Shown here in pieces: positions 1 to 64,000 of a stretch of DNA of 64,000 bases. How positions within the stretch are numbered: the first letter of the stretch is position 1; every line of letters begins with the position of its first letter. Source of the stretch: an uncultured Ruminococcus sp. (GTDB lineage Bacteria > Bacillota > Clostridia > Oscillospirales > CAG-272); contig CADBKZ010000009.1 of NCBI GenBank assembly GCA_902795355.1, positions 352 to 64,351 on the forward strand. Reading direction: 5' to 3'. The notes beneath the pieces were generated by a model. It was not told the DNA's origin. It saw nothing but the letters and a program-made list of their open reading frames with translations, and did no database searches. The position numbers and the translations under genes are program-made.

Positions 1-169
1 TTCCGCCGCGGCTTTTCTTTTCCGCGCGCATAACCGAAACGGCGGGACGTCTCTTTTTTCAAAATCATCGTTTTAACCACAAATATAGTCGAATCGAACA
101 TAGACAAGCGGTTCTTTTTTTGCTAAAATGGTATTAGATTTTCAAATACCGTTCGAAAGGACCAGAATC

Positions 170-2788
170 ATGAAAAGAACACTATCCCTGCTGCTAACGG
201 CGGCAATGCTGTTGGCAATCATCCCCTGTCTCGCGTTTTCGGCAAGCGCGGCCGAAACAGCAACGGTAACACAGTCGCTTTACTCGGAATTTACGATTCC
301 GGACGGGTTGTCGGTAGTCGGCGCGAAGTTGCAATCATGGACAAACGACGCTACCGCAGATAGTTTTGCCAATCTCTCTTTTTCCAGCTTCCAGACCTAT
401 GTAGGTTTTACCGGTAAAAATACCGGAGAGATTACGGCAATCGGCAAATTCTACGAAGCCGTCACCGTAGATCGCATCGTTATCAGAGCGGGTTATTGGC
501 CGTCCCGTGTGAGTAAACTTGAATTTTCGCTTTCCGCAGATGGTGAAAATTGGACGACGATCGCCAATACCAATTGGACGCCGCAAAATACGAACAACGG
601 GGCTTATGAAGAGGTTGTGATCATTACGCTTCCCGATTCGCTTGCCAATACCAAATTCCAATACATCAAAATGTATCGCGACGGCACAACGAACTATTCG
701 TGCTACGTCGGCGGGATTATCTGTTTGACGAGAGATCGCGCAACACTTGCCACGGGTTCTTCTCTCATTCAGGCAACACATTACCAAAGCTCGGATGATG
801 TTTATGCCCCCGTATGGGGTGAAAACCTCGTGGATAGAGAAGCCACTCAATCGACCGTTCTTTCGTATTCTTCCGCGAGACTTGCAACCCCCACGGTCAT
901 TGATAAAATTATTGTTGATGGCCTTGCTTATGGCCAACGTTCCCGTGGCAGTTCACTTTATGCTTCGGTAGATGGGGTTAATTGGGAAAAAATCGGCACA
1001 ATGGTCAATAATAGCGAAGTCAATGCAGGTTATGTTACCAGCTCCAACGCAAATGCCATTAACAGCAATAAAGCGTACTCTTATGTAAAGATCGAGCAGG
1101 GAAGCAGCTACATGCAATATGCCTATTCTCTTGGTCGTGTTCGCGTTTACGGCTATGCCGAGGGCGCGGCCCGCATTGCGGCAACCAACGTTCCCGAGCG
1201 GAACGTCACCGCCGACACGAGCAACCCCGCCATCGATCTTTGGAGCGATACAAACACCACACCTCGTTCGGGCAGCGACAGCGATACAATCATTGAATCC
1301 ACGGTTGCGAAATTCGATTTTCCGACGAAGATCTCCACCATTTATTTGGTCAGCGGAACGTCCGCGGGCAGAAACCGCGGGATCCTTTACGAAGGATCCA
1401 TGGACGGCGAACATTGGGAAACCGTTTGTTCCAGCGGCCATAACAATGATGGGCAGTACAGCAACGCCACCAAGAAAGTAACGGTCAACAGCTCCAAAGC
1501 ATATCTCTATGTTCGCGCCACCAACACCTTGGCCAACGGGGCGGGCAAGGACTACCATTGGAACGTGATCAACCTCGCGGTTTACGGCGAGCAGGTCGGC
1601 GTAACGCCCCGAGGCACGCAATCCGCCGTCAGCGCGGACGGGAAAACCTACGGCGTGCGCATCATTTCCACCGTCGATTTTCTTTCCTACGACGCGATCG
1701 GCTACGAAATTACCGCCGCGGGCGAGGGCCTCGCAACGCCGAAATATTGGGACCGGACCGCCGCGGGCGTTTACTCCTCGATTTACGAAACGGTTGACGG
1801 AAGCCCCGTGGAGCGCGACGCCGCCTATTTCGGCGGGACCTATATTTCCGCGATCTCCATTATGGGAATCTCCATTGAAAACTACGGAAGCATTACCTTT
1901 TCAATCCGCCCCTATGCCCTCTCCAACGGCGTAAAGCTCTATTCCGATTCCTTTACCGCCATTTATCTCGATGGGGAATACCGGTATATCCGCGACCCCT
2001 ATGATTCCTCGGTTGCCGATGGGACCGACGTTCGCGTAATGTCCTGCAACATCATGGCCGAGTGGCCGTCCTACGGCGGCGATCAATCGCCCGTTTCGGT
2101 CCGGAAAGAAATCTTTTTCTCCGCCATCGACGAATACGCGCCGACGGTGATCGGTCTGCAGGAGTTCTCGCCGCAATGGTATGCCGCGCTCGACGATTAC
2201 GCCGACCGCTCAAAATGGGAGATTCTGAAAATTCAGAACCCGAATGTCAGCAGCGAGTACGTATGCTCCACGGTGATGTACCGAAAGGACCTCTACACGC
2301 TCAAAGATTCCGGCATGCAGTATTACAGCAAGTTTAACAACGGCCGTTGCCGCTGCATTACATGGGCGGCGCTCCAAGATAAAACAAGCGGAAAAACGTT
2401 TTGCTTCGTCAGCACGCATTGGGACGGCGACGGCGGCGAAAACGCTCCCACCCAACTTGCCGAGGAAGCGGCGTTCGTCAACGCCATGGCGGCGAGCTAC
2501 CCCGTGATTGCCACGGGCGACTACAACGCCAACGAATATACCGACCTGTTCCAGAACTTCCTTTCGCAAACCAACTCGGCGGACGCGATGTATGCGGCGG
2601 CCGAGCGGGTCAACGTTGTCGGCTCTTGGCATGGTTTCGGTCAATACACCCCGTCCGCGGGGTCCTGCGACCACATTACAACCACCGCCGGCGGAACGGT
2701 TCTGAAATTTGAAACGCTGATGTATAACGAGCAAATCTTCTGCTCCGACCACGCATGGCTGATTGCGGACATTCAATTTGCGGATTAA
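170..2788 (+). CDS. Secreted multidomain protein: signal peptide, repeated F5/8 type C (discoidin/CBM32-like) modules, C-terminal endonuclease/exonuclease/phosphatase (EEP) domain
   Basis: ORF 128..2788; start moved to ATG 170 (GAAAGGA RBS upstream) giving signal peptide MKRTLSLLLTAAMLLAIIPCLAFSASAAE. C-terminal EEP motifs VRVMSCNI, GLQEF, STHWD, TGDYNA, SDHAWL. The repeated W-rich modules are assigned to the discoidin fold by resemblance only. Confidence 0.7.
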   Translation: MKRTLSLLLTAAMLLAIIPCLAFSASAAETATVTQSLYSEFTIPDGLSVVGAKLQSWTNDATADSFANLSFSSFQTYVGFTGKNTGEITAIGKFYEAVTVDRIVIRAGYWPSRVSKLEFSLSADGENWTTIANTNWTPQNTNNGAYEEVVIITLPDSLANTKFQYIKMYRDGTTNYSCYVGGIICLTRDRATLATGSSLIQATHYQSSDDVYAPVWGENLVDREATQSTVLSYSSARLATPTVIDKIIVDGLAYGQRSRGSSLYASVDGVNWEKIGTMVNNSEVNAGYVTSSNANAINSNKAYSYVKIEQGSSYMQYAYSLGRVRVYGYAEGAARIAATNVPERNVTADTSNPAIDLWSDTNTTPRSGSDSDTIIESTVAKFDFPTKISTIYLVSGTSAGRNRGILYEGSMDGEHWETVCSSGHNNDGQYSNATKKVTVNSSKAYLYVRATNTLANGAGKDYHWNVINLAVYGEQVGVTPRGTQSAVSADGKTYGVRIISTVDFLSYDAIGYEITAAGEGLATPKYWDRTAAGVYSSIYETVDGSPVERDAAYFGGTYISAISIMGISIENYGSITFSIRPYALSNGVKLYSDSFTAIYLDGEYRYIRDPYDSSVADGTDVRVMSCNIMAEWPSYGGDQSPVSVRKEIFFSAIDEYAPTVIGLQEFSPQWYAALDDYADRSKWEILKIQNPNVSSEYVCSTVMYRKDLYTLKDSGMQYYSKFNNGRCRCITWAALQDKTSGKTFCFVSTHWDGDGGENAPTQLAEEAAFVNAMAASYPVIATGDYNANEYTDLFQNFLSQTNSADAMYAAAERVNVVGSWHGFGQYTPSAGSCDHITTTAGGTVLKFETLMYNEQIFCSDHAWLIADIQFAD

Positions 2789-2929
2789 GGAAAATACCTC
2801 GCCCAAAAAAGCAACTGGTGTCCGAAAAAAAGCAAAAATGTTCTTGCATTTCACCTGTAAACGTGCTATCATAGAAGCAGATCAATGCACGAACGCGCAA
2901 CCGAATACAAACCGAAAAAGGAGACACCT

Positions 2930-4123
2930 ATGAAAATCGCAAACAAGTTTGCGGAAAACGTCATCATCGATGCGGAAACCCTCGCCGCAAAATATTCCGA
3001 GGAGATGCGCGCATGGCAGGGCGCTCCGTCCATTGCCTGCACCCGCGGCGGCCGACTGTTCGTCAGTTTTATGAGCGGCGGCATCTACGAGCCGGACCCC
3101 CGCAATTGCGACCTGCTGGTTTACAGCGACGACAACGGCGACCATTGGTCGTCCCCTGTGCTTGCCATCGAAAGCCGTCCCGAAATACGGCAACGAATTT
3201 CCGATCTGGAACTATGGATCGCCCCAAACGGCGCGCTTTGGATGTTCTGGCACGAAGCTCCTTATGAAGCGGGGCTTTCTCTGCCGACCTATGAGCAGAA
3301 GATCGACATGGAGAACGACTCCGAATACCACCGCTTGGAAGCGCAGGTGCATACTTGCGCGGCAGTTTGCGAGGATCCCGACGCCGAGGAGCTTGTGTTC
3401 GGCGAGCCGCGGGAGCTGTTTCCCGCCATGATGCGGAATCACCCGTTTGCGGCCGACCGCGGCCGTTGGATCTTTCCCACGCACCGCACTCCCGCCGCTC
3501 CTTGCTACGCGTTCCGCTATTCGGACGACGAGGGCAAGACCTTCCATTTGGCGGAGCGTTCGGGCAGAGCGTTGCGGCGAGCCTTCGACGAACCCACCGT
3601 TTACCGCATGGCGGACGGCAGAATCGCGGTGATCGTCCGCACGGCGGAACCCATGTTCAAGCGCATGATCTCGTCCGACAACGGCGAGAGCTGGTCGGCT
3701 CCCGCCGAGCTGTTCGCGGCCGCCTCGCAACGCCCCTGCGCGCTCAACGCAAAGCGCGGCGGCGTTTGGCTGACAGCAAGCGCGGATCGCAAGGCGCGCA
3801 ACGGCCTGCGGCTGATGTATTCGCCCGACGGCGTGGATTTTTCCGAGGTCCTGCTCCTCGACGACCGCGAGCGCGTCTCCTATGCCGAAATTGCGGAAGG
3901 CGAGGACGGAACGCTTTACATCGCCTACGACCGCGAGCGGAACAACAAGATCCGCAAGAGCCGCGTTGCGGGCGTTTCCGAGGCCGCGAAAGAAATTCTG
4001 TTTGCGCGCATTCCGCCCGAGGCGCAAACGGGAACGGTCACGGCCGACACCGTCCGCGCCCGCGTGATCAGCAAGGCGCGGATCAACGAGCTGGACAATC
4101 ATTTTTCAAGGGAGACACAATGA
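2930..4123 (+). CDS. BNR/Asp-box repeat protein, sialidase-like glycosidase, apparently cytoplasmic
   Basis: ORF 2885..4123; ATG 2930 preceded by AAGGAG. Asp-box-like repeats SDDNGDHW, SDDEGKTF, SDNGESW, SPDGVDF. No signal peptide. Stop overlaps the next start (ATGA). Confidence 0.7.
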   Translation: MKIANKFAENVIIDAETLAAKYSEEMRAWQGAPSIACTRGGRLFVSFMSGGIYEPDPRNCDLLVYSDDNGDHWSSPVLAIESRPEIRQRISDLELWIAPNGALWMFWHEAPYEAGLSLPTYEQKIDMENDSEYHRLEAQVHTCAAVCEDPDAEELVFGEPRELFPAMMRNHPFAADRGRWIFPTHRTPAAPCYAFRYSDDEGKTFHLAERSGRALRRAFDEPTVYRMADGRIAVIVRTAEPMFKRMISSDNGESWSAPAELFAAASQRPCALNAKRGGVWLTASADRKARNGLRLMYSPDGVDFSEVLLLDDRERVSYAEIAEGEDGTLYIAYDRERNNKIRKSRVAGVSEAAKEILFARIPPEAQTGTVTADTVRARVISKARINELDNHFSRETQ

Positions 4124-4917
4124 AAACGGAGAGAAAGTTCTCTTTCAGAGAAAAACTGAACGCGAAAAAAACGTTGATCGGAACACATTTGCAAATGCCG
4201 GTTCCCGAGCATGCCGAGCTTCTCGCCATGGCGGGGTTCGATTATATCTGGATGGACGCCGAGCACGGTCCGTTTGACGACAGAACGTTGCTGTTGTGCA
4301 TCAGTTTGGCGCAGGCAATGGGGACCGCGGCGGTGGTGCGTGTTCCCATGAACGATTATAACGCGACCAAACGCATTCTGGAAATGGGACCCGACGGGAT
4401 CATTTTCCCCGTGGTCAACACGCGCGAGCAGGCGGAAACGCTCATCCTGTCCACCTTCTATCCGCCGCTCGGCAACCGCGGCTTCGGGCCGATGCGCGCC
4501 GTTGAATACGGCGAACGCGACGTGCGCGAATACGTGGAGCGCGGCGTGTTTGAAATGGCGCGCTTTGTGCAGATTGAATCCGAGGAAGCGGTAAGAAATC
4601 TGAAAGAGCTTTTGAAAGTTCCGTATATTGACGGATTTATTGTCGGTCCGAACGATCTTTCCGCTTCGGTGGGGGAGCTTTGCCGAGAGTCGCAGCCGAA
4701 AACAACGGCCTTGATCCGCGAGATCGGGGAGATCCTGCGCGAGAAAGACCGACTCCTCGGCGTTTCCACAGGGGATTCTTCCGCGGAAAACCTGACGTTC
4801 TGGAAAAACATCGGATGCCGCATGATCTCCGCGGGGATGGATCACGGCTTTCTGCTCAACGGCGCAAAGCAAATGCGAGCCTGTCTCGGCACGGCGTTCG
4901 GCTCAGCGGATCTCTGA
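4120..4917 (+). CDS. HpcH/HpaI family (class II) aldolase, 2-keto-3-deoxy-sugar-acid aldolase-like
   Basis: Last 265 codons of ORF 3355..4917; ATG 4120 overlaps the upstream TGA. MKTERKFSFREKLNAKKTLIGTHL...FDYIWMDAEHGPFD is typical of this family. The upstream 255 codons are an Arg-rich shadow. Confidence 0.75.
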   Translation: MKTERKFSFREKLNAKKTLIGTHLQMPVPEHAELLAMAGFDYIWMDAEHGPFDDRTLLLCISLAQAMGTAAVVRVPMNDYNATKRILEMGPDGIIFPVVNTREQAETLILSTFYPPLGNRGFGPMRAVEYGERDVREYVERGVFEMARFVQIESEEAVRNLKELLKVPYIDGFIVGPNDLSASVGELCRESQPKTTALIREIGEILREKDRLLGVSTGDSSAENLTFWKNIGCRMISAGMDHGFLLNGAKQMRACLGTAFGSADL

Positions 4918-4929
4918 AACTTCATAAAA

Positions 4930-4971
4930 CCAAGCAAAGGCGGCGCGAAAATTCGCGCCGCCTTTGCTTGG
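4930..4971 (+). terminator. Perfect 18-bp stem hairpin after the aldolase gene
   Basis: CCAAGCAAAGGCGGCGCG-aaaatt-CGCGCCGCCTTTGCTTGG, 13 nt after the stop. The downstream U-tract is weak. Confidence 0.6.
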
Positions 4972-4973
4972 CC

Positions 4974-5002
4974 TTGACATTTCGCGCGCGGTTTGATATA
5001 AT
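4974..5002 (+). promoter_or_regulatory. Sigma-A type promoter for the ECF sigma operon
   Basis: TTGACA, 17-nt spacer, TATAAT (perfect consensus). Confidence 0.6.
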
Positions 5003-5124
5003 GGATGACGGCAGAATTGCCAAAAAAACAAAAGTCCGCAACGCGGCGGGGGCTTTTCCGGTACTTGATAGGTGAAAGGCCTTTTTGAAATACGCAAAGA
5101 GCAAAGGAGAGAACGGGACACAAG

Positions 5125-5688
5125 ATGAACGACGAAGAAATCGTTGCGCTGTTCTGGGGGCGATCCGAACGCGCGATTGAGGAAACCGAGCGGGTGTACG
5201 GGCGATATTTTCGCTCGGTGGCGCGCGGAATCCTCGGCGACGACGGCGACGCGGAAGAGACCGTGAACGATCTGTATCTGAAAGCATGGAACCAAATTCC
5301 GCCCGAACGCCCCAATTGCCTGAAAGCATTTCTCGGCAGAATGCTCCGCCAACTCTCCCTGAACCGCTTGGAGCGGAACATGGCGCAAAAACGCGGCGCA
5401 AACCGGCTGACCGCGGTTCTGGACGAGTTGGAAGAATGCGTTCCCGCGGCCGCGGAAGGGTCGCTTTCCATGGCCGATTCGGTTGCGCTGCGGGACGCGA
5501 TGAACCGCTTTTTACGGTCGCTTCCCGCCGAACCGCGCCGCGTGTTTATCCGCCGCTATTGGCATATGAAGGCGGTTTCCGACATTGCCGCGGAGCTTTC
5601 GGCAAGCGAGAGCAAGATCAAATCCATGCTGATGCGCACCCGCGGAAAACTGAAAACATATCTGGAACAGGAGGGGTTTATCGTATGA
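5125..5688 (+). CDS. RNA polymerase sigma-70 family ECF-type sigma factor
   Basis: 187 aa. Region 2-like ETVNDLYLKAWNQIPPERP and region 4 HTH AVSDIAAELSASESKIKSMLMRTRGKLKTYL. Confidence 0.85.
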   Translation: MNDEEIVALFWGRSERAIEETERVYGRYFRSVARGILGDDGDAEETVNDLYLKAWNQIPPERPNCLKAFLGRMLRQLSLNRLERNMAQKRGANRLTAVLDELEECVPAAAEGSLSMADSVALRDAMNRFLRSLPAEPRRVFIRRYWHMKAVSDIAAELSASESKIKSMLMRTRGKLKTYLEQEGFIV

Positions 5689-6440
5689 ACGGAAAAAGGA
5701 TTCTGGATGCCGTCGGCGGCATTGATTACGACCTGATCGAGGACGCCGAGCGGCCGAGGCGCGGGAACCGACCCGCCCGCTTGGCAAAATGGGGCGCGCT
5801 TGCCGCCTGCCTGATGGTTTTGCTTGGGAGCGCGGTTACGGCGGCGGTTTTGCGGCGGGCGCGTTCCGAACCGAAAGCGAGGGACATGTCCGGAGACGGC
5901 GCGGGAGACGGCGCGGTTTACACCGTCAACCTGACGGCGGCGTGCGTTCGCACCGGAACCGAATGGAAACTGACCGACGAGGCGGGGTATGCCTATCTTT
6001 CGGAGCGGGTCGTCGTGCTGACGTCCGCTTTGCGCGCCAGCGGCGTTCCGGTGGAAACGCTGTCGGTTTCTCCCCGCGGCTACGCGCATATCCGAATGGG
6101 CGCGGACGGCAACACCATTTCGGAGAATTGGAGGGATTTCCTGCTTTACGACGGGAACCGGCTGGTTGCAATCGCAACGCTATATCGGGATGAAACCGGC
6201 ATTTTCGATTCGCTCGCGTTCGGCGCGCCGTGGTTTTCGGATTATGCCGATCTTCTCAAAGCGCACGCAGGCGAGGAGCTGATCTACCTGTATATCGGGG
6301 ACGCGGAGACGATCCTGACGCCGGAAAACGACGCGTACACACTTGCGGGCACACCGTTTTCGGGGCTTGCCGACGGAACCGATTATTATTCGTTCTTCCG
6401 GAACGAAGAAGTGGTATTCATTCCGGCGATTGTGCCATGA
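5685..6440 (+). CDS. Single-pass membrane protein, probable cognate anti-sigma factor
   Basis: ATG 5685 overlaps the sigma stop (ATGA). N-terminus MNGKRILDAVGGIDYDLIEDAE, one TM helix (WGALAACLMVLLGSAVTAAVL), about 190-aa extracytoplasmic domain. No HxxxCxxC zinc motif. Confidence 0.6.
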   Translation: MNGKRILDAVGGIDYDLIEDAERPRRGNRPARLAKWGALAACLMVLLGSAVTAAVLRRARSEPKARDMSGDGAGDGAVYTVNLTAACVRTGTEWKLTDEAGYAYLSERVVVLTSALRASGVPVETLSVSPRGYAHIRMGADGNTISENWRDFLLYDGNRLVAIATLYRDETGIFDSLAFGAPWFSDYADLLKAHAGEELIYLYIGDAETILTPENDAYTLAGTPFSGLADGTDYYSFFRNEEVVFIPAIVP

Positions 6441-7690
6441 ACCGCGCGGCGTTCCGACCCGTCGGCGCGGATCCGGCCGACTCCGCTTGCGGGCATGCTG
6501 ATACAGGGGATAGAAGCCAAATGCCGCCATCGGGGGGCGCACATGGCCGAATCGGAACACTTCCCCGAGCGTTGGGAGCGGGCACTGCCCGCAATGCGGG
6601 AATCGAGTTGTTCCGCTGTGTTTCCATGATTCTGATCGTGCTTCTCCATGTGCTGGGGCGCGGCGGCGTTCTCGCGTCCGCGTCCGCCTCGCGCGGGAGC
6701 TATGCCGCGGCGTGGTTTTTGGAAACCGTTGGCTATTGCTCGGTGAACTGCTATGCGGTTATCTCGGGGTACGTTGGAATAAACGCCCAGTTCCGCTTCC
6801 GCAGAATCGCGCTTCTCTGGCTGGAAGTTGTTTTTTGGCTGGCGGTTCCCGCCGCGGTTTGCAAGCTGTTCTTTCCCGCCGCGGTCGGCATCGATTGGGG
6901 AGAGACCTTCCTTCCCGTTACGCACAAAACCTTTTGGTATTTCAACGCATATGTGCTGTTGTTCCCTTTTATCCCGATCCTCAACGGCGGTTTGCGGCAA
7001 TTGTCCCGCAAACGCCATTTGGCAATTCTGGCGTTTTTGTTCGTTGCAGCCGCGTGCCTGCATTGCTTTTCGGGATACGACCTTTTTGTTACGGGAAGCG
7101 GCTACTCCGGCGCGTGGCTGATCATTCTTTATGTGTTCGGCGCGTATTTCGGGCGATACGGCGTTCCGCGTTTTGCAAAACGGGGACGGACGCTCGCCGC
7201 GTTCTTTGCCTGCGCTGCCGCGGCTTGGGCAATTCAGATGCTCGCGTTCGACCTCGCGTCCGCCGGTATCGTTTCGCGGGACAGCCTTGTTTACAAATGC
7301 CTCGGAGAAGCGGTGAATTACACCTCGCCGTTCATGGTGATCATGGCGGTCTGCCTGCTGTGTTTCTTTGCGCAAACGCACGTGAAACCGGATTGGCTGG
7401 CAAATCTGATCCGAAACATGGGCAAGGGGACGTTCGGCGTGTACCTGTTCCATGTGGGTCCCGTTCTTTGGGAGAATTGGATGGTCGGGCGGTTCCGGAA
7501 CCTCGGGAAAATGTCGCCGCCGAAGCTGACGGTTTGCGCGCTCTTGGCGGCGGTTGCGCTTTTCCTGCTCTGGGACGCGCTTTCCCTCGGGCGGCGGTAC
7601 CTTTTCCGGCTTTGCCGCGTGGAGCGGGGAATAAACCGCTTGGCGGATTTCTTGGAGAAAGCATGGGAAAAGAGAGAAAATATAGAATGA
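6437..7690 (+). CDS. Acyltransferase family 3 integral membrane protein (OatA-like acyltransferase domain, no SGNH domain)
   Basis: ATG 6437 overlaps the upstream stop (ATGA). IELFRCVSMILIVLLHVLGRGG and multiple TM helices are typical of acyltransferase_3. The start could lie further downstream. Confidence 0.75.
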   Translation: MNRAAFRPVGADPADSACGHADTGDRSQMPPSGGAHGRIGTLPRALGAGTARNAGIELFRCVSMILIVLLHVLGRGGVLASASASRGSYAAAWFLETVGYCSVNCYAVISGYVGINAQFRFRRIALLWLEVVFWLAVPAAVCKLFFPAAVGIDWGETFLPVTHKTFWYFNAYVLLFPFIPILNGGLRQLSRKRHLAILAFLFVAAACLHCFSGYDLFVTGSGYSGAWLIILYVFGAYFGRYGVPRFAKRGRTLAAFFACAAAAWAIQMLAFDLASAGIVSRDSLVYKCLGEAVNYTSPFMVIMAVCLLCFFAQTHVKPDWLANLIRNMGKGTFGVYLFHVGPVLWENWMVGRFRNLGKMSPPKLTVCALLAAVALFLLWDALSLGRRYLFRLCRVERGINRLADFLEKAWEKRENIE

Positions 7691-7717
7691 AATCAAGAAT
7701 TGTTCTATAAAAAGAGC

Positions 7718-7757
7718 AAACAAGCAGGCGTTTCCGTTTGGAAACGCCTGCTTGTTT
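7718..7757. terminator. Bidirectional terminator between convergent acyltransferase and gtrA genes
   Basis: AAACAAGCAGGCGTTTCC-gttt-GGAAACGCCTGCTTGTTT, a perfect 18-bp stem flanked by A/T runs. Confidence 0.8.
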
Positions 7758-7766
7758 TCGGGTAAA

Positions 7767-8360
7767 TCAGCCGAGGTTGTCCGCGTTCGGGGGCGCGGCG
7801 GTTTTGCCGGCGTCGGCCTTTTGCTCGCCCTCTTCTTTCGGTTTTCTGCTCTTGCGAAAAACGATCAGTTTCCCGATCAGGTAGTTGATGGCAGTTACGA
7901 GAATGATCGATACCACCATGGTCAGAATGTCGGCCGTAAAGGTGACGCCGACGAACCGGAACGGGCGGTAGGAAAGGCTGTTGAGCGTCAGCGGCAGCAG
8001 CACGGCAAGCCCGAGTTCGAGAAAATAGGTCCCGATGCGCGAAACCACAAAGGTTCCGAATTGGCGGAAGAATACCGACTTGCGGAAGTCCTTGTCGCGG
8101 AACACCAGCACTTTGTTGGGCAAAAATGCAAACAAAACAGCCGCGATCCATCCTGCCGTTTGCGCCGCCGAGCGGAGCGCCGAACCGCGGCCGGCCATGG
8201 TCGGGTCGGTGGAGTTCAGGTCAATACCGTACATGCGGGCGAAAGAATAGAGGATCAGGGAGCGAACGCCGTAAGAGACGATGGTTGTCGCAAGCCCCAC
8301 CAGCGAATAGACGATAAATTCGCCGAAGTTTTTCCAGAATTTTTCCTGCTTTGCCGTCAT
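7767..8360 (-). CDS. GtrA family membrane protein
   Basis: 197 aa. FGEFIVYSLVGLATTIVSYGVRSLIL, four TM helices and a Lys/Glu-rich tail. Start overlaps the cysS stop (ATGA). Confidence 0.75.
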   Translation of the reverse strand: MTAKQEKFWKNFGEFIVYSLVGLATTIVSYGVRSLILYSFARMYGIDLNSTDPTMAGRGSALRSAAQTAGWIAAVLFAFLPNKVLVFRDKDFRKSVFFRQFGTFVVSRIGTYFLELGLAVLLPLTLNSLSYRPFRFVGVTFTADILTMVVSIILVTAINYLIGKLIVFRKSRKPKEEGEQKADAGKTAAPPNADNLG

Positions 8361-9784
8361 CTCGGTTCCACGCGGTAGGTCGTACCGTCTTTGGTGTCAA
8401 TCAGGGTCACGCCGCGCGCGGCAAGCTCGCTCCGGATGCGGTCGGCTTCCGCGTAGTTTTTGGCGGCCTTGGCGGCGCGGCGCGCTTCGATCTGCGCCTC
8501 GATCTCCCGCGCAAAACCGTCGTCGGCCGCGGGTTCGCCCGTCGGGGCGTTTTGCAGAGCTTTCGCGCCTTCCAGCAGGTTCAGCTGCAAAACCGAATCA
8601 AACTCGCGCAAGAGCGCCAATTTCGTGGCGCCGCCCGCGGGCAGTTTGAGAACGTCGTAAACCGCGGTAACGGCAAGCGAGGTGTTCAGGTCGTTGTCCA
8701 AGGCTTTTACGAAGTTTGCTTTCTGCGCTTCAAACGCCGCTTGATCCACCGCGCCGTCCTCGGAGAGCTGCGCAATTCTGGCAAGCAGCTTCGCGTAGGC
8801 GGTTTTGGCGTTATCCAGATTTTCAAAGGAGAACACCAGCGATTTGCGGTAGTGCGATTGCAGGCAGAAGAAGCGATAGACCATGGGATCATAGCCTTTT
8901 TGCTCCAAGAGCGAGAGCGTGAGAAACTCGCCGCTCGATTTGCTCATTTTGCCCGTGGTAGTGTTCAGGTGGAGCACATGGAACCAATAATTGCACCATT
9001 TATGCCCTAAATAGGCCTCGGATTGAGCAATTTCGTTGGTGTGGTGGGGGAAAGCGTTGTCAATGCCGCCGCAGTGAATGTCGAGCTTTTCGCCGAGGTA
9101 TTTCATGCTGATGCAGGAGCATTCGATATGCCACCCGGGGTATCCCAAGCCCCAAGGACTTTCCCATTTCAGTTCCTGATCGTCGAATTTGGATTTGGTG
9201 AACCATAGCACAAAGTCGGCTTTGTTGCGCTTGTTGCCGTCCTCTTCCACGCCCTCGCGAACGCCCACGGCAAGGTCCTCTTCCTCGAAATTGTGGAACA
9301 CGTAGTACTGTTTGAGCTTGGACGTATCGAAATAAACGTTCCCGCCCGCAAGGTAGGCATAGCCCTTTTCAAGGAGCGAGGAGATCACCTTGATGAAATC
9401 TTCCACGCACCCCGTTGCGGGTTGAACCACCTCGGGGCGGCGGATGTTGAGTTTGCGGCAATCGTCGAAAAAGCAATCGGTATAGAATTTTGCAATTTCC
9501 ATGACCGACTTGTGCTCGCGCTTTGCGCCTTTGAGCATTTTGTCCTCGCCCGTGTCGGCGTCGGACGTCAGGTGTCCCACGTCGGTAATGTTCATCACGC
9601 GGGTCACTCGGTAGCCCGCGTAGCGGAGATAACGGTCGAGGATATCTTCCATCATATAGGTGCGGAGATTGCCAATGTGGGCGTAATGGTAAACGGTGGG
9701 GCCGCAGGTATATAAACTGACCTTGCCCGCCTCGTTCGGAATAAACTCTTCCTTGGTGTGGGAGAGGGAATTATACAGTTGCAT
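8357..9784 (-). CDS. cysS: Cysteine--tRNA ligase
   Basis: MQLYNSLSHTKEEFIP...LYTCGPTVYHYAHIGNLRTY (HIGH motif) and KMSKSSG (KMSKS motif). Confidence 0.95.
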   Translation of the reverse strand: MQLYNSLSHTKEEFIPNEAGKVSLYTCGPTVYHYAHIGNLRTYMMEDILDRYLRYAGYRVTRVMNITDVGHLTSDADTGEDKMLKGAKREHKSVMEIAKFYTDCFFDDCRKLNIRRPEVVQPATGCVEDFIKVISSLLEKGYAYLAGGNVYFDTSKLKQYYVFHNFEEEDLAVGVREGVEEDGNKRNKADFVLWFTKSKFDDQELKWESPWGLGYPGWHIECSCISMKYLGEKLDIHCGGIDNAFPHHTNEIAQSEAYLGHKWCNYWFHVLHLNTTTGKMSKSSGEFLTLSLLEQKGYDPMVYRFFCLQSHYRKSLVFSFENLDNAKTAYAKLLARIAQLSEDGAVDQAAFEAQKANFVKALDNDLNTSLAVTAVYDVLKLPAGGATKLALLREFDSVLQLNLLEGAKALQNAPTGEPAADDGFAREIEAQIEARRAAKAAKNYAEADRIRSELAARGVTLIDTKDGTTYRVEPR

Positions 9785-9805
9785 GGTTGATTCACCTTTG
9801 CGATT

Positions 9806-10393
9806 TTATGATTTTGGGCGGCCCGCCTTCTTTTTGGCAACCGAAAAGCCGAATTTGCCGAGACGACGGCCGAGCGAATAATAGTCGCCGTGGGCATAGG
9901 CCGCGAGGTCGGCGCGCTCCATGCGGAGTTTGCCCTCGCCGTCGAGCAGACTTTCGTCCGCGTCAACGGCAACAATGTCGGCAAGAAACATATCGTGCGA
10001 GCCGAGCGGAAGAATGTCGGTTACGCGGCATTCGAGGGCGAGCGGGCATTCCGCAATCAGCGGAACGGAGATCACGCTTGCCGGTTCGGGCGTGAGGCGA
10101 CATCGCTCGAACTTGTTCACCTTTGCGCCCGTGTGGACGCCGCACCAATCCGCCGCGCGGATCAGCGAAGCCGGCGTCAGGTGGACGGCAAATTCGCGCG
10201 TTTGGCGGATCATTTCGTAGGAATGGCGGGTGGGGCGCACCGAAATATAGGTTTTGGGCGGTTGACTGTTCACAATTCCCGTCCACGCAATGGTAATGAT
10301 GTTGGTTTCGTCGCCCCGCGCGCAGGTTACAAGCGCGGGCGGAACGGGCGAGAGCAGCGCGCTGCCTTTCCAATGCACTTTCGGCATAAACAA
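9806..10393 (-). CDS. Flavin reductase-like domain protein
   Basis: 195 aa. NIITIAWTGIVNSQPP and HGDYYSLG are typical of the flavin reductase (FMN-binding split barrel) family. Lies 21 nt upstream of cysS. Confidence 0.7.
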   Translation of the reverse strand: MFMPKVHWKGSALLSPVPPALVTCARGDETNIITIAWTGIVNSQPPKTYISVRPTRHSYEMIRQTREFAVHLTPASLIRAADWCGVHTGAKVNKFERCRLTPEPASVISVPLIAECPLALECRVTDILPLGSHDMFLADIVAVDADESLLDGEGKLRMERADLAAYAHGDYYSLGRRLGKFGFSVAKKKAGRPKS

Positions 10394-10427
10394 ATCTCCC
10401 CCCCCAACCGCAAAAAATACACATCAT

Positions 10428-10456
10428 AGTATACCACATCCGCGGCGTTTTGTCAA
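10428..10456 (-). promoter_or_regulatory. Promoter of the flavin reductase-cysS-gtrA operon
   Basis: Minus strand: TTGACA, 17 nt, TATACT. Confidence 0.5.
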
Positions 10457-10607
10457 GGTTTTCTCGCCAAAAGCGCGCCGGAGAGACGGATTTTCTTTCC
10501 GCTATTGACTTTTTGTCGGTTTTATGGTAAAATAACATCGGCGGCGCATGCGGCGCCGGTTATCCCCCAAAAAACAAACGATTCGACAAACGAAAGGATT
10601 CGGAAAC

Positions 10608-11498
10608 ATGAGCAAGGCAACTTTGGTGGTTCTCGCGGCGGGGTTGGGAAGCCGTTTCGGCGGCGACAAGCAGATCTCAAACGTCGGCCCGCGCGGGGAA
10701 TTTTTAATGGAGTATTCGGTTTTCGACGCGGTTTCCGCAGGATTCGACCACGTGGTGTTCATTCTGAAAGAGGCCATGGTGGAAACGGTCCGCGAAAGAT
10801 TTGAGGGGCGGTTCGGGGGCGTGACCTTCGATTACGCCGTGCAGGACGCGACCACGGTCCCCGCGTTCTACCATATTCCAGCGGAGCGCGTGAAACCGCT
10901 CGGAACGGTGCATGCGGTCCTCGCGGCGGCGAAATATCTGGATTCGCCGTTCGCAACGATCAACGCCGACGACTACTACGGCAAGGAAGCCTACCGCATT
11001 CTCGCGGGGCTTCTCGGCGGGCTGTCGCGCGCGGACGAGGCGGTTATGGTGCCGTACGTTCTCGGGAATACCATGAGCGAGAACGGCGGCGTAACAAGAG
11101 GGGTTTGCGCCATTGAAAACGGCGTTCTGACCGGTGTGAACGAAACGCCCAACATCCGGTACGGGGACGGAAAAACCGTCGTTTCGGATCGGGGAGAGTT
11201 GAACCCGTCGGAAATGGTTTCCATGAACATCTGGGGCTTCCACCGGAGCTTTGTTCCCGTGATGCAGACCTATTTTGAGAATTTCCTGAAATCGCTCGCG
11301 CCGGACGAGCTCAAAGCGGAGTGTCTGCTCCCCATCATGGTGAACGACCTGCTCCGCGAGGGGCGTTTAACCGTGAAGGCCGAGCCGTCGCCCGATCGCT
11401 GGTTCGGGATTACCTACCGAGAGGATCGGGAGAGCGTAATGGCGGAATTGGCGGGTCTGCACGCAAAGGGAGAATACCCCGAACCGTTGAAAATCTGA
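10608..11498 (+). CDS. Sugar-phosphate nucleotidyltransferase family protein
   Basis: ATG 10608 after GAAAGGA. MSKATLVVLAAGLGSRFGGDKQ is the G-rich NTP-transferase signature. Confidence 0.75.
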   Translation: MSKATLVVLAAGLGSRFGGDKQISNVGPRGEFLMEYSVFDAVSAGFDHVVFILKEAMVETVRERFEGRFGGVTFDYAVQDATTVPAFYHIPAERVKPLGTVHAVLAAAKYLDSPFATINADDYYGKEAYRILAGLLGGLSRADEAVMVPYVLGNTMSENGGVTRGVCAIENGVLTGVNETPNIRYGDGKTVVSDRGELNPSEMVSMNIWGFHRSFVPVMQTYFENFLKSLAPDELKAECLLPIMVNDLLREGRLTVKAEPSPDRWFGITYREDRESVMAELAGLHAKGEYPEPLKI

Positions 11499-11548
11499 CG
11501 GTTCCGAAAAAATTCAGGAAAAATTCAAATTTTTTTCCGAAAAACCTA

Positions 11549-11576
11549 TTGACAAAACCGGAAAATCTGCTATAAT
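11549..11576 (+). promoter_or_regulatory. Promoter of the riboswitch-controlled cassette
   Basis: TTGACA, 16 nt, TATAAT, about 12 nt upstream of the aptamer. Confidence 0.6.
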
Positions 11577-11587
11577 ATATGGTGGAA

Positions 11588-11662
11588 TTGAATTAAGGGC
11601 AAAGCAGTCGTAAGGCTGTGACGCAAAGCCATAGGGTCCCGAAAGAGACAGCCGGTTGCAAA
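11588..11662 (+). promoter_or_regulatory. c-di-GMP-I (GEMM-I) riboswitch aptamer
   Basis: AAGGGCAAAGCAGUC-GUAA-GGCUGUGACGCAAAGCCAUAGGGUC..GAAA..GACAGCCGGUUGC. It has a GNRA-capped first hairpin, the conserved ACGCAAAGC junction, AUAGGG, and a GCAA/UUGC closing helix. Very close to clostridial class-I examples as I remember them. Confidence 0.85.
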
Positions 11663-11690
11663 CGAAATGTTGCAATCGGTTGTTTTTGTT
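11652..11690 (+). terminator. Riboswitch expression-platform intrinsic terminator
   Basis: CCGGTTGCAA-acgaaatg-TTGCAATCGG (10 bp, one G-U) followed by TTGTTTTTGTTG. The 5' arm overlaps the aptamer 3' closing strand. Confidence 0.75.
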
Positions 11691-11715
11691 GTAAAAAAAG
11701 GAAAGGGGAGGCCGC

Positions 11716-12609
11716 ATGAAAAAGTTTTTGAGCATGTTCAAAAGCGCGCCGAAAGGCAAAGTTGCCAAGTTGGCATACGCGTTTTTCGGAATCATTGTCA
11801 GCGGAGTGATACTGGTTGCGGCAACTACCTCCATGGCGTGGTTTTCCAACAATCAGAGAACCGATGCCAACGCATTGGAACTCAAATCGTTACAGAACGA
11901 TACCACGGCAAGGTATTCGGTTTATAAATGGGATTTTGAAGAAGGCAACATTGCCAATGGGCATGGCACCAATCTGGATAGTGAGTCCAACCCGCTGACG
12001 TTGGAAACCGGATTCTCCCTCAATACGCATGACGTGGTGTTCACCAGCGAAAACCTCTATAACCCCGCATTTGTCCGCATTGAGCTTACGGGAAGCAAAT
12101 ACGAGGGGAAGAGCGGATCGCTTACCGTTAATCTGATTCGTTCCGAAGAATACGACAGCAACGAAACCGTTCTGACCGAAACGCTTTCCAGCGTGGCGCA
12201 GTTTGCATGCACAACCGGGGCGGTTGCATATCTTGATAACGCGGAAACGGTCTATTCCACCGCGTACGGGTTGTTCTGCAACGCGGAAAACGGCAAGCTG
12301 AAAAACAGCGGTCCCTTTGTAAAAAAAGAGTTCACCACCTATGATGTGGAGGAAGAAGGCGGAAATCCCGTCTATTCCAATTTTGAAAAAGTCAACGAAT
12401 TGGAATTTTCCGTGTCCTATAACGCGGAAGACTGGACGGAAGACGGAAAGCTTTATATTTACCTTTGCGTTTGCTATGATGAGATTCTGGCGGAACTTGT
12501 GGCGCGTGGGAATACCGACTTTTCGGCATTTCTCGACCTTGGAACTTCCAAACCGATGACAAACGATCTTTCCGTGATCTACATTTCCTTTAACGAGCCG
12601 ACCCCGTAA
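11716..12609 (+). CDS. Uncharacterised secreted/membrane-anchored protein with a SipW/TasA-like N-terminal signal region
   Basis: RBS GGAAAGGGGAG. N-terminal Lys-rich segment, hydrophobic helix LAYAFFGIIVSGVILVAATTS, then MAWFSNNQRTDANALELKS. Lower G+C than neighbours. No recognisable catalytic motif. Confidence 0.7.
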   Translation: MKKFLSMFKSAPKGKVAKLAYAFFGIIVSGVILVAATTSMAWFSNNQRTDANALELKSLQNDTTARYSVYKWDFEEGNIANGHGTNLDSESNPLTLETGFSLNTHDVVFTSENLYNPAFVRIELTGSKYEGKSGSLTVNLIRSEEYDSNETVLTETLSSVAQFACTTGAVAYLDNAETVYSTAYGLFCNAENGKLKNSGPFVKKEFTTYDVEEEGGNPVYSNFEKVNELEFSVSYNAEDWTEDGKLYIYLCVCYDEILAELVARGNTDFSAFLDLGTSKPMTNDLSVIYISFNEPTP

Positions 12610-12660
12610 TGTTTCGGGATATTCCGTTCCTCGCGCAAAAATCATGAAAGAAAGGAGAAT

Positions 12661-15600
12661 TTGATGATGAGCAGCAAGAAACATTTGGTTGCAATGATCG
12701 CACTGACATTGGCAATGGTCATGACATTGATAGCGACAATGCCAATGGTTTATTCATGGCTGTCCAATCCGACAATTTCGGATGCGAATGTTGACGGAAG
12801 CATCAAAGGATCCTATTTTGAGGACGGAGACGGAAGCGAGGAACACCCCTATATTATCGCGCGCCCCATCCAACTCTATTACCTCGCGTGGCTGCAGGAC
12901 ATCGGATATTTCAACAAGGAAGATGGACAGAACGCGGGACACATGCGGCAGTTCTGGTTTGAATTGCGCAACAACTATACGAAAAGCGGGTATGCCCAAC
13001 CTTTGCCGGGAGCGGTGACCGACGGTATTTTTGATATGACGGAATGGAACCTTCCCCCCATCGGAACCACGGAATTTCCGTTTGTCGGGCATTTTAACGG
13101 CAATGGGCTTGTAGTTGCCAATTTGCATGTAACAAATACGTTTACTTCCTCCGATAAAGCCCCGAAAGAAGGAGAAAGCACCATCGGAACGCAAGCGCTC
13201 GGCTTTTTCGGTGTGGTCGGTTCGGTTGGAACCGCGGGAACCGTTGGCTCGCTTGCATACGATGCCGAGGATAACGGCGTAACCAACATCGTTCTCCACA
13301 ATCTGACGGTTGAAAGCGCCGCGCCGGCAAGCAACCAAACACTTGTTGGGCTTGCGGCCGGGTATGTCAACGCGCCCGTTACGCAAATTGCCGTTAGTGA
13401 AAGCCAAATTACGGTTGCCGATACAGTCACAGGCCCGATCGCGGCGAACACAAACGGAAACGAATCGGACTTTGGATTGGTCGGGTTCTGCACAAGTAAC
13501 TATAAAGAGGACTTGAATGTCGAGCGGGTCACCATCTCGCTCCCAACCTATACGCAGAACGTTCTCTATAAGAAAACGCAGGATGAGGGGCCCGGATTCG
13601 GCGGATCGATCAAAATGCAAACGGTATATGATCGGTTGGTATCCGTATTCAGCAATAATGCCGAATATCCTCAATATGTTGATAAGGAATATTGGACGGC
13701 CAACGAGCAAACAGGGGTGACAACACACCATACGGAGCGCGACGAGACGAACGGAGTCAATCAATCGATTAAAGCGTATAATCCAACGGATGTGGACTAT
13801 TCTTATACATTCAGTACCTATTCGTCGAGTTCCAGTACCACTACCTATATGTATTTGTTCGGCGAGGATACGATTGTTGGGCAGAATGCCTCTTACCCGA
13901 ACACTTCGGGAATTACCAAAACCGTGGAAACAGAACGTTACAAGCGTTTTACAGGTACGGCATATACCATTTCCGCTCCTGTTGCGGTTGCGCGGGACGG
14001 CGGCGGATATACCATTGCATATACAAGCGGTGGCACAACATATTATTTGAACACAAACGGGAGCACCATTTCCGCAGGAACCGATCCTTATGCAGCGACG
14101 GCATGGACGTTGCCGAACAGCGGAAGCACCGGCGCTATTTCCACCACCATTAACGGAACAACCTATTATTTGCGGCGCTCCAATACCACAACGTCTACCA
14201 CATTAGAGGTGACTTCGCAAACTGCAAATACGAACATTTGGTACCGAAACGGAAGCAAATTTTATGTTACCTACAATAGCAGGTACTATTATATTCGTTA
14301 TAGCGGTGGTTGGGGAATTTCCAGTACAAATAGAACGAGTAGCGTTACATCGCTTACTGTTGCCGACGCGCAACAGGAAGTTACGTACTATCTTAATATC
14401 AACGCCGCGGGAACGGGACTCACCTACGGTACCGATGCGGCCGCCGCAACCAAATGGGCGGTTGAAAACTCGTATTACTATACGATTGTCAATGATACCG
14501 TTAAATACTTGAATGCAACGGGCACCACCACCGTAAGCGTTGGCAATACCGCGTCAAGTACATGGACGTATAGTAACAATCGGTTATATTCTTATTATAA
14601 TTACAGTAATCGGTATATTCGGTTTAATAACGGGTGGTCATTGTATAATAGTACCACCTATGCAGCAACCTTTACCCGCACATCGACCACAATGGACGAA
14701 TGGGCGTGGGTTACGGAAACGACCACGGAAGCAAGTAGTTTCACAACCAAGCCCACCTACTTTGCCCTGAACATGTCGAACGCTTTTGCAACAAACGATA
14801 ATAACACGGGATATGTTATCAGCGGCGCCAACTTCAAAAATACAACGGCAAGTAATACGTCGGAACGCTATCCTTCCAAATCGGGTGACATTCGTGTTTC
14901 CGAATACAACATGGCGTTTATTTCCAATTCCCTGCAAAACGGAACGGCATATAACGACGGCGGCATTACCTCTAGTACCACCAATATTACCTATTCGGCA
15001 ACCTATGATAAACGGTTGGAAATCCTGACGGCAGTGCATACAACCTACAACGGAACAACTTATGACGGCTTTTACCGAATTACGGACACGGATTCCAATT
15101 ATAACACAACACACAGCTATGTTAACAGCAAGTTGAGCGGATATACGGCCGTATTGCATTCAACACTGGGGTTGAAACGTTATAGCGATGCAAGAGCGGA
15201 ATTGAGCAGTACTTTTTTGAATTCCAATAAAATTTACGGACTTCACTTTATGGATGCCGTGATCAACAAAAACAATACCGTCACAATTCCAAATGCAAAG
15301 ATCAACGGAGAAACAATCTCCAATTATCAAGTCCCGATCGACTGTATCGACTTCAATGTGAAAAATCGCGGGTTCCTGACGATTTTTGCCGGAACATATT
15401 TTACGGGGAATACTTCGTTTTTCTCGCTTCATGAAATTTTCCGTTATAAGGAAACCGATTCGGAAGTGATTGCGGGAACCAAGCAGGTTAATGATATTAA
15501 GGACATTAAAGAAATATCCAAAATCTATCGGCCACTTTCCGGAACCAACGATTATATCTATCTTTATGCAAACGGTGGGGGATATTCCAAGGAATTAACC

Positions 15601-16911
15601 GCCTCGCAAATCTCCTCGCTGGTGCTTGCTTTCGATATGGATTGGATGACGAATCCGGGAAGCGATTTGATCCCTTATGTGGTGTATTATTTTGAAATCC
15701 CGGTCAACGGCGGCGAATTTGCCCTTGGTTCCGTAGAGGGAAAAGATGGCGCATATCTCTTCTACCTTGATATTGCCGCAAACGGCGGAGCCGCCGAGGA
15801 TAAGGACCGCACCACCGTTGCCGAGCAGTTTACCACCAAGCAAATGACTTTCTCCGTTCCCAAAGGCGTTCAGCTGGTTGCCGGTAAGGATTCCTATCCT
15901 GCTTATACCGATTATAACGTTTATTCCGATTATCTTGATAGTGTTGCCGTCAAACTGTCGGCCGGCTTTACGGGAACCGTTCCATTCAGCCGCACATCGG
16001 AAAATGTATTCAACTTTACGCCAACCGGAACATCCGTCCTGACCTATGTGGGCGGCACCGTAAGCGCCACCACGGGTTTCGGAGGCGAGGAGACTGCGTA
16101 CTATCCGAACGGTTATACCGTCAAGCTGGTAGAAACCATAACCGATGTCGGACGAACGACCGGCAATACCGACCATATGCGATTGGAAACGTTGGACACC
16201 TATAATTCGAGCGGCGTTCGCACGTCCCGTACCGTAACGCTTTATGCGGGGGTGGATTCGGAAGAAAACATTGGGAATATTGTTAAAATCGTTTCCTTTA
16301 CCTATGATCCAACAGGACACGACAGCATGATTACCCGCGTGGTTCGCGCGGCTTCCATCGGCGGATTCAACATTGCTTTCAGCGAGGCGGTAACGATAAC
16401 GGCAACGCTGGAAAATGAAAATGCCCATGTGAACTTTGGTGATAACACTGCCAATGTTCTGATAACACTTTCCGCAGATCAGGCGGTTAGTGACAAGTTG
16501 GTTCCCGCTGTGAATCTGTCGGATGATTCGAATGGATCCAGTCCGTACCGCAAGTCCGCGATCGGTGCAGACTTTGTCAGCTACGATTACTATTATAATC
16601 CTTCCTCGACCGTAACAGCAACAACAGCGCCGACCTTTACGCCGACCAATAACGCGAATGACGTTCTTGACAGTCTCTCTTTGAGTTACGCAATTACATT
16701 GACATCGGTTTCCGCCAACACGGCGATCAAGGTTTATGCAAAACTGTTGCAGCAGTTGTCGCCAACCGCGCTTGCACATACCACATGGGTCAGAACCGCC
16801 GACCAGACAACCACGGAAAGCAAGTCGGTGCCCATCACGGTAACAGGTGTTACGGTCAACGGCAATTCGTTGACGTACAATACGGTTACAACTTTGAATC
16901 TTGGTTCATAA
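12661..16911 (+). CDS. Giant (1416 aa) Thr/Ser/Asn/Tyr-rich secreted protein: N-terminal signal/anchor, GLUG-type beta-helix-like region, tandem lectin-like repeats
   Basis: RBS AGGAG. TM helix LVAMIALTLAMVMTLIATMP then VYSWLSNPTISDANV. GDGSEEHPYIIARPIQLYYLAWL, PPIGTTEFPFVGHFNGNGLVVANLHV, LGFFGVVGS and LVGLAAGYV resemble GLUG/beta-helix adhesin modules. No LPXTG, SLH or choline-binding motif seen. The real start may be ATG 12664. Confidence 0.8.
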   Translation: MMMSSKKHLVAMIALTLAMVMTLIATMPMVYSWLSNPTISDANVDGSIKGSYFEDGDGSEEHPYIIARPIQLYYLAWLQDIGYFNKEDGQNAGHMRQFWFELRNNYTKSGYAQPLPGAVTDGIFDMTEWNLPPIGTTEFPFVGHFNGNGLVVANLHVTNTFTSSDKAPKEGESTIGTQALGFFGVVGSVGTAGTVGSLAYDAEDNGVTNIVLHNLTVESAAPASNQTLVGLAAGYVNAPVTQIAVSESQITVADTVTGPIAANTNGNESDFGLVGFCTSNYKEDLNVERVTISLPTYTQNVLYKKTQDEGPGFGGSIKMQTVYDRLVSVFSNNAEYPQYVDKEYWTANEQTGVTTHHTERDETNGVNQSIKAYNPTDVDYSYTFSTYSSSSSTTTYMYLFGEDTIVGQNASYPNTSGITKTVETERYKRFTGTAYTISAPVAVARDGGGYTIAYTSGGTTYYLNTNGSTISAGTDPYAATAWTLPNSGSTGAISTTINGTTYYLRRSNTTTSTTLEVTSQTANTNIWYRNGSKFYVTYNSRYYYIRYSGGWGISSTNRTSSVTSLTVADAQQEVTYYLNINAAGTGLTYGTDAAAATKWAVENSYYYTIVNDTVKYLNATGTTTVSVGNTASSTWTYSNNRLYSYYNYSNRYIRFNNGWSLYNSTTYAATFTRTSTTMDEWAWVTETTTEASSFTTKPTYFALNMSNAFATNDNNTGYVISGANFKNTTASNTSERYPSKSGDIRVSEYNMAFISNSLQNGTAYNDGGITSSTTNITYSATYDKRLEILTAVHTTYNGTTYDGFYRITDTDSNYNTTHSYVNSKLSGYTAVLHSTLGLKRYSDARAELSSTFLNSNKIYGLHFMDAVINKNNTVTIPNAKINGETISNYQVPIDCIDFNVKNRGFLTIFAGTYFTGNTSFFSLHEIFRYKETDSEVIAGTKQVNDIKDIKEISKIYRPLSGTNDYIYLYANGGGYSKELTASQISSLVLAFDMDWMTNPGSDLIPYVVYYFEIPVNGGEFALGSVEGKDGAYLFYLDIAANGGAAEDKDRTTVAEQFTTKQMTFSVPKGVQLVAGKDSYPAYTDYNVYSDYLDSVAVKLSAGFTGTVPFSRTSENVFNFTPTGTSVLTYVGGTVSATTGFGGEETAYYPNGYTVKLVETITDVGRTTGNTDHMRLETLDTYNSSGVRTSRTVTLYAGVDSEENIGNIVKIVSFTYDPTGHDSMITRVVRAASIGGFNIAFSEAVTITATLENENAHVNFGDNTANVLITLSADQAVSDKLVPAVNLSDDSNGSSPYRKSAIGADFVSYDYYYNPSSTVTATTAPTFTPTNNANDVLDSLSLSYAITLTSVSANTAIKVYAKLLQQLSPTALAHTTWVRTADQTTTESKSVPITVTGVTVNGNSLTYNTVTTLNLGS

Positions 16912-16919
16912 TTTTTCAA

Positions 16920-16941
16920 TCCCCGCCCGTTTGGGCGGGGA
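16920..16941 (+). terminator. GC-rich hairpin just after the giant ORF
   Basis: TCCCCGCCC-gttt-GGGCGGGGA, 9 nt after the stop. No clear U-tract. Confidence 0.45.
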
Positions 16942-17010
16942 ATCCTCAAAAAAGCAACACAAATACGTGGGGACACCGATAGCGGTGCTTCTCCCGAAAA
17001 AAGCAGTTCC

Positions 17011-17052
17011 GATAACCGCTTACATTTCAGGTGCAGGCGGTTATCTTTTTCT
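17011..17052 (+). terminator. Intrinsic terminator
   Basis: GATAACCGC-(16-nt loop)-GCGGTTATC followed by TTTTTCT. Confidence 0.6.
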
Positions 17053-17178
17053 GCCGTTTCAAAAGGTCTGACTATTGCAATTCCATAGGGCTTGATTGCA
17101 TTTTTGTCGGGATTTGTCTTTCAAAAGCAGATTTGAACGACGGAGAAAAAAGTTTTTTGAATTTCTTGCAAACACCTC

Positions 17179-17207
17179 TTGACAAATTAAGGAAAATATA
17201 CTATAAT
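17179..17207 (+). promoter_or_regulatory. Promoter of tRNA-Gly
   Basis: TTGACA, 17 nt, TATAAT, ending 15 nt before the tRNA 5' end. Confidence 0.6.
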
Positions 17208-17222
17208 AATAAGGTAAATTTC

Positions 17223-17296
17223 GCAGATGTAGCTCAATGGCAGAGCGTCCGCTTCCCAAGCCGAAAACGCGGGTTCGATTCCCGTCATCTGCTCCA
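17223..17296 (+). tRNA. tRNA-Gly (anticodon CCC), CCA encoded
   Basis: 74 nt. Acceptor GCAGATG/CATCTGC, D arm GCTC-AATGGCA-GAGC, anticodon loop TTCCCAA, T arm GCGGG-TTCGATT-CCCGT, discriminator U, CCA. One C-C mismatch in the anticodon stem. Confidence 0.85.
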
Positions 17297-17340
17297 AGAG
17301 AAGGCGCCCCCACGGGGCGCCTTCTCTTGGAGCAGATGAC
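17284..17340. repeat. Perfect 27-bp inverted repeat that includes the tRNA 3' end
   Basis: GTCATCTGCTCCAAGAGAAGGCGCCCC-cac-GGGGCGCCTTCTCTTGGAGCAGATGAC. The inner part probably acts as the tRNA terminator. Confidence 0.9.
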
Positions 17341-17432
17341 GAGTTTATGAAGAATCCGCTTCACGGCGCATTATGTACAAGCAAAGGAGATCGGGTTCAA
17401 TACGCCGTGCGTGCGCGAACTTGTTCGCGTAT

Positions 17433-17494
17433 GGGTTCCGATTCCCGACAAAGGTCCCACGGGGCGCCTTCTCTTGGAACGGATTGATGAGTTT
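17433..17494 (+). repeat. Degenerate partial copy of the tRNA T-arm plus the right arm of the inverted repeat
   Basis: GGGTTCCGATTCCCGACA...CCCACGGGGCGCCTTCTCTTGGAACGGATTGATGAGTTT compared with GGGTTCGATTCCCGTCA...CCCCACGGGGCGCCTTCTCTTGGAGCAGATGACGAGTTT at 17268-17346. Confidence 0.8.
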
Positions 17495-17593
17495 GTCGCG
17501 AAGAAAGCGAATTTTCCAAATTTTTGTTTGTAACGCGAATACTGTGGTTTCGGAGCGCGTTATAATATAAAAAACAAAAAGGAGAACAAGAAA

Positions 17594-18325
17594 ATGAGTC
17601 TGTTCAAAAAAGCCCTCGCCGAATGTATCGGCACGGCAGTTCTGGTTTTCGTGGCCTGCGGCGTTGCCGTGGTGTCCGGCGTAAACTGGGTTGCCACCTC
17701 TCTCGCCTTTGGCCTTGTAATCGTGGCCATGGCCTATTCCATCGGGAACGTTTCGGGTTGCCATATCAACCCCGCCGTTTCCATTGCCATGTTCGTCCGC
17801 AAAAAGATGACGCTCAACGAGTTCATTGCCTATGTTTGCGCGCAGGTGGTCGGCGCGTTCGTCGGCTCCGTTCTGCTCGGCGCTTTCCTTCGCGATTTCT
17901 CGACCCTCGGCGGCAACACGATTCAGGCACGGCTTGCGAAGGAAGTGACCCTTTCCGGCCTCAAACTTGACGCTTGGTCCTATATCGCCGCATTCCTTGT
18001 GGAAGTGGTGCTGACCTGCGTGTTTGTTCTGGCGATCCTCGGCGTAACCGACTCCAAGTTCCACGACGGCAAGCATGCCGGCTTGGTGATCGGCGGCGCG
18101 CTGACGCTCGTTCACCTGATCGGTCTGGGCTTCACGGGAACGTCCGTCAACCCCGCCCGCTCGCTGGCTCCCGCCATTCTGCAAGCCATTGCGGGCGAGA
18201 CCACTTCGCTTTCGCAGGTGTGGATCTGGATCCTCGCGCCTCTCTGCGGCGGTGTTCTCGCGGCCGTTCTCTACGGCATTCTGACCAACGGCAAGGAGAA
18301 AGCGGCGGAAGAGAAATCCGAATAA
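17594..18325 (+). CDS. aqpZ: Aquaporin (MIP family channel)
   Basis: Two NPA boxes (HINPAVS, SVNPARS). N-terminus KKALAECIGTAVLVF is typical of AqpZ. Confidence 0.9.
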   Translation: MSLFKKALAECIGTAVLVFVACGVAVVSGVNWVATSLAFGLVIVAMAYSIGNVSGCHINPAVSIAMFVRKKMTLNEFIAYVCAQVVGAFVGSVLLGAFLRDFSTLGGNTIQARLAKEVTLSGLKLDAWSYIAAFLVEVVLTCVFVLAILGVTDSKFHDGKHAGLVIGGALTLVHLIGLGFTGTSVNPARSLAPAILQAIAGETTSLSQVWIWILAPLCGGVLAAVLYGILTNGKEKAAEEKSE

Positions 18326-18341
18326 TATCGGGTATCAGCCG

Positions 18342-18380
18342 AAAAAAAGAATACCGCCCGCGGGCGGTATTCTTTTTTTG
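18342..18380. terminator. Bidirectional terminator between the aquaporin gene and the purine operon
   Basis: AAAAAAAGAATACCGCCCG/CGGGCGGTATTCTTTTTTT. Confidence 0.85.
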
Positions 18381-18395
18381 CGCCGATTCAGTCGT

Positions 18396-19376
18396 TTATT
18401 CCCACTCAATGGTTCCCGTGGGTTTCGGGGTCAGGTCGTAGAGAACGCGGTTCACGCCCTTGACCTCGCTCGTGATGCGGGCGGTGATGTGTTGCAGGAG
18501 CGGGAAGGGGATGTCCTCAACGGTCGCGGTCATCGCGTCCTTGGTGTTCACCGCGCGGATGATCACCGGCCATTCATAGGCGCGGACGTTCTCTTTCACG
18601 CCCGTGGATTTGAAATCGGGGATCAGCGTGAAATACTGCCAGACCTTGCCTTCCAGCCCGTTTTTCGCGAACTCCTCGCGCAAAATGGCGTCCGATTCGC
18701 GAACGGCTTCCAGACGGTCGCGGGTGATTGCGCCGAGGCAGCGAACGCCAAGCCCCGGGCCGGGGAACGGCTGACGGTAAACCATGTTTTTCGGCAAGCC
18801 CAACGCCTCGCCAACCACGCGTACCTCGTCCTTAAACAGGAATTTAAGCGGTTCCACCAGCTCAAATTTCAGGTCCTCGGGCAGGCCGCCAACGTTGTGG
18901 TGCGCTTTCACGGGGCCGCTTTCGAGGATGTCGGGGTAGATCGTTCCCTGCGCGAGGAACTCGATGCCGTCGAGCTTGCGCGCCTCTTCCTCGAACACGC
19001 GAATGAACTCCGCGCCAATCACTTTCCGCTTGCGCTCCGGCTCGGCAACGCCCGCGAGCTTGTCCAGAAAACGGTCCACCGCGTCCACATAAACAAGGTT
19101 GGCGTTCATTTCCTCGCGGAACACCTGAACGACCTGTTCGGGTTCTCCTTTGCGGAGCAGACCGTGGTTGACATGAACGCAGACGAGCTGTTTCCCGACC
19201 GCCTTGATGAGCAGGGCGGCGACGACCGAGGAATCCACCCCGCCCGAGAGGGCGAGCAGGACTTTTTTGCTCCCGATCTGCGCGCGCAGGGCGGAGAGCT
19301 GATCTTCAATGAATTTGTTTGCGAGCGCGGGCGTGGTGATGCGCTCCATGCTTGCGGGACGAACGTTGTTTGCCAT
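18396..19376 (-). CDS. Stand-alone GMP synthase ATP-pyrophosphatase/dimerisation domain protein (no glutamine amidotransferase domain)
   Basis: 326 aa. [16 protein letters not shown] (PP-loop), [25 protein letters not shown]-terminal TIEWE. Collinear with the C-terminal two thirds of the adjacent guaA. Confidence 0.85.
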   Translation of the reverse strand: MANNVRPASMERITTPALANKFIEDQLSALRAQIGSKKVLLALSGGVDSSVVAALLIKAVGKQLVCVHVNHGLLRKGEPEQVVQVFREEMNANLVYVDAVDRFLDKLAGVAEPERKRKVIGAEFIRVFEEEARKLDGIEFLAQGTIYPDILESGPVKAHHNVGGLPEDLKFELVEPLKFLFKDEVRVVGEALGLPKNMVYRQPFPGPGLGVRCLGAITRDRLEAVRESDAILREEFAKNGLEGKVWQYFTLIPDFKSTGVKENVRAYEWPVIIRAVNTKDAMTATVEDIPFPLLQHITARITSEVKGVNRVLYDLTPKPTGTIEWE

Positions 19377-19434
19377 GGGTGTTTCTCCTTATATGTAGTT
19401 GAAATTGAACGGTTCAAAAGGTCTGGAGTTTCTG

Positions 19435-20967
19435 TTATTCCCATTCCACCGTAGCCGGCGGTTTGGAAGTAATATCATAGGTTACGCGGCTGACGCTCCG
19501 AACCTCGTTGGTAATGCGGCTGCTGGCCCGTTCGAGCACTTCAAACGGGATGCGCGCCCAATCGGCGGTCATAAAGTCGTCGGTGGTTACGGCGCGGAGC
19601 GCAACGGTATAGCCGTATGTGCGCGCGTCGCCCATCACGCCAACGCTGCGGGTGTCGGTCAGAACGGCGAAATACTGCGCAATCGAGCGGTCAAGCCCCG
19701 CGTTTGCAATCTCCTCGCGGAAAATCGCGTCGGCTTCGCGGAGCGTGTCGGCCTTTTCCTTGGTGATCTCCCCGATGATGCGGACGGCAAGCCCCGGGCC
19801 GGGGAAGGGCTGACGGTAGACCAGATCCTCGGGGATCCCGAGTTTGAGACCCGTGGCGCGGACCTCGTCCTTGAACAGGTCGCGGAGCGGCTCCACAATT
19901 CCTTCAAAGTCGATTACGTCGGGCAGGCCGCCCACATTGTGGTGGCTCTTGATAACCGACGCGTCGCCTTTCCCGCTCTCGATTACGTCGGGATAAATCG
20001 TTCCCTGCGCAAGGTAATCCATTTTCCCGAGCTTTTTGCCCTCGTCCTCGAACACGCGGATGAACTCCTCGCCGATGATCTTGCGTTTGCGCTCCGGCTC
20101 GGTTACGCCCGCGAGCTTGGAAAGGAACCGATCCTCGGCGTTCACGCGCACCAGATTCATGTTGAAACGGTGGCGGAAAACGCTTTCCACCATGTCGCCC
20201 TCGTTCTTGCGGAGCAGACCGTGGTCCACGAACACGCAAACCAGCTGGTCGCCGATGGCCTTGTGCATCAGAACGGCGGCAACCGAGGAATCCACGCCGC
20301 CCGAAAGCGCGCAAAGCACGCGCTTGCCCGCCAATTCGCGGCGGTATTTCGCAACGGACTGTTCGATGAAATCTTCCATGTTCCAATCGCCCGCGCACCG
20401 GCAGATGTTGAACAGGAAGTTTTGCAGAATGCGCTTGCCGTAGGCGGTGTGCGTTACCTCGGGGTGGAACTGCACGCCGTAAAGGCTGCGGCCCTCGTCA
20501 CTCATGGCGGCGCAGGGGCATTTTGCGGTGGTTGCAATGGTTTCAAAGCCCGCGGGCGGCGCGCTGACAAAATCGTTGTGGCTCATCCAGCAAACGCTGG
20601 TTTCGGGAAGCCCCTCGAACAGCGGCGAAGCGGGATTGACCGTTACCTCGATTTTGCCGTACTCGCTCGAATTTTCGGCGTTTCGGATCTCGCCGCCGGC
20701 CATATAGGCCATCAGTTGGTCGCCGTAGCAAATGCCGAGGATGGGCAGACCGGCGGAAAGAATCGCGGGGTCGTAATGCGGCGAGGCGGGGTCGTAAACG
20801 CTGTTGGGGCCGCCGGTAAAGATTATGCCGCGGTATTCGGCCTTGATCTCTTCCAAGGCGATCTTATTGTAGGGCTTGACTTCGGCGTAAACATGGTGTT
20901 CGCGCACGCGGCGGGCGATCAGTTGGTCGTACTGACCGCCAAAGTCCAGAACCAGAATTTTTTCCAT
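19435..20967 (-). CDS. guaA: GMP synthase (glutamine-hydrolysing), full length
   Basis: Start at [23 protein letters not shown] (ATG 20967). GATase GICYGDQ plus PP-loop [14 protein letters not shown] plus C-terminal ATVEWE. Confidence 0.95.
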
Positions 20968-20986
20968 GGGTGTCGCGCTCCTTTTT

Positions 20987-22402
20987 TCAAATGGAAAGTT
21001 CCACTTTGCCCTCGCCCACGTTGGCAAGCAGAGGGGCGATTTCGGCAAGGAAGCGGCTGACCTGCTCGGGGCAACGCCCCACATAGCGCGAGGGTTCCAG
21101 AATTGCTTCCATTTCCGCTTTGGACATGCCGAACTCGGAATGCTCGGCCAGCGAGGAGAGCAGATCGCAAGGCTCGCCGTTCTTCATGCGCGCGGTGGCT
21201 TCCATGGAGCAGGAGCGGACGATTTCATGCAGCTCCTGACGGTTCCCGCCGCGGCGGACGCCTTCCATCATCAGGTTTTCCGTGGCGATGAAGGGCAGGT
21301 ATTCGCGAACGGTGCGGTCGATGATCTTTTCGTTGACGCAAAGCCCGTCGGTCACGTTCTGCACAATGCGCAGGATCGCGTCCGCGCAGAGAAAGCCCTC
21401 GGGAAGGGAAATGCGGCGGTTGGCGGAATCGTCGAGCGTTCGCTCGAGCCATTGGACCGAGGCGGTCATGGGCGCGTTGAGCGCGTCCGCCATTAAGTAG
21501 CGCGCAAGCGAGCAGATGCGCTCGCAGCGCATGGGGTTGCGCTTATAGGCCATGGCCGAGGAACCGATCTGATTTTTTTCAAACGGCTCTTCCACCTGCC
21601 GGTCGTGTTGGAGCAGGCGGATGTCGTTGGCCATGCGGTAGGCGCTTTGGGCAATTGCGGAAAGGACGTTCAGAATGCGGCTGTCGGTCTTGCGGGGGTA
21701 GGTTTGCCCCGAAACGGAGTAGCAGCGGGAGAACCCGAACGCGCGCGAGAGCTTGCGGTTCATCTCGTCAATTTTCTCTCCGTCGCCGTCGAACAGCTCC
21801 ATAAAGCTCGCCTCGGTTCCCGTGGTGCCGCGGCAGCCGAGGAAGGGGATGCGGTCGATCACAAAATCGAGTTCTTCCAGATCGGCCAGAAAGTCCTGCA
21901 GCCAAAGCGTTGCGCGCTTGCCGACGGTAACGAGCTGGGCGGGCTGATAATGCGTGTAGCCGAGGGTGGGGGTCGCCTTGTAGGCGTCGGCGAACGCGGC
22001 AAGGTTTTTCATGGCTTTGAGCAGTTCGCCGCGCAGATACCGCAAGCCGTCTCGGTAGATCACAAGGTCGGCGTTGTCGGTCACATAGCAGCTGGTGGCT
22101 CCCAGATGGATGATGCCCGCCGCGGACGGCGCGGCCAGCCCGTAGGCATAAACATGCGCCATTACGTCGTGGCGGACTTCCTTTTCGCGCGCGGCCACCG
22201 CCTCGTAGTCAATGTCGTTCACATGCGCTTCGAGATCGGCGATCTGCTCCCCGGTAATCGGAAGGCCGAGGTCATGCTCGGCGCGCGCCAGCTCCACCCA
22301 AAGGCGGCGCCATGTGCGGTAGCGCGTGTCGGCCGAAAACAGGCCCAGCATGTAGGGCGAGGCATAGCGGGAAGAAAGCGGGGATTCGTAAACGTTTTTC
22401 AT
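20987..22402 (-). CDS. purB: Adenylosuccinate lyase
   Basis: Start [18 protein letters not shown]. The signature [10 protein letters not shown] is present. Confidence 0.92.
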
Positions 22403-22413
22403 CGGCGCACCTC

Positions 22414-23688
22414 TCAACGCAGAATAATGCTGTCGCGCTCGGGACCGACCGAAACATAGCCGATGTGGCAGCCGATGGCCTTTTCCACATACTCCACATA
22501 TTTTTGCGCGGCGGCGGGGAGATCTTCCCAGCGGCGCACGCCCGAAATATCGCATTTCCAACCGTCAAGGTATTCGGTTACGGGTTTGGCCTCGGCAAGG
22601 AGCGTAGGAAAGGGGAAATCGTCAATCTGTTTGCCGTCCAGCAGGTAGTGGGTGCAAACGGGGATCTTTTCCATATAGCTCAACACATCGAGCTTGGTCA
22701 GGGCAATGTTGGTTGCCGCCTGCGTTTCCACGCCGTAGCGCGTGGCGACAATATCCAAAGGCCCCACGCGGCGCGGGCGGCCGGTTTTGGCCCCGTACTC
22801 GTTGCCCGCCTCGCGGAGCTTTTCGGCCTCTTCGCCGAACCATTCGCAGGTGAACGGCCCTTCACCCACGCAGGTGGAATAGGCCTTGACCACGCCCACC
22901 ACCTCGTTGATCTTTGCGGCGGGGTAGCCGGAACCGATGGGAGCGTAGGCGGCGGTGGTGTTGGACGACGTGGTGTAGGGGTAAATGCCGTAATCAAGGT
23001 CGCGGAGCGCGCCGAGCTGCGCTTCAAACAGGATGTTCTTGCCCGCCTTGTCCGCGTTTTTGAGGAAGGCTCCCACATCGCAGATAAAGGGCTTGATCTT
23101 TTCGCAGTAGTCGTTCACCCATGCCGTCAGGCGTTCCATGGTGTAAGGCTCCGCGCCGTAAACGCCGGAAAGGGTCAGGTTTTTCCATTCGAGCAGGTCG
23201 GCAAGGTGCGCGCGCAGATGCTCGGGGTGGAACAGCTCGCCCGCCATCACCGTTTTCTTTTGGTATTTATCCGAATAGAACGGCGCGATGCCCTGCTTGG
23301 TGGAGCCGTATTTTTTATCGGCCAGCCGCGCCTCTTCCAGCGAATCGAGTTCGCGGTGCCAAGGGAGCAGGAGCGACGCGCGGTCGCTGATTTTCAGATT
23401 TTCGGGCGTCAGCGCGATTCCTTGGGCGATCACGGTTTGCATCTCGTTCCAAAGGTTTTCGGGATCGAGGGCCACGCCGTTGCCCAGAATGTTGACAACG
23501 CCCGCGCGGAAAATGCCCGAGGGGAGCAGATGGAGCGCGAACTTGCCGTGCTCGTTGATTACGGTGTGTCCCGCGTTTCCGCCGCCCTGATAGCGAACCA
23601 CGACATCATAATGTTGGGTGAGAAGATCGACCATGCGGCCTTTTCCCTCGTCACCCCAATTGATTCCGACAATGGCACAGTTTGACAT
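22414..23688 (-). CDS. purA: Adenylosuccinate synthase
   Basis: Start MSNCAIVGINWGDEGKGRMVDLL (GGAGG RBS). GGGNAGHTV motif present. Confidence 0.95.
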   Translation of the reverse strand: MSNCAIVGINWGDEGKGRMVDLLTQHYDVVVRYQGGGNAGHTVINEHGKFALHLLPSGIFRAGVVNILGNGVALDPENLWNEMQTVIAQGIALTPENLKISDRASLLLPWHRELDSLEEARLADKKYGSTKQGIAPFYSDKYQKKTVMAGELFHPEHLRAHLADLLEWKNLTLSGVYGAEPYTMERLTAWVNDYCEKIKPFICDVGAFLKNADKAGKNILFEAQLGALRDLDYGIYPYTTSSNTTAAYAPIGSGYPAAKINEVVGVVKAYSTCVGEGPFTCEWFGEEAEKLREAGNEYGAKTGRPRRVGPLDIVATRYGVETQAATNIALTKLDVLSYMEKIPVCTHYLLDGKQIDDFPFPTLLAEAKPVTEYLDGWKCDISGVRRWEDLPAAAQKYVEYVEKAIGCHIGYVSVGPERDSIILR

Positions 23689-23984
23689 AACAGCCTCCGA
23701 CAACATGAAAGTTTCACATACATATCTATTATAACATAAGACCCCGCACTTTGCAAGGGAAAACGGCAAAGATTTTATCAATTGGCAATTTGCCGAAAAA
23801 GAGCGGCTCTTTTGCCGAAAAACCGAGAATTTTTTCGGTTGACGGACAGGCCGGACGACCTTTCCCGACAAAAAGTTCATTTTTCGGAAAAAAATTCAAA
23901 CGGGGTATTGATTTTTTTGTTGTTTCATGATATAATGAAACATGTGAGAGTGATCTTGCAAATAAAAGAGGGGGGTTTTTCATC

Positions 23985-24224
23985 ATGGCAGAGAAAAAGA
24001 GCGATTACTTCGGCCTTTCTTGGATCGTAAGCTTGATTCTCGCGATCATTCCGATCACTTCTTGGGTGTGTGGCTTTGTCACTCGCTTCATGGAAGGCAA
24101 AACCATTGCCGGCGTTGTTCGGTTGGTTATTGGTCTGACCGGTATCGGCACCTTGATCCTTTGGGTCATCGACCTCGTAATGATGATTCTCAACAAGAGC
24201 ATCTGGCGTGTTCTGAACAGCTGA
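23985..24224 (+). CDS. Small integral membrane protein (two TM helices)
   Basis: 79 aa, hydrophobic, preceded by a TTGATT-17-TATAAT promoter and a GAGGGGGG RBS. Confidence 0.55.
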   Translation: MAEKKSDYFGLSWIVSLILAIIPITSWVCGFVTRFMEGKTIAGVVRLVIGLTGIGTLILWVIDLVMMILNKSIWRVLNS

Positions 24225-24235
24225 TTTACGAGCGC

Positions 24236-24264
24236 AAAAAACTCCGCCTCGGCGGAGTTTTTTC
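24236..24264 (+). terminator. Intrinsic terminator
   Basis: AAAAAACTCCGCC-tc-GGCGGAGTTTTTT. Confidence 0.8.
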
Positions 24265-24324
24265 GTACCTGACAAACAAAGCGGAAACGCTGCGATCAAA
24301 AAACGGAAAAGGAGATTTTCGGAA

Positions 24325-24687
24325 ATGTTTTGTCCCAATTGCGGAGCGGAAGCACAGGAGGGCGCGTTGTTTTGCACGAATTGCGGAGCGAAACTCGGCG
24401 ATTTTTCCAAATCGTCCGAAGCGCAGCCCGAAACGGTGAAGCTGAACCATGCCGTCAGCGATAAATCCAAGATCGTCGCGGGGTTGCTCGGGATCTTTTT
24501 GGGTTGCTTCGGCGTTCACAATTTTTACCTCGGGTATACGGGGAAAGCCGTGGCGCAGCTGTTGCTCTCGCTGCTCTCGGTTGGTATTTTGAGCGGGATC
24601 AGCGCGATTTGGGGGTTGATTGAAGGAATCCTGATCCTTTGCGGCGGCATTGACGCGGACGCGGAAGGCAAAAAATTGGCCAACTGA
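24325..24687 (+). CDS. Zinc-ribbon plus TM2 domain membrane protein
   Basis: MFCPNCGAEAQEGALFCTNCGAKL zinc ribbon. GLLGIFLGCFGVHNFYLGYTGKAVAQLLL is the TM2 domain signature. Confidence 0.8.
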   Translation: MFCPNCGAEAQEGALFCTNCGAKLGDFSKSSEAQPETVKLNHAVSDKSKIVAGLLGIFLGCFGVHNFYLGYTGKAVAQLLLSLLSVGILSGISAIWGLIEGILILCGGIDADAEGKKLAN

Positions 24688-24726
24688 TTTTCCCGCGCTT
24701 GCCGATTCCCGAAAAACGCAAATGCA

Positions 24727-24757
24727 GAGCCGCTTTCCCCCTGTGGGAAAGCGGCTC
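24727..24757. terminator. Hairpin between the convergent TM2 gene and glmS
   Basis: GAGCCGCTTTCCC-cctgt-GGGAAAGCGGCTC. Confidence 0.7.
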
Positions 24758-24770
24758 CGCATCTTTGTTT

Positions 24771-26603
24771 TTACTCCACCGTAACGCTCTTGGCAAGATT
24801 GCGGGGGCGGTCGATGTCGCACCCGAGGAGCGACGCGGCTTCATATGCGATGCACTGAACGGCGAGAAGCGCGGAAAACACGGTTGCCGCGTTTGAGGAA
24901 ACGGGCAGGGAAATCAGTTCGTCGGCGGTTTCGCTTGGAACCGCGATGTCGCTCCGGCAGATCAGCGTGACCTGCGCGCCGCGACTGCGGACTTCCCGAA
25001 TGTTGCTTTCGGTTTTATCAAACAGGTCGCGCTCGGTGGAAATGGCGAGGACCGGCGTTCCGGCTTCCACCAGCGAAATGGTTCCGTGTTTCAGCTCGCC
25101 CGCGGCATACGCCTCGCAATGGATATACGAAATTTCTTTGAGTTTGAGCGCGGCTTCCATGGAGAGCGCGTAGTCGATCCCGCGGCCGATATAGAACACA
25201 TGCTCGTGGTTAATCAACCCGCGCGCCGCTTTGCGGTAGCGATCCTCGCGGGAGAGCATTTGCTCCATGGCGGCGGGAACGTCCCGCAAAAGGCAATTCA
25301 CGGCCTCGCGGGCTTTTTCGTCGGTCAGCCGTCCGGCGGCGTGCGCCATTGCCAGCGCGATCATCCAAAGCACCGAAGCCTGCGTGCAATAGCCCTTGGT
25401 GGTGGCAACGGCAATTTCGGGACCGGCATAGGTATAAACGCGGCGGTCGGCCTCGCGGGCAATGGTGGTTTCCACGGCGTTCACAATGGCGAGCGTGGGA
25501 ATCCCTTGCTCTTTGGCATAGCGGAGCGCGGCAAGGCTATCGGCCGTCTCCCCGCTCTGCGAGATCACCACGACCAGCGTCCCCTCGGACATAACGGGGG
25601 GATGATAGCGATATTCGGAAGCGATATGCACCGTGGTGGGAACTTTCGCGTAATCCTCGATCAGCCGTTGCCCCAAAAGCCCCGCGTGCATGGCGGAGCC
25701 GCAGGCGACCACCTGAATATGCCGGACGGACCGCCAGAAGTCGGCGTTAATGCCGTCCGCCGAAAAATCGGGCAACCCCTTGGAATTGACGCGCGGCGAG
25801 ACCGATTTGACCACCGCGGCGGGCTGTTCGTGGATCTCTTTGAGCATGAAATGCGCGAAGCCGCCTTTCTGCGCGGATTCGGGCGTCATGGTGGTGGTTT
25901 TCCACTCGGGCGGGAAGCGCGTTCCGTCCGCGGGGCAGATGCTGACGCCGTCCGGCAGGAGGCAGGCGATTTCATCCTCTTTCAAGGCGCAGTATTCTCG
26001 GGTGAAGGGCAGAAGCGCGGTCATATCGGATGCGAGGTAAAAGCCGTCTCTGCCGCGCGCGAGGATCAGCGGGCTTCCGCGGCGGATCACGTAGACCTCG
26101 CCTTCGCGCCCGTCGAACAGAATGGCGAACGCGAACGCGCCGCGCATGCGGGCGGCTGCTTTCCGGATGGCCGCAACCGGCTCGCGCTCGGCGGCGTAGC
26201 AATCGTTGATCAGAGCCGCGGCAACCTCGGTGTCGGTTTCGGAGAGAAAGACCGCGCCCTTTCCGAGCAGTTCCGAGCGAAGCTCCTTGTAGTTTTCGAT
26301 AATGCCGTTGTGAACAAGAACGACCTTGCCCGCGCGGTGTGGGTGCGCGTTTTCGTCGGACGGCCCGCCGTGCGTTGCCCAACGGGTATGCCCGATGGCG
26401 CAGCGACTGTCCTCAATGGGCTCGTCGCGCAGTTTCTCTTCCAACGCGCCGATGCGCCCCTTGCATTTTACAATCTCGGTTCCGTTCTTCCGCTGCGCCG
26501 CAACGCCGACCGAATCGTAGCCGCGGTATTCAAGCACCGAAAGACCTTTCATCATTTTCGGAATCGCGTTCGCGCTTCCCGTGTAGCCGATAATTCCGCA
26601 CAT
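24771..26603 (-). CDS. glmS: Glutamine--fructose-6-phosphate aminotransferase (isomerising)
   Basis: Start MCGIIGYTGS (Cys2 nucleophile). Two SIS domains. C-terminal AKSVTVE. Confidence 0.95.
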   Translation of the reverse strand: MCGIIGYTGSANAIPKMMKGLSVLEYRGYDSVGVAAQRKNGTEIVKCKGRIGALEEKLRDEPIEDSRCAIGHTRWATHGGPSDENAHPHRAGKVVLVHNGIIENYKELRSELLGKGAVFLSETDTEVAAALINDCYAAEREPVAAIRKAAARMRGAFAFAILFDGREGEVYVIRRGSPLILARGRDGFYLASDMTALLPFTREYCALKEDEIACLLPDGVSICPADGTRFPPEWKTTTMTPESAQKGGFAHFMLKEIHEQPAAVVKSVSPRVNSKGLPDFSADGINADFWRSVRHIQVVACGSAMHAGLLGQRLIEDYAKVPTTVHIASEYRYHPPVMSEGTLVVVISQSGETADSLAALRYAKEQGIPTLAIVNAVETTIAREADRRVYTYAGPEIAVATTKGYCTQASVLWMIALAMAHAAGRLTDEKAREAVNCLLRDVPAAMEQMLSREDRYRKAARGLINHEHVFYIGRGIDYALSMEAALKLKEISYIHCEAYAAGELKHGTISLVEAGTPVLAISTERDLFDKTESNIREVRSRGAQVTLICRSDIAVPSETADELISLPVSSNAATVFSALLAVQCIAYEAASLLGCDIDRPRNLAKSVTVE

Positions 26604-26659
26604 GTTCGTTTTTCCCCTGTTCGGGCAGTTTCTTTCCGCCCGCCTTTCCGATGATGTAG

Positions 26660-26846
26660 AAAAAAGTGCAACCGGAAAAGACCGTTCCGGAAGAACGGTT
26701 TTTCGGTTGAACAGGGGTTGTTTTGCGGTTGCCCGCATATTTGAACCTGTTTTAACGATCGGGGGTTCCGACCGGAGAAGCATCCGCCGAATTTTCGATC
26801 ACTTCTCGCCTCGTCAACCGCGCCCGAGGGGCGCGGTCTGGCGCTA
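26660..26846 (-). ncRNA. glmS ribozyme (GlcN6P-dependent self-cleaving leader)
   Basis: Minus strand: AGCGCCAGACCGCGCCCCUCGGGCGCGGUUGACGAGGCGAGAAGUGAUCGAAAAUUCGGCGGAUGCUUCUCCGGUCGG... This matches the conserved core (AGCGCCAGA, GACGAGG, AUCGAAnnUUCGGCGGAUGC). The 3' boundary is approximate. Confidence 0.9.
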
Positions 26847-26983
26847 TTATCACCCGAATTTGCGGGGAACGGCGGTTACCCGCCCCATGCCTGCCGCCGT
26901 TCGTTCGCGGGCAAGGGGCTTTTTTGATTTTGCAAAACGCGGCGCGCTTTGCGAAAACACAGGAAACGCGAGCCGACGGCGGC

Positions 26984-27679
26984 TCAATCCCCGCGTTTGA
27001 GGACCACCTCTTCGCGGGATTTGAAGATATGGCGTTCGGGAACGAAGCCGCGCACCGAGGAGAGCGGATAAACGTTGCTGTGACAACCGATCACCGTTCC
27101 CGGGTTGAGCACGCTGTTGCAGCCGACTTCCACAAAATCGCCGAGCATCGCGCCGCATTTCTTCCGCCCCGTGGCGATCGATTCCGACCCCCAGCGAATG
27201 GAAACGGGGGTCTTATCGCTTTTGACGTTGGACGTGACCGCGCCCGCGCCCATATGCGACTTGTAGCCGAGGATCGCGTCGCCTACATAATTGAAGTGGG
27301 GAACCTGCACGCCGTCGAACAGAACGCAGTTTTTCAGCTCGGTGGAGTTGCCCACCACCGCCCCCGCTCCAACGATCGCGCTCCCGCGGATGAAGGCGCA
27401 TTGGCGGATCTCCGCGCCGCCGCAAACGATCAACGGTCCGCCGAGAGACGCCGAGGGAGCGACTTTCGCGGTCTTGGCGATCCATACGTCGTCGGCGGGG
27501 CGGTCGTATTCCTCGGGAGAGAGCGACGCGCCCAGCGAGCGGATGAAATCGGCAAGCCCGTCGAGCGCTTCCCAAGGGTAGGTGAACGCCGAAAGGTAGG
27601 GATAGGCGATGGAGCGTTCGGGATGGCGATAGAGCGCGGCGACGCGCACCTGTTCTTCAAAACGCAGGGGTTCAGCCAT
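26984..27679 (-). CDS. Left-handed beta-helix (hexapeptide repeat) transferase, GlmU C-terminal acetyltransferase-like
   Basis: 231 aa. Hexapeptide repeats (IVGAGAVVGNSTELKNCVLFDGVQVPHFNYVGDAILG...). Sits between glmM and glmS. Confidence 0.7.
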   Translation of the reverse strand: MAEPLRFEEQVRVAALYRHPERSIAYPYLSAFTYPWEALDGLADFIRSLGASLSPEEYDRPADDVWIAKTAKVAPSASLGGPLIVCGGAEIRQCAFIRGSAIVGAGAVVGNSTELKNCVLFDGVQVPHFNYVGDAILGYKSHMGAGAVTSNVKSDKTPVSIRWGSESIATGRKKCGAMLGDFVEVGCNSVLNPGTVIGCHSNVYPLSSVRGFVPERHIFKSREEVVLKRGD

Positions 27680-29045
27680 TTTCCAACCCCTCGGAGCGGA
27701 TGGCGCCGACCACGCTTTCCACCACCCGTTCGCAGAGTGCCTCAGTTTCGGCCTCGGCCATAACGCGAACCACGGGTTCGGTGCCGCTCTCGCGCAGCAG
27801 AACGCGCCCGTTTCCGTTCAGGGCGTCGGACGCCGTTTTGAGCGCGGCGCGCACGGCGGCGTTCTCCCGCACGGCGGCTTTATCCGCCACGCGCACGTTT
27901 TTGAGTACCTGCGGCAGCATTTTCACCGGTTCGGCCAGCTTGGAAAGCGGAAGCTTGGAGCTGATGACCGCTTCCATAACCTTAATGGCGGTCAGGATTC
28001 CGTCGCCCGTGGTGGCGTATTTGCTCATAATGATATGTCCCGATTGTTCGCCGCCGAGGCAGTTGCCCGTTTCCACCATGTTTTCCCAAACATAGCGGTC
28101 GCCAACGGTGGTTTGGGCATAGTCGATCCCCGCGGCGGCCAGCGCGCGGTAAAGCCCCATGTTGGACATAATGGTGGTAACGACCGTGTTATTGGTCAGT
28201 TCGCCGTTCTGTTTGAGAATGTTCGCGAGAATATACAGAATGTGGTCGCCGTTGACCACGTCGCCGTGTTCGTCCACGGCAATGCAGCGGTCGGCGTCGC
28301 CGTCAAAGGCAAACCCGAGGTCAAGGTTGTTTTCCTGCACATGGCGGCAGAGCGCGCCGATATGGGTGGAGCCGGCCCCGCGGTTGATGTTGAGTCCGTC
28401 GGGCGAGGCGTTGATGACCGAAACTTTCGCGCCGAGGGCTTCGAACACGCTTTTCGCGATCATCCACGCGCTGCCGTTGGCGCAATCGAGCCCCACGCGG
28501 TAGGGCTTGAACGAATAGCGCGAGAGCGAGATCAGGTAGCCGATATAGCGGTTTCTGCCCGCCGCGTAGTCCACAATTTCGCCGAGGTTTTCGCCGGTTG
28601 CAAAGGGAATATCCGGCGCGGAGACGCCAAGCCCCGCAAGGTCGCCGTCAAGGTATTGCTCAATTTTCGCAATGGTGGCGTCGTCCATCTTTTCGCCGCG
28701 GCGGTTCACCAGCTTAATGCCGTTGTCGGTAAAGGGGTTGTGGCTGGCCGAAATCATAATGCCGCAATCAAAATCGTCCCCCGCCGTGGCAAAGGAAACG
28801 CTTGGGGTGGTGGTAACGTGGAGCATGTAAACGTCCGCGCCCGAGGCGGTCAGCCCCGCGACAATCGCGTATTCGAACATGTAGCTGGAACGGCGCGTGT
28901 CCTTGCCGATTACAACGCGGACGCGGCGTCTCCCGCCGTTCGCGTAGTACCAGCCGAGAAATCTGCCGATCCGGTAGGCATGCTCGGAAGTCAGCGTAAC
29001 GCCCGCTTCGCCGCGGAAACCGTCGGTTCCGAAATATTTTCCCAT
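27672..29045 (-). CDS. glmM: Phosphoglucosamine mutase
   Basis: Start MGKYFGTDGFRGEAG. Active-site ISASHNP and the sugar-binding GEQSGH motif. Confidence 0.95.
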   Translation of the reverse strand: MGKYFGTDGFRGEAGVTLTSEHAYRIGRFLGWYYANGGRRRVRVVIGKDTRRSSYMFEYAIVAGLTASGADVYMLHVTTTPSVSFATAGDDFDCGIMISASHNPFTDNGIKLVNRRGEKMDDATIAKIEQYLDGDLAGLGVSAPDIPFATGENLGEIVDYAAGRNRYIGYLISLSRYSFKPYRVGLDCANGSAWMIAKSVFEALGAKVSVINASPDGLNINRGAGSTHIGALCRHVQENNLDLGFAFDGDADRCIAVDEHGDVVNGDHILYILANILKQNGELTNNTVVTTIMSNMGLYRALAAAGIDYAQTTVGDRYVWENMVETGNCLGGEQSGHIIMSKYATTGDGILTAIKVMEAVISSKLPLSKLAEPVKMLPQVLKNVRVADKAAVRENAAVRAALKTASDALNGNGRVLLRESGTEPVVRVMAEAETEALCERVVESVVGAIRSEGLENG

Positions 29046-29180
29046 GGTTTCATTCGTTCTCCTGTTTTCCAAAATCGGTCTGCGCCCGTGGCCAAGAGGG
29101 CTTTGCGGGCCGGAAAGGCGCAAACGAAAGCGGCACGGTTGAATGGCGATCCATCAGCCCGCGCACGCTCCAATGTTATT

Positions 29181-29209
29181 ATTATAGCAGGAAACGAAGA
29201 ATTTGTCAA
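29181..29209 (-). promoter_or_regulatory. Promoter of the glmM operon
   Basis: Minus strand: TTGACA, 17 nt, TATAAT. Leaves a leader of about 130 nt. Confidence 0.6.
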
Positions 29210-29264
29210 TAAAAATCTTTGTTTTTGGGTAAAAATATTTGAAAAACGGGATTTTTCGACCGGA

Positions 29265-29801
29265 TCAGACCGAAATCACCGCAAAGAACACCGCCGAACA
29301 GACGCGAACGATCCATTCCGCGTCGGTTTCGGGGGAGGGCGGCAAAGCCTCGTAGGTGCGGCGAGCCTCGGCAAGAAAGTCGGGGTCGTCGGCGGGTCCG
29401 GTCTCTTTGACGAGGGAGAGAAACCGCGGGAAAACATGCAAAAGGCGGCGCTCGTAGCGGCTGTGGTCGGGTTGGCGGCCCGTAAAGCGTTCGGTATGGG
29501 GGTAGGTAAAGGAATCGGCAAGGTAGTGGAGCAGAATCCCGAGGCGGTAGGCGTCGCCCGCGGAGCGCAGACCCACCGAGAGCTGTTTTTTCAGCTTTTT
29601 CTCAATGGCGGGAGCGGAATGGGGCAGACTATGCCCAATCCAGCGGCGGCTTTCCTTGTAGCCGCGCAAATAGGTGAAAAACAAAAAATCGGGGAGAATG
29701 TTCCCGAGCAAAAACAGTTCGCGGCGCAAAAAATGCTCCCCGAGCACATGGGATTCGGCCGCAAGCGCGCGACCGAGTTGCAGGTGGTTCTGAACAAACA
29801 C
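29265..29801 (-). CDS. Hypothetical protein, zinc-dependent phospholipase C-like fold suspected
   Basis: 178 aa. HxxxG..FL..LGNILPDF and HYLADSFTYPH histidine motifs. The assignment is weak. Confidence 0.4.
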   Translation of the reverse strand: MFVQNHLQLGRALAAESHVLGEHFLRRELFLLGNILPDFLFFTYLRGYKESRRWIGHSLPHSAPAIEKKLKKQLSVGLRSAGDAYRLGILLHYLADSFTYPHTERFTGRQPDHSRYERRLLHVFPRFLSLVKETGPADDPDFLAEARRTYEALPPSPETDAEWIVRVCSAVFFAVISV

Positions 29802-29871
29802 AAAAAGTTCTCCTTTCCGAAGGAACCGTCAATAACTATAGTATGCCGCGTTTGCGCCGAAACATGAAAGA

Positions 29872-31026
29872 TCAGCGCACAAACGACGAAAAAATCAACA
29901 AGATGGCAAGAAACGAGAAGTTGAACGCCGAGAAAACGCCGAGGTAATATCTCTTTTTCGTCGGGTTGTGGCGAACATATTCGCGAAACGTAATCAGGCT
30001 TGCAAGCGAGGCGATCAGCGTTCCCGTTCCGCCGATGTTGACGCCGAGCAGGAGACTGCGGTAGTCGGATGTGAAATGCGAGAGCAGGATGGCCGACGGC
30101 ACATTGCTGATGAATTGGCAGGAGAGCGCGCTGACCACAAGCGGATTTTTGCCGAGCAGGTCGCCGAGAAACCGGCGGACAGGCTCCATGCGGGAAAGGT
30201 TGCCGGAAAAGATGAAAAAGCAGACGAACGTGCAGAGCAGGGGATAATCCACCTGCGCGAGGGCGCGGCGGTCGGCAAACAGCAAAACAAGGGGAATCAC
30301 GATCAGCCCCACCCAATAGGGGACGACGCGAAAAACGATGATGATGGAGAGCGCGAACAGCACGAGGTAGAGCGCGGTTCTTCCGGCGGGGAGCGGTTTG
30401 TTTTCGGGCTTTTGCAGGGAGATCGGCTGTCGGGGGAGCAGGAAACAGCAACCGAGGATCAGGGCAATGGAGAGCGCGAAGGGGGGGAACATGGTCCGCA
30501 GAAATTCCGCGTCCGGAATTTGAAAATACGAATAGAGGTAGAGGTTTTGCGGGTTGCCGAACGGCGTGAGCATACCGCCGAGGTTGGCGGCAATGTTTTG
30601 CAGAATGAAAACGGGGGCCATGTAGCGTTCGGAGCCGGTGGAAGCGAGGACGAAATAGCCGAGCGGAAGAAAGGTCAGAAGAGCCATGTCGTTGGCGATC
30701 AGCATGGAGCCGAGAAAGGTGACGCAGACCAGAGCCGCGGTTGCGAGCCGCAGGTTTCCGGTCAGGCCCACCAGCCCTTCGGCGAGGCGGGAGAAAAAGC
30801 GGATGTTTTTGAGCGCGCAGACCACCGCAAGCACGCAGAACAGGCAGGAGAGGGTTTTCAGGTCGATGTAGGAACGGTAGGCCGCGTCGGGCGGGACGAT
30901 AAACGACGTTACGACCGCGAGAACCAGCGCAATGCAGAGAACGGGGTTCTTTTGCGGAAAGCGCAGGACGACCGAGCGGAACGCGGCGGCGCGAGAGGGT
31001 TTGGCGGGTGATTGCGATTCTTCCAT
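29872..31026 (-). CDS. ArsB/NhaD/CitMHS superfamily anion permease
   Basis: Polytopic membrane protein. LGSMLIANDMALLTFLPL and GGMLTPFGNPQNLYLYS are typical of the family. ATG 31026 is preferred over TTG 31059, which lies about 8 nt from the predicted TSS. Confidence 0.7.
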   Translation of the reverse strand: MEESQSPAKPSRAAAFRSVVLRFPQKNPVLCIALVLAVVTSFIVPPDAAYRSYIDLKTLSCLFCVLAVVCALKNIRFFSRLAEGLVGLTGNLRLATAALVCVTFLGSMLIANDMALLTFLPLGYFVLASTGSERYMAPVFILQNIAANLGGMLTPFGNPQNLYLYSYFQIPDAEFLRTMFPPFALSIALILGCCFLLPRQPISLQKPENKPLPAGRTALYLVLFALSIIIVFRVVPYWVGLIVIPLVLLFADRRALAQVDYPLLCTFVCFFIFSGNLSRMEPVRRFLGDLLGKNPLVVSALSCQFISNVPSAILLSHFTSDYRSLLLGVNIGGTGTLIASLASLITFREYVRHNPTKKRYYLGVFSAFNFSFLAILLIFSSFVR

Positions 31027-31073
31027 AGGGAGTTCCGATACCTCTTTTTGAGAAAACAATAGGTGACTCTTGT

Positions 31074-31102
31074 ATCATACCCCATTTTCCAGCGTTTGTC
31101 AA
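31074..31102 (-). promoter_or_regulatory. Promoter of the permease gene
   Basis: Minus strand: TTGACA, 17 nt, TATGAT. Confidence 0.5.
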
Positions 31103-31223
31103 GCGCTTTTCCGAAATTTGCGCACCGTGTGGCAAAAAAACGGGCAAAAACAACGCGATTGTCGGTTTTTTATAATTCTTTCATCCATGCCTATTATACC
31201 ATAGCGATCTCCCTTTGTCAATT

Positions 31224-31254
31224 ATAAAAACTCCGCGCCGACTCTGGCGCGGAG
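31224..31254 (-). terminator. Terminator of the zinc-uptake operon
   Basis: Minus strand: CTCCGCGCC-agagtc-GGCGCGGAG followed by TTTTTAT. Confidence 0.75.
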
Positions 31255-31280
31255 AATCTTTATGCAAGATACGGTGCGGA

Positions 31281-31787
31281 TCAGACCATTTTTGCCTGAA
31301 CCAAATGGCAGTACAGAGACATCCCCTCGTAATAGGTCTCAAACGTCCCGATAACGGTGATCTCGTTTCCCGATTCGGGATACCCTGCGGGGTATGCGGG
31401 GTTTCCGTCCAGAACAAATTCCATTCCCTGCGAACAGCAGGCTCTGGCGTCGGCAATTATCACCGCAGGGTAATATAGTTTGGTGCTGTTGCTGTAATAG
31501 GCCGAAAAAGCGCCCTTGATCTTTACGGTTTTTCCGACGTATTTCGTGGGATTGGACATCATGTTATAGACCTGCGAATAAACAACGGTTCCGCTCATGG
31601 TCGTCAGATCAAGGTCGACCGTTTCGCTCATGGTCGCGATATTTTTTTCCGTCTCGTCCCCGCTTTTTGCCGCGACAGATTCGGTAATCGTCGGCGTTGC
31701 GTCCATAAACCCGATGGGGCGGATCCCGCACGCGCAGGAAAGCGCGGGAAGGAGAAGGATGAAAAGCAAGCAAATGATTTTTCGCAT
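31281..31787 (-). CDS. Lipoprotein of unknown function, last gene of the zinc-uptake operon
   Basis: MRKIICLLFILLLPALSCACG lipobox-like signal. ARACCSQGMEF cysteine pair. No family recognised. Confidence 0.6.
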   Translation of the reverse strand: MRKIICLLFILLLPALSCACGIRPIGFMDATPTITESVAAKSGDETEKNIATMSETVDLDLTTMSGTVVYSQVYNMMSNPTKYVGKTVKIKGAFSAYYSNSTKLYYPAVIIADARACCSQGMEFVLDGNPAYPAGYPESGNEITVIGTFETYYEGMSLYCHLVQAKMV

Positions 31788-31808
31788 AATAAACTCCTGT
31801 TTCGTTTG

Positions 31809-32663
31809 TTATTTCCCGTGTGCGTCAACAGCCGCTCCGATTGTTTGGAACACAAAAAACGCGGCAATGTCGGCAACCACAACGGTTGGGCCGACGGGCG
31901 TTCCCCAAAGAATGGAGATCAAAATTCCGAGAGCGGCGCAGAACACCGAGAGAACTGCCGAGCAGATTGTTACCGACCGGAAATTTCTGAACACGCGCAT
32001 GGCGGAAAGCGCGGGAAAAATGATCAGCGCCGAAATCAGCAGTGAACCGACGAGATTCATGGCGAGAACAATAACAACCGAGATGATAACCGCAATGATG
32101 AAATGATAGGCATTCGCGTTGGTTCCTGTAGCCTTGGCAAAGGTTTCGTCAAACGTAACGGCAAAAATCTTATGGTAGAAAAGTATGAAAACCAAAATCA
32201 CCGCAACGGAAAGCCCCGCGCATAACCATACGTCAACGCGCGAAAGCGTTAAAATAGAGGTGGATCCGAACAGGGTGGTGCAAACGTCGGCCGAAATGTT
32301 GGAAGAGGTGGGAAACAGGTTCATCAGGAGATAACCGAACGCCAGCGCTCCTACCGAGATCATGGCAATGGCGGCATCGCCCTTGATTTTTGCATTTTGC
32401 CCTGTTTTCAAAAGCAGAACGGCGCAGAGAACGGTAACGGGCATAATCAAAACCATCCGGTTGGTCAAGCCGACAACCGCCGCCACAGCCATGGCTCCGA
32501 ACGCCACATGTGAAAGTCCGTCTCCGATAAACGAAAACCGTTTCAGCACCAATGTTACCCCGAGCAGAGAAGAACAAAGCGCAATGAGAACTCCGACGAT
32601 GAAAGCATACTTTACAAACGGAAATCGAAAGTAAAACTGTAACTTTTCAAAAATTTCAGTCAT
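31809..32663 (-). CDS. znuB: Metal (zinc/manganese) ABC transporter permease
   Basis: Start MTEIFEKLQFYFRFPFVKYAF, derived by codon arithmetic from the ORF track. ABC-3 family TM pattern. Confidence 0.85.
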   Translation of the reverse strand: MTEIFEKLQFYFRFPFVKYAFIVGVLIALCSSLLGVTLVLKRFSFIGDGLSHVAFGAMAVAAVVGLTNRMVLIMPVTVLCAVLLLKTGQNAKIKGDAAIAMISVGALAFGYLLMNLFPTSSNISADVCTTLFGSTSILTLSRVDVWLCAGLSVAVILVFILFYHKIFAVTFDETFAKATGTNANAYHFIIAVIISVVIVLAMNLVGSLLISALIIFPALSAMRVFRNFRSVTICSAVLSVFCAALGILISILWGTPVGPTVVVADIAAFFVFQTIGAAVDAHGK

Positions 32664-33366
32664 AATTGGCGCCCCCGTTTCCGAAAAAACGTTTTCCTGC
32701 CGCTCCGGCGAGATATTCCGTTTTTCTTCCGAAGAACACGGATTCGCCGATTTGCAGAATTTTATCGGCATACCGGATTGCGGCGGAAAGATCATGCGAG
32801 ATCATTACAATTGTTGTTCCGCCGCGGTTCAACCGTTCAATCAACCCGTACATTTCTTCGGTAGCGTTCGGGTCGAGGCCGGAAACAGGTTCGTCCAAAA
32901 GCAGAATTTTTCGGGTTGCGCAAAGCGCTCTTGCCAGCAAAACCCGTTGCTGCTGCCCGCCGGAAAGCGTTCGGTAGGAGCGTTTCTCAAATCCCGACAT
33001 TCCCATTTTTTCAAGGTTACATCTTGCAAGTTCTTTTTCCTCTTTCCGGAAAAACGGGCGCAGGCCGACATGCGGCAGGCATCCGGAAAGAACCACTTCC
33101 CAAACGGAAGCGGGAAAATCCTTTTGCACCACCGTTTGCTGCGGGAGATACCCGATCTCGTTTCCTTTCAGCCCATCTCCGGTAACGATTTCTCCCGAGA
33201 GGGGTTTCAACAATCCCAGAACGGTTTTCATCAGAGTGGACTTTCCCGCGCCGTTTTCCCCCACAATCGCAAGATAGTCGCCGCTGTCGATCTCAAACGA
33301 AAGGTCTTTTACAACCGCATGATTTTCATAGCCGATCGATAAATGTCTGCACGAGAGTTGAGCCAT
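32656..33366 (-). CDS. znuC: Metal ABC transporter ATP-binding protein
   Basis: Walker A GENGAGKST, signature LSGGQQQR, Walker B LLLDEP. Confidence 0.9.
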   Translation of the reverse strand: MAQLSCRHLSIGYENHAVVKDLSFEIDSGDYLAIVGENGAGKSTLMKTVLGLLKPLSGEIVTGDGLKGNEIGYLPQQTVVQKDFPASVWEVVLSGCLPHVGLRPFFRKEEKELARCNLEKMGMSGFEKRSYRTLSGGQQQRVLLARALCATRKILLLDEPVSGLDPNATEEMYGLIERLNRGGTTIVMISHDLSAAIRYADKILQIGESVFFGRKTEYLAGAAGKRFFGNGGANYD

Positions 33367-33378
33367 GGCGTCGTCCCC

Positions 33379-34365
33379 TTATCCGAGCGCTTCTTTCAGA
33401 ACTGCAAGATTTTCTTCCATTACATGAAGATAGGTTCTGCCCTCGTCGTACTCTTTTGAGGTTGCAGACTGCAGGGAATCCATCGTCAGTATTTTTTGGT
33501 TTTTCGCAGCGGTATTCTCCTTGATGGTTTGCGCAATTTTTCCATCCGAGCTCTCAATTTTCAAAATGGCGTTCAACCCAAGTTCATCTGTTTTTTCGGA
33601 CAGAAATACAACGGTTTCAAAGCTCGCTTCCGTTTCGGCCGAGCAACCTACAAACGCGGCGTAATAACTGATGCCGTAATCGTCAACGAGATAGCGAAAG
33701 GGAAACCTGTCGCCGAAGAGAACCGTTTTTTTGCCTGCGGACGCAACCGTCTGCCCGTATTTTTCATCCAAGGCGGAAAGCTCGGCGCAATAGGACGTTG
33801 CGGCTTCGGAATATGCCTCGGCGTTCTTTTGGTCAATTCTTCCGAGCGCGTTGGAAATTTCCCTTACAAAAATTTGAGAATTTTTCAGAGAGAGCCAGAC
33901 ATGTTCGTCGTATTCGGTCTCCTCTTCTTCCTCTCCTTCCTCTTCATGATCGTGTTCTTCCTCCATCCCTTCCACAATTTCCTCTTCTTTGGCTTTGTCG
34001 CCGAGGACTTCCAGAAGATTGATGACTTCCATGTCTTTGTTTGTTGCGTTTTTCAGCGCGTCGTCCACCCATTCGTCGGACTCGCCGCCGACATAGATAA
34101 ACAGATCGCAGAAAGAAATTTTTGCAATATCCGCAACGGTGGGCTGGTAGCTGTGCAGATCCGCGCCGCTATCCAACAGGAGCGTTACTTCCGCGCGGTC
34201 GTTTTGCCCGCCGAGTACATTCCGAACCCCATCGTACTCGGGAAAAATTGTTGTTACAATACTGATTTGTTCATTTTTTGCGTCCGTGTTTTTGCAGGCG
34301 GCGAGCATCATAACGCTACCCAACATGCAAATGGCAAGCAGAATTGCCGATATTTTGTTTTTCAT
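33379..34365 (-). CDS. znuA: Metal ABC transporter substrate-binding lipoprotein with an acidic/His-rich loop (ZnuA-type)
   Basis: MKNKISAILLAICMLGSVMMLAAC lipobox. EEEHDHEEEGEEEEETEYDEH loop is characteristic of zinc-specific cluster A-I SBPs. Confidence 0.85.
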   Translation of the reverse strand: MKNKISAILLAICMLGSVMMLAACKNTDAKNEQISIVTTIFPEYDGVRNVLGGQNDRAEVTLLLDSGADLHSYQPTVADIAKISFCDLFIYVGGESDEWVDDALKNATNKDMEVINLLEVLGDKAKEEEIVEGMEEEHDHEEEGEEEEETEYDEHVWLSLKNSQIFVREISNALGRIDQKNAEAYSEAATSYCAELSALDEKYGQTVASAGKKTVLFGDRFPFRYLVDDYGISYYAAFVGCSAETEASFETVVFLSEKTDELGLNAILKIESSDGKIAQTIKENTAAKNQKILTMDSLQSATSKEYDEGRTYLHVMEENLAVLKEALG

Positions 34366-34516
34366 AAGAACTAAAACCTCCGAATCAATAATTAATAATT
34401 GAACATGATTTTGAAAAGACAAAAAAAGACAAGGCAACCGCGTATTGATGAATACGCGAAAAGTCTATCCCCCCTGCGGGAGGACAGACTTATCCCTTGT
34501 TCATGTGTTTTTTATT

Positions 34517-34810
34517 TTAATTCGAAAGTTTGACCTTTAAGGCGACGGGCGTAGCAAAAGAAACGGCTCGAGCCGCTTTTTTCGCAGCCGTTCCCGTAAT
34601 TATGGCAAACGCGACGAACGCCGTCATCGCACCGATCGCGAGACCGATACTCCGGACGACGCTCGCGGCCATTGCGATAACGTGACAGATTTCGCAATCC
34701 TTGCCGGAACAATCGTGGTGTGCCTCGGCAATCATGAAAGCATGGGAGAACAGCATGGCAAAAACAAACAGGATTGCGACGAAGCATGCCGTAATTCTTC
34801 TTGTTTTCAT
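34517..34810 (-). CDS. Small two-TM membrane protein with an HHDC-x3-DC-x2-CH metal-binding-like motif
   Basis: 97 aa. ITACFVAILFVFAMLFSHAFMIAEAHHDCSGKDCEICHVIAMAASVV. First gene downstream of the promoter at 34865-34893 and upstream of znuA. Confidence 0.6.
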   Translation of the reverse strand: MKTRRITACFVAILFVFAMLFSHAFMIAEAHHDCSGKDCEICHVIAMAASVVRSIGLAIGAMTAFVAFAIITGTAAKKAARAVSFATPVALKVKLSN

Positions 34811-34864
34811 AAAATTAGTTCTCCTTTCCGCCGGAATCGGCGATTGCTTGCGTTTGTCATAACC

Positions 34865-34893
34865 ATTATATCACGGCGTTTTCGGTTTGTCAA
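34865..34893 (-). promoter_or_regulatory. Promoter of the small-protein/zinc-uptake operon
   Basis: Minus strand: TTGACA, 17 nt, TATAAT (perfect consensus). Confidence 0.6.
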
Positions 34894-34917
34894 GAGTTAA
34901 AGAAAAATAAGCGGACA

Positions 34918-35733
34918 TTATGTGCCGTACACCTGTTTCGCGTTTTCGGAGAGAATGGCGCGGCGTTCGGTGTTGGTCAGCGGAAGCTCAAAGAAAAATT
35001 CCAATTCCTTTTCGGGACTCCACATGGGGTAATCGGTCCCGAACAGAACGCGGTCAACGCCGTAGCGGCGGATCAACGCCGTTACGCGCTCGTGCGGGTC
35101 TCCGCTTTTCATAAACGGCATGGTGGAAGAGCAATCCACCCAAAGGTTCGGAATGCCCGCGAGTTGCTCCGCTGCCTCTTCCCAGATCGACCATCCCCCG
35201 AAATGCGCCCCCACGACCCGCAGCCGCGGAAACCGGCGCAGAACGGGCAGGAGACGGTTGGGGTTGGAATAATCGTAGCGGCTGTCCCCCGTGTGCATCA
35301 GAATGGGAAGGTCAAGCTCCTCGCAGAGCGCGTATGCGGGGAAGAACAGGGGGTCGTCGATGCGGTACTTCTGAATGTCGGGGTGAATTTTAATGCCGCG
35401 CAGACCCAGCCCGACCAAGCGGCGAATGTCGCCTTCCATATCGTCCGAGGCAGGGTGAATGGTCCCCAGCCCCGTCAGCTTTCCGTTCCCCTCGGCCACT
35501 TCCGCCGCGATGAACGCGTTGATGCTCCCCACCTGCTTCGGGGTGGTTGCCACCGATTGCACCACAAACCGATCCACGCCGGCGGCTCCCCCGCGCTCGG
35601 TCAGGTCGCGAACGGTCCCGCGGCCGTCGGCAACGGTGCTGTAAAACGCGTCGGTCCCCGCAACCGCTTTTTCGGCGATTTTCTCGGGGTAGATGTGGCA
35701 GTGCGCGTCCCAAATTTCAAATCCGTTCCGCAT
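34918..35733 (-). CDS. Amidohydrolase 2 family (TIM-barrel metal-dependent hydrolase)
   Basis: IWDAHCHIYPEKIA, ILMHTGD, GAHFGGW, LFGTDYPMW motifs. Confidence 0.75.
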   Translation of the reverse strand: MRNGFEIWDAHCHIYPEKIAEKAVAGTDAFYSTVADGRGTVRDLTERGGAAGVDRFVVQSVATTPKQVGSINAFIAAEVAEGNGKLTGLGTIHPASDDMEGDIRRLVGLGLRGIKIHPDIQKYRIDDPLFFPAYALCEELDLPILMHTGDSRYDYSNPNRLLPVLRRFPRLRVVGAHFGGWSIWEEAAEQLAGIPNLWVDCSSTMPFMKSGDPHERVTALIRRYGVDRVLFGTDYPMWSPEKELEFFFELPLTNTERRAILSENAKQVYGT

Positions 35734-38252
35734 TACGCCGTCACCACCTTGTCGGCCTTTTGCAGGCCCAATTTTTCAATCGCGTCCTTGCGCATCTGGT
35801 ATTTCAGAATTTTTCCCGCCGCGTTCATGGGGAACGACTCCACAAAGTCGATGTATTTCGGCACCTTATGCCGTGCCATGCTCGCCGCAATGAACGCGCG
35901 CATTTCGTCGGCGGACATCGTTTCTCCCTCTTTCAGGATTATGCAAGCCATAATCTCCTCGCCGTACTGCTCGTCGGGAACGCCGATCACCTGCACGTCG
36001 CTCACCTTGGGGTGCGTGTAGATGAACTCCTCGATCTCCTTGGGGTAAATGTTTTCGCCGCCGCGGATGATCATATCTTTGAGCCGACCTGTGATGCGGA
36101 AGTTGCCCTCGGGCGTGCGGCAGGCAAGGTCGCCGGTGTGGAGCCAGCCTTCCGCGTCAATGGCGGCGGCGGTGGCCTCGGGCATTTTGTAGTAGCCTTT
36201 CATAATGTTATAACCGCGCGCCACAAACTCGCCCGTGACCTCGTCCGGACAATCCTCTCCCGTTTCGGGATTGACGATCTTGCACTCGATTTCGGGCAGA
36301 GGACGACCCACGGTTCCGACGCGGACCTCGATGGGGTCGTCGGTGGAGCTCATGGTGCATCCCGGGGACGCCTCGGTCTGGCCGTACACAATGGTAATCT
36401 CGGTCATGTGCATTTTTTCCACCACATCGCGCATGGCGGAAATGGGGCAGGGGCTGCCCGCCATAATGCCGGTCCGCATATAGGAAAAATCGGTTTTCGG
36501 AAAATCGGGGTGGCCGAGCATGGCGATGAACATGGTGGGAACGCCGTGGAACGCCGTAATATGCTCGTTATGGATGCAGGCGAGCGCGGGCTTGGGCGAA
36601 AAATAGGGAAGCGGCAGGAGCGTGACCCCGTGGGTCATCGAGGCGGTCATGGCCAGCACCATGCCGAAGCAATGGAACATGGGAACCTGAATCATCATGC
36701 GGTCGGCGGTGGAAAGGTCCATGCGGTCGCCGATGCACTTGCCGTTGTTCACAATGTTGCGGTGGGTGAGCATAACCCCTTTCGGAAAGCCCGTGGTGCC
36801 CGAGGTGTACTGCATGTTGCAAACGTCGTCGGGGGTCACGGCGGCGGCCATACGGGCCACCGCTTCGGGCGGGACTTCGGAAGAACGGTCCAGCGCGTCC
36901 TTCCAAGTCAGGCATCCTTTTTGGGTAAACCCGACGGTAACGACATTGCGCAGGAACGGCAAACGCTTGCTGTGGAGCGGGTCGCCGGCCTTTTTGGCTT
37001 CCAGCTCGGGGCAAAGCTCGGCAACAATTCTGCCATAGTGCGTGTCCTTCGCGCCCTCGGTCATAATCAGCGTGTGCGTATCCGATTGGGAGAGCAGGTA
37101 TTCCACCTCGTGGATCTTATAGGCCGTGTTGACCGTTACCAGCACGGCTCCAAGCTTTACGGTTGCCCAAAAGGCGATGTACCATTGCGGAACGTTGGAA
37201 GCCCAGACCGCTACATGCGTTCCCGCCCTGACCCCCAGCGCAATGAGCGAGCGGGCAAAGGTGTCCACGTCGTCGCGGAACTCCGAGTAGGTGCGGGTAT
37301 AGTCCAGCGTGGTGTATTTGAAGGCGTATTGGTCGGGGTATTCTTCCACCATGCGGTCGAGTACGTCCGAAAACGTGCAGTCGATCAGCAGGTCCTTTTT
37401 CCAAATGAACGTTCCCGTGTGCGCGCGGTTCCAATAAAGGGCTTTTTCCCCGCGCGAGGGGTCGCCGAACTGCTTCATGTAGTTTGCGAACTGCGCAAGG
37501 ACGATCTCCATATCGTCCAGCTCGGGGCACCATGCGGGGTCCCAGACAAGGGAGAGAAAGCCGTCGTAGTTCACCGAGCGGAGCGCGAGCATGATTTCGG
37601 CAACGGGAAGTTCCCCCTCGCCGAGCAGGCAGGCTTCCACGCCATCCGCCGTGCGGCGCGCGTCGCTGATATGCACATGGCGGACATACGCGCCGAGGTT
37701 TTTGATTACCTCGCCCGCGCGTTCTCCCCCCTCGAACCAAGCGGCCGACATTTGCCAGAGCGCGCCGAGACGGTCGGTTGCGAACCGGCCGAGAAAATCG
37801 CGCAGGCGATCGGAACGGCAGAACAGCCCCGAAGTTTCTATCAGGAGCGAGACGCCGAGCGATTCGGCCTCGGGCAACTGCGCGGCAATCAGAGCGGCGG
37901 CGCGCTCGGCGGCGGCTTCGGCGTCCTCGGCTTCGGCGGCGCGCAGGCGGACGGCGGGAATATGGAACGCCGCGGCAACGCGCAGGCAATCGCGGAGTTC
38001 TTCCGCGGCGGCGGTCGGGTCGCCGGCAATGTCGGCAATTACGTCAACGGCGGGCAGGGAAAGCCGCTTTTCGTAAAGCTCGCGCAGGGTTGCGGAAGCC
38101 GTTTGGTCGCGGAAGGCGCTGTTGCGGTCGGTAAAGAGCGTTCCGCGAACGTTGTGAAGCTCAATGCCGTCCAGCTTCAGGTCGTTCGCCGCGGCGCAAA
38201 GCTCGGCAAAGGACGCATTGTGCCAACCCTTGGTGGAAAAGGAAAGTTTCAT
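35733..38252 (-). CDS. Fusion protein: N-terminal xylose isomerase-like TIM barrel (sugar phosphate isomerase/epimerase family) plus C-terminal AMP-dependent synthetase/ligase
   Basis: 839 aa. MKLSFSTKGWHNASFAELCAAANDLKLDGIELHNV (TIM barrel), then YTSGTTGFPKGVMLTHRNI, GYGQTE, TGDLA, RLKDMIIRGGENIYP (adenylate-forming enzyme core motifs). Confidence 0.85.
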   Translation of the reverse strand: MKLSFSTKGWHNASFAELCAAANDLKLDGIELHNVRGTLFTDRNSAFRDQTASATLRELYEKRLSLPAVDVIADIAGDPTAAAEELRDCLRVAAAFHIPAVRLRAAEAEDAEAAAERAAALIAAQLPEAESLGVSLLIETSGLFCRSDRLRDFLGRFATDRLGALWQMSAAWFEGGERAGEVIKNLGAYVRHVHISDARRTADGVEACLLGEGELPVAEIMLALRSVNYDGFLSLVWDPAWCPELDDMEIVLAQFANYMKQFGDPSRGEKALYWNRAHTGTFIWKKDLLIDCTFSDVLDRMVEEYPDQYAFKYTTLDYTRTYSEFRDDVDTFARSLIALGVRAGTHVAVWASNVPQWYIAFWATVKLGAVLVTVNTAYKIHEVEYLLSQSDTHTLIMTEGAKDTHYGRIVAELCPELEAKKAGDPLHSKRLPFLRNVVTVGFTQKGCLTWKDALDRSSEVPPEAVARMAAAVTPDDVCNMQYTSGTTGFPKGVMLTHRNIVNNGKCIGDRMDLSTADRMMIQVPMFHCFGMVLAMTASMTHGVTLLPLPYFSPKPALACIHNEHITAFHGVPTMFIAMLGHPDFPKTDFSYMRTGIMAGSPCPISAMRDVVEKMHMTEITIVYGQTEASPGCTMSSTDDPIEVRVGTVGRPLPEIECKIVNPETGEDCPDEVTGEFVARGYNIMKGYYKMPEATAAAIDAEGWLHTGDLACRTPEGNFRITGRLKDMIIRGGENIYPKEIEEFIYTHPKVSDVQVIGVPDEQYGEEIMACIILKEGETMSADEMRAFIAASMARHKVPKYIDFVESFPMNAAGKILKYQMRKDAIEKLGLQKADKVVTA

Positions 38253-39628
38253 GCCTGCTCCTCCTCATAAATGATTTTGTTCACCGCCGAGAGATAGGCG
38301 CGGATGGCGGCGCCGATGATGTCGGTGGAAATGCCGTTTCCGGCGTATACCCGCCCGTCCGAGCGCAGGCGAACCAGCGCGGAACCGAGCGCCTCGCGCC
38401 CTTCCGTTACCGATTGGATCTGAAAATCATCCAATTCATACCGGCGGCCAACCACCTGCTCGATGGCCGAGAACGCGGCGGCAACGGGACCGTCCCCAAT
38501 GCTGACGCCGGTGGAATTTTTTCCGTCCCGCGCCAACGTGATCTGCGCGCTGGCGGAAATGATGTTGCCGCTGTTGACGACATAGTTGACGAGCTGATAA
38601 GCCGACGGCACTTGCAGAGCGGTTCCCGCCACAATGGCGTCCAGCTCGCGCGCGCCGATCTGCTTTTTGGAAGCGGCGCGGAGAAATTCTTCGTAGACCT
38701 TTTTCTGATCCTCTTCGGAAAGGTCGTAGCCGAGCCGCGTTACGGCGGCGGCCACCGCCTGTTGGGAGTCGTTGCCGTCCAGAAGCAATTGCTCGTTTTC
38801 GGCGGGAGCGGCGGAAACGGCCGCGCGGGAATTATCGCTGACCCAGCGGATCTGCCGGACGATGCGCTGAATCTCTGTCAGCCGCAGGCGCGACGCGATG
38901 CCGTAGCGGTCGCCGCATTCGCGCAGAATGCCCGCAAAGGTTTCCAGCGGAACGGTGGAACCGTCCACGCAGGTTTTTACCACCGTTGCGCCGTGCCGAG
39001 CGGCAATCAGAGCCTCGGCGCAGGCGAGGCCGTTCCGGTTCTCGCAGCGGATGCCGAGCGGAACCGCGACCGACTTGGCAATGGGTTCCATAAAGTCGGC
39101 AAACTCGTCGGGGGCCATTTCGGCGGCGCTGTCGCAAATCGAAATCAGGTCGGCGCCCGCCTCGGCGGCGGCGCGGACCGCCGCCGCCAGAAATTCGGGT
39201 TCGGCACGCGTGGCGTCCACGGCGCAGAACTCCGCTTCCATCCCTTTCGCTTTTGCGGCGCGGACCGCTTCGGCGATCCATTCGAGCTGCTTGGCGGGCT
39301 TGCGGTGGGCAATGTATTCCATTCCGACGGGCGAGAGCGGAAGCTCGACGCGAATGCGCGGGCGAGCGGCCGCGGAGAGGGCCGCCGCGGCGTTTTCGAT
39401 GCTTTCGGGAGAGCTTCCCGCCGCCACCGACAGTACGCCGTTTTTCACAAAAGCGGACGCCGTGCGCACCAAAAGAATGTCCGCGCGGGCATTGGCAATT
39501 TCGGGAAGCTCGATGGCGTCAACGTTCAGGCGTTCGAGCCACCGCGCAATTTCAAGTTTTTCTTTGAAGCTGAATGTGCCGTTTTCGCGGCAGAGCGTTG
39601 TGTCGGCGATCCGGATTTGAGTGGACAT
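38249..39628 (-). CDS. 2-isopropylmalate synthase/homocitrate synthase-like protein with a degenerate catalytic site and an intact LeuA regulatory (dimer) domain
   Basis: IADTTLCRENG replaces the canonical DTTLRDGEQ, and IRCENRNGLACAEAL replaces HxHNDxG. The C-terminus GDGPVAAAFSAIEQVV...STDIIGAAIRAYLSAVNKI matches the LeuA allosteric domain. Confidence 0.75.
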   Translation of the reverse strand: MSTQIRIADTTLCRENGTFSFKEKLEIARWLERLNVDAIELPEIANARADILLVRTASAFVKNGVLSVAAGSSPESIENAAAALSAAARPRIRVELPLSPVGMEYIAHRKPAKQLEWIAEAVRAAKAKGMEAEFCAVDATRAEPEFLAAAVRAAAEAGADLISICDSAAEMAPDEFADFMEPIAKSVAVPLGIRCENRNGLACAEALIAARHGATVVKTCVDGSTVPLETFAGILRECGDRYGIASRLRLTEIQRIVRQIRWVSDNSRAAVSAAPAENEQLLLDGNDSQQAVAAAVTRLGYDLSEEDQKKVYEEFLRAASKKQIGARELDAIVAGTALQVPSAYQLVNYVVNSGNIISASAQITLARDGKNSTGVSIGDGPVAAAFSAIEQVVGRRYELDDFQIQSVTEGREALGSALVRLRSDGRVYAGNGISTDIIGAAIRAYLSAVNKIIYEEEQA

Positions 39629-39639
39629 GGTTTGAACTC

Positions 39640-39960
39640 CTTTCGATTGGGGAAACAGACACGGTTTTCGGATGAAAAAAGCCCCGACATCGGCGATTTA
39701 CCGATGTCGGGGACGAAATTGCAATTTCGCGGTACCACCCCGTTTACCGCCACGGCGGGCGGTCAACTCTTGCGGCTCGAACAAGCCGGTTGCCATGGTA
39801 ACGGGGCAGGCCGTGGCTGCTTACTTCGCCGCGAGGCGGTTCGGCGACCCTGCTACGGAACGAGACTTCCCATGCCCGCCGCGCCGTTTCGCACCAACCA
39901 ACGGCTCTCTGCTTCGGCTTTCGGCAAAGGAATAATTCCATCATCGCATTTGCGTGTGTT
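39640..39960 (-). promoter_or_regulatory. T-box leader (tRNA-sensing transcription attenuator), specifier probably CUC (Leu)
   Basis: Minus strand: K-turn-like GCGAUGAUGG, AG bulge GCAGAGAGCC, distal loop GGUGCGAAA, AGUAA box, F-box CCGUUA, T-box AAACGGGGUGGUACCGCG, then the terminator. Confidence 0.85.
39675..39714 (-). terminator. T-box leader terminator
   Basis: Minus strand: CCCCGACAUCGG-uaaaucg-CCGAUGUCGGGG followed by CUUUUUU. The 5' arm overlaps the antiterminator 3' strand. Confidence 0.85.
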
Positions 39961-39974
39961 TCCTTGTTGAAGTG

Positions 39975-40003
39975 ATTTTACCACAACTTTGCGGGTTTGT
40001 CAA
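39975..40003 (-). promoter_or_regulatory. Promoter of the T-box operon
   Basis: Minus strand: TTGACA, 17 nt, TAAAAT. Confidence 0.55.
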
Positions 40004-40028
40004 GGGGTTTTTGAAAAAAAGTGAAAAA

Positions 40029-40589
40029 TCAATTCAACGCCTCTGCGAGTTCCAACGGCAGCCGCCGCCGGATCAGCTGCGCCAACGCGAACGCAAGAGC
40101 CACCGAGGCAATGTCCTTGGGCAGAAACGGGAGCGACGCGCCTTTGACGGCCGCGGCGACCGAAATATGGTTGACAACCGCGAGCTGCAACGCCCCGCAA
40201 AGGTGGCAGAGCAGAAGCCCCGCAACGCCGAGCAGGATCCCGAACACCCACCGCAGAACACGATGGCGCAAGCGGCAGGCAAGGCCGCAGAAAAAGACCA
40301 TCAGCAGGAAACCGTAAATAAACCCGCCCGTGGGGCCCACAAGTTTGGCGAACCCGCCCTGCATGCCCGAGAAAACAGGCAAGCCGAGCGCGCCGATGAA
40401 AATGTAGACGCCGACGGCGCCGAGCCCGATCTTCCAACCGATTATAAAGCCGCAAAAGGCAACGGCAAAGGTTTGCAGCGTCATGGGAACGCCCAAAAAG
40501 TTGATCGGGATGGGAATAACGGTCAGTACGGCGATCATAGCGGCGAACAGGGCGGTAAAGGTGATTTTCAGGGTACGGGTGCGTTTCAT
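40029..40589 (-). CDS. bioY: Biotin transporter BioY (ECF S component)
   Basis: Start MKRTRTLKITFTALFAAMIAVLTVI. VPMTLQTFAV, GALGLPVFSG and GPTGGFIYGF are typical of BioY. Confidence 0.9.
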   Translation of the reverse strand: MKRTRTLKITFTALFAAMIAVLTVIPIPINFLGVPMTLQTFAVAFCGFIIGWKIGLGAVGVYIFIGALGLPVFSGMQGGFAKLVGPTGGFIYGFLLMVFFCGLACRLRHRVLRWVFGILLGVAGLLLCHLCGALQLAVVNHISVAAAVKGASLPFLPKDIASVALAFALAQLIRRRLPLELAEALN

Positions 40590-40672
40590 GGAGTTCTTCT
40601 TTCGGTTTGCATGGGATTTGCGGTTGTTGTGTTTGCCCGCGCGGGGCGCGGACGGAATGGTTTTTCGGGCGG

Positions 40673-41488
40673 TTATTTTCCGTCCTCTTTCAGGTAGCGT
40701 TCCAATTCTTGGCGGCGGTAGGCTCCGGGGGTAATGCCGAACGTCCGGTGGAAAACGGTGTTGAAATAGGATTGCGAGCAGAACCCGCATCGCTCCGCCA
40801 CCTCTCCGATGCTGACGGGCTCGGTAATCAGGATCCGCTTCGCCTCTTCCATGCGAACGTCGCTCAAATATTCAAACGGCGTTTTTCCGATGGCGCGCCG
40901 GAACAGACCATGGAAATAAATGGGAGTAAAATTCGCGCTGGCGGCAATGTCGCCAAGCGAGACCGACTCCATGTAATGCGTTTCCATAAAATCGATGGCG
41001 CGGGAAATGCCGCTGCGCCGCCGCTCTTCCGTATACCGGTCGAGCTGACTCGCGCGTTTTACGCCGGCTCGGAGCTGGGAGAGAAATTGCAGAAAGCGGG
41101 CGCCCGCAAGCAGTTCGTCCCCCGCGTTGGCGGCGGCCAATATTTCGCGGATCGCTTTGGCGGGGTCAACGCCGTCCGGAATGCGGGAATAGCGCGGAAG
41201 CGCGCGGATCGCCTCGGCCGCAACGCCGCCGTCGTCTTCCGTTTTCAGGTAGTCGGTTTTCAGCGGCAGTTTGCTGTGGCGCGTTTCGTTCGGCAGCGCG
41301 CGGAGCATGTATCCGGCCCGAATGGGGCAGGCAACGTCCCCAAGGTAGGTCACGCCGCCGTCCTCGCTGTAAAATTCCAATTCCAGACAGGAAACGGTTC
41401 GTTCAGGGGTCAAGGTCTGCCCGCGAAAGGTTTCGTTGCTATCGAACACGCCGGCCGAAAATTTTCCGGTCGCCAATGCAATTTCCAT
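40673..41488 (-). CDS. AraC family transcriptional regulator
   Basis: Start MEIALATGKFSAG. C-terminal dual HTH (SLGDIAASANFTPIYFHGLFRRAIGKTPFEYL...VAERCGFCSQSYFNTVFHRTFGITPGAYR). Divergent from the dehydratase gene. Confidence 0.85.
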   Translation of the reverse strand: MEIALATGKFSAGVFDSNETFRGQTLTPERTVSCLELEFYSEDGGVTYLGDVACPIRAGYMLRALPNETRHSKLPLKTDYLKTEDDGGVAAEAIRALPRYSRIPDGVDPAKAIREILAAANAGDELLAGARFLQFLSQLRAGVKRASQLDRYTEERRRSGISRAIDFMETHYMESVSLGDIAASANFTPIYFHGLFRRAIGKTPFEYLSDVRMEEAKRILITEPVSIGEVAERCGFCSQSYFNTVFHRTFGITPGAYRRQELERYLKEDGK

Positions 41489-41641
41489 GGGTGTATTCCT
41501 CCCGAAAAGTAAAATTCCGATAAAAGACAGAAAGATTCCGACTATCCCGCGCGGAAAAAATCTGCTATAATCAATTGTAGCACGAAAACGGGAAAAAATC
41601 AAGCCCGTAGGAAATTTATTTTTCGGAAAAGAGGATTTGCC

Positions 41642-42802
41642 ATGAAAGTAACCGATGTAAAATGCTTCGCGGTGGATTGCTACCGCACCAATTGGGTTTT
41701 TGTGGAGGTTTACACGGACGAAGGGATCGACGGCGTTGGCGAGGCGACGCTCGAATATAAGGAAAAGGCGTTGCTCGGCGCGGTGGACCACATTCGCGAA
41801 TATCTGGTCGGAAAGGACGCGCGGGAGATCGGAGCGCATTGGTTCCATATCTACCGCGACGCGTATTGGCGCGGCGGCGCGGTGCTGATGAGCGCGCTTT
41901 CGGCCGTGGAAACGGCGTTATGGGATATTCTCGGTAAGTCGCTCGGCGTTCCGGTTTCGCAGCTGCTGGGCGGGTGCGTGAACGCCGAGGTGCCCATTTA
42001 TGTCAACGGTTGGTTTGCGGGAGCCAAAACGCCGGCGGAGTTTGCCGAAAAGGCGAAAGCGGCGGCCGCGCGCGGCGTTGCGGGCATGAAATGGGATCCG
42101 TTCGGGAAAGCGTACCTGCGCCTGACCGCCAAAGAGCTGGATACCGCCATTGCCTGCGTGGCGGCCGTCCGCGAGGCCGTTGGAAACGGGGTGGAGCTTC
42201 TGATCGAGGGTCACGGCCGTTTCGACGTTCCAACGGCGGTTACGGTTGCGCGCGAGTTGGCGCCGTTCAAGCCCATGTGGTTCGAGGAGCCGGTGCCGCC
42301 CGATAACCTCGGCGCGCTCAAAGAGGTCAGAAGTCGATCCCCCATCCCGATCGCGGCGGGCGAGCGGCTCTACACCCGCTACGATTACCGCGCCCTGTTC
42401 GATCAATGCGCGGCGGACTACATCCAACCCGACGTCAGCCACGCGGGTGGCATTGCAGAGCTTGTCAAGATCGCCGCCGAGGCGGAATCCCGCTATCTCG
42501 CGTTCGCGCCGCACAACCCGTCGGGTCCGGTGGCCAACGCGGCAACCTTGCAGGTTGCGGCGGTCTGCCCGAATTTTTGCATGCTGGAATCCATGTTCTC
42601 GGACGTTACATGGCGCGCGGACGTATGCGACGAGCGGCTGACGTTCCAAAACGGGAAGCTGCGGATCCCGCAGAAAGCGGGGCTTGGCATTGAGATTGAC
42701 GAGGAAGCCTGCCTCGCGCACCCCTACCGGCCGCACACGCTCCGCCATTACACGGGCGCGCTGACCGACATTCGCCCGCCGGAAACGAAATTTTACTATT
42801 GA
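41642..42802 (+). CDS. Enolase-superfamily sugar-acid dehydratase (D-galactonate dehydratase family)
   Basis: MKVTDVKCFAV...VEVYTDEGIDGVGEATL...SAVETALWDILGKSLGVPVSQLLGG. The N-terminal capping and barrel motifs match the mandelate racemase/muconate lactonising family. Confidence 0.85.
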   Translation: MKVTDVKCFAVDCYRTNWVFVEVYTDEGIDGVGEATLEYKEKALLGAVDHIREYLVGKDAREIGAHWFHIYRDAYWRGGAVLMSALSAVETALWDILGKSLGVPVSQLLGGCVNAEVPIYVNGWFAGAKTPAEFAEKAKAAAARGVAGMKWDPFGKAYLRLTAKELDTAIACVAAVREAVGNGVELLIEGHGRFDVPTAVTVARELAPFKPMWFEEPVPPDNLGALKEVRSRSPIPIAAGERLYTRYDYRALFDQCAADYIQPDVSHAGGIAELVKIAAEAESRYLAFAPHNPSGPVANAATLQVAAVCPNFCMLESMFSDVTWRADVCDERLTFQNGKLRIPQKAGLGIEIDEEACLAHPYRPHTLRHYTGALTDIRPPETKFYY

Positions 42803-42841
42803 AATATGATAGAACTCCGAAACATACAGGAGAGCAGAAAA

Positions 42842-44296
42842 ATGAGCGTTGAACCAAGAAATCTTATCAGAATCGGAACGTTGAAATCCCGTTCCGCAAA
42901 AGACATTTCACATTCGCGGCTCGGAATCGGCTTTGAAAAGCTTGACCGCGCAGTGTTCGATCCCGAAAAAGCCTATCCGAAGCTTGCTTCGCTCGGCCTT
43001 AAATGGGTGCGGCTGCAATCCGGTTGGCAACGTACCGAGCGAAAAAAGGGCGTTTACGATTTTGCATGGATCGACCGTGTGGTGAACCGTTTGCTCGGCC
43101 TCGGAATGATCCCTTGGGTTTGCCTTTGCTACGGAAATGATTTGTACAATGAAGAGGCGAAAAGCGTTTTCGGCGCGGTGGGCGTTCCGCCGATTTTCAC
43201 CGAGGAACAGCGCGCGGCATGGCGGAACTATTGCTTTGCCTTTGCCGAGCATTTTCGCGGCCGCGTGCGGCATTACGAGGTTTGGAACGAGCCGGATAAC
43301 AGGCCTTGTTGGAAACACGGGACGAACGCGACCGAGCTCGGGCATTTTACCATTGAAACGGCAAAAGCGGTTCGGGCGGCGGATCCGGACGCCTATTTGA
43401 TCGGCGGGGTGTTTACTTATCGGATCGGGTTTTTGAACGAGGCGATGCAAACGGGCATGGGCGATTTTCTCAATGCAATCAGTTACCATGCCTACCATTG
43501 CGAAGAAGCCGACCTGCTCGGCAAGGCGCGGGGGGTTCGCGGTGTTTGCGACCTGTACAGCCCCGATCTGGAAATCATTCAGGGCGAATCGGGCGCGCAA
43601 TCCCGCAACGACGGGAGCGGCGCTTTGCGGCTGGGGAATTGGACGCCCGCGCGGCAGGCAAAATTTTTGCTGCGCCACCTGACAACCGATCTTTCCGCGA
43701 ACATAAAGTTTACTTCCTATTTTTCGTGCGTGGATATGGTCGAGGCGTTGAACGGCACCGTTGGGGACAAGGCGAGCTACCTTGATTACGGTTATTTCGG
43801 CGTTCTCGGAGCCGATTTCGACGAAAACGGCGTTTCCACAGGCGATTATACACCGAAACCGTCTTATTACGCTTTGCAAAATCTGGCCGCGCTGTTTGCG
43901 GACGGCGGCGCCCCTTGCGCGTTGCCGGTTGTGATTCGGCAAGAGCCGCAAGCTCAAAGCTGGCTTACCGCTGATCTCCGCGCCGCCGAGCTGATGCAGG
44001 CCGGCTTTCTCCTCGCGGGCGGCGCAAAAGCGTTTGCGTATTGGAAACCGGCCGACCTGCTCTCGGAGACATACGAAGGAACGGTCAGCCTGAACGCGGC
44101 GTTCCCGCCCAAAACGCCGCTCCACCTGCTCGACCCGATGGACGGCGCGGTGTATAAAATGGGGGAATCCGCCGCTGTTTTCGATGCGTTTGGCAATTAT
44201 GCAATCCGGCATATTCCCGTTCGCGATTATCCGTTGTTTTTGATTTTCGGCGACTTACCGGCAGTAGAGCCGTTCGTTGAAAAACAGGAAATTTGA
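42842..44296 (+). CDS. Clan GH-A (beta/alpha)8 glycoside hydrolase (GH39/GH5-like)
   Basis: ATG 42842. YEVWNEPDN (acid/base NEP motif) and IIQGESG (candidate nucleophile). No signal peptide. Confidence 0.65.
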   Translation: MSVEPRNLIRIGTLKSRSAKDISHSRLGIGFEKLDRAVFDPEKAYPKLASLGLKWVRLQSGWQRTERKKGVYDFAWIDRVVNRLLGLGMIPWVCLCYGNDLYNEEAKSVFGAVGVPPIFTEEQRAAWRNYCFAFAEHFRGRVRHYEVWNEPDNRPCWKHGTNATELGHFTIETAKAVRAADPDAYLIGGVFTYRIGFLNEAMQTGMGDFLNAISYHAYHCEEADLLGKARGVRGVCDLYSPDLEIIQGESGAQSRNDGSGALRLGNWTPARQAKFLLRHLTTDLSANIKFTSYFSCVDMVEALNGTVGDKASYLDYGYFGVLGADFDENGVSTGDYTPKPSYYALQNLAALFADGGAPCALPVVIRQEPQAQSWLTADLRAAELMQAGFLLAGGAKAFAYWKPADLLSETYEGTVSLNAAFPPKTPLHLLDPMDGAVYKMGESAAVFDAFGNYAIRHIPVRDYPLFLIFGDLPAVEPFVEKQEI

Positions 44297-44306
44297 GAGG
44301 GATGGT

Positions 44307-45077
44307 ATGCAAATTATGAAAAAATCGGTATTTGTAACGGGCGCGACCAACGGTACGGGATATGCCGTTGCCGAGCGGTTTGCCAAAGAAGGATACGACG
44401 TTTTTATCGGAAGCCGCGAGGAAAGCCGCGCCGCCGAAGCCGCCGAAAAACTGCGGAAAACGCACCGCGTGTTCGCAAAAGGCTACGGAATGAAGGTGTT
44501 CGACGAGGCGGACGTCAACCGGATTTTCGACGACATCCGCGCAAGCGGGTATCTGCTCGACGCGCTGGTCTGCAACGCCGCAAACCTCGGCATCGGGCAG
44601 AAAACGCTGGAAGTGGATATAGCCGATTTCATGAACGTGATCAACACCAACATCGGGTGGAACTTCATGCTCGCGCGCGCCGCCGCCCGACAAATGAAAG
44701 AAAAGGGAAGCGGCTCGATCGTGTTCATCACGTCCAACACCGCCTATCGCGCCATTCCCGACCGCGCGGCCTATTCGGCGTCCAAAAGCGGGGTTCTCGG
44801 CATGGCGCGCGCGCTGGCGTTGGATCTCGGGAAATACGGCGTTCGCGTGAACAGCGTGCTTCCCGGAATGATCAAAACCGAGCGTTGGCAAAACAATTTC
44901 AACGATTGCCGCAACGCGCTTTCCAACCACACCCCTTTGGGTGACATTGCCGAGTTTGCGGACGTTGCCAACGCCGCCTATTTTCTGGGCGGCGACGAAT
45001 CGCGCAACTGCACGGGCGCGGAGCTGACCGTGGACGGCGGCAACATGATCCAACTGTATCCGATTCTGGAAAATTAA
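44307..45077 (+). CDS. SDR family oxidoreductase
   Basis: VFVTGATNGTGYAVA (TGxxxGxG), NAA, and YSASKSG (YxxxK). Confidence 0.85.
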   Translation: MQIMKKSVFVTGATNGTGYAVAERFAKEGYDVFIGSREESRAAEAAEKLRKTHRVFAKGYGMKVFDEADVNRIFDDIRASGYLLDALVCNAANLGIGQKTLEVDIADFMNVINTNIGWNFMLARAAARQMKEKGSGSIVFITSNTAYRAIPDRAAYSASKSGVLGMARALALDLGKYGVRVNSVLPGMIKTERWQNNFNDCRNALSNHTPLGDIAEFADVANAAYFLGGDESRNCTGAELTVDGGNMIQLYPILEN

Positions 45078-45082
45078 AGCAA

Positions 45083-45116
45083 GCGCGGCGTGTTTTTGTG
45101 ACACGTCGCGCTTTTT
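45083..45116. terminator. Terminator between the convergent SDR and nucleoside phosphorylase genes
   Basis: GCGCGGCGTGT-ttttgtg-ACACGTCGCGC followed by TTTTT. Confidence 0.7.
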
Positions 45117-45124
45117 CGCGCTTT

Positions 45125-45895
45125 TCAGGAGAGATGCAGAACCGCGTCAAAACAGAGTTTCAGAGCGAGCTCCGGCGAGTCGGAACCCCAATTCCGCTCG
45201 TCGTAATGTTCCGCGTCGGCCAAGGTGTCCGCGGTAAACAGAATCTCGCCCCAAACCGCGCCGCGCAGTTCCGCGCAGGCGGCGAGGGCCGAACATTCCA
45301 TTTCCACCACCGAACACCCCTCGCCAACGCGGTAGGCTACCTTTTCCCGCGTTTCGCGGAAGAACCCGTCGGTTGACCATGAAGTTACTTCCCGATAGCG
45401 CAATCCGTTTTCCCGCAAGGCCGCTTCTATGGCCGCGAGTGCGGCGCGATTGACGTTGATATAGCGGGCGGGGGCAAGGTAGTGGTAGGAGGTCCCTTCA
45501 TCCCGCAGGGCGCGGCAGGGAACCAGAAATACGTTTTCGGCTTCCTCGGTCAGAACGCCGCAGGAACCCGCGCTGACGATCTCCCGAACGCCGTGGCCGA
45601 TCAGCCAATCGAGGATCTGCGCGGACGGCGCGGCCCCAACGGGGGCTTGCGCAAGGCAGACCTTTTCCCCTCGGTATTCGGTGACGTAGATCGGGAACGT
45701 TTTGGTTGCCGAAACAAATTCCGCCGCTCTTTCGGCGCGGCGTTCGGCGGCGTAACGGTCGATCAGGTCGCCGAGAAACGCGAACACCGCCTTGCGGGGG
45801 AGAGAGATGTTCAGGTTTTCGTGCGTGGGCATGATTACGGCGGATTTGTCGTCGTCGTATTCCAGAATCGGAATTTCGTTTTTGATGATTCCCAT
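45125..45895 (-). CDS. Nucleoside phosphorylase family (PNP_UDP_1) protein
   Basis: Start MGIIKNEIPILEYDD. APVGAAPSAQILDWLIGHGVREIVSAGSCGVL and VEMECSALAA motifs. Confidence 0.7.
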   Translation of the reverse strand: MGIIKNEIPILEYDDDKSAVIMPTHENLNISLPRKAVFAFLGDLIDRYAAERRAERAAEFVSATKTFPIYVTEYRGEKVCLAQAPVGAAPSAQILDWLIGHGVREIVSAGSCGVLTEEAENVFLVPCRALRDEGTSYHYLAPARYINVNRAALAAIEAALRENGLRYREVTSWSTDGFFRETREKVAYRVGEGCSVVEMECSALAACAELRGAVWGEILFTADTLADAEHYDERNWGSDSPELALKLCFDAVLHLS

Positions 45896-46049
45896 AGGAC
45901 AGCTCCTTTTTGGAACCGACCGCCAAAAACGGTTGCAACCGAGCGGTTCCACGCGCTTCTTGCGGACGAGGATGGTATATCAATTATACCATATTTCCCC
46001 GCAGATTGCAACGCCCGTCGCCGATTTTTCGGATCCCGCGCCCTCTTCG

Positions 46050-47240
46050 CTAAATCCTGCCGAGAAACTCCGTTAGCCGGCGGGCTGCTTCCTCGGTGTC
46101 GCTCGGGTCTCCGAACGTGGAAAAGCGGAAATACCCCTCGCCGCACGCGCCGAACCCCGCTCCCGGGGTTCCCACCACCTGAATGCGGTTCAGGAGCAGG
46201 TCGAAAAACGCCCAACTGCCGATGCCGTTGGGGCATTGCATCCAGATGTACGGCGCGTTTCTGCCGCCGGTATACCAAACGCCAACCTGATCCAGCGCGC
46301 GCATCAGAACCTTTGCGTTGTTCTTGTAAACGCGGATGTTCTCCGCGATCTGCGCCTGCCCTTCCTCGGTGAACACGGCCGCGCCCCCTCTTTGAATCAC
46401 ATAGGAAACGCCGTTGGTTTTGGTGGTGCGGTTCCGGACCCACATGGCGTTCAGATTCATGCCGCACCGCTCCAGCTCTTTCGGAATTACGGTGTAGCCG
46501 AGCCGCGTTCCGGTAAATCCCGCGGTTTTGGAAAGGGAACAGACCTCAATGGCGCAGGTCCGCGCGCCGTCAATCTCGAAAATGCTGTGCGGGAGCCGAT
46601 CTTCCTCGATGAACGCTTCATACGCCGCGTCAAAGAGGATGATCGCCCCGCGGCGGTTGGCATAATCCACCCATGCCCGCAGCTGTTCCCGATCGAACAC
46701 CGCGCCGGTGGGGTTGTTGGGCGAGCAGAGGTAAATCAGGTCGGCTTCCAAATTATCGGTTGGCAGGGGCAGAAACCCGTTTTCTTTTCCCGAGGGCAAA
46801 CGGACAATGTTCCGGCCCGCCATGGCGTTTGCATCCGCGTAGGCGGGGTAGGCGGGTTCCATAATCAGCGCGGCGTTGCTTCGGTCAAACAGGTCGAGCA
46901 AATCGCCGAGTTCGTCGCTGGCTCCGCTGGAAACAAACACTTCGTCGGGGGAAAGGGCAACGCCGCGCTTTGCGTAGTGTTTTGCAACGGCTTCCCGCAA
47001 AAAGGGCGCGCCGCATTCGGGCAGATAGCCGCGGAACGTTTCCTTGCTTGCCTGATCGTCCGCCGCGGCGTGCAGGGCGCGGACAACCGCGGGGCAAAGC
47101 GGCAGGGAAACGTCGCCGATCCCCATGCGGTAGAGCCGTTTTTCCGGATGATTTTCCAGATACGCTTTGGTTTTTTTCGCGATTCCCGCGAACAGGTAGG
47201 AGTCTTTCAGTTCGGCATAATGCCGGTTCGGTATCAGCAT
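46050..47240 (-). CDS. dapL: LL-diaminopimelate aminotransferase
   Basis: MLIPNRHYAELKDSYLFAGIAKKTKAYLENHPEKRLYRMGIGDVSLPL and SLSKTAGFTGTRLGY (PLP lysine region). Confidence 0.85.
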   Translation of the reverse strand: MLIPNRHYAELKDSYLFAGIAKKTKAYLENHPEKRLYRMGIGDVSLPLCPAVVRALHAAADDQASKETFRGYLPECGAPFLREAVAKHYAKRGVALSPDEVFVSSGASDELGDLLDLFDRSNAALIMEPAYPAYADANAMAGRNIVRLPSGKENGFLPLPTDNLEADLIYLCSPNNPTGAVFDREQLRAWVDYANRRGAIILFDAAYEAFIEEDRLPHSIFEIDGARTCAIEVCSLSKTAGFTGTRLGYTVIPKELERCGMNLNAMWVRNRTTKTNGVSYVIQRGGAAVFTEEGQAQIAENIRVYKNNAKVLMRALDQVGVWYTGGRNAPYIWMQCPNGIGSWAFFDLLLNRIQVVGTPGAGFGACGEGYFRFSTFGDPSDTEEAARRLTEFLGRI

Positions 47241-48025
47241 ACGGTTTCTCCCTCGTAAACAAATTCGGCGGGGCCGGACATGGAAACGGTTCCGTCCGGC
47301 CGGATCGTAACGGTCAGCGTTCCGCCGTCGAGCAGGACCGAAACGGGAACGCCCGCGGGGAACAACCTGCGGTCAACCGCCGCGGCAACCGACGCGCAAG
47401 CGCCCGTTCCGCAGGCCATGGTAATTCCGCTTCCGCGCTCCCAAACGCGCATACGTAATTGATTTTCGCTTGTTTTTTGAACAAACTCCACATTAACGCC
47501 GTTGGGAAACGCGGGGTGATGTTCCAGCGCGGGGCCGAGCCGATCCACCGGCGCGGCTTCCGCGTTTTCCGAAAAGACGACCGCATGCGGGTTGCCGACC
47601 GAAACGGGGGTGCAAACCACGGTTTCCGCGCCGACGGTCAGCGAAACCGCCCGCCCGACCTCGACGAACCCCATTTCCACCGAAACGGCGCGGACCCGCT
47701 TGCCGAGCAGATGCAGTTTCAGCGAACGCATGCCGGAGCGGGTCTCGATGCGCAGGTTCGTTTGGTCGGTGTAGCCCTTTTCATACACATATTTTCCAAC
47801 GCAGCGGATCCCGTTGCCGCACATCATGGCCTCGCTGCCGTCGGCGTTGAAAATCCGCATTCCGAAATCGGCCGCGTCGGACGGCGAAATGAAGATCATT
47901 CCGTCCGCCCCCGCGCCGAAATGGCGGTCGGAGAGCTTTCGGGAAAGCTCGGCAACGTTTTCGGGTGGCTCCCCGTAAACATATAAATAATCGTTTCCCA
48001 AGCCCTGCATTTTGGTAAAGCGCAT
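47234..48025 (-). CDS. dapF: Diaminopimelate epimerase
   Basis: MRFTKMQGLGNDYLYV. Catalytic Cys motifs MCGNGIRC and MACGTGACA. Confidence 0.92.
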   Translation of the reverse strand: MRFTKMQGLGNDYLYVYGEPPENVAELSRKLSDRHFGAGADGMIFISPSDAADFGMRIFNADGSEAMMCGNGIRCVGKYVYEKGYTDQTNLRIETRSGMRSLKLHLLGKRVRAVSVEMGFVEVGRAVSLTVGAETVVCTPVSVGNPHAVVFSENAEAAPVDRLGPALEHHPAFPNGVNVEFVQKTSENQLRMRVWERGSGITMACGTGACASVAAAVDRRLFPAGVPVSVLLDGGTLTVTIRPDGTVSMSGPAEFVYEGETVC

Positions 48026-48039
48026 GGCATTTTTCTCCT

Positions 48040-49497
48040 TTAACAGGTTGTGCGCGGCGGCGCAGTTGGATCTTGCTTTGATTTTGAAAGCGATAACTTT
48101 TGCTCAAAACGGTCTTTGCGCGTGTCGGTCGGGATTTTCGTAGGATAATCCCCGTTAAAGCATGCGCAGCAGTAACCGCCGTTTTCGGCAAGGTCGGCAA
48201 GGTTTTTCAAGGGCAGATACCCGAGCGAATCCGCGCCGATCGTTTTTGCGATCTCTTCATTGGTATGGCGGCAGGCGATCAGGTTTTCTTCGGAATCAAT
48301 GTCGGTTCCGTAATAGCAGGGGTGCAGGAACGGGGGTGAGGAGACCCGAACATGGACCTCTTTCGCGCCCGCTTCCCGCAGGAGCTTTACCACAAGCCCC
48401 ATCGTGTTGCCCCGCACAATCGAATCATCCACCAATACCACGCGTTTTCCCCGCACGCTTTCTTCCACGGCGGAGAGTTTGAGGCGAACGCTGTCGATCC
48501 GTTCGGTGGGGGCGGGGGCAATGAACGTGCGGCCGATGTATTTGTTTTTGATCAGCCCGATGCTGTAAGGAATTTTTGACTCGCGGCTGAAACCGAGCGC
48601 GGCGTCCAACCCCGAATCGGGCGCGCCGATCACCACATCGGCGTTCGCGGGACGCGCTTTTGCCAGTAATTCCCCCGCGCGGACACGCGAAGCCTGCACG
48701 GAAACGCCGTCGATCACCGAATCGGGCCGCGCAAAATAGATGTATTCAAATATACACAGCTTCTTTTCCCGTTTTTGGCAATGATCGCGGTTTGAAATAA
48801 TCCCGTCCCTGCCGAATACCAGAATTTCCCCCGGCTCAACATCCCGGATCGGCTCCGCGCCCACCGCGCGGAGCGCGCAGGATTCGGACGCGACCGCATA
48901 CACGCCGGACGGCGTTTTTCCGAAGCAAAGCGGGCGGAATCCATGGGGATCGCGGGCGCAGATCAGCTTTTGCGCCGACATCAGAATCAGGGAATACGCG
49001 CCGTCAAGGGTGTTCATGGCGCGATTCAACGCTTCCTCAATCGAGGGCGCTTTCAAGCGTTCCTTGGTGATGATATAGGCAATGGTTTCGGTGTCGCTCG
49101 TGGTGTGGAAGATGGCTCCGGAAAGTTCCAATTCGTTCCGCAACTCGGCGGCGTTGGAGAGATTGCCGTTATGCGCCAACGCCATGCGCCCTTTCTGATG
49201 GTTGACCTCGATGGGCTGGCAATTGCTGCGGTGATTGCCACCCGTAGTCCCGTAGCGCACGTGGCCGACCGCCATTTTCCCGCAGGGCATGCGGGAAAGC
49301 CGCTCTGCGGAAAAAACGTCGCCGACCAAGCCGAGATCCTTATGGGAAACGAACACACCGTCGTCGTTCACAACAATTCCGCAGCTCTCCTGTCCCCGAT
49401 GCTGCAACGCATAAAGGCCGTAATAGCAAATTCCCGCAACGTTCGTCTGCTTCGGCGCGATCACGCCGAAAACGCCGCATTCTTCATGAAGATCCAT
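48040..49497 (-). CDS. purF: Amidophosphoribosyltransferase
   Basis: MDLHEECGVFGV (processed Cys nucleophile), PRPP loop VVLVDDSIVRGNT, C-terminal Fe-S cysteines. Confidence 0.92.
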   Translation of the reverse strand: MDLHEECGVFGVIAPKQTNVAGICYYGLYALQHRGQESCGIVVNDDGVFVSHKDLGLVGDVFSAERLSRMPCGKMAVGHVRYGTTGGNHRSNCQPIEVNHQKGRMALAHNGNLSNAAELRNELELSGAIFHTTSDTETIAYIITKERLKAPSIEEALNRAMNTLDGAYSLILMSAQKLICARDPHGFRPLCFGKTPSGVYAVASESCALRAVGAEPIRDVEPGEILVFGRDGIISNRDHCQKREKKLCIFEYIYFARPDSVIDGVSVQASRVRAGELLAKARPANADVVIGAPDSGLDAALGFSRESKIPYSIGLIKNKYIGRTFIAPAPTERIDSVRLKLSAVEESVRGKRVVLVDDSIVRGNTMGLVVKLLREAGAKEVHVRVSSPPFLHPCYYGTDIDSEENLIACRHTNEEIAKTIGADSLGYLPLKNLADLAENGGYCCACFNGDYPTKIPTDTRKDRFEQKLSLSKSKQDPTAPPRTTC

Positions 49498-49527
49498 GTC
49501 GCCGCTTTCTCTCCTTGCGTTTTCCGT

Positions 49528-51111
49528 TTATTTCCCGCTGTTTCCGTAGTTGGAAAGCACGCGGGCGGACGGGTCGTTGACGTCGCATCCCTTCCACGCG
49601 CGGTTCGGCATCCAGAAATCCGCGATCATTTCCGATTGGGAAGGATAGTATTTTTCAAAGAGCTCGCGGTAGAGCAGGGATTCTTTGGTAAACGGGCGCG
49701 CATGGCCGAATTTCAACACACGCTCCGCAAATTCCGCGTCGGTATAAAGGCTTTCGGCGTATTGTTTCAGGTCGTCCACCATGGAGTGCCCCACCGCGTC
49801 TGAAAACGCGGCCTTTTCGCGCCAGAGGATGGCGTCCGGCAGGTACCCAAGCCCCTCGAACGCGTGGCGGAGCAGGTATTTTCCCATGCCGTAGCGGTTC
49901 ATTTTCTTTTCGGGGTCGACCGACATCACATAGCGGACAAAATCGAGGTCCCCGAACGGTACGCGGGCTTCCAGCGAATTGACCGAAATGCAACGGTCGG
50001 CGCGCAGAACGTCATACAGGTGCAATTCCCGCACGCGTTTGACCGATTCGGCCTGAAACGCCTCGGCGGACGGGGCAAAATCGGTGTATTTATAGCCGAA
50101 CAGTTCGTCCGAAATCTCCCCCGTCAGCAAAACGCGGATGTCGGCGGTTTCGTGAATGGCCTTGCAAACCAAGTACATTCCCATGCTTGCGCGGATCGTG
50201 GTAATATCATAGGTGCCGAGCAGGGCGACGACCGTTTCCAACGAGGACAGGACGTCCTCGCGGGTCATATAAACCTCGGTATGCTCGCTTCCGATGTAAT
50301 CCGCAACCTGTCGCGCGTATTTCAGGTCGATGGCGTCCCGATCCATGCCGATGGCAAAGGTGCGGATGGGCGTTTTGCTCTCCCGCGCGGCAATGGCGCA
50401 AACGAGCGAGGAATCCAACCCGCCCGAGAGCAGAAAGCCGACCTTTGCGTCGGAAACCAGCCGTTTTCTGACGCCCGCGATCAGCTTTTCGCGAATGTTG
50501 CGGCAAACCGTTTCAACGTCGTCGCGGCAGACGGACGGCACGGCGGTAATGTCGCAATAGCGGGTGAATCGCCCGTTTTTCCAATAGCATCCCGGGGGGA
50601 ACGGCAGAATTTCGGGGCAAAGACCCACCAGATTTTTCGCCTCGCTCGCAAACAGGATCACGCCGGCGGCGTCGTACCCGTAATAGAGCGGGCGGATGCC
50701 GATGGGGTCGCGCGCGGCGATGTATTCGCGCGTTCTGCCGTCGTAGATCACGCAGGCGAACTCCGCGTCGAGCAGGGAGAACATTTCCGTTCCGTATTCC
50801 AACCAGAGCGGCAGGAGAATTTCGCAGTCCGAATCGCTCGAAAACCGATACCCCTTTGCCGCGAGCGCGGCTTTTTGTTTTTCAAATCCGTATAACTCGC
50901 CGTTGCAGACCGCATAGCACCCGTTGCAGGCGAACGGCTGCATGCCCGCGTCGGTCAACCCCATAATGGCAAGGCGGTGGAAGCCGAGCAGGCCGTTGCC
51001 CGTATCGACCACGCGCGAGGCGTCCGGCCCGCGCGATTTCGTTTTTTCAAAGCCCGCGCGGAACCGCTCGGGGTCGCCGCACTTGCCGCAATAACCCATA
51101 ATGGAACACAT
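49528..51111 (-). CDS. asnB: Asparagine synthase (glutamine-hydrolysing)
   Basis: MCSIMGY (Cys2) and PP-loop LLSGGLDSSLV. Confidence 0.88.
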   Translation of the reverse strand: MCSIMGYCGKCGDPERFRAGFEKTKSRGPDASRVVDTGNGLLGFHRLAIMGLTDAGMQPFACNGCYAVCNGELYGFEKQKAALAAKGYRFSSDSDCEILLPLWLEYGTEMFSLLDAEFACVIYDGRTREYIAARDPIGIRPLYYGYDAAGVILFASEAKNLVGLCPEILPFPPGCYWKNGRFTRYCDITAVPSVCRDDVETVCRNIREKLIAGVRKRLVSDAKVGFLLSGGLDSSLVCAIAARESKTPIRTFAIGMDRDAIDLKYARQVADYIGSEHTEVYMTREDVLSSLETVVALLGTYDITTIRASMGMYLVCKAIHETADIRVLLTGEISDELFGYKYTDFAPSAEAFQAESVKRVRELHLYDVLRADRCISVNSLEARVPFGDLDFVRYVMSVDPEKKMNRYGMGKYLLRHAFEGLGYLPDAILWREKAAFSDAVGHSMVDDLKQYAESLYTDAEFAERVLKFGHARPFTKESLLYRELFEKYYPSQSEMIADFWMPNRAWKGCDVNDPSARVLSNYGNSGK

Positions 51112-51144
51112 ACCGTAACTCCCGATTTTTTCCTTGTTGATTCG

Positions 51145-52869
51145 TTATTCGTTGTCCTGCAAGGCGTCGAAGCCCTCTTCGCCCGTGCGGACCCTGACAA
51201 CGTTCTCCACATCGTAAACGAAGATCTTTCCGTCCCCGATGTGGCCTGTCCAAAGCGCCCTTTTTGCCGTTTCGATCACCTCGCGGACGGGAATTTTGCT
51301 AACCACAATGTCCACCTGCACCTTGGGAAGCAGGTTGGTTTCCACGGCGACGCCGCGGTAGTATTCCGGCTTTCCTTTCTGCTGGCCGTAGCCCATAACA
51401 TGGGAAACGGTCATGCCCGTAATGCCGAGGGCCGCCATTGCGTCTTTGAGCGCGTAGAGCCGTTCTTCTTTGCAAACGATTTCCACTTTGGTGAACTTTT
51501 CGCCGCCATCGGAAAAAGCGGGCATTTTCCGAACGGGAATCGCCTCGGCTGGCGGAACGCTGCCAACGGCCGCCGCCGGCATTTCCGAGGCGGAAAAGCC
51601 TTCGTAGGCAACGGTGGACGGCGCAAAATCGGCGTAGGCGTTCGGAAGGCCGTGCTCGGTCACATCCAGACCGCGGATCTCTTCCTCGGGCGAAACGCGC
51701 AGACCGTTCGTCTTTTTGATCAGCAGGAAGCAAAGAATCATCATAACCGCGGCATAGGCGGCAACCGCCGCAAAGCCGAGCATTTGCAGGCCGAGCTGCC
51801 GGAAGCTGCCCGTATAGAACAGCCCCGAGAGGCCCGCGGGCGCGTTGGGGTTGGCGAGCAAACCGACCGCAACGGTTCCCCAAACGCCGTTCGCCATGTG
51901 AACGCCCACCGCGCCGACGGGGTCGTCGATGTGCAGTTTCAGGTCGAGCAGTTCCACAACCGCAACCACGAGGATTCCCGAAACAATGCCCACGACCGTC
52001 GCGCCGATTGCGTCGAGCGCGTCACAGCCCGCCGTAATGCCCACCAACCCCGCAAGGCAGGCGTTGATGCACATGGAAACATCGGGTTTTCCGTTCCGGA
52101 CCCATGTAAAGATCATGGTGGTGCAGGTTGCCACCGCGGGGGCGATGGTGGTGGTCATAAAGATGGACGCCAGCTCCGAAGCGGTTGTTGCGGCGGCTCC
52201 GTTAAAGCCGTACCAGCCGAACCACAGAATGAACGCGCCCAAAGCGCCCAGCGGAATGGAATGCCCCTGAATGGCGTTGACTTTGACGACCTTTCCGCTC
52301 GCGTCGCGCACATACTTGCCGATGCGGGGACCGACCATAATCGCCCCGATCAGGGCCGCAATGCCGCCCACCATATGAATGGCGGTGGAACCGGCATAGT
52401 CGTGGAAGCCGAGCTGCGAAAGCCAGCCGCCGCCCCAGATCCAGTGCGCCTCGATGGGGTAGACCACCAAGGAGATCACGCCCGAATAGATGCAGTAAGA
52501 GGAGAATTTGGTGCGCTCCGCCATGGACCCCGAAACAATGGTTGCCGCCGTTGCGCAGAACACAAGGTTGAACACGAACGTGGAAGCGCCCGTGAACCCT
52601 TCGAGAGGAGAAGCGATGAACTCCTTGAAATGGGCAAAGAGGTCGAGGTTCGGAATCCCGATCAGCCCCGCCAAAGCGTCCTCGCCCATCATCAGCCCGT
52701 AGCCGAGCAGGGAGAACACCACCGTTCCGATGCAGAAATCCATCAGATTCTTCATAATGATGTTTCCCGCGTTCTTCGCGCGGGTAAAGCCCGTTTCCAC
52801 CATGGCAAAGCCCGCCTGCATGAAGAAAACGAGCGCCGCGCCGATCAGATACCAAAATTCAATGGACAT
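51145..52869 (-). CDS. amt: Ammonium transporter fused to a C-terminal P-II (GlnB/GlnK) domain
   Basis: N-terminal Amt (FFMQAGFAMVETGF, 11 TM helices). C-terminal about 115 aa KVEIVCKEERLYALKDAMAALGITGMTVSHVMGYGQQKGKPEYYRG...GDGKIFVYDVE is P-II with a T-loop. Confidence 0.88.
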   Translation of the reverse strand: MSIEFWYLIGAALVFFMQAGFAMVETGFTRAKNAGNIIMKNLMDFCIGTVVFSLLGYGLMMGEDALAGLIGIPNLDLFAHFKEFIASPLEGFTGASTFVFNLVFCATAATIVSGSMAERTKFSSYCIYSGVISLVVYPIEAHWIWGGGWLSQLGFHDYAGSTAIHMVGGIAALIGAIMVGPRIGKYVRDASGKVVKVNAIQGHSIPLGALGAFILWFGWYGFNGAAATTASELASIFMTTTIAPAVATCTTMIFTWVRNGKPDVSMCINACLAGLVGITAGCDALDAIGATVVGIVSGILVVAVVELLDLKLHIDDPVGAVGVHMANGVWGTVAVGLLANPNAPAGLSGLFYTGSFRQLGLQMLGFAAVAAYAAVMMILCFLLIKKTNGLRVSPEEEIRGLDVTEHGLPNAYADFAPSTVAYEGFSASEMPAAAVGSVPPAEAIPVRKMPAFSDGGEKFTKVEIVCKEERLYALKDAMAALGITGMTVSHVMGYGQQKGKPEYYRGVAVETNLLPKVQVDIVVSKIPVREVIETAKRALWTGHIGDGKIFVYDVENVVRVRTGEEGFDALQDNE

Positions 52870-52900
52870 AAAGTATCACCTGATTTCTTTTTTTGTTTTT

Positions 52901-54997
52901 TCAGCGAACGCCGAAGAGCAGGTCGCCGTAGGTCGGGAAAGGCCAATGGGTTTCCGCGGTTTCCAGCTCCGCCGCGTCGCAAACGACCCGTAAACGACCC
53001 ATGGCGGGCAAGAGCGTATCGCGGATCTCGCAGGACTCCGGAAGAACGTCCGGAATATCCTTGATTTTAAGAATTACGGATTCCAATTCCGCGGTTGCCG
53101 AAGCAATGCCGTCCGCCAGCGCGGAGAGCTTCCGAGCGGTTTCGGTTTCGTACCCGCAGGGCAGATCCGCGCCGACCGATTTCTTCCGCGCAACGGCCTC
53201 GGTCAGCTCGGCAACATAAGCGGTTACGGCGGGCAAAATCTGTTTTTTCGCCATATCCGCCATGGTGCGCGCCTCAATCAGAACGGTTTTGCAGTAGTTT
53301 TCCAGCTGAATTTCGTATCTGGATTTCAGCTCGGCCTCGGAGAACACCTTGTGTTCCGTCAGCATTTTCACGTTCTTTGCGTCGAGCAGGTGCGGAATGC
53401 AATCGGGCGTGGTGCGGTAGTTGCAAAGGCCGCGCGCCTCGGTGGCTTCCTTGATCCACGCGTCGTCGTAGCCGTTGCCGTTGAAAATGATGCGTTTGTG
53501 CGCTTGGATCGTCGAACGGATCAGCCGGTGCAGCGCGGTTTGGAAATCGGACGCTTTTTCCAGCTCGTCGGCATAGAGCTTCAACGACTCCGCAACGGCG
53601 GAATTGAGCATGATGTTGGCGCAGGCAATGCTGTTGGAAGAGCCGAGCATGCGGAACTCGAACTTGTTGCCCGTAAAGGCGAAGGGCGAGGTGCGGTTGC
53701 GGTCGGTGGCGTCGCGGTTGAATTTCGGCAGCACGTCGGCCCCGAGCTTCATGGTCGTTTTCGCGGCCCCGCGGTACGGCGCGTCGGCCTCGATCGCTTC
53801 CAGCACCGCGTTCAGCTCGTCGCCGAGGAAGATCGAAATTACGGCGGGGGGCGCTTCGTTCGCGCCGAGGCGGTGGTCGTTCCCCGCGGTCGCAACCGAA
53901 ATGCGGAGCAGGTCCTGATAGTCGTCCACGGCTTGGATCACCGCGCAGAGGAAGAGCAGGAACTGCGCGTTTTCATGGGGCGTTTCCCCGGGGGAAAGCA
54001 GGTTTTGTCCCGCGTCCGTCGCGATGGACCAGTTGTTGTGCTTTCCGCTCCCGTTTACGCCCGCAAACGGCTTTTCATGGAGCAGGCAGACCAGCCCGTG
54101 GCGCGCGGCGACCTTCTGCATCATCTCCATGGTCAGTTGGTTGTGGTCGGTGGCAATGTTGGTGGTGGAATAAATGGGAGCCAGCTCGTGCTGCGCGGGA
54201 GCGACCTCGTTGTGTTCGGTTTTGGCGAGGATCCCGAGCTTCCAGAGTTCCTCGTTCAGCTCTTCCATGTAGGCGGCAACGCGGGGCTTGATCGCGCCGA
54301 AGTAATGGTCGTCCATCTCCTGCCCTTTGGGCGGCTTTGCGCCGAAGAGCGTGCGGCCGGTGTAAATCAGATCCTTCCGCTTGTTATAAAGCTCGCGGTC
54401 GATCAGGAAGTATTCCTGCTCCGGCCCCACCGAGCTGGTCACGCGCTTGACCGAGGTGTTTCCGAACAGCCGCAGAACGCGGAGCGCCTGCACGTTGAGC
54501 GCTTCCATGGAGCGGAGCAGGGGCGTTTTCTTATCGAGCGCCTCGCCGCCGTAGGAGCAGAACGCCGTTGGAATGCAGAGCGTTTTTCCTTTGATAAACG
54601 CATACGAGGTGGGGTCCCAAGCGGTGTAGCCGCGCGCTTCAAAGGTTGCGCGCAGGCCGCCCGAGGGGAACGACGACGCGTCCGGCTCGCCTTTGATCAG
54701 CTCTTTACCCGAAAACTCCATAATCACGCCGCCGTCGGGTGCGGGAGAAATGAAGCTGTCGTGCTTCTCGGCGGTCACGCCCGTGAGCGGCTGGAACCAA
54801 TGGGTAAAATGCGTGGCCCCCCGTTCCACCGCCCAATCGCGCATAGCGGCCGCCACTGCGTTTGCAACCGTCGGGTCAAGCTCCTTGCCCTCGTCGATCG
54901 TTTTTTTCAACGATTGGTAGACCTTTGCCGAAAGTGTCGCTTTCATAACGCGGTCGTCAAATACCATACTGCCGAATGTTTTTGTAACGCTTTCCAT
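52901..54997 (-). CDS. glnN: Glutamine synthetase type III
   Basis: 698 aa. N-terminus [24 protein letters not shown] and a length typical of [15 protein letters not shown] motif. Confidence 0.88.
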
Positions 54998-55013
54998 TTT
55001 CCAATCTCCTTTT

Positions 55014-55055
55014 TTGAAAAAATAAGACGCCTTTCCCTTGCGGAAAAGACGTCTT
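55014..55055 (-). terminator. Leader terminator immediately upstream of the glnN RBS
   Basis: Minus strand: AAGACGUCUUUUCC-GCAA-GGGAAAGGCGUCUU (14 bp, two G-U), then AUUUUUU, followed by AAGGAG and the ATG. Confidence 0.75.
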
Positions 55056-55133
55056 TGCCTTTTTCGGAATTTTGAAAAGAAAAAAGCGACTCGGAGAACT
55101 TACCCCCAAGACGCCTTTGCCTTTTTCGCTCCC

Positions 55134-55163
55134 CATTATACACCGCCGGAGCCGGTTTGTCAA
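55134..55163 (-). promoter_or_regulatory. Promoter of the glnN-amt-asnB transcription unit
   Basis: Minus strand: TTGACA, 17 nt, TATAAT. Confidence 0.6.
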
Positions 55164-55244
55164 GAGGTTTTTCAAAAAAAAACAAAAAATTTGCAAGCTT
55201 CGCAAATTGAACTTGCATTTTTTCGCTTTTTTTGAGAAAAAGTA

Positions 55245-55273
55245 TTGACAAAACGAAAAAACCGTGCTATAAT
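55245..55273 (+). promoter_or_regulatory. Promoter of the GOGAT-glnA-ANTAR transcription unit
   Basis: TTGACA, 17 nt, TATAAT. Confidence 0.6.
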
Positions 55274-55291
55274 GCTTGCAAATGAGCAAAG

Positions 55292-55343
55292 GCGTTCATG
55301 GCGGTCGGCGAAAGCTGTACCCCGATGAACGCTTTTTTGTTTT
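55292..55343 (+). terminator. Leader terminator upstream of the split GOGAT genes
   Basis: GCGTTCAT-(25 nt with an internal CGGC-GAAA-GCTG hairpin)-ATGAACGC followed by TTTTTTGTTTT. Lies between the promoter and ATG 55364. Confidence 0.65.
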
Positions 55344-55363
55344 GGAAAGGTTTGGTAACGGAA

Positions 55364-56458
55364 ATGTTGAAAGAAGGTCAAGTCAGGATCCCGTCGGGGT
55401 GCGCCATTGCCGCCGTAATTTCGCGGGACGGCAAACGGATGTCGGGCGAGCGGATCATAGAGGCCATGAAGCCGATGCACGACCGCTCCAACGGCCTCGG
55501 CGGCGGTTTTGCGGCTTACGGCATTTACCCCGCCTACCGCGATTTTTACGCGTTCCATTTCTTCTTTGACGGCCGCGCCACCCGAAAGGAGTGCGAGGCG
55601 TTTCTCAAAGAGCGGTTCGAGGTGGTGCACGCGGAGCTGATCCCAACGCGGAAAATTCCGTCCGTCACCGACGAGCCGGTTATCTGGCGGTATTTTGTTT
55701 CGCCCCTGCGCTCGGCGGTGGAATCCGAGCAGGTGGACGAACGGGAATTTGTGGTTCGCACCGTTATGAAGATCAATTCGGCGATCAACGGCGCCTATGT
55801 GTTTTCAAGCGGGAAGAACATGGGGACCTTCAAGGCGGTCGGCTTTCCCGAGGATGTGGGCGCGTTCTACCGGCTGGAAGAATATGAAGGCTATTGCTGG
55901 ACGGCGCACGGCAGATACCCGACCAACACCCCCGGGTGGTGGGGCGGCGCGCACCCGTTTACGCTGTTGGACGCGTCGGTCGTTCACAACGGGGAGATCT
56001 CTTCCTACGACGCGAACCGACGCTTTATTGAAATGTTCGGCTACCAATGCACCCTGCAAACCGACACCGAGGCGATTACCTACATGATGGACTATCTTCT
56101 CCGCCGCCAAGGGCTGACGCTGGGAGAGGCGGCAAGCGTGATCGCCGCGCCGTTCTGGGAGACCATTGAGCGAAAGACCGATTCGGACGACCGGCGGAAA
56201 CACCTCTGGCTGCGAACGGTTTTTCCGAGCCTTCTGGTCACGGGGCCGTTTTCCATCGTGTTTGCGTTTGACGGCGGGCTGATGGCGCTCAACGACCGCC
56301 TGAAACTCCGCTCCATGGTAATCGGGGAAAAGGGCGACCGCGTGTACATTGCGAGCGAGGAAGCCGCGATCCGCGCCATGGAGCCGGACGCGGAAAACAT
56401 CTGGTCGCCGGCGGGCGGCGAACCGGTGATCATTCGGGTAAAGGAAGGTGCGTATTGA
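55364..56458 (+). CDS. Class II glutamine amidotransferase, archaeal-type glutamate synthase domain 1
   Basis: Start MLKEGQVRIPSGCAIAAVIS, placed after the leader terminator. GATase_2-like motifs HGRYPTNTPG and HNGEISSY. Confidence 0.75.
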   Translation: MLKEGQVRIPSGCAIAAVISRDGKRMSGERIIEAMKPMHDRSNGLGGGFAAYGIYPAYRDFYAFHFFFDGRATRKECEAFLKERFEVVHAELIPTRKIPSVTDEPVIWRYFVSPLRSAVESEQVDEREFVVRTVMKINSAINGAYVFSSGKNMGTFKAVGFPEDVGAFYRLEEYEGYCWTAHGRYPTNTPGWWGGAHPFTLLDASVVHNGEISSYDANRRFIEMFGYQCTLQTDTEAITYMMDYLLRRQGLTLGEAASVIAAPFWETIERKTDSDDRRKHLWLRTVFPSLLVTGPFSIVFAFDGGLMALNDRLKLRSMVIGEKGDRVYIASEEAAIRAMEPDAENIWSPAGGEPVIIRVKEGAY

Positions 56459-57963
56459 TGGGAGTGGAATGGATTTATCCCGAATTTGAGGTTGTCCGCA
56501 ATGAATCCCGCTGCACGGCCTGCCGCGTTTGCGAGCGGCAATGCGCCAACGAGGTGCATCGCTACAACGCGGAGCGGGGGCGGATGATCTCCGATGAAAC
56601 GAAATGCGTGAACTGCCAGCGGTGCGTTTCCTTTTGCCCCGCGCGCGCTTTGAAGATTGTGAAGAGCGATTGCCTGCCGCGCGAAAACGCCAATTGGCGC
56701 GCGGACACGATCCATGAAATTTACAAGCAGGCGAACAGCGGCGGCGTTCTGCTCTCTTCCATGGGCAACCCCAACCCGCTGCCCGTGTATTGGGACCGGA
56801 TCCTGATTAACGCCTCGCAGGTCACAAACCCGCCCATTGACCCCCTGCGGGAACCCATGGAAACCAGAGTGTTCCTCGGGAAGAAGCCCGACCGCGTGGA
56901 GCGGGACGAGGCAGGGAAGATCCGCTGCGATCTTCCGCCGCAGATCGAGCTTTCCATGCCGGTAATGTTTTCGGCCATGAGCTACGGCTCCATCAGCTAT
57001 AACGCCCACGCCTCTCTGGCGCGCGCGGCCGCGGAACTCGGCATTTGCTACAACACCGGCGAGGGCGGGCTTCACGAGGACTTTTACCGGTACGGCGCAA
57101 ACACGGTGGTTCAGGTTGCGTCGGGGCGGTTCGGCGTCCACGAGGACTACCTGAACGCGGGCGTTGCCATTGAAATTAAAATGGGGCAGGGCGCAAAACC
57201 GGGAATCGGGGGGCATCTGCCGGGGGCAAAAATCGTGGGGGACGTCTCCCGCACGCGCATGATCCCCGAGGGATCCGACGCAATTTCCCCCGCGCCGCAC
57301 CACGATATTTATTCCATCGAAGATCTGCGCCAATTGGTTTATTCCATCAAAGAGGCCACGGGGTACCGAAAACCCGTAATCGTCAAGGTTGCGGCGGTGC
57401 ATAACATTGCCGCCATTGCCAGCGGCATTGCACGGAGCGGAGCGGACATCATCGCTATCGACGGTTTTCGCGGCGGCACCGGCGCGGCGCCCACACGGAT
57501 CCGCGACAACGTGGGCATTCCGATTGAGCTTGCGCTTGCCGCCGTGGATCAGCGACTGCGCGACGAGGGCATCCGCAACCGCGTTTCGCTGGTGGCGGGC
57601 GGAAGCATCCGTTCGGCGGCGGACGTGGTCAAAGCGATTGCGCTGGGCGCGGACGCCTGCTACATTGCAACCGCCGCCCTGCTTGCGCTCGGCTGCCATC
57701 TTTGCCGCACCTGCCAAAGCGGAAAATGCAATTGGGGCATCGCCACGCAACGCCCCGAGCTGGTCAAACGGCTCGATCCGGACGTCGGTTCCAAACGGCT
57801 CGTCAACCTGATGGCCGCATGGCGGCACGAGATCAAGGAGCTGATGGGCGGCATGGGGATCAACTCCGTGGAAGCCCTGCGGGGCAACCGCCTGATGCTG
57901 CGCGGCATCGGGCTGAACGAAAAGGAGCTGGAAATTCTCGGCATTGCGCACGCGGGAGAATGA
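56455..57963 (+). CDS. Glutamate synthase FMN-binding (central) domain protein with an N-terminal 2x[4Fe-4S] ferredoxin module
   Basis: CTACRVCERQC and CVNCQRCVSFCP clusters. GEGG...KMGQGAKPGIGGHLPG motif of the GltB FMN domain. Confidence 0.85.
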   Translation: MMGVEWIYPEFEVVRNESRCTACRVCERQCANEVHRYNAERGRMISDETKCVNCQRCVSFCPARALKIVKSDCLPRENANWRADTIHEIYKQANSGGVLLSSMGNPNPLPVYWDRILINASQVTNPPIDPLREPMETRVFLGKKPDRVERDEAGKIRCDLPPQIELSMPVMFSAMSYGSISYNAHASLARAAAELGICYNTGEGGLHEDFYRYGANTVVQVASGRFGVHEDYLNAGVAIEIKMGQGAKPGIGGHLPGAKIVGDVSRTRMIPEGSDAISPAPHHDIYSIEDLRQLVYSIKEATGYRKPVIVKVAAVHNIAAIASGIARSGADIIAIDGFRGGTGAAPTRIRDNVGIPIELALAAVDQRLRDEGIRNRVSLVAGGSIRSAADVVKAIALGADACYIATAALLALGCHLCRTCQSGKCNWGIATQRPELVKRLDPDVGSKRLVNLMAAWRHEIKELMGGMGINSVEALRGNRLMLRGIGLNEKELEILGIAHAGE

Positions 57964-58021
57964 ACGCTTTTTTCGGGATGTTCACAAAATACTGTTGAAT
58001 TTTGCTCGGGGGGAATGTATA

Positions 58022-58744
58022 ATGATAAAGATAGACGCAGGCGGCTCGGATTTTCGCGAACTGAATGAAAAAATTCGGGCGGCCGAGGGGGATTGCGAGG
58101 TCGTCGGTTGCCTCGGCCAACGCTTCATCGGCGCGGGAATGGCGGGAAAAACGATCCGCGTCCGCGGCATTTCGGGAAACGCGCTCGGCGCATATCTCAA
58201 CGGCGCGACGATCCTGACGGACGGCAACGCCCAAGACGCGGTGGGAGATACCATGAACGCGGGGAAAATCGTGATCCGCGGGGATGTGGGCGACGCGGCC
58301 GGCTATGCCATGCGCGGCGGGGCGATCTTTGTCAAGGGCAACGCCGGCTACCGCGCGGGAATCCACATGAAAGAATACAGGGAAAAGATCCCCGTTTTGG
58401 TGATCGGCGGCAGAACCGGAAGTTTCCTCGGGGAATATCAGGCGGGCGGCAGAATGATTGTTCTGGGGCTCCACGCGGACGGGAAACCCGTTGTCGGGAA
58501 TTTTCCCTGCATGGGAATGCACGGGGGAAAGCTCTATCTCCGTTCGGATTGCAAAGGCGTCGTTTTTCCGGAGCGCGTTCATACCCGCCCCGCGACCGCG
58601 GAAGATCTGAACGAAATTCAAGCCCCGCTGGAAGAGTTTGCGGAGCGGTTCGGCTATCGCTTTTCGGATCTGATCGGCGCGCCCTTTACCGTCGCCGTTC
58701 CCGATAGCAAAAACCCCTATAAACAGATGTATGTCGCCAACTGA
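58022..58744 (+). CDS. Glutamate synthase GXGXG-motif (alpha-subunit C-terminal) domain protein
   Basis: Start MIKIDAGG. Repeated GxxGxxxG beta-helix strings (GNALGAYLNGATILTDGNAQDAVGDTMNAGKIVIRGDVGDAAGYAMRGG). Confidence 0.8.
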   Translation: MIKIDAGGSDFRELNEKIRAAEGDCEVVGCLGQRFIGAGMAGKTIRVRGISGNALGAYLNGATILTDGNAQDAVGDTMNAGKIVIRGDVGDAAGYAMRGGAIFVKGNAGYRAGIHMKEYREKIPVLVIGGRTGSFLGEYQAGGRMIVLGLHADGKPVVGNFPCMGMHGGKLYLRSDCKGVVFPERVHTRPATAEDLNEIQAPLEEFAERFGYRFSDLIGAPFTVAVPDSKNPYKQMYVAN

Positions 58745-58762
58745 AAGAAAGGAGCGGAAACC

Positions 58763-59980
58763 ATGAACTATTCCGTGCAGGAAGTAATGCAGTATGTCAA
58801 CGAAGAGGACGTCAAATTCATCCGTCTTGCGTTCTGCGATGTGTTCGGAACCCAGAAGAACATTTCCATTATGCCGGGCGAGCTTCAGCGCGCGTTCGAG
58901 AAGGGAATCGCGTTCGACGCGTCCGCCGTGCGCGGGTTCGGGGACGAAACGAGGTCCGATCTTTTTCTCCGTCCCGACCCCGCAACGCTCTCGGTTCTTC
59001 CTTGGCGGCCCGAGCATGGGCGAGTGGTGCGGATGTTCTGCAACATTACCGACCCGAACGACCGCCCGTTTGCCTGCGACACGCGAAATATTCTCAAACA
59101 GGCGGTGGCGGCCGCGGAAGAGCAGGGCGTTTCGTTCTCGTTCGGTCCCGAAATGGAATTTTATCTGTTCCGGACGGACGACGCGGGAAACCGAACGAAC
59201 TTTCCCTACGACGAGGCGGGATACATGGATATTGCGCCCGAGGATCGGGGCGAGAACGTTCGCAGAGAGATCTGCCTGATGCTCGAGCAAATGGGGATCC
59301 AGCCGGAAAGCTCCCACCACGAGGAAGGCCCGGGGCAGAACGAGATCGATTTTCGCTATTCGGACCCCCTGACCGCGGCGGACAATACCATAACGTTTCT
59401 GACCGTTGTGAAAACCGTTGCGGGCAGAAACGGGCTTTATGCCGATTTTTCGCCGAAACCGCTGCGGGAACAATCGGGAAACGGATTTCATATCAACCTC
59501 TCCGCATGGCGCGGCGCGGGCGAGGACCTTCTTTCTCCGGTTCTCGCGGGCGTCCTCGAAAAAATTTCCGAAATAACGGCGTTTCTCAACCCCGCGGAAG
59601 AATCCTACCGGCGGTTCGGCGTCAACAAGGCGCCGAAGTATGTGTCGTGGTCGTGCGAAAACCGCTCGCAGCTCGTCCGCGTTCCCGCGGCGGTTTACGA
59701 CCGGAAACGCTTGGAGTTGCGTTCGCCGGACCCGCTTGCCAACCCGTATCTTGCCTTTGCGCTCACGATCCGCGCGGGGCTGTACGGCATTGAAAAGGGT
59801 CTGACGCCGCCGCCGCCCGCGGACATTAACTTTTTTAAGGCGGACGAAAAAACGTTGAGAGAATACCGGAAACTGCCGGAAACGATGAGCGAGGCGGTCG
59901 CGATTATGCGGGAAAGCGAATGGATCCGGACCATCCTGCCCCAAGCGGTAATCCGGCTGTACGCTGAAAAAGCGATTTAA
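58763..59980 (+). CDS. glnA: Glutamine synthetase family protein (short, 405 aa, GSI-like)
   Basis: VKFIRLAFCDVFGTQKNISI beta-grasp, FGPEMEFYLF, HHEEGPGQNEIDF, NGFHINLS. Confidence 0.8.
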   Translation: MNYSVQEVMQYVNEEDVKFIRLAFCDVFGTQKNISIMPGELQRAFEKGIAFDASAVRGFGDETRSDLFLRPDPATLSVLPWRPEHGRVVRMFCNITDPNDRPFACDTRNILKQAVAAAEEQGVSFSFGPEMEFYLFRTDDAGNRTNFPYDEAGYMDIAPEDRGENVRREICLMLEQMGIQPESSHHEEGPGQNEIDFRYSDPLTAADNTITFLTVVKTVAGRNGLYADFSPKPLREQSGNGFHINLSAWRGAGEDLLSPVLAGVLEKISEITAFLNPAEESYRRFGVNKAPKYVSWSCENRSQLVRVPAAVYDRKRLELRSPDPLANPYLAFALTIRAGLYGIEKGLTPPPPADINFFKADEKTLREYRKLPETMSEAVAIMRESEWIRTILPQAVIRLYAEKAI

Positions 59981-60054
59981 GGCAATCCCGCGCAAATCGC
60001 GGCATTGCTTTCACCAAGCCGCAAAAACGCACAGGAAAGGGGGAGAGAGAAGCC

Positions 60055-60639
60055 ATGGCGTTGGAAGAACGGGTTTACAGAACCCTGATCGTGTCGGTGT
60101 CCGAAACATTCAATTCCTCTTTCGGGGCAATGCTTTCCGCGTGGAATTTCTCCCCGCTGCGCTTTGTTGGCAGCGTTGGAGCGGCGCGGAGAGCGGTTTC
60201 GGAACAGCCGTATGATCTGATCATCATCAATTCGCCGTTGCCGGACGACGCTGGGATCCGTTTTGCGATTGACGAATCGGGAACCAAGCCCTCGGTGGTG
60301 CTGTTGGCGGTTCGGGCGGAGCAATACGAACCAACGTTCGAGAAGGTTTCCGAACACGGCGTTTATCTGCTCTCCAAACCGACCTCGCGGGGAATGGTGA
60401 CGAGCGCGATGGATTGGATGGTGACGACCTGCGAGCGGCTGAAACGGTTTGAGAGGAAGAACGTTTCCCTCGAGGAAAAAATGCAGGAGATCCGAACGGT
60501 CAATCGGGCGAAATGGATTCTGATCGACCGCTTGAAGATGTCCGAGGCCGACGCGCACCGCTATATTGAAAAGCAGGCGATGGACCGATGCGTTCCGAAG
60601 CAAGCGATTGCAGAGGAAATCATTCGCACCTACGCGTAA
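60055..60639 (+). CDS. ANTAR-domain RNA-binding antiterminator with an N-terminal receiver-like domain
   Basis: C-terminus IRTVNRAKWILIDRLKMSEADAHRYIEKQAMDRCVPKQAIAEEII matches the ANTAR helix pattern. N-terminus has a CheY-like fold (DLIIINSPLPDD). Confidence 0.85.
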   Translation: MALEERVYRTLIVSVSETFNSSFGAMLSAWNFSPLRFVGSVGAARRAVSEQPYDLIIINSPLPDDAGIRFAIDESGTKPSVVLLAVRAEQYEPTFEKVSEHGVYLLSKPTSRGMVTSAMDWMVTTCERLKRFERKNVSLEEKMQEIRTVNRAKWILIDRLKMSEADAHRYIEKQAMDRCVPKQAIAEEIIRTYA

Positions 60640-60680
60640 CCCCGTCCCCGCCGATCCGGCTTCGTTCGCGAAAACGCGCG

Positions 60681-60750
60681 TCCGGCGAGCGAAACAAATC
60701 GGCGAGCAAAACACATTCGGCGGGCAAAACAATTCGGCGAGCCGATTCTG
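60681..60750. repeat. About four tandem imperfect 17-18-bp direct repeats
   Basis: TCCGGCGAGCGAAACAAA / TCGGCGAGCAAAACACAT / TCGGCGGGCAAAACAAT / TCGGCGAGCCGATTCTG. Confidence 0.8.
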
Positions 60751-60833
60751 CTTCTTTATGAAAACGAATGTCCGGCGAACCGCTCCATACCGCGCCTGTG
60801 CCGCCGACAGCCGTTCTGCCGACATTCCAAAAC

Positions 60834-60863
60834 AAAAATACCACCCGCAGGGGTGGTATTTTT
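60834..60863. terminator. Bidirectional terminator hairpin
   Basis: AAAAATACCACCC-gcag-GGGTGGTATTTTT. Confidence 0.8.
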
Positions 60864-60999
60864 GTTGTTTGGCGCGGGTAAGAGGACTTGATGCCTCCAA
60901 CTTCGCCGCTTTGCGGCTCGTCAACACGCGCGGAAAGGGAGCGGAAAGCGAACCTCCGTTTGGCGCGTGTAAGTGAATATTCGCGATCTCGTGCCGACA

Positions 61000-61041
61000 C
61001 ATAGAAACGGGGGCTATCATTCGATAGCCCCCGTTTCTATG
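61000..61041. repeat. Perfect 19-bp inverted repeat overlapping the recombinase stop codon
   Basis: CATAGAAACGGGGGCTATC-attc-GATAGCCCCCGTTTCTATG. No U-tract on either strand. Confidence 0.9.
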
Positions 61042-62539
61042 GTGCCCCCGAAGGGGTCAAATCCGAACTTATGTTGCATTTTTTCGGTTTGCGGCTTTTG
61101 GATGCTTTCAGCATTTCTTCGCTGAATTCTACGCTGACGGCTCCCTCCCGGAAGTTCAGGTAGATATCAAAATGATCCTCGTAAAGATAAATCACATTCA
61201 CGAAATGATCCACCAACCGTTGCCGCTGTTCTTTATCCCGGATATCGTAGGTCTGAAAATGTTTCAGCCAAGTCACGAAAACCTCACGGCTGATCTGCGG
61301 TTTTGCCAACTCTTCCCGCGCGATCTGCTCCAATAGGTTTTTCTTTTGCTCTTCCAAAGACTCCAACCTTTGCTTGGTGGAAGGCGTGAAGATGCCGCTT
61401 TGAATTGCGTTGAGCATATTCTCAATGGCTTTTTCCGCCTCGGCAAGTTGCTTTTTCAGAACCGGGATGGCATCGCTTTCTTTGCTCAGCTCATCCATCA
61501 GCAAATCGGCAAGACGTTCGATCCAGTCGTTATCCATGACCAGTTTCTGAATCTGTTCCAGAACCAGATTTTCGATCCAGTCCTTACGAACGGTTTTCTT
61601 GTCGCAACCTTTATGGTACTTCACCGAAACGCATTTGTAATAGTGATGGACGTTCTTTTCGGTATGGCTCGTTCCGCTCTCACCAACCATGAAGCATTTG
61701 CACTTTCCGCACCGAAGTTTGGTGGTCAATATGTAATCATCCTCCGCCTTGTGTTGGGCGGGGGCTTTTTTCGTTCTTGCCATTCTTGCCTGAACCCGGT
61801 CAAATAACTCTTGACTGACAATGGCAGGGATGGCACCGGGAACGGAAATGTCCTTAAAAACATATTCGCCGAGGTAACGGCGGTTGTGAAGCATTCTGGT
61901 CGTAGAATTGATTGTCAAGGGCGTGTGCCGTGCCGTTCTGACACCGCTGTTATTCAGAAAGTTGGTGACAGTCAACATCGAGTCACCGTTTGCGTACCGC
62001 TCAAATGCCTGCACGATCAGCGGCGCAACCAGCGGATCGATCTGAAAGCGTTGGTCGCTGTCAATGGTATATCCCACGGGAAGCGTGCCGCCGTTATACT
62101 TGCCTTTCAAAGCGTTGTCGGTCATTCCGCGCGTTACTTTTTGGGCAAGTTCCGCGGAATAATACTCCGCATATCCTTCCAAGAGCGATTCCATCAGGAT
62201 TCCTTCAGGCGTATCCGAGATGGTTTCGGTTGCCGAAATCACCTTGACTTTATTCTTCTTTAAAATGTTTTTGTAATAGGCGGCATCGAAGCGGTTCCGA
62301 GCAAAGCGATCCAGTTTCCAAACGATGATGACGTCGAACATTCCCTTGGCACTATCCTTGACCATTCGCTGAAAATCCGGGCGGTTGTCGGTCTTGGCGG
62401 ACATAGCACGGTCAATATAGGTGCCGAGAATCTGGATCTCATTTTTGTTCGCGAATGCCTTGCAGTCCCGCAACTGACCTTCAATGGATTCCTCGCGCTG
62501 ATTGTCGGAAGAATAGCGGGCATAGATGACGCCTTGCAT
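61037..62539 (-). CDS. Large serine recombinase (resolvase/invertase N-domain, recombinase domain, zinc ribbon, coiled coil)
   Basis: MQGVIYARYSSDNQREESIEGQ (catalytic Ser region), VWKLDRFARN, CGKCKCFMVG...YYKC zinc ribbon. 500 aa. Confidence 0.92.
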   Translation of the reverse strand: MQGVIYARYSSDNQREESIEGQLRDCKAFANKNEIQILGTYIDRAMSAKTDNRPDFQRMVKDSAKGMFDVIIVWKLDRFARNRFDAAYYKNILKKNKVKVISATETISDTPEGILMESLLEGYAEYYSAELAQKVTRGMTDNALKGKYNGGTLPVGYTIDSDQRFQIDPLVAPLIVQAFERYANGDSMLTVTNFLNNSGVRTARHTPLTINSTTRMLHNRRYLGEYVFKDISVPGAIPAIVSQELFDRVQARMARTKKAPAQHKAEDDYILTTKLRCGKCKCFMVGESGTSHTEKNVHHYYKCVSVKYHKGCDKKTVRKDWIENLVLEQIQKLVMDNDWIERLADLLMDELSKESDAIPVLKKQLAEAEKAIENMLNAIQSGIFTPSTKQRLESLEEQKKNLLEQIAREELAKPQISREVFVTWLKHFQTYDIRDKEQRQRLVDHFVNVIYLYEDHFDIYLNFREGAVSVEFSEEMLKASKSRKPKKCNISSDLTPSGAP

Positions 62540-62741
62540 TATATCAGCTCCTTTTTATTTGACTGATACCATTTTACCATATTATCTTGTATTTGTCAAC
62601 TAAAAATCCAAATATCTTATATAATATTAGGCAAAAAATCTGAGATAACATTATTCAGAAAAACTGTTTGCAAGGAAACTATTGAAAGATCAATAAGAAT
62701 GTGGTATAATAAATTATCTTTTGAAAAAGGATACAACTATT

Positions 62742-63473
62742 ATGATTAACACTTTGGAAGAGTTTATTACCGAATTTGAAAAAGTGAAAGCGATGGGATG
62801 GATCAAAACACACCGCTCCGGTCCGACAGGTATTGGAAAAACACTTGAAGATTTACTTGGTATCCCTGAAAATAATCTTGATGAGCCTGATTTTGGTGAG
62901 TATGAATTGAAGTCTTGCAGAATAAATTCCAACAGTATGCTTACAATGTTTACTCGGGCTCCAGAACCACGTCGTGCAAATACATTTTTGCGGTTAAAAT
63001 ATGGGTATTCGAGTGATACTTACGACAACGAAGAAAAGGTACTTCATGCAACGCTTTCGGCAGACCGTTTCACACCCATTGCTGATACCGGGCATAAACT
63101 AAAAATTGGTTGTGCTCATTTTGGCATTTATATTGAATCTGAAGATGGTGCTGAAGAAGTTATGTGGCCGCGAGAATTATTAAGAGCAAGTTTTGAAAAG
63201 AAATATAAGAACAAATTTATATATGCAAAAGCGCTCTCACGAGGAGAGGGTGAATTTGAAGAATTTAAGTTTGAAGAGGCTTACGAAGTGGCCGGCTTCG
63301 ATTATGAAGCATTTATCAAATTGCTTGAAGCGGGGAAAATTTACGTTGATCTTCGGATAGGGCAGTATCACCGGGGACGCAATCAAGGCAAGACGCATGA
63401 CCATGGAACGGGTTTTCGGATTAAGGAAAGCGATCAGCCGTTGCTGTTCAAAATCAAATATAAAATTTGTTAA
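62742..63473 (+). CDS. MvaI/BcnI family type II restriction endonuclease
   Basis: GPTGIGKTLEDLLGIPENNLDEPDFGEYELKS and GKTHDHGTGFRI resemble the BcnI motifs (ENN..LGD.GEFELK, GPHDRGPHLRI) as I remember them. ATG 62742 is preferred over TTG 62721. TTGAAA-17-TATAAT promoter upstream. Confidence 0.75.
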   Translation: MINTLEEFITEFEKVKAMGWIKTHRSGPTGIGKTLEDLLGIPENNLDEPDFGEYELKSCRINSNSMLTMFTRAPEPRRANTFLRLKYGYSSDTYDNEEKVLHATLSADRFTPIADTGHKLKIGCAHFGIYIESEDGAEEVMWPRELLRASFEKKYKNKFIYAKALSRGEGEFEEFKFEEAYEVAGFDYEAFIKLLEAGKIYVDLRIGQYHRGRNQGKTHDHGTGFRIKESDQPLLFKIKYKIC

Positions 63474-63477
63474 TATC

Positions 63478-63509
63478 AAAAGGCGAGCTGGAGTGTAAGC
63501 TCGCCTTTT
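63478..63509. terminator. Bidirectional terminator between the convergent R and M genes
   Basis: AAAGGCGAGC-tggagtgta-GCTCGCCTTT. Confidence 0.8.
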
Positions 63510-63513
63510 AATA

Positions 63514-64000
63514 TTATAGCTTTCTCAGAATGACAATATGTTCTTCTGTCATGGTACTGGCGGTCTTTCCAACTTCGTTGGTGGGAGAATTTGCAGAAGG
63601 CATAACTTTATTGACGATATTTCGATTGATCGTATACACATACTGTAAACGATAGTTTTGTGCGATTTCCGCGATAATCTTATCTGTAGGAATCACCTCT
63701 CCCTTTACAGTTCTATTTGCAACTACCCAAAACTGATATCCGTCTTTTTTTGTCTTTTCGGCTATTGTTGCTATGGATTGTTCCAAATCATTATAAAAAC
63801 TAAATACGTCTCCTGCACGCTCTAAGTCAATATCTTTAATCTTATCCAGTATTTCACGCAAAGTAGCGCTTTTCACAGTATATTCGAAGCCGTTTCGATA
63901 TTTCTGACCTCCCATCAATGTTCGATCCATATTCATGATCTCTTTTTCTGATAATTCAAAAAGGTCAAGCCACTGCATGGAAAGTCTACTGTATTCTCCA
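63514..64000 (-). CDS. C-terminal part of a probable cognate DNA methyltransferase (truncated by the window end)
   Basis: The reading frame stays open upstream of M at 63978 up to the window edge (..GEYSRLSMQWLD..). Convergent with the restriction gene. Function is inferred mainly from context; no catalytic motif lies inside the window. Confidence 0.45.
   Translation of the reverse strand, partial: GEYSRLSMQWLDLFELSEKEIMNMDRTLMGGQKYRNGFEYTVKSATLREILDKIKDIDLERAGDVFSFYNDLEQSIATIAEKTKKDGYQFWVVANRTVKGEVIPTDKIIAEIAQNYRLQYVYTINRNIVNKVMPSANSPTNEVGKTASTMTEEHIVILRKL

Follow-up and report, generated by a model that had tools for sequence, protein, structure and literature searches.

A c-di-GMP-I (GEMM-I) riboswitch and two open reading frames, ORF1 and ORF2 (the latter also called BIG), lie between a sigma-70-type promoter and a GC-rich hairpin in the 64-kb stretch of DNA analysed here as a whole (the window; Table 1). 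The promoter is, as the first-pass annotation of this DNA had it, near-consensus, and a comparison of loci showed that it is kept in the relatives L001 and L002. The two ORFs of that annotation are likewise present (297 aa and 1416 aa, or 1415 aa when ORF2 is counted from its ATG, the alternative being a TTG start at 12661). Both have good Shine-Dalgarno sequences, that of ORF2 being an AGGAG 6 nt upstream of the ATG. The hairpin starts 10 nt past the ORF2 stop codon and has no canonical U-tract; it probably marks the 3' end of the transcript or stabilises it. Positions 11549-16940 would form a single transcription unit, in which a strong constitutive promoter is followed by the riboswitch, ORF1 and ORF2.

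Table 1. Features of the riboswitch cassette (positions counted from the first nucleotide of the window)
Feature	Position	Strand	Basis or detail
Sigma-70-type promoter, TTGACA-16 nt-TATAAT, extended -10 TG	11549..11576	+	12/12 consensus matches
c-di-GMP-I (GEMM-I) riboswitch aptamer	11588..11663	+	Rfam RF01051
Intrinsic terminator, 15-bp stem and U-rich tail	11647..11693	+	-21 kcal/mol
ORF1, 297 aa, S1/S5 superfamily	11716..12609	+	ORF and RBS
ORF1 predicted signal peptide	residues 1-41	+	cleavage TSMA↓WFSN
ORF2 (BIG), large exported (predicted) multidomain protein, 1415 aa	12664 (ATG)..16911	+	ORF
ORF2 predicted signal peptide, residues 1-31	12664..12756	+	profile of 147 N-termini; cleavage MVYS↓WLSN
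ORF2 conserved N-terminal domain, about residues 45-340, begins YFEDGDGSEEHPYII	12796..13683	+	profile match
ORF2 Thr/Tyr/Ser-rich tandem beta-trefoil (lectin-like) region, about residues 418-690	13915..14733	+	Foldseek
ORF2 conserved C-proximal domain, residues 700-1080	14761..15903	+	family conservation
ORF2 variable Thr/Val/Ser-rich C-terminal region	15904..16908	+	kept in close relatives only
GC-rich hairpin CCCCGCCC-GTTT-GGGCGGGG	16921..16940	+	direct reading of sequence

The GEMM-I core claimed in the first-pass annotation was put to the covariance-model search proposed there, and RF01051 matched the aptamer over its full length (model positions 1-87) at 59.2 bits (E 5e-9), above the gathering score of 35; a custom model, R1, gave 80.9 bits. 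The aptamer is one of three Rfam matches across the window. Columns 11, 38 and 113 of our alignment A5, occupied in the window copy by G, A and C, would by the base-pairing register correspond to positions 20, 47 and 92 of Vc2, where G20, A47 and C92 contact the ligand. Among 83 related aptamers, in an alignment that was fitted to the model and is hence biased towards the structure, 96.3% of cells are paired and both sides have changed at 13 of the 19 pairs; slid controls reached 22-38% pairing, and none of 500 shuffles attained the observed score. With a full-length match, the ligand-contact positions kept and covarying helices, the window aptamer is an ordinary member of the Vc2 type, apart from a short distal P3 that appears as a gap in the model alignment. 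Overall, the riboswitch is of a known kind, and what looks new is confined to the genes under its control.

The intrinsic terminator of the first-pass annotation (GACAGCCGGUUGCAAACGAAAUGUUGCAAUCGGUUGUU followed by UUUGUUGUA) is present, and was passed over by a simple pattern scanner because its stem is long and its U-run interrupted. Its 5' arm covers the final 17 nt of the aptamer match, 11 of which belong to the paired 3' strand, and when the leader is folded to minimum free energy, the terminator is formed and the second hairpin of the aptamer is lost. This reuse of the aptamer 3' strand by the terminator predicts that the leader is an ON switch: with c-di-GMP absent, the terminator would form and transcription would end ahead of ORF1, while with c-di-GMP bound the aptamer would keep its 3' strand, block the terminator and allow ORF1 and ORF2 to be transcribed. 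The same geometry, with at least 5 nt shared between terminator and aptamer, recurs in 41 related leaders. No simple terminator was found in 26 of 84 related leaders; the mode of control therefore varies across the family.

Neither ORF matched a Pfam or NCBIfam family, in keeping with the earlier remark that no catalytic motif could be recognised in them. ORF1 belongs to a family that 50% clustering reduces to 186 representatives, each of about 260-310 aa, and within its superfamily an hhalign comparison (99%) shows S1 and S5 to be homologous. Its AF2 model (pLDDT 73) suggests a beta-sandwich with a few helices past the signal peptide, a fold for which Foldseek returned no significant PDB match.

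The Thr/Ser/Asn/Tyr richness noted earlier for ORF2 is borne out by its composition (T 14.1, S 9.5, N 7.9 and Y 7.3%), and rises in residues 340-700 to T 20.8, Y 11.1 and S 11.1%. The N-terminal domain, for which 60 family members yielded no Pfam family, resembles the start of PDB entry 3n6z, deposited as a 'putative immunoglobulin A1 protease' (profile search, E 3.3e-5). All high-probability Foldseek matches of the 418-690 region are beta-trefoils (RyR N-terminal domain 0.94, IL-1beta 0.91, fascin 0.80, PSL lectin 0.60), so that the modelled middle repeats qualify as beta-trefoils at the level of fold. This fold is shared with the beta-trefoil lectins (ricin-B/CBM13-like, fascin, SeviL), although the similarity in sequence is marginal (SeviL lectin profile, E 0.017); PF06268 (fascin) was found on three ORF2-family members. 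Such trefoils would most likely bind glycans, whether of plant fibre, mucus or other cells. Residues 700-1080, the best-conserved block of the family, are confidently modelled as a beta-rich fold and contain the near-invariant motifs NTGY, GDIRVS, YGLHFM, IDF, FFSLH, YYFEIPVNxGEYALGS and GAYLxYLD. With no Pfam match in 61 members and no meaningful match in a PDB sequence search, this C-proximal domain appears to have no known relative.

As previously noticed, both ORFs start with one hydrophobic helix followed directly by a shared W-[FL]-S-N..D-A-N motif (WFSNNQRTDAN in ORF1, WLSNPTISDAN in ORF2). A position-specific profile of 147 family N-termini consists of a K/R n-region, a 17-residue h-region and an invariant W (W32 in ORF2), preceded by T/S/A at -3 in 94% and by A/S/G at -1 in 97% of the members; the residues at -3, -1 and +1 are S, A and W in ORF1 and V, S and W in ORF2. 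The only meaningful family recurring among these N-termini is TIGR04088, 'SipW-dependent-type signal peptide' (6 of 147, best E 4.4e-6); one S5 member, at 14.4 bits, stayed below the cutoff of 19, and the ORF1 and ORF2 N-termini of the window had no match to this HMM. Judged by sequence, the motif probably represents a type-I signal peptide of the SipW/TasA class at its cleavage region, with the c-region and the mature N-terminus that follows. Export is predicted for both proteins, in which case they would leave via Sec and be cut after a small residue at putative A/S↓W sites, exposing a conserved mature N-terminus that begins with the invariant Trp.

The survey for the riboswitch and gene pair suggested in the first-pass annotation showed that the arrangement recurs. 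At least 222 ORF2 homologues were found, with relatives at 174 loci in species-representative genomes, and 80 c-di-GMP-I aptamers are spread over 51 of the 80 ORF2-family loci retrieved. Most of these aptamers sit directly upstream of an ORF1-like gene followed by an ORF2-like gene; the first gene past the aptamer is S5 in 19 cases, S1 in 17, S2 in 13, BIG in 7, T8 in 6, EAL in 5 and SPase in 3. A gene of S1, S5 or c19 directly precedes BIG in 44 of 54 evaluable cases, and for 33 of 54 evaluable ORF2-family genes an aptamer is found on the same strand within 2.6 kb upstream. The aptamer is kept in relatives with 49-77% ORF1 identity, and also upstream of an ORF2 relative of 44% identity. The linkage of riboswitch and gene pair is thus conserved far beyond chance. 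In fuller operons there are also genes for SipW-type signal peptidases, for EAL/GGDEF enzymes, for paralogous small secreted proteins and for a McrB-like membrane ATPase, which is accompanied by a DUF2357 partner. All 28 signal peptidases in 20 related loci match both TIGR02228 and NF046067, the SipW model. Judging from these gene neighbourhoods, the two-gene cassette is the smallest core of a broader regulon that is widespread.

Riboswitch control of surface proteins is itself familiar in Firmicutes, where c-di-GMP riboswitches precede the Bc2-collagen adhesin of the B. cereus group and CD2831/CD3246 and pilA1 of C. difficile, all of them LPXTG sortase-anchored proteins or type IV pilins. There, as would be the case in the cassette if its role is read correctly, a c-di-GMP-sensing leader gates the gene of a surface or adhesive protein, and high c-di-GMP favours attachment. 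Unlike these adhesins, both cassette proteins are without a family assignment, and ORF2 (ending ...TTLNLGS), like its family, bears a SipW-class signal in place of a sortase anchor: none of 120 ORF2-family proteins has an LPXTG motif or a C-terminal hydrophobic stretch, so that ORF2 was rejected as a sortase-anchored adhesin, which would end in LPXTG, a hydrophobic segment and a basic tail.

The other known systems of relevance are the SipW-dependent matrix operons, tapA-sipW-tasA of B. subtilis, CalY of B. cereus and sipW-bsaA of C. perfringens, which are under protein regulators (SinR; BsaR/S). In C. perfringens, BsaA requires SipW for export and builds extracellular polymers (PMC7395162). 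These systems encode an archaeal-type signal peptidase I together with substrates that share a signal and a mature N-terminus, and loci related to the cassette resemble them in both respects, namely in the 28 peptidases and in substrate N-termini similar to TIGR04088. On the other hand, they have protein regulators and no riboswitch, lack a 1400-aa lectin-like protein and a McrB-like ATPase, and carry sipW, whereas no SipW-type peptidase is encoded within the window, nor, in its closest relatives (one of them of 64% identity), at a distance of up to 10 kb. ORF1, S2, S5 and T8 had no match in Pfam or NCBIfam and PDB profile searches were negative, hence without any similarity to TasA, camelysin (Peptidase_M73) or BsaA, and TasA is absent from the Foldseek list of ORF1. 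A TasA-like fibre is therefore only conjectural here. In the literature we found no paper that ties a c-di-GMP riboswitch to ORF1/ORF2-type proteins or to a SipW-type system, and the pair is not described in Pfam, NCBIfam, the PDB or the literature searched. This agrees with the earlier statement that the cassette matches none of the characterised c-di-GMP riboswitch regulons listed there; nor did the family searches place either protein in a characterised family.

Most likely, then, the riboswitch switches on two exported proteins without an assigned family in a rumen Clostridia genome, and the switched secreted cassette originally proposed is supported by the RF01051 match, the conserved arrangement and the predicted export. 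The pair appears to be the core of a surface or matrix system under c-di-GMP control that is widespread in Firmicutes of gut and rumen but has gone undescribed. The lectin-like folds, the SipW-type genomic context and the logic of c-di-GMP signalling point to a fibre, matrix or adhesin role: ORF1, as the dedicated partner of ORF2 (anchor, adaptor or assembly factor), would form with it the core of an adhesive or matrix structure induced by c-di-GMP, which in other genomes would further include SipW-type peptidases and small secreted subunits. To this reading as a whole (ON switch, SipW-class export, glycan-binding ORF2 with its partner ORF1, adhesive or matrix core) we assign a probability of roughly 0.6.

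Three rival readings were considered. That the leader is an OFF switch, acts at translation or senses another dinucleotide such as 3'3'-cGAMP seems highly improbable, even with 26 related leaders devoid of a simple terminator, since the terminator competes directly with an aptamer helix, which is compatible solely with ON logic, and since the ORF1 RBS lies 20 nt past the terminator and is free in the leader fold. The position-20 equivalent is A in 39 of the 83 regulon aptamers, and A at this position is linked to cGAMP sensing in Geobacter GEMM-Ib; the window copy, however, has the canonical G20 and C92 equivalents, and we infer that it responds to c-di-GMP. As regards export, the N-terminal helix might stay uncleaved and leave ORF1 and ORF2 as type-II membrane-anchored proteins, with the conserved W-F at the membrane interface. 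Such an arrangement would suit the missing peptidase in the window and in the vicinity in the closest relatives, the AF2 helix of ORF1, which runs on through residue 44, and an ORF2 that has no other anchor yet must somehow be retained at the cell. It is nevertheless quite unlikely, as the small -3 and -1 residues are the signature of signal-peptidase I substrates, the N-terminal motif yields matches to the SipW-substrate model among family members and every co-located peptidase in related loci is of SipW type.

A further reading makes ORF2 a secreted enzyme (polysaccharide-degrading or a protease) with the trefoils as carbohydrate-binding modules, and the cassette a c-di-GMP-induced degradative function. 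The 700-1080 block could be catalytic, given its near-invariant H861, D896, E1011, E1018, D1036 and R744; the resemblance of the N-terminal domain to a deposited 'putative IgA1 protease' and the rumen origin of the organism, a habitat in which beta-trefoil carbohydrate-binding modules often decorate glycanases, fit as well. But no glycoside-hydrolase, lyase or peptidase family was found in the 61 and 60 members searched for the two conserved blocks, nor by PDB profile searches, and an obligate small partner, SipW-type peptidases and paralogous small secreted proteins are atypical of enzyme loci. We consider an enzyme unlikely.

Extending the adhesive or matrix reading to the fuller operons leads to a tentative but conceivable picture of a hitherto unrecognised extracellular apparatus of gut and rumen Firmicutes with the cassette as its core. 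If it is correct, a c-di-GMP-riboswitch regulon exports S1/S5, S2, T8 and BIG via dedicated SipW-type peptidases; the conserved W-F N-termini bring about assembly, perhaps through strand donation like that of TasA fibres, into a fibre or matrix that carries the giant lectin at its tip or as decoration; a McrBC-like GTPase pair tethered to the membrane lends help; and EAL phosphodiesterases, themselves under riboswitch control, adjust the response. EAL and GGDEF genes adjoin many of the ORF2-family loci.

A covariance-model search of the window returned three Rfam matches only (c-di-GMP-I, a glmS ribozyme and a tRNA), the first of which begins ~12 nt 3' of the cassette promoter and is an ordinary member of its known family. 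The first-pass annotation had read this leader as a near-consensus promoter, a GEMM-I core and an intrinsic terminator followed by two ORFs; every one of these elements was recovered, and the promoter is in fact a perfect consensus. Where its pairing register places the equivalents of G20, A47 and C92 (Vc2 numbering), the ligand contacts of the Vc2 structure, the aptamer carries G, A and C. The 5' arm of the terminator (GACAGCCGGUUGCAA) comprises the 3' strand of the second aptamer hairpin together with the bases beyond it. On the unconstrained minimum-free-energy fold of the leader, in which the terminator forms and this second hairpin is lost, a ligand-stabilized aptamer would have to block termination, making the riboswitch a predicted ON switch. 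The two ORFs are separated by 51-54 nt, and since a GC-rich hairpin follows ORF2 and the tRNA-Gly(CCC) gene has a promoter of its own, the unit consists of promoter, riboswitch, ORF1 and ORF2.

Features of the riboswitch cassette (11549-16940) and its surroundings; positions are those of the window
Feature	Position	Strand	Details
Promoter, TTGACA-16-TATAAT with TG extension	11549-11576	+	perfect consensus
c-di-GMP-I aptamer	11588-11663	+	Rfam model, end-to-end match, 59.2 bits (gathering score 35)
Terminator	11647-11693	+	15-bp hairpin, then UUUGUUGUA; -21 kcal/mol
ORF1	11716-12609	+	297 aa; own Shine-Dalgarno
ORF2	12664-16911	+	1415 aa from ATG, TTG one codon upstream; own Shine-Dalgarno
GC-rich hairpin	10 nt 3' of ORF2 stop		
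tRNA-Gly(CCC)	17179-17296	+	next gene after cassette; range includes its own 12/12 consensus promoter at 17179-17207
glmS ribozyme (RF00234)	26699-26856	-	83.9 bits

Both ORFs are members of families, not orphans. An exhaustive profile search placed ORF1 among 186 cluster representatives, all of ~260-310 aa; its close relatives are few, and all of them share one location, with a flavin reductase/nucleotidyltransferase pair on one side and an aquaporin gene on the other, each with a riboswitch. ORF2 has at least 222 homologues, and its family occupies 174 loci in species-representative genomes of rumen and gut Lachnospiraceae, Ruminococcus, Erysipelotrichaceae and uncultured Bacilli and Clostridia; the window sequence itself recurs on cattle-rumen metagenome scaffolds. 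Clustering of the ORFs from 80 retrieved loci of the ORF2 family revealed a conserved core, in which an aptamer is followed by a gene for a protein of 250-310 aa (cluster S1 or S5) and then by the large ORF2-type gene (BIG). S1 and S5 form a single superfamily, that of ORF1 (hhalign 99%, E 3e-18 over 242 columns). Of the 54 BIG genes whose upstream sequence was long enough to judge, 44 are immediately preceded by a small S1/S5-type gene, and for 33 a same-strand aptamer lies no more than 2.6 kb upstream. Altogether, the 80 loci hold 80 aptamers spread over 51 of them (about one per 13 kb).

A custom covariance model (R1), built from 12 diverse matches with the Rfam structure as template, retrieved 83 aptamers from the related loci. 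Their alignment is paired in 96.3% of cells, with compensatory changes in 13 of 19 pairs; none of 500 shuffles attained the observed score, and pairing in slid controls was 22-38%. When the leaders of these aptamers and of the window copy were inspected, the terminator overlapped the paired 3' strand of the aptamer by at least 5 nt in 41 and began at or just past the aptamer in 16, while 26 had no simple terminator; ON-type anti-termination is thus the common, though not the sole, design. An A rather than G at the equivalent of position 20 (alignment column 11) was observed in 39 of the 83 aptamers (L004-L083 and window), the window copy having G; across the 83 aptamers the A/G state does not partition cleanly with the downstream gene family. 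In Geobacter GEMM-Ib riboswitches a G-to-A change at position 20 is associated with 3'3'-cGAMP sensing. Some operons are preceded by two to four c-di-GMP-I aptamers in a row (L077:226-751, L090:2380-2573, L092:2142-2329, L030:1605-1822), an arrangement that could sharpen the dose response. At the aptamer position of a fully syntenic relative whose BIG protein is 64% identical (L093:8882-8950), R1 scores 26.9 bits as compared to 77-89 elsewhere, and judging by this sequence the riboswitch of that lineage may be decaying or divergent.

The W-[FL]-S-N..D-A-N motif that the first-pass annotation had noticed after the hydrophobic helix of both proteins is indeed conserved, and its reading can be refined. 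We aligned on the invariant Trp 147 N-termini of S1, S5, BIG and two further clusters (S2 and c19). They show K/R at -24 to -22, an unbroken hydrophobic stretch from -21 to -6 and T/S/A at -3 in 94%, neither the h-region nor -3 having been fixed by the selection expression; A/S/G at -1 (97%) and the F/Y/L following W (100%) stand at the two positions that it did fix. With Trp as the reference, position +4 is frequently N and +7 frequently V. The pattern reads as a textbook type-I signal peptide, with cleavage predicted, by analogy with TasA (GGGTWA|AFND), at TSMA|WFSN in ORF1 and MVYS|WLSN in ORF2, so that the mature proteins would begin at W42 and W32; if this prediction is right, the motif would mark a mature N-terminus that is conserved. 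Among NCBIfam models, the sole one of biological meaning to recur was the very short TIGR04088 ('SipW-dependent-type signal peptide'), with six members matched (best E 4.4e-6) and neither ORF1 nor ORF2 of the window reaching it. In TasA, the corresponding segment is the strand donated to the next subunit. Homology of ORF1 and its small paralogues to TasA, camelysin or BsaA was rejected, as Pfam, NCBIfam, PDB-profile and Foldseek searches gave it no support; the likeness retained is that of the signal peptide only. A class III signal of the type IV pilin or archaellin kind was rejected as well: the conserved motif follows the hydrophobic helix instead of preceding it, the co-encoded peptidases are type I, and a weak Arch_flagellin match appeared in only 2 of 52 S2 members. 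Sortase anchoring was rejected on the lack of LPXTG or any C-terminal anchor in 120 ORF2-family proteins.

The first-pass annotation had also described both proteins as uncharacterized, a view borne out by profile and fold searches, which placed neither in a described family. The ORF1 model (20 sequences; pLDDT 73, pTM 0.68) starts with a helix, is disordered near the predicted cleavage site and continues as a beta-sandwich with a few helices. Foldseek found no PDB match to it below E 1e-3, the weak matches being carbohydrate-binding modules, adhesin domains and Eph-type jelly-rolls. The ORF2 model covers residues 30-1130 and used 52 sequences (pLDDT 83); all high-probability Foldseek matches were beta-trefoils, the whole 1101-residue model giving poor global scores. 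PDB 3n6z, a 'putative IgA1 protease', is matched by the ORF2 profile over its first ~100 residues (E 3.3e-5), and a weak match to the beta-trefoil lectin SeviL was also obtained; Pfam fascin was detected on three family members. For the block of highest conservation (residues 700-1080), 61 members gave no Pfam match and no PDB relative emerged; the N-domain has no Pfam match in 60 members, and the C-terminal 330 residues are variable.

Many related loci carry additional genes, for example [riboswitch]-T8-S2-S2-[riboswitch]-S1-BIG-SPase-M7-c10-SPase (L037, L038, L043, L068, L077). Ruminococcus albus strains carry an S1-BIG pair (L070 and L073). All 28 SPase genes match both TIGR02228 (archaeal-type signal peptidase I) and the SipW model. 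S2 and T8, likewise small secreted proteins, are mutually related via a C-terminal W-x-EG-x-D-x-x-C block; S2 is related to S1 in the signal region only. M7 joins a McrB-like AAA+ domain to transmembrane segments (PDB McrB, E 5e-6; PADLOC candidate PDC-M26A, E 4.6e-41), and c10 is a DUF2357-type protein. The SPase-M7-c10-SPase module, found downstream of BIG in L019, L037, L038, L043, L050, L053, L062, L068, L077, L082 and L095 and in some cases equipped with a c-di-GMP riboswitch of its own, resembles a McrBC-like pair, tethered to the membrane and set between two SipW-type peptidase genes. EAL and GGDEF-HAMP-Cache proteins adjoin many loci: EAL phosphodiesterase genes head several operons, in five cases an EAL gene lies immediately 3' of an aptamer, and the cyclases flank others (L037, L040, L061, L063, L072, L077 and others), which suggests a c-di-GMP feedback built into the regulon.

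The best-supported reading of the cassette is that of a c-di-GMP-induced pair exported by the Sec/SipW-class route, a giant lectin-like protein with its dedicated small partner, together making up the core of a structure with an adhesive or matrix role. One of its main rivals, in which ORF2 is an enzyme, draws on near-invariant His, Asp and Glu residues in the conserved block (H861, D896, E1011, E1018 and D1036). Another holds that the N-terminal helices of ORF1 and ORF2 are uncleaved anchors. It is favored by the lack of a local peptidase and of any other anchor: no homologue of SPase, M7, c10, T8 or S2 was found in the 64-kb window, nor any accessory gene within 10 kb of the cassette in the 64%-identity relative. 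It has to accommodate the conservation of the cleavage-site positions across the 147 N-termini. A switch of other logic or with another ligand is unlikely for the window copy, with its overlapping terminator and its G at position 20.

Signalling by c-di-GMP is well mapped in Proteobacteria and a few Firmicutes pathogens; to our knowledge, few of its outputs have been described for the fibre-degrading and commensal groups that dominate (Clostridia, Lachnospiraceae, Ruminococcus and Erysipelotrichaceae). That c-di-GMP riboswitches gate adhesins is an established idea. So is the service of SipW-type peptidases to matrix proteins, e.g. C. perfringens BsaA (PMC7395162). What appears to be new is the regulated protein families themselves, the pairing of a c-di-GMP riboswitch with SipW-class substrates, and the broad spread of the regulon over gut and rumen Firmicutes. 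Neither Pfam, NCBIfam and PDB nor the literature that could be searched gave us a description of these proteins or their regulon, and we found nothing relevant joining c-di-GMP riboswitches with SipW/TasA-type export or rumen Clostridia, within a coverage that excludes most subscription-journal papers. The 174 loci point to one conserved c-di-GMP output module, its proteins all without family assignment, and a concrete, testable candidate for the means by which these bacteria change over to a life attached to plant particles, mucus or one another. The module also supplies ~80 natural c-di-GMP riboswitches, mostly ON-type, with simple terminator platforms, and extends the SipW-type secretion paradigm to new, predicted substrates.

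A phage or mobile origin of the cassette was rejected. A search of 2.9 million viral contigs turned up only three loci, of which two lie on contigs above 220 kb. In relatives down to 49% ORF1 identity the cassette keeps its syntenic place, with cysS/NTP-transferase on one side and aquaporin/guaA on the other. Fold comparison of whole proteins gave no viral match, and neither ORF has a PADLOC or meaningful PHROG match. The two large IMG/VR contigs (L090 and L092; 223 and 237 kb), both with tandem riboswitches, could be bacterial contigs that were misclassified, or else mobile elements of very large size. The GC content of window 11500-17000, adjoining the tRNA-Gly gene, is 43-50% vs 54-61% in the flanks, and may reflect Thr/Asn/Tyr-rich coding content, not recent transfer. 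Further downstream, the glmS ribozyme presumably precedes glmS, as it does in the syntenic locus L093.

Follow-up and report, generated by a model that had tools for sequence, protein, structure and literature searches.

A leucine T-box leader precedes a conserved, uncharacterised three-gene cassette in gut Oscillospirales

A leucine T-box appears to control a conserved and unstudied module of three genes in many uncultured gut bacteria. In the window (the whole stretch of 64,000 nucleotides that was analysed), the leader RNA lies ahead of genes for a LeuA-derived pseudoenzyme, a fusion of a TIM barrel with an acyl-CoA ligase, and an enzyme of the Amidohydro_2 family. With moderate confidence, we read this cassette as a leucine-specific arm of branched-chain-acid assimilation that is gated by a tRNA-Leu T-box, in which the ligase would activate isovalerate or a related acid and the pseudo-LeuA would serve as a leucine sensor. 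The cassette, as read here, probably supplies leucine.

The leader (39706..39953, minus strand) is matched along its entire length by the Rfam T-box model RF00230 (89.4 bits, E 6.5e-20, model positions 1-219 of 219), and comprises a Stem I with K-turn, specifier loop, AG bulge and distal loop, a Stem III, and the T-box sequence with the antiterminator. The window leader falls 3.6 bits short of the curated gathering score (93 bits), so that it is absent from a gathering-threshold scan of the whole window and is missed by a default Rfam scan. Homologous leaders 5' of the orthologous gene score 105-140 bits, above the cut-off at 21 of the 21 loci tested. The motifs of Stem I are readable in the window leader (GAUGA, an AGAGA bulge, the distal loop GGUGCGAAA, and GAAGU-CUC-G ahead of the base stem UUCC), and their arrangement, with a specifier loop (S-turn GAA, codon, 3' purine), an AG bulge and a distal loop, is kept in related leaders. 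The CCGUUA motif is likewise legible, and the T-box sequence GGGUGGUACCGCG (39728..39740, minus strand) is placed by the RF00230 alignment as well as by reading of the sequence. Its core GGUGGUACCRCG recurs in 76 of 83 related leaders, and its UGGU bulge (39737-39734, minus strand) is predicted to pair with the NCCA 3' end of the tRNA, which specifies A as the discriminator base.

Upstream of the T-box is a TG-extended, sigma-70-type promoter, TTGACA-17-TAAAAT (39975..40003, minus strand), that matches the consensus at 11 of 12 positions; all 73 related leaders have a near-consensus promoter in this place, and in 42 it is perfect. Downstream, an intrinsic terminator (39676..39712, minus strand) consists of a 13-bp stem with nine G-C pairs, a loop of 5 and a UUUUUU run; the hairpin itself (39712..39682) folds at -42.3 kcal/mol (z -4.07), and its 5' arm, CCCCGA, is shared with the antiterminator's 3' strand. 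In all 76 leaders a T-run is directly preceded by a hairpin at least as stable as -12 kcal/mol. An earlier note on this DNA had described a complete T-box leader, with AG bulge, distal loop, CCGUUA, T-box sequence and overlapping antiterminator and terminator, and each of these elements was found in place; the Rfam match is full-length, just short of the cut-off in the window and beyond it in the 21 homologous leaders. To judge from these signals, the leader is a genuine full-length T-box of the predicted transcription-attenuating type.

In the RF00230 alignment, CUCG falls on the model positions 'uuca', which sets the specifier codon CUC, for leucine, at 39862..39864 (minus strand); the conserved purine that follows is G (39861), ahead of the base stem UUCC. 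Among the 76 leaders compared, all 72 that lack the CUG form carry CUC plus a purine, and in the other four CUG-G occupies the same model positions. Because CUC/CUG and the purine are constant while the two bases 5' of the codon vary (GU, GC or AU), the specifier amino acid is read as leucine, and the CUC codon would read the anticodon GAG of tRNA-Leu. The identity of the T-box and its specificity thus follow from the sequence, the covariance model and the comparison of leaders.

The first gene (38249..39628, minus strand) encodes a protein of 459 amino acids with the Pfam domains HMGL-like (108.4 bits) and LeuA_dimer (102.5 bits). Its best NCBIfam match, NF002086, reaches 255.3 bits against a cut-off of 532, and it scores far below the cut-offs of all other LeuA, CimA and NifV equivalog models. 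The catalytic residues are lost: RDGEQ is replaced by CRENG (RD by CR), Val stands in place of the catalytic Glu, and RCE in place of HxH. Across 187 family members, the five catalytic and metal-binding positions of LeuA (Arg, Asp, Glu, His and His) are variable (R/K/S/Q, V/L/I, R/K/S/L, D/E/S/N), in agreement with the earlier description of a catalytically degenerate LeuA-like protein. The best-conserved part is the LeuA_dimer regulatory domain (conservation 0.85 versus 0.70); none of the solved regulatory domains is close enough to this protein for residue mapping. An AF2 model (pLDDT 87) matches the fold of full-length M. tuberculosis LeuA, including the leucine-bound structure 3FIG. The protein is accordingly classed, from its residues and scores, as a presumptive pseudoenzyme and no functional LeuA, and to judge from domain conservation only, it would keep the leucine-binding feedback domain.

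Could this protein still be an enzyme? It would then be a synthase or lyase of the Claisen type, its active site remodelled and possibly cysteine-based, and the cassette would replace part of the LeuA/LeuCD/LeuB chain elongation, the barrel of the second gene and the Amidohydro_2 enzyme standing in, in principle, for the isomerase and the decarboxylase. The barrel of the LeuA-like protein does keep its fold, at 1.9-2.1 Å to LeuA catalytic domains, and five cysteines on its catalytic face are 92-96 % conserved among the 187 members. In some members, however, Leu, Val or Met takes the place of these cysteines, as would suit the lining of a pocket better than catalysis or metal binding; with the replacement of all five LeuA positions by residues that vary between members, and scores far below every LeuA, CimA and NifV cut-off, an active enzyme seems very improbable.

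The second gene (35733-38252, minus strand) encodes a fusion protein of 839 amino acids with the Pfam domains AP_endonuc_2, AMP-binding and AMP-binding_C. Its N-terminal domain (residues 1-280; 37413..38252, minus strand) is a xylose-isomerase-like TIM barrel (AP_endonuc_2, 61.6 bits against a cut-off of 31.1; AF2 pLDDT 89.9), for which Foldseek returned TM scores of 0.71-0.77 to ketose 3-epimerases, UlaE, Art22 and AsbF. Alignment to MJ1311, Art22, AsbF and 2zds indicates that two of the four ligands of the canonical E-D-H-E metal site are kept (E139 and H194), the Asp being N/Q167 and the last Glu V236. The remainder (residues ~289-839; 35733..37388, minus strand) is an acyl-CoA ligase domain of the ANL superfamily (AMP-binding 313.7 bits, AMP-binding_C 64.3 bits). 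Its core motifs are intact (YTSGTTGFPKG, YGQTE, GWLHTGD, GRLKDMIIRGGENIYP and AGKILK), and the ANL core motifs (A3 TSGTTGxPKG, A5 YGxTE, A7 GWLHTGD, the A8 hinge and the A10 Lys) are invariant in 120 members. The domain is very highly conserved, with 77-91 % identity across the family. The nearest curated family, PRK12583, gives 681.8 bits against a cut-off of 832, and every other family model also remains below its cut-off, so that the substrate is not predictable from family membership. The curated families closest to it comprise generic fatty-acid, feruloyl and malonyl-CoA ligases; among solved ligases the malonyl- and oxalyl-CoA synthetases score well.

The third gene (34918..35733, minus strand) encodes an Amidohydro_2 metal-dependent hydrolase/decarboxylase-type enzyme of 271 amino acids (Pfam 146.2 bits). 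Residues H11, H13, K115, H117, H147, H177 and D234 are invariant in 46 amidohydrolase sequences, and the metal ligand set (HxH, His, His and Asp) is, as aligned, intact. The nearest solved structure is the uncharacterised 3irs, followed by the decarboxylases ACMSD and LigW. The Pfam domains of the second and third genes (35733-38252 and 34918-35733, minus strand) match the TIM-barrel/ligase fusion and the amidohydrolase proposed before.

The junction of the LeuA-like and fusion genes, GCATGAAA, contains a 4-nt ATGA overlap, and that of the fusion and amidohydrolase genes, GCGTAATGCGG, a 1-nt overlap; the overlapping stop and start codons reported earlier are thus present at both junctions, and the three genes are predicted to be translationally coupled. 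The co-conservation that the earlier note had left for a survey is found as well: the fusion gene comes next after the LeuA-like gene at 76 of 77 loci, and the amidohydrolase gene next after the fusion gene at 56 of 60, being absent from the other four. Among uncultured gut Oscillospirales, at least 539 species-representative genomes encode the cassette, which is annotated there solely as "hypothetical" or "AMP-binding". It is, on this comparison of genomes, a conserved and uncharacterised module of gut Oscillospirales.

The genes 5' of the cassette in relatives form a block that encodes an MbcS-like acyl-CoA synthetase (MbcS is the best match of this upstream ligase), VorABC and IlvE, with profile scores of 542 bits for VorB (cut-off 399) and 484 bits for IlvE (cut-off 307). 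At 36 of the 63 informative loci, i.e. those for which 1.6 kb or more of upstream sequence is available, VorABC and/or IlvE lie on the same strand within 3.5 kb of the cassette; the adjacent VOR block is missing at 27. At four of the 36 (L001, L009, L034 and L082) no T-box intervenes and the cassette lies 37-131 nt behind IlvE or VorG, indicating one operon. The 64-kb window contains no VOR, IlvE or MbcS-like gene, and the link to the pathway thus comes from relatives. The claim that no standard biosynthetic operon stands behind the T-box holds for the window, but in more than half of the relatives the cassette is the tail of a gene cluster predicted to lead from branched-chain acids to branched-chain amino acids. 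Gene context in relatives suggests that the cassette belongs functionally with an operon for making branched-chain amino acids from exogenous branched-chain fatty acids. The leucine T-box and the place behind VorABC-IlvE would argue against an ordinary fatty-acid ligase, and the amino-acid-linked pathway that had been proposed for the cassette gains support, with salvage or supply favoured over modification.

A T-box that is merely a leftover of an ancestral T-box-leuA operon would be expected to decay, yet a full-length T-box that exceeds the Rfam cut-off persists, together with the Leu specifier, the terminator and the consensus promoter, across genomes with proteins down to 52-60 % identity; nor would a recurrent same-strand place behind VorABC-IlvE be expected of an unrelated function. 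We consequently regard it as distinctly doubtful that the cassette is only incidentally leucine-regulated and serves something other than leucine supply, such as the activation of fatty or aromatic acids for lipid, envelope or secondary metabolism, even though its first gene is clearly LeuA-derived, the best curated matches of its ligase are generic fatty-acid-CoA ligase families, and its neighbour genes are unrelated in the window and at 27 of the 63 informative loci. Leucine T-boxes 5' of leuA operons are common in Firmicutes, which is a further point for such a relic.

In the preferred reading, a leucine-specific arm of branched-chain-acid assimilation, the strong constitutive promoter would fire continuously. 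With charged tRNA-Leu, the terminator at 39712-39682 would form and transcription would stop; uncharged tRNA-Leu, bound to Stem I and to the UGGU bulge, would let the antiterminator form, and the three coupled genes would be expressed. The LeuA-derived protein would most likely sense leucine for the ligase, as its regulatory subunit or scaffold, much as HisZ does histidine for HisG. The barrel, with its remodelled metal site, and the intact amidohydrolase would probably process or liberate a precursor of the acid that the ligase activates. In the shared pathway, the MbcS-like synthetase would make an acyl-CoA, VorABC would carboxylate it reductively to a 2-oxo acid, and IlvE would transaminate this to the amino acid. 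The cassette ligase, which is ~24 % identical to the upstream MbcS-like protein, would activate an acid with the leucine skeleton, most simply isovalerate, to its CoA thioester, which VOR and IlvE would convert to 2-oxoisocaproate and leucine; the cassette would thus be an arm of this pathway induced by leucine starvation. S. aureus MbcS accepts isobutyrate and 2-methylbutyrate and uses isovalerate poorly (PMC10026030), so that a need for a separate leucine-skeleton ligase remains. Carboxylation of isovalerate to leucine is described as an established rumen pathway in a passage of PMC7356843 that cites Allison 1962 and 1966.

Isovalerate activation alone would need only the ligase; it leaves the barrel domain and the amidohydrolase unexplained, which counts against the main reading. 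Three catalytic-looking parts are co-conserved, beyond a ligase alone, and they might form a multi-step route that starts from something other than free isovalerate, perhaps a hydroxy or dicarboxylic acid (such as 3-hydroxy-3-methylglutarate or 3-methylglutaconate) or a conjugate, and leads to the leucine skeleton in the form of isovaleryl-CoA or 2-oxoisocaproate. The ligase would make the CoA ester, consistent with the good scores of malonyl- and oxalyl-CoA synthetases among solved structures, and the barrel would isomerise or dehydrate it, as xylose-isomerase-like barrels carry out enolisation-type isomerisations and dehydrations (e.g. AsbF), although this one is without two of the four canonical metal ligands. 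Amidohydro_2, with ligands intact and the non-oxidative decarboxylases ACMSD and LigW as nearest characterised relatives, would decarboxylate or hydrolyse, but it is absent at 4 of 60 loci. The product would enter VOR and IlvE, the leucine T-box and VOR/IlvE context being suited to any route that ends in leucine, and the logic would be comparable to that of the myxobacterial alternative isovaleryl-CoA pathway. The cassette has no conserved reductase or dehydrogenase, however, and no specific structural or sequence match indicates a particular substrate; we consider such a route unlikely, if worth keeping in view.

Compared with known systems, the barrel shares its fold and Pfam membership with the xylose-isomerase-like PF01261 proteins (ketose 3-epimerases, UlaE, IolI/IolE, AsbF, Art22), but of the metal site it keeps Glu and His only, it is joined to a ligase, and its identity to solved members is 13-21 %, so that no substrate is transferable. 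The amidohydrolase resembles PF04909 enzymes (ACMSD, LigW, LigI and the uncharacterised 3irs) in fold, Pfam membership and full ligand set, again with no transferable substrate. Leucine T-box leaders with a CUC specifier precede leuS and the ilv-leu operon of B. subtilis. The cassette leader shares with such Firmicutes leaders (RF00230) the full architecture, CUC plus purine, the UGGN bulge and the mutually exclusive antiterminator and terminator, by which uncharged tRNA controls transcription elongation (here predicted). It differs in that no synthetase, leu/ilv operon or transporter lies downstream, the cassette being headed by a dead LeuA, and in the 3.6-bit shortfall of the window leader.

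With LeuA (M. tuberculosis, PDB 1SR9; leucine-bound 3FIG), the pseudo-LeuA shares the DRE-TIM (HMGL-like) barrel, the linker and a strongly conserved C-terminal regulatory domain (beta-beta-beta-alpha, twice), whereas the RDGEQ Arg and Asp, the catalytic Glu and the HxH ligands are replaced and variable, and it scores below half of every LeuA equivalog cut-off. HisZ, a catalytically dead HisRS paralogue, is the histidine-sensing regulatory subunit of the HisG(S) ATP-phosphoribosyltransferase. The likeness lies in a dead amino-acid-pathway paralogue that keeps, here by prediction, the amino-acid-binding part and whose gene lies next to that of its presumed target enzyme; the proteins themselves come from unrelated families, and the analogy is one of mechanism only. 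Like S. aureus MbcS, the cassette ligase belongs to the ANL ligases and, as proposed, turns short branched-chain acids of exogenous origin into CoA esters for use in metabolism; in relatives the adjacent operon begins with an MbcS-like ligase. The cassette ligase differs from MbcS in being nearest to PRK12583 and in its N-terminal TIM barrel, and MbcS feeds fatty-acid synthesis and makes poor use of isovalerate (PMC10026030). The physiological rumen pathway from isovalerate to leucine, to which the cassette would be assigned, needs no LeuA-like protein, barrel or amidohydrolase. The two are alike in habitat (rumen and hind-gut Clostridia) and in that relatives carry a predicted acyl-CoA ligase, 2-oxoacid:ferredoxin oxidoreductase and branched-chain aminotransferase, with control of the cassette predicted to be leucine-specific.

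A candidate T-box leader lies 5' of the LeuA-like gene, where the Rfam model RF00230 matches positions 39706-39953 (-) over its full length (model 1-219 of 219; 89.4 bits, E 6.5e-20). The match was obtained by scanning 39400-40400 with E-value thresholds in place of the gathering score of 93 bits, under which it slightly falls, and routine annotation consequently overlooks the leader in this genome: when the whole window was scanned with Rfam at gathering thresholds, no T-box came up, and the output was limited to a glmS ribozyme, a c-di-GMP-I riboswitch and a tRNA. The motifs AGAGA, GGUGCGAAA, CCGUUA and GGGUGGUACCGCG are readable in the leader, which has a TTGACA-17-TAAAAT promoter on its 5' side (40003..39975 (-)) and a 13-bp, G+C-rich terminator hairpin followed by UUUUUU at its 3' end (39712..39682 (-)), both read from the sequence. 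For the 3' part, the predicted folding energy is -42.3 kcal/mol (z = -4.07 vs shuffles), and CCCCGA forms both the 5' arm of the terminator and the 3' strand of the antiterminator, the shared strand that is expected of a T-box. The full T-box leader described in the earlier note is thus borne out, as every motif quoted there is present, the terminator overlaps the antiterminator, and the Rfam model agrees over its whole length, though under its gathering score.

Relatives of the cassette occur in at least 539 species-representative genomes, which belong almost without exception to uncultured Clostridia/Oscillospirales living in the guts of ruminants and other animals, and 80 loci were fetched from such genomes. 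The 120 listed relatives of the LeuA-like protein (60-100 % identity) are called "hypothetical protein" wherever the source supplied a name. In 76 of 83 leaders, the T-box core GGUGGUACCRCG precedes the orthologous gene by 70-190 nt. At the gathering threshold, Rfam detects a T-box 5' of this gene in 19 of 20 short loci (105-140 bits), the remaining one having too little upstream sequence, and likewise in loci L014 and L065. A strong hairpin directly precedes the T-run in all leaders considered (76/76), and a near-consensus sigma-70 promoter is found just 5' of the T-box in all 73 leaders with enough upstream sequence, 42 of these promoters being perfect. Because the relatives keep the core, the Rfam score, the hairpin and the promoter, the window leader is counted as a true member of the T-box set; by its sequence, it is a slightly divergent, G+C-richer member of this conserved orthologous set.

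The 3' side of the specifier loop of the window leader reads GAAGUCUCG and is followed by the base stem UUCC, leaving GUC (Val) and CUC (Leu) as candidate specifier triplets. The valine reading is ruled out in two ways. First, CUC and the purine after it (A or G) are invariant across leaders, whereas the two preceding bases vary (GU, GC, AU); in four leaders (L042, L046, L053, L061) GAAAUUCUGG stands in place of the CUC form. Second, Rfam alignments assign the codon positions to CUC/CUG, with CUC-G of the window and CUG-G of L046 occupying the same model positions. CUC and CUG are both leucine codons, and the switch therefore reads tRNA-Leu; the UGGU bulge is compatible with a discriminator A. 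The leader is almost certainly a T-box with leucine specificity.

Behind this leader, the cassette consists of three reverse-strand genes that encode the LeuA-like protein (38249-39628), a barrel-ligase fusion (35733-38252) and an Amidohydro_2 protein (34918-35733). The first two genes overlap by ATGA at the junction GCATGAAA, with GAGGAGG preceding, and the fusion and amidohydrolase genes overlap by one base (GCGTAATGCGG), as the earlier note had claimed for the stop and start codons of the three frames. The co-conservation of the three genes, which it had raised as a matter to be checked, is found in the relatives: the fusion gene follows the LeuA-like gene in 76 of 77 loci, failing only in L034, where it is fragmented, and is followed by the amidohydrolase gene in 56 of 60. 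The amidohydrolase gene is absent 3' of the fusion in L035, L050, L051 and L053 despite enough sequence, so that its linkage is the loosest among the three. At the level of sequence, the analysis shows a strong promoter followed by a predicted attenuator that is gated by leucine tRNA and governs three genes with coupled translation. As an RNA, the leader is unremarkable within the well-known T-box class; the novelty resides in the genes that it controls.

When all neighbouring reading frames of the loci were clustered, one recurrent upstream block on the same strand emerged, comprising an AMP-forming ligase, a CbiA/MinD-like ATPase, a small ferredoxin, VOR subunits and IlvE. The ligase (HTH-cupin-AMP-binding) has as its best NCBIfam match MbcS, the short branched-chain acyl-CoA synthetase of S. 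aureus, under the family cut-off. VOR is a VorB-type 2-oxoisovalerate:ferredoxin oxidoreductase with alpha, beta and gamma subunits (alpha, 542 bits against a cut-off of 399), and IlvE scores 484 bits against a cut-off of 307. Among the non-redundant loci whose upstream sequence extends to 1.6 kb or more (63 in number), 36 carry this block no more than 3.5 kb upstream. In L001, L009, L034 and L082, the cassette begins 37-131 nt after IlvE or VorG and Rfam finds no T-box, indicating that it belongs to the same operon there.

Several features of these neighbourhoods deserve mention in their own right. In L001 (211-2505), L012 (20-2269) and about 25 other loci (+), the VorABC-IlvE operon is headed by a 730-764-aa triple fusion of an XRE-type HTH, a cupin domain and the MbcS-like acyl-CoA synthetase; a PuuR-like regulator fused to a ligase is an unusual architecture, and it might autoregulate the operon. 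In L015 (1546-2211) and 24 further loci (+), the gene for the MbcS-like ligase is invariably separated from those for ferredoxin and VOR by a conserved gene for a ~220-aa CbiA/MinD-like P-loop protein. This product, with a weak Pfam CbiA match and no NCBIfam match, might act in maturation. Downstream of the cassette, 12-14 loci (L028, L058-L062, L068, L069, L074, L077, L080, L085) encode MetY (O-acetylhomoserine sulfhydrylase) and MetA on the same strand. A leucine link of the minor neighbours (PrfC, ComEC-like, aromatic amino-acid genes, AlaRS, MetY/MetA, BioY) was dropped, as these reflect clade synteny.

No VOR, IlvE, MbcS-like or tRNA-Leu gene occurs within the 64-kb window, where BioY and AraC precede the cassette and a zinc ABC transporter follows it, the remainder being housekeeping genes. 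Right after the amidohydrolase stop codon, a perfect TG-extended promoter (TTGACA-17-TATAAT, 12/12; 34865-34893 (-)) precedes a small ORF and ZnuA/AztABC-like zinc ABC transporter genes (31809-34437), with no clear terminator between the cassette and this promoter. A nitrogen-assimilation cluster on one strand (46050-54997 (-)) encodes type III glutamine synthetase, a 574-aa fusion of the ammonium transporter AmtB with a P-II domain, asparagine synthase, a PurF-like amidophosphoribosyltransferase and a class I/II aminotransferase. The glmS ribozyme/riboswitch (26699-26856 (-); 83.9 bits, E 8e-18) is directly 5' of the GlmS gene (SIS and GATase domains), whose ORF as called (24771-26783) overlaps the ribozyme, placing the true start further downstream. 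The c-di-GMP-I riboswitch (11588-11663 (+), 59.2 bits) precedes ORFs at 11716-12609 and 12664-16911 (+), the 297-aa and 1415-aa products of which have no Pfam match at E <= 1e-5; a c-di-GMP-controlled large surface/adhesion protein of unknown family may be encoded here. The single tRNA is tRNA-Gly(CCC) (17223-17296 (+)).

Branched-chain volatile fatty acids, given to cattle in feed as "isoacids", are classical growth factors for the rumen bacteria that degrade fibre, and the physiology of leucine formation by carboxylation of isovalerate has been on record since the 1960s. To our knowledge, the genes and regulation of this carboxylation are poorly defined. It is treated as an established rumen route in PMC7356843, which cites Allison 1962 and 1966. 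From its genomic context, we infer that the cassette belongs with a pathway for assimilating exogenous branched-chain acids, in which an AMP-forming ligase would make the acyl-CoA, VOR would reductively carboxylate it to the 2-oxo acid, and IlvE would convert this to the amino acid. The cassette would then be the leucine-specific substrate-entry step: genes for the shared VOR and IlvE come first, and the leucine-gated ones follow with a T-box of their own. In S. aureus, MbcS turns isobutyrate and 2-methylbutyrate into CoA esters but handles isovalerate poorly (PMC10026030), which suggests the need for a separate ligase; this argument is only a lead, because the upstream ligase is MbcS-like and under the family cut-off. 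A role of the cassette in leucine supply is likely, and isovalerate is a possible substrate of its ligase, with the balance leaning against it.

The domain matches agree with the earlier note's assignment of a TIM-barrel/acyl-adenylate ligase fusion and an amidohydrolase. In the 839-aa protein, a xylose-isomerase-like barrel (PF01261) is followed by a complete ANL ligase with intact motifs. The fusion, at 830-844 aa, recurs in all of its best 120 relatives, whose names go no further than "AMP-binding protein", "AMP-dependent synthetase" or "fatty-acyl-CoA synthase". The closest curated family of the ligase is PRK12583, under its cut-off, and among solved structures the feruloyl-, fatty-acyl-, malonyl- and oxalyl-CoA synthetases come closest; a literature search for a link of PRK12583/YngI to leucine catabolism gave only surfactin reviews mentioning yngI, and this link was set aside. 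Column identity is 0.90 in the ligase versus 0.71 in the barrel. The ligase domain (35733-37388 (-) and orthologues) is 77-91 % identical, against only 50-60 % for adjoining domains and proteins, a constraint unusually strong for a CoA ligase that hints at several interaction partners. The barrel is modelled confidently (pLDDT 89.9) and keeps only the first Glu and the His of the E-D-H-E metal site. Profile searches match it to Art22, MJ1311 and AsbF, and Foldseek to generic epimerases/isomerases alone (13-21 % identity); a literature search on Art22 gave nothing relevant, and function transfer was dropped, the PDB sequence matches being weak. The 271-aa protein, an Amidohydro_2 enzyme, keeps HxH, Lys/His, His, His and Asp without variation; among structures it comes closest to 3irs, itself uncharacterised, with the decarboxylases ACMSD and LigW next. 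Simple activation of isovalerate leaves the barrel and the amidohydrolase unaccounted for; the main rival explanation is a multi-step route from another precursor.

A literature search for the cassette, or for T-box control of such genes, found none. It is a widespread cassette without curated family assignment or informative names, new as a T-box target, and we rate it as a T-box-controlled, probable amino-acid supply operon of novel gene content. The T-box regulon thereby gains an unannotated target class. Should the isovalerate reading hold, it would provide a concrete gene set for the step from isovalerate to leucine in at least 539 species-level gut Oscillospirales genomes, under leucine-tRNA control and tied to VorABC-IlvE.

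The 459-aa LeuA-like protein combines an HMGL-like barrel with a LeuA_dimer domain and scores under half of any LeuA equivalog cut-off. Alignment to LeuA catalytic domains of known structure shows DTTLCRENG where LeuA has DTTLRDGEQ, Val in place of the catalytic Glu of "ED", and RCE in place of HxH. The equivalent positions vary in 187 family members (R/K/S/Q, V/L/I, R/K/S/L, D/E/S/N), and such replacement and variability are the signature of lost catalysis, in keeping with the catalytic degeneracy proposed earlier; we call the protein a LeuA-derived pseudoenzyme (pseudo-LeuA). An Fe-S or Cys-metal site in the barrel was considered and dropped, as five Cys are 92-96 % conserved yet Leu/Val/Met in some members. 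The most conserved part is the C-terminal regulatory domain (column identity 0.85, versus 0.70 for the barrel), and this is the domain through which LeuA senses leucine. For this reason pseudo-LeuA is tentatively proposed, by analogy, as a leucine sensor; in residue-level mapping of the leucine pocket, no solved regulatory domain was matched by sequence. Under a reading of three parts that is jointly rather unlikely, the cassette would supply the long-missing leucine-specific genes of isovalerate carboxylation in rumen/gut Clostridia, pseudo-LeuA, with only the leucine-feedback domain, would allosterically govern the barrel-fused ligase in a HisZ-like manner, and the barrel and Amidohydro_2 protein would perform previously undescribed steps on a leucine-skeleton precursor.

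The AlphaFold model of pseudo-LeuA (pLDDT 87.2), a barrel with two beta-beta-beta-alpha units, matches the full-length fold of M. tuberculosis LeuA, including leucine-bound 3FIG, and its barrel superimposes on LeuA catalytic domains at 1.9-2.1 A. The protein illustrates cleanly how a biosynthetic enzyme can become a pseudoenzyme and still retain the domain that binds its effector. It would serve as a scaffold or regulatory subunit that senses leucine, a role for which HisZ, the dead HisRS paralogue that regulates HisG, offers an analogous precedent.

Follow-up and report, generated by a model that had tools for sequence, protein, structure and literature searches.

A LeuA-like pseudoenzyme encoded between a leucine T-box and an acyl-CoA ligase fusion in gut and rumen Oscillospirales

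Genes and leader of the LeuA-like operon

The window, by which we mean the whole 64,000-nucleotide stretch of DNA that was analyzed, comes from an uncultured Ruminococcus sp. of the Oscillospirales. A confirmed ORF with an ATG start on its (−) strand (38249..39628) encodes a LeuA-like pseudoenzyme of 459 aa. Its stop is overlapped by 4 bases by the start of the next gene (35733..38252, (−) strand), whose 839 aa product fuses a xylose-isomerase-like TIM barrel (aa 1–285) to an ANL-family acyl-CoA ligase (aa 286–839); the Pfam matches are AP_endonuc_2, AMP-binding, and AMP-binding_C. The NCBIfam family closest to this XI-like::ligase fusion is the generic PRK12583, which it matches at 682 bits, below the cut-off of 832. 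The following gene (34918..35733, (−) strand) encodes a 271 aa metal-dependent hydrolase-fold protein of the Amidohydro_2 family (PF04909, 146 bits) in which the HxH, His, His, and Asp ligands are present and for which the nearest solved structure, 3IRS, is uncharacterized.

A leucine T-box lies directly upstream of the LeuA-like gene. The leader (39706..39953, (−) strand) matches model positions 1–219 of Rfam RF00230 with 89.4 bits (E = 3.6e-20; gathering score 93), and in the cmscan alignment the specifier codon is CUC (Leu) at 39864–39862, followed by G. The T-box core, GGGUGGUACCGCG, is at 39740–39728. Two further elements on the (−) strand were read from the sequence: a sigma-70-type promoter (39975..40003; TTGACA at 40003–39998, a 17-nt spacer, and TAAAAT at 39980–39975) just beyond the stop codon of BioY, the upstream gene, and an intrinsic terminator (39675..39715), a GC-rich hairpin followed by six U, whose 5′ arm overlaps the 3′ end of the T-box match. 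Orthologous leaders score 122–132 bits against RF00230 and carry the specifier CUC. Among 68 close loci, the specifier is a leucine codon in nearly all rows that align (mostly CUC, with CUG in five), and it is CUC in all four distant leaders whose alignments were inspected.

This arrangement resembles that of leuA itself, which sits behind a Leu T-box in several bacteria (PMC2700814). The leader type, the Leu codon, and the terminator/antiterminator layout are likewise those of the T-box-controlled branched-chain genes of Firmicutes, such as B. subtilis ilv-leu (CUC; RF00230). The difference lies in what is controlled, which here is a dead LeuA and an acyl-CoA ligase fusion rather than enzymes of the isopropylmalate pathway.

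Loss of the catalytic signatures of isopropylmalate synthase

The LeuA-like protein has the same HMGL-like barrel, subdomain II, and LeuA_dimer domain with two βββα units as the short bacterial form of LeuA (TIGR00973/NF002086; structures 3RMJ, 3EEG, and 3EWB; M. tuberculosis 1SR9 and leucine-bound 3FIG). It consists of a degenerate DRE-TIM barrel (aa 1–256), a shortened linker (257–299), accessory subdomain II (300–340), and a LeuA_dimer regulatory domain (341–459). Pfam matches were obtained to HMGL-like (PF00682, aa 15–256, 108 bits) and LeuA_dimer (PF08502, aa 325–452, 102 bits, model positions 3–130 of 131), and no DNA- or RNA-binding domain was found with Pfam. The best NCBIfam match is the LeuA equivalog NF002086, at 255 bits against a cut-off of 532, and TIGR00973 scores 227 bits against a cut-off of 599. 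The protein thus reaches less than half of the equivalog cut-off score, and it is about 50 residues shorter than LeuA. An AF2 model (pLDDT 93) has the LeuA fold, and its (β/α)8 HMGL-like barrel superimposes on 3EEG and 3EWB with a Foldseek rmsd of 1.6 Å. Aldolase-dehydrogenase complexes and the methylthioalkylmalate synthase (MAM) of Brassicaceae (6E1J) are also among the fold matches, MAM being one of the top ones. In the regulatory domain of the model, DSSP assigns the two βββα units as strands 345–352, 359–367, and 370–378 with helix 381–393, and strands 398–409, 412–423, and 426–434 with helix 437–458. Pairwise alignment to a motif-intact LeuA (P0257) gave 33% identity, rising to roughly 60%, judged by eye, over the last 80 residues. 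No solved short-form LeuA regulatory domain could be aligned to the protein by sequence.

Every catalytic signature of isopropylmalate synthase (EC 2.3.3.13), which performs a Claisen condensation of acetyl-CoA with 2-oxoisovalerate, has been lost from this protein. An earlier note, made without database searches, had claimed that two motifs were replaced, and both replacements are present in the ORF (DTTLCRENG at aa 9–17 and RCENRNGLA at aa 194–202). Alignment to LeuA, which that note had proposed as a check, did not find the catalytic residues, and the loss goes further than had been claimed, extending in the alignment to P0257 to the catalytic Glu, the GERAGN loop, and the HESGIH stretch. 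In the first motif, the LeuA sequence D-x-T-L-R-D-G-x-Q, which supplies the substrate Arg and the metal-binding Asp (RDGEQ), has become DTTLCRENG with a four-residue gap. Both metal-binding His residues of the HxH motif on strand 7 (H-C-H in P0257) are gone, leaving R-C-E; the catalytic Glu of EFSxED is Val137, at a position that varies across the family; and the GxGERAGN loop (GIGERAGN in P0257) is deleted, giving a five-residue gap. The HESGIH stretch belongs to accessory subdomain I and contains the catalytic His of HxSGIH. In this region, residues 257–276 replace about 55 positions of the NCBIfam model, and the HxSGIH motif is absent from all short-form members of the LeuA-like family.

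The same positions are unconstrained among relatives. In 111 family representatives, the metal-Asp position is occupied by E, R, Q, K, N, D, or other residues, and at neither HxH position does His figure among the most frequent residues recorded. Over half of the family retains Arg or Lys where LeuA has the substrate Arg. Across the wider family, position C13 is R, K, or C, and a broad range of residues occurs at positions 194 and 196. Within the close family, C13 and C195 do not vary. None of the pocket positions that replace catalytic residues is conserved in the wider family.

These results bear on the possibility that the protein remains an enzyme whose old barrel has acquired new chemistry, either without a metal or with different ligands, and whose substrate could be, for example, an acyl-CoA or a 2-oxoacid from the leucine route. 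In favor of this proposal, the barrel is predicted with high confidence, residues D9, T11, S99, D138, R141, D166, and N/D197 are conserved on its old active-site face, and C13 and C195 do not vary among close relatives. Against it, the wider family has no conserved replacement for the catalytic residues in the pocket, and both the GERAGN loop and accessory subdomain I, which forms the active-site cap and carries the catalytic His, have been deleted. We consider a new enzymatic activity very unlikely. A residual ligand site in the barrel is nevertheless possible and cannot be excluded, because the barrel is conserved and Arg or Lys often occupies the old Arg position.

Conservation of the family and its coupling to the ligase fusion

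The LeuA-like family comprises more than 100 clusters at 50% identity, with lengths of 453–489 aa, and has been recorded in at least 539 GTDB species, most of them Oscillospirales of the gut and rumen. Its members are annotated only as “hypothetical protein,” and we found no paper describing the family in the literature searched. The C-terminal domain, which the earlier note had called well conserved, is the best-conserved part of the protein, and the two C-terminal strings that the note had cited were found (GDGPVAAAFSAIEQVV at aa 378–393 and TDIIGAAIRAYLSAVNKI at aa 435–452). Identity to distant members is 57% in the regulatory domain versus 36% in the barrel. Residues G380, G432, D436, A448, and N450 of the regulatory domain are invariant in 111 sequences, and the GxGP loop and STD...A.N motifs are invariant or nearly so. 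Within the barrel, D9, T11, S99, E104, Y105, K110, D138, R141, and D166 are nearly invariant.

The gene's most constant neighbor is the ligase fusion, the ligase part of which is 68%–89% identical across the order. The LeuA-like gene is directly upstream of the fusion in 20 of 20 distant loci, and the fusion comes next in every one of 80 close loci that is long enough to show the following gene. In a set of 151 genomes of the order, all 33 holders of the LeuA-like gene also carry the fusion. A weak search found no single protein in which the LeuA-like and ligase parts are fused. As the operon's third gene, the Amidohydro_2 gene is optional: it comes after the ligase in most close loci but in only 2 of 20 distant ones, and it is upstream in two more distant loci. 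Just upstream of the LeuA-like gene, on the same strand, subunits of a 2-oxoacid:ferredoxin oxidoreductase (VOR), the branched-chain aminotransferase IlvE, or both are encoded in 39 of 80 species loci.

We conclude that the family consists of dead LeuA descendants that are under purifying selection and genetically coupled to one enzyme. A functionless leuA remnant, decaying after loss of the leucine pathway, would account for the missing catalytic motifs and for the absence of leuB, leuC, and ilvD matches in the source genome. This explanation is all but excluded by the intact, constant-length ORFs found in hundreds of species at identities as low as 37%, the strong conservation of the C-terminal domain, the fixed position of the gene between the T-box and the ligase, and the predicted fold of high confidence.

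The coupling is not reciprocal: in 22 of the 151 genomes a Leu T-box precedes the fusion and no LeuA-like gene is present, and the relic is therefore not required for ligase function. This observation weighs on two alternative roles. The protein could be a structural scaffold or channeling partner without leucine feedback, in which the dead barrel and the dimeric C-terminal domain assemble the ligase (and perhaps VOR or IlvE) into a complex or hold an intermediate, for example 2-oxoisocaproate or an acyl-CoA. The invariant gene adjacency and the stop/start overlap support such a role, as do the many second-shell LeuA residues retained in the barrel, the basic residue at the old Arg position in over half of the family, and the known pairing of HMGL-like barrels with other enzymes, as in the aldolase-dehydrogenase complexes. 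However, the regulatory domain rather than the barrel is the most constrained part, the old substrate and metal positions vary freely, and many genomes have the fusion without the LeuA-like protein. A scaffold is possible but rather unlikely. Alternatively, the protein could sense leucine (or another branched-chain amino acid) but act on something other than the ligase; candidates are a transporter, gene expression, the oxidoreductase, and the aminotransferase. The conserved regulatory domain, the frequent proximity of VOR and IlvE, and the ability of the fusion to manage without the LeuA-like protein favor this idea; against it, the fusion is the only invariant neighbor, VOR and IlvE adjoin in only about half of the loci, and a DNA- or RNA-binding domain is lacking. 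We regard a different target as unlikely.

A putative leucine sensor for isovalerate activation

The earlier note had called the protein a LeuA paralogue. This does not hold for the source genome (97.4% complete), which has no working LeuA: the LeuA-like gene is the sole LeuA-family gene, the one further HMGL-like protein is oxaloacetate decarboxylase alpha, and no matches were found there for Iso_dh (leuB), the aconitase family (leuC), or IlvD. Nor did we find a canonical LeuA among the 33 holders, only one of which has a LeuC-type gene. Unlike leuA, the LeuA-like gene occurs where leuB and leuC are missing, and its coupling is to a ligase instead of to leuBCD. Carboxylation of isovalerate to give leucine is established biochemistry in rumen microbes (PMC7356843). 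The pathway has been known only from labeling experiments since the 1960s, and fibre-degrading Clostridia of the rumen and gut need branched-chain volatile fatty acids. The literature searched yielded no paper linking genes to the isovalerate activation step or any regulation to the route.

The same note had taken the protein for a pseudoenzyme or a ligand-sensing subunit, possibly one that regulates or scaffolds the ligase fusion encoded downstream. Our results support the direction of this suggestion; the mechanism, binding to the fusion, and binding of leucine are unproven. The Leu T-box, the link to an oxidoreductase and an aminotransferase, and the absence of leuB, leuC, and ilvD were not part of that note, and together they provide a concrete pathway for the sensing-subunit idea. 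In the model that we propose, the LeuA-like protein has no catalytic role and senses leucine as the partner of a ligase that activates isovalerate. This is the best-supported reading, about as likely as not to be right, and leucine binding, contact with and inhibition of the ligase, and the ligase substrate are all inferred. Uncharged tRNA-Leu would turn on the LeuA-like gene and the fusion through the T-box. The fusion would convert isovalerate to isovaleryl-CoA, the oxidoreductase would convert isovaleryl-CoA to 2-oxoisocaproate by reductive carboxylation, and a class IV aminotransferase would convert 2-oxoisocaproate to leucine. The barrel would be kept as a structural body and the C-terminal putative leucine-binding domain would be the working part, with which the relic may bind leucine and throttle the ligase in trans. 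The salvage route would then be controlled at two levels, by tRNA charging and by end-product feedback, much as the classical route is by a real LeuA. Leucine is the likeliest ligand of the regulatory domain because a Leu T-box lies upstream, an inference for which there are no binding data. That isovalerate is the substrate is also inferred, the closest family being generic and matched only below its cut-off. Several observations count against the model: the fusion occurs without the relic in the 22 genomes mentioned above, the weak search found no protein joining the LeuA-like and ligase parts, the barrel is still conserved, and simple activation of isovalerate gives no role to the XI-like domain or to the Amidohydro_2 gene.

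There are partial precedents for such a protein. HisZ is a dead paralogue that acts as a separate protein in feedback on HisG, the short-form ATP phosphoribosyltransferase; it descends from an aminoacyl-tRNA synthetase, and proof exists both for its role and for its complex with HisG. By analogy, the LeuA-like protein would be a dead relative from the same amino-acid system that gives end-product feedback on a different, pathway-starting enzyme. It differs from HisZ in that it stems from the classical first enzyme of the pathway that was replaced, and in that its complex and feedback are only inferred. MAM is similarly a LeuA descendant that took on a new role after loss of a module, but in MAM catalysis survived and the regulatory domain was lost, the reverse of what happened in the LeuA-like family.

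A bolder reading of the leucine-sensor model, which we think more likely wrong than right by a small margin, is that Oscillospirales, on losing the isopropylmalate pathway, retained its first enzyme as a shell that serves as an independent leucine sensor and feedback-inhibits a T-box-controlled isovalerate-CoA ligase in trans. The allosteric module of the old pathway would thereby have been transplanted onto the first step of its replacement. If this is true, a biosynthetic enzyme has survived solely as an allosteric module once its pathway was replaced. The family offers a testable gene set, namely a Leu-switched ligase and a putative leucine sensor beside an oxidoreductase and an aminotransferase. 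The regulatory domain is a possible part for a leucine biosensor, and the operon may serve in ruminant nutrition as a marker of branched-chain fatty acid dependence. Sister HTH-cupin::ligases, among them those of the source genome, are encoded behind Ile (AUC) and Val (GUA) T-boxes; together with these ligases, VOR, and IlvE, the LeuA-like operon would, if the model is correct, name the genes and the regulation of the rumen isovalerate-to-leucine route.

Loss of catalytic motifs across the LeuA-like family

The LeuA-like protein is encoded by an ORF of 459 aa at 38249–39628 on the minus strand. The earlier note had described it as a LeuA paralogue with altered catalytic motifs and a retained regulatory domain; the four strings quoted there were all found in this ORF, and the description of the motifs and the domain held. 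Pfam assigns the protein an HMGL-like barrel (aa 15–256) and a complete LeuA_dimer domain (aa 325–452). Its scores against the NCBIfam models for LeuA, CimA, and NifV were all far under the cut-off, the best being 255 bits versus 532. An AlphaFold2 model (alignment of 111 family sequences) had a mean pLDDT of 93, and its top Foldseek matches were M. tuberculosis LeuA, the leucine-bound structure 3FIG among them. The modeled barrel and the catalytic domains of bacterial LeuA superposed at 1.6 Å (Foldseek), and the C-terminal part formed two beta-beta-beta-alpha units, as IPMS regulatory domains are known to do (PMC11057210; PMC9860122 for the domain plan). A sequence search of the PDB with the regulatory domain alone gave no usable match.

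We compared the catalytic site by aligning the protein to solved LeuAs and to P0257, a motif-intact LeuA that carries DTTLRDGDQ, HCHNDLGLA, GIGERAGN, and HESGIH. At the position of Arg-Asp-Gly-Glu-Gln, the LeuA-like protein has Cys-Arg-Glu plus a 4-residue gap; the catalytic Glu of EFSxED is replaced by Val, and His-x-His by Arg-Cys-Glu; the GERAGN site falls in a 5-residue gap, and the stretch of accessory subdomain I that contains the catalytic His is missing. Across 111 family representatives, His was not among the commonest residues listed at either HxH position, at least eight different residues occupied the position of the metal-binding Asp, and the catalytic Glu position held L, E, V, I, and others. 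Loss of the catalytic motifs is a trait of the whole LeuA-like family and not a quirk of a single sequence, and the family-wide tabulation of what occupies the former catalytic sites is new. Judged on its sequence, the LeuA-like protein is very likely not an isopropylmalate synthase. The old Arg position retains Arg or Lys in more than half of the family, and the second-shell LeuA residues D9, T11, S99, D138, R141, and D166 are nearly invariant, indicating that the barrel is maintained, though probably as a structure. One of the main rival explanations is that the barrel has residual new chemistry.

A word-indexed search returned more than 120 clusters at 90% identity, all of about 459 aa and 60–78% identical to the query; their few named members were from Clostridia MAGs and were labelled "hypothetical protein." An exhaustive search found more than 100 clusters at 50% identity (453–489 aa), which ranked ahead of ordinary LeuAs. 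In a scan of species genomes, the gene was present in at least 539 species from ruminant and other guts, the majority belonging to Acutalibacteraceae, Oscillospiraceae, or Ruminococcus, and the DNA was present in bovine gut metagenomes of about 12 studies, with no RNA data set listed for it. Mean identity to distant members reached 57% over the C-terminal 160 residues but only 36% over the barrel and 21% over the linker, and columns conserved at 90% or more made up 31 of 119 in the regulatory domain and 17 of 256 in the barrel. The LeuA-like gene is a real gene under selection. We searched the literature for an IPMS pseudoenzyme, for LeuA_dimer-only proteins, and for branched-acid carboxylation genes, and found nothing specific on this family.

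A leucine T-box leader and a conserved cassette

Ahead of the ATG of the LeuA-like gene lie, in order, a consensus promoter, a T-box leader, a hairpin terminator, and a ribosome-binding site. The leader (39706–39953, minus strand) matches the Rfam T-box model over its full length with 89.4 bits (E = 3.6e-20). As the gathering score is 93 bits, the default scan missed it, and it was found in E-value mode. The specifier position in the cmscan alignment is CUC, a leucine codon. The gene for a BioY biotin transporter (40029–40790, minus strand) ends just ahead of the operon promoter, and an AraC-family regulator (40673–41848, minus strand) lies upstream of BioY; neither adjoins the cassette in other genomes. 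We considered a functional link to BioY (for example, biotin or pimelate activation) and rejected it, because BioY is not a neighbor in other loci and because the promoter and T-box separate it from the LeuA-like gene. The Rfam scan also found a glmS ribozyme (26699–26856, minus strand, 83.9 bits) and a c-di-GMP-I riboswitch (11588–11663, plus strand, 59.2 bits) elsewhere in the window.

The start of the 839-aa XI::ligase gene (35733–38252, minus strand), which encodes a xylose-isomerase-like (XI-like) barrel fused to an ANL-family acyl-CoA ligase, overlaps the end of the LeuA-like gene by 4 bases, and a gene for an Amidohydro_2 protein (271 aa, metal ligands intact; 34918–35733, minus strand) is next downstream. 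Among 80 loci from close species, the order LeuA-like, XI::ligase, Amidohydro_2 was kept wherever the contig was long enough. About 70 of these loci had a T-box core, the only one in each, 80–120 nt 5' of the LeuA-like start. When 68 close leaders were aligned, nearly all alignable rows had a leucine codon at the specifier, CUC in most and CUG in five. We also examined 20 distant loci from other families of the same order (38–49% identity). The LeuA-like and XI::ligase genes were adjacent in all 20, a T-box core was found in 17, and the four leaders with a printed cmscan alignment (122–132 bits) all read CUC. This survey of specifiers is new, and the conserved leucine T-box makes it likely that the operon serves leucine supply. 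Amidohydro_2 was found 3' of the ligase in only two of the distant loci and 5' of the LeuA-like gene in two more, and is therefore an optional gene. Within the cassette, conservation is by far the highest in the ligase domain, with 68–89% identity versus 38–70% for the LeuA-like protein and 30–70% for the XI-like domain.

We aligned the XI-like domain (37383–38252, minus strand) with XI-fold proteins of solved structure and compared it among 21 orthologues. The usual metal set Glu-Asp-His-Glu is kept whole in some distant orthologues. In the window protein, two of the four ligands are lost, Gln167 replacing Asp and Val236 replacing Glu, and half of the family has Tyr in place of His192. Inferred from these alignments, the degenerate metal site probably renders the domain of the window protein non-catalytic, and the operon may contain, in this domain, a second barrel that has degenerated. 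The degeneracy of this site and the optional status of Amidohydro_2 are additions of this analysis.

Ligases marked for isoleucine, valine, and leucine

In 39 of the 80 close loci, genes for a CbiA-like ATPase, a ferredoxin, all three subunits of a VOR-type 2-oxoacid:ferredoxin oxidoreductase, and a class IV (branched-chain) aminotransferase lie directly upstream of the cassette on the same strand, and one or two HTH-cupin::ligase fusions usually come before this VOR block. This genome has its VOR block on another contig (locus L093, C2:96000-110000), where two HTH-cupin::AMP-ligase fusions of 786 and 762 aa each have their own T-box (24–268 and 2721–2974), with the specifiers AUC (Ile) and GUA (Val). 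The genes of this locus (229 to 12378) continue after the ligases with a CbiA-like protein, a Cys/Met PLP enzyme, a ferredoxin, three VOR subunits, a class IV aminotransferase, and a Glu/Leu-type dehydrogenase. Relatives show the same Ile/Val T-box pattern on their HTH-cupin::ligases; the joining of a DNA-binding domain to a ligase is unusual in itself.

The specifiers thus mark three acid-activating enzymes as Ile, Val, and Leu, with one reductive carboxylase and one aminotransferase common to all. This set fits the trio of branched volatile fatty acids (2-methylbutyrate, isobutyrate, and isovalerate) and agrees with the route known from the rumen, in which carboxylation and amination turn isovalerate into leucine (PMC7356843 and classical work cited there). 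Iso_dh (LeuB), the aconitase family (LeuC), and IlvD all went without a match in this genome, which is 97.4% complete. We slightly favor isovalerate as the substrate of the ligase in the cassette, which is an inference.

In one sub-clade (L029:6196-8491 and about 13 other loci, among them L059–L063, L069, L070, L075, L078, L081, and L086), genes for a MetY-like Cys/Met PLP enzyme and for the homoserine O-acyltransferase MetA come after the cassette. A link to methionine metabolism is also seen in this genome, in the Cys/Met PLP enzyme within the VOR cluster, and is unexplained. One locus that carries the leucine cassette (L105) has a T-box with the specifier UUC (Phe) at 13408–13654 on the minus strand (119.9 bits), which possibly belongs to an arylacetate-activating counterpart.

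The ligase fusion with and without the LeuA relic

In a sample of 151 high-quality genomes of the order, 33 carried the short form of the LeuA-like gene. All 33 had the full XI::ligase fusion, and an ordinary two-stretch LeuA hit was absent from every one of them. Only one of the 33 (G091) combined a LeuC-type gene with a high-scoring gene of LeuB type; the aconitase-family and Iso_dh hits of the other holders consist of an aconitase of about 650 aa adjoining a lower-scoring Iso_dh, likely an Acn/Icd pair. The division of Iso_dh hits by score into LeuB and Icd classes is rough, and some genomes with intact LeuA also lack the high-scoring class. We therefore read the mutual exclusion as a strong tendency and not as a rule, and limit the firm claim to this genome and to the lack of canonical LeuA and LeuC-type genes in the holders. 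The 151 genomes are interrelated, so the counts overstate independence. In G091 (locus L111), the sole exception, the relic lies inside a VOR-IlvE operon without a T-box core of its own.

Of the 151 genomes, 22 had the fusion but no LeuA-like gene, and many of these 22 have an intact LeuA. At 15 relic-free loci (within L122–L136, e.g., L123:2195-4825), the fusion lies directly behind a T-box; the core was found in 9 or 10, and all nine leaders read by eye had CUC. The unit of leucine T-box and ligase is thus more widespread than the relic-bearing form, and its occurrence without the relic is a new finding. This unit is likely the older arrangement; the relic is an add-on that was inserted behind the leader and ahead of the ligase in lineages where no working LeuA is seen. 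Judged by the relic-free genomes, the ligase does not need the relic to function, and this dispensability is more in keeping with an accessory regulator than with a structural subunit that is obligatory.

Whether the relic is a leucine sensor that regulates the ligase we consider a balanced question: the proposal is an inference, without binding data. A main rival is that the LeuA-like protein is a scaffold or channelling partner. Complex prediction with the whole protein and residues 1–290 of the fusion (the XI-like domain), using separate alignments, scored 0.00 and gave no answer. Longer proteins fusing the LeuA-like protein to the ligase were not found, which according to the search tool itself is weak evidence. 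Another main rival keeps leucine sensing and has the sensor act on another target. At one of the loci with a ligase T-box (L122), an intact leuA is accompanied by a second LeuA-family gene just upstream of that T-box, a possible evolutionary intermediate.
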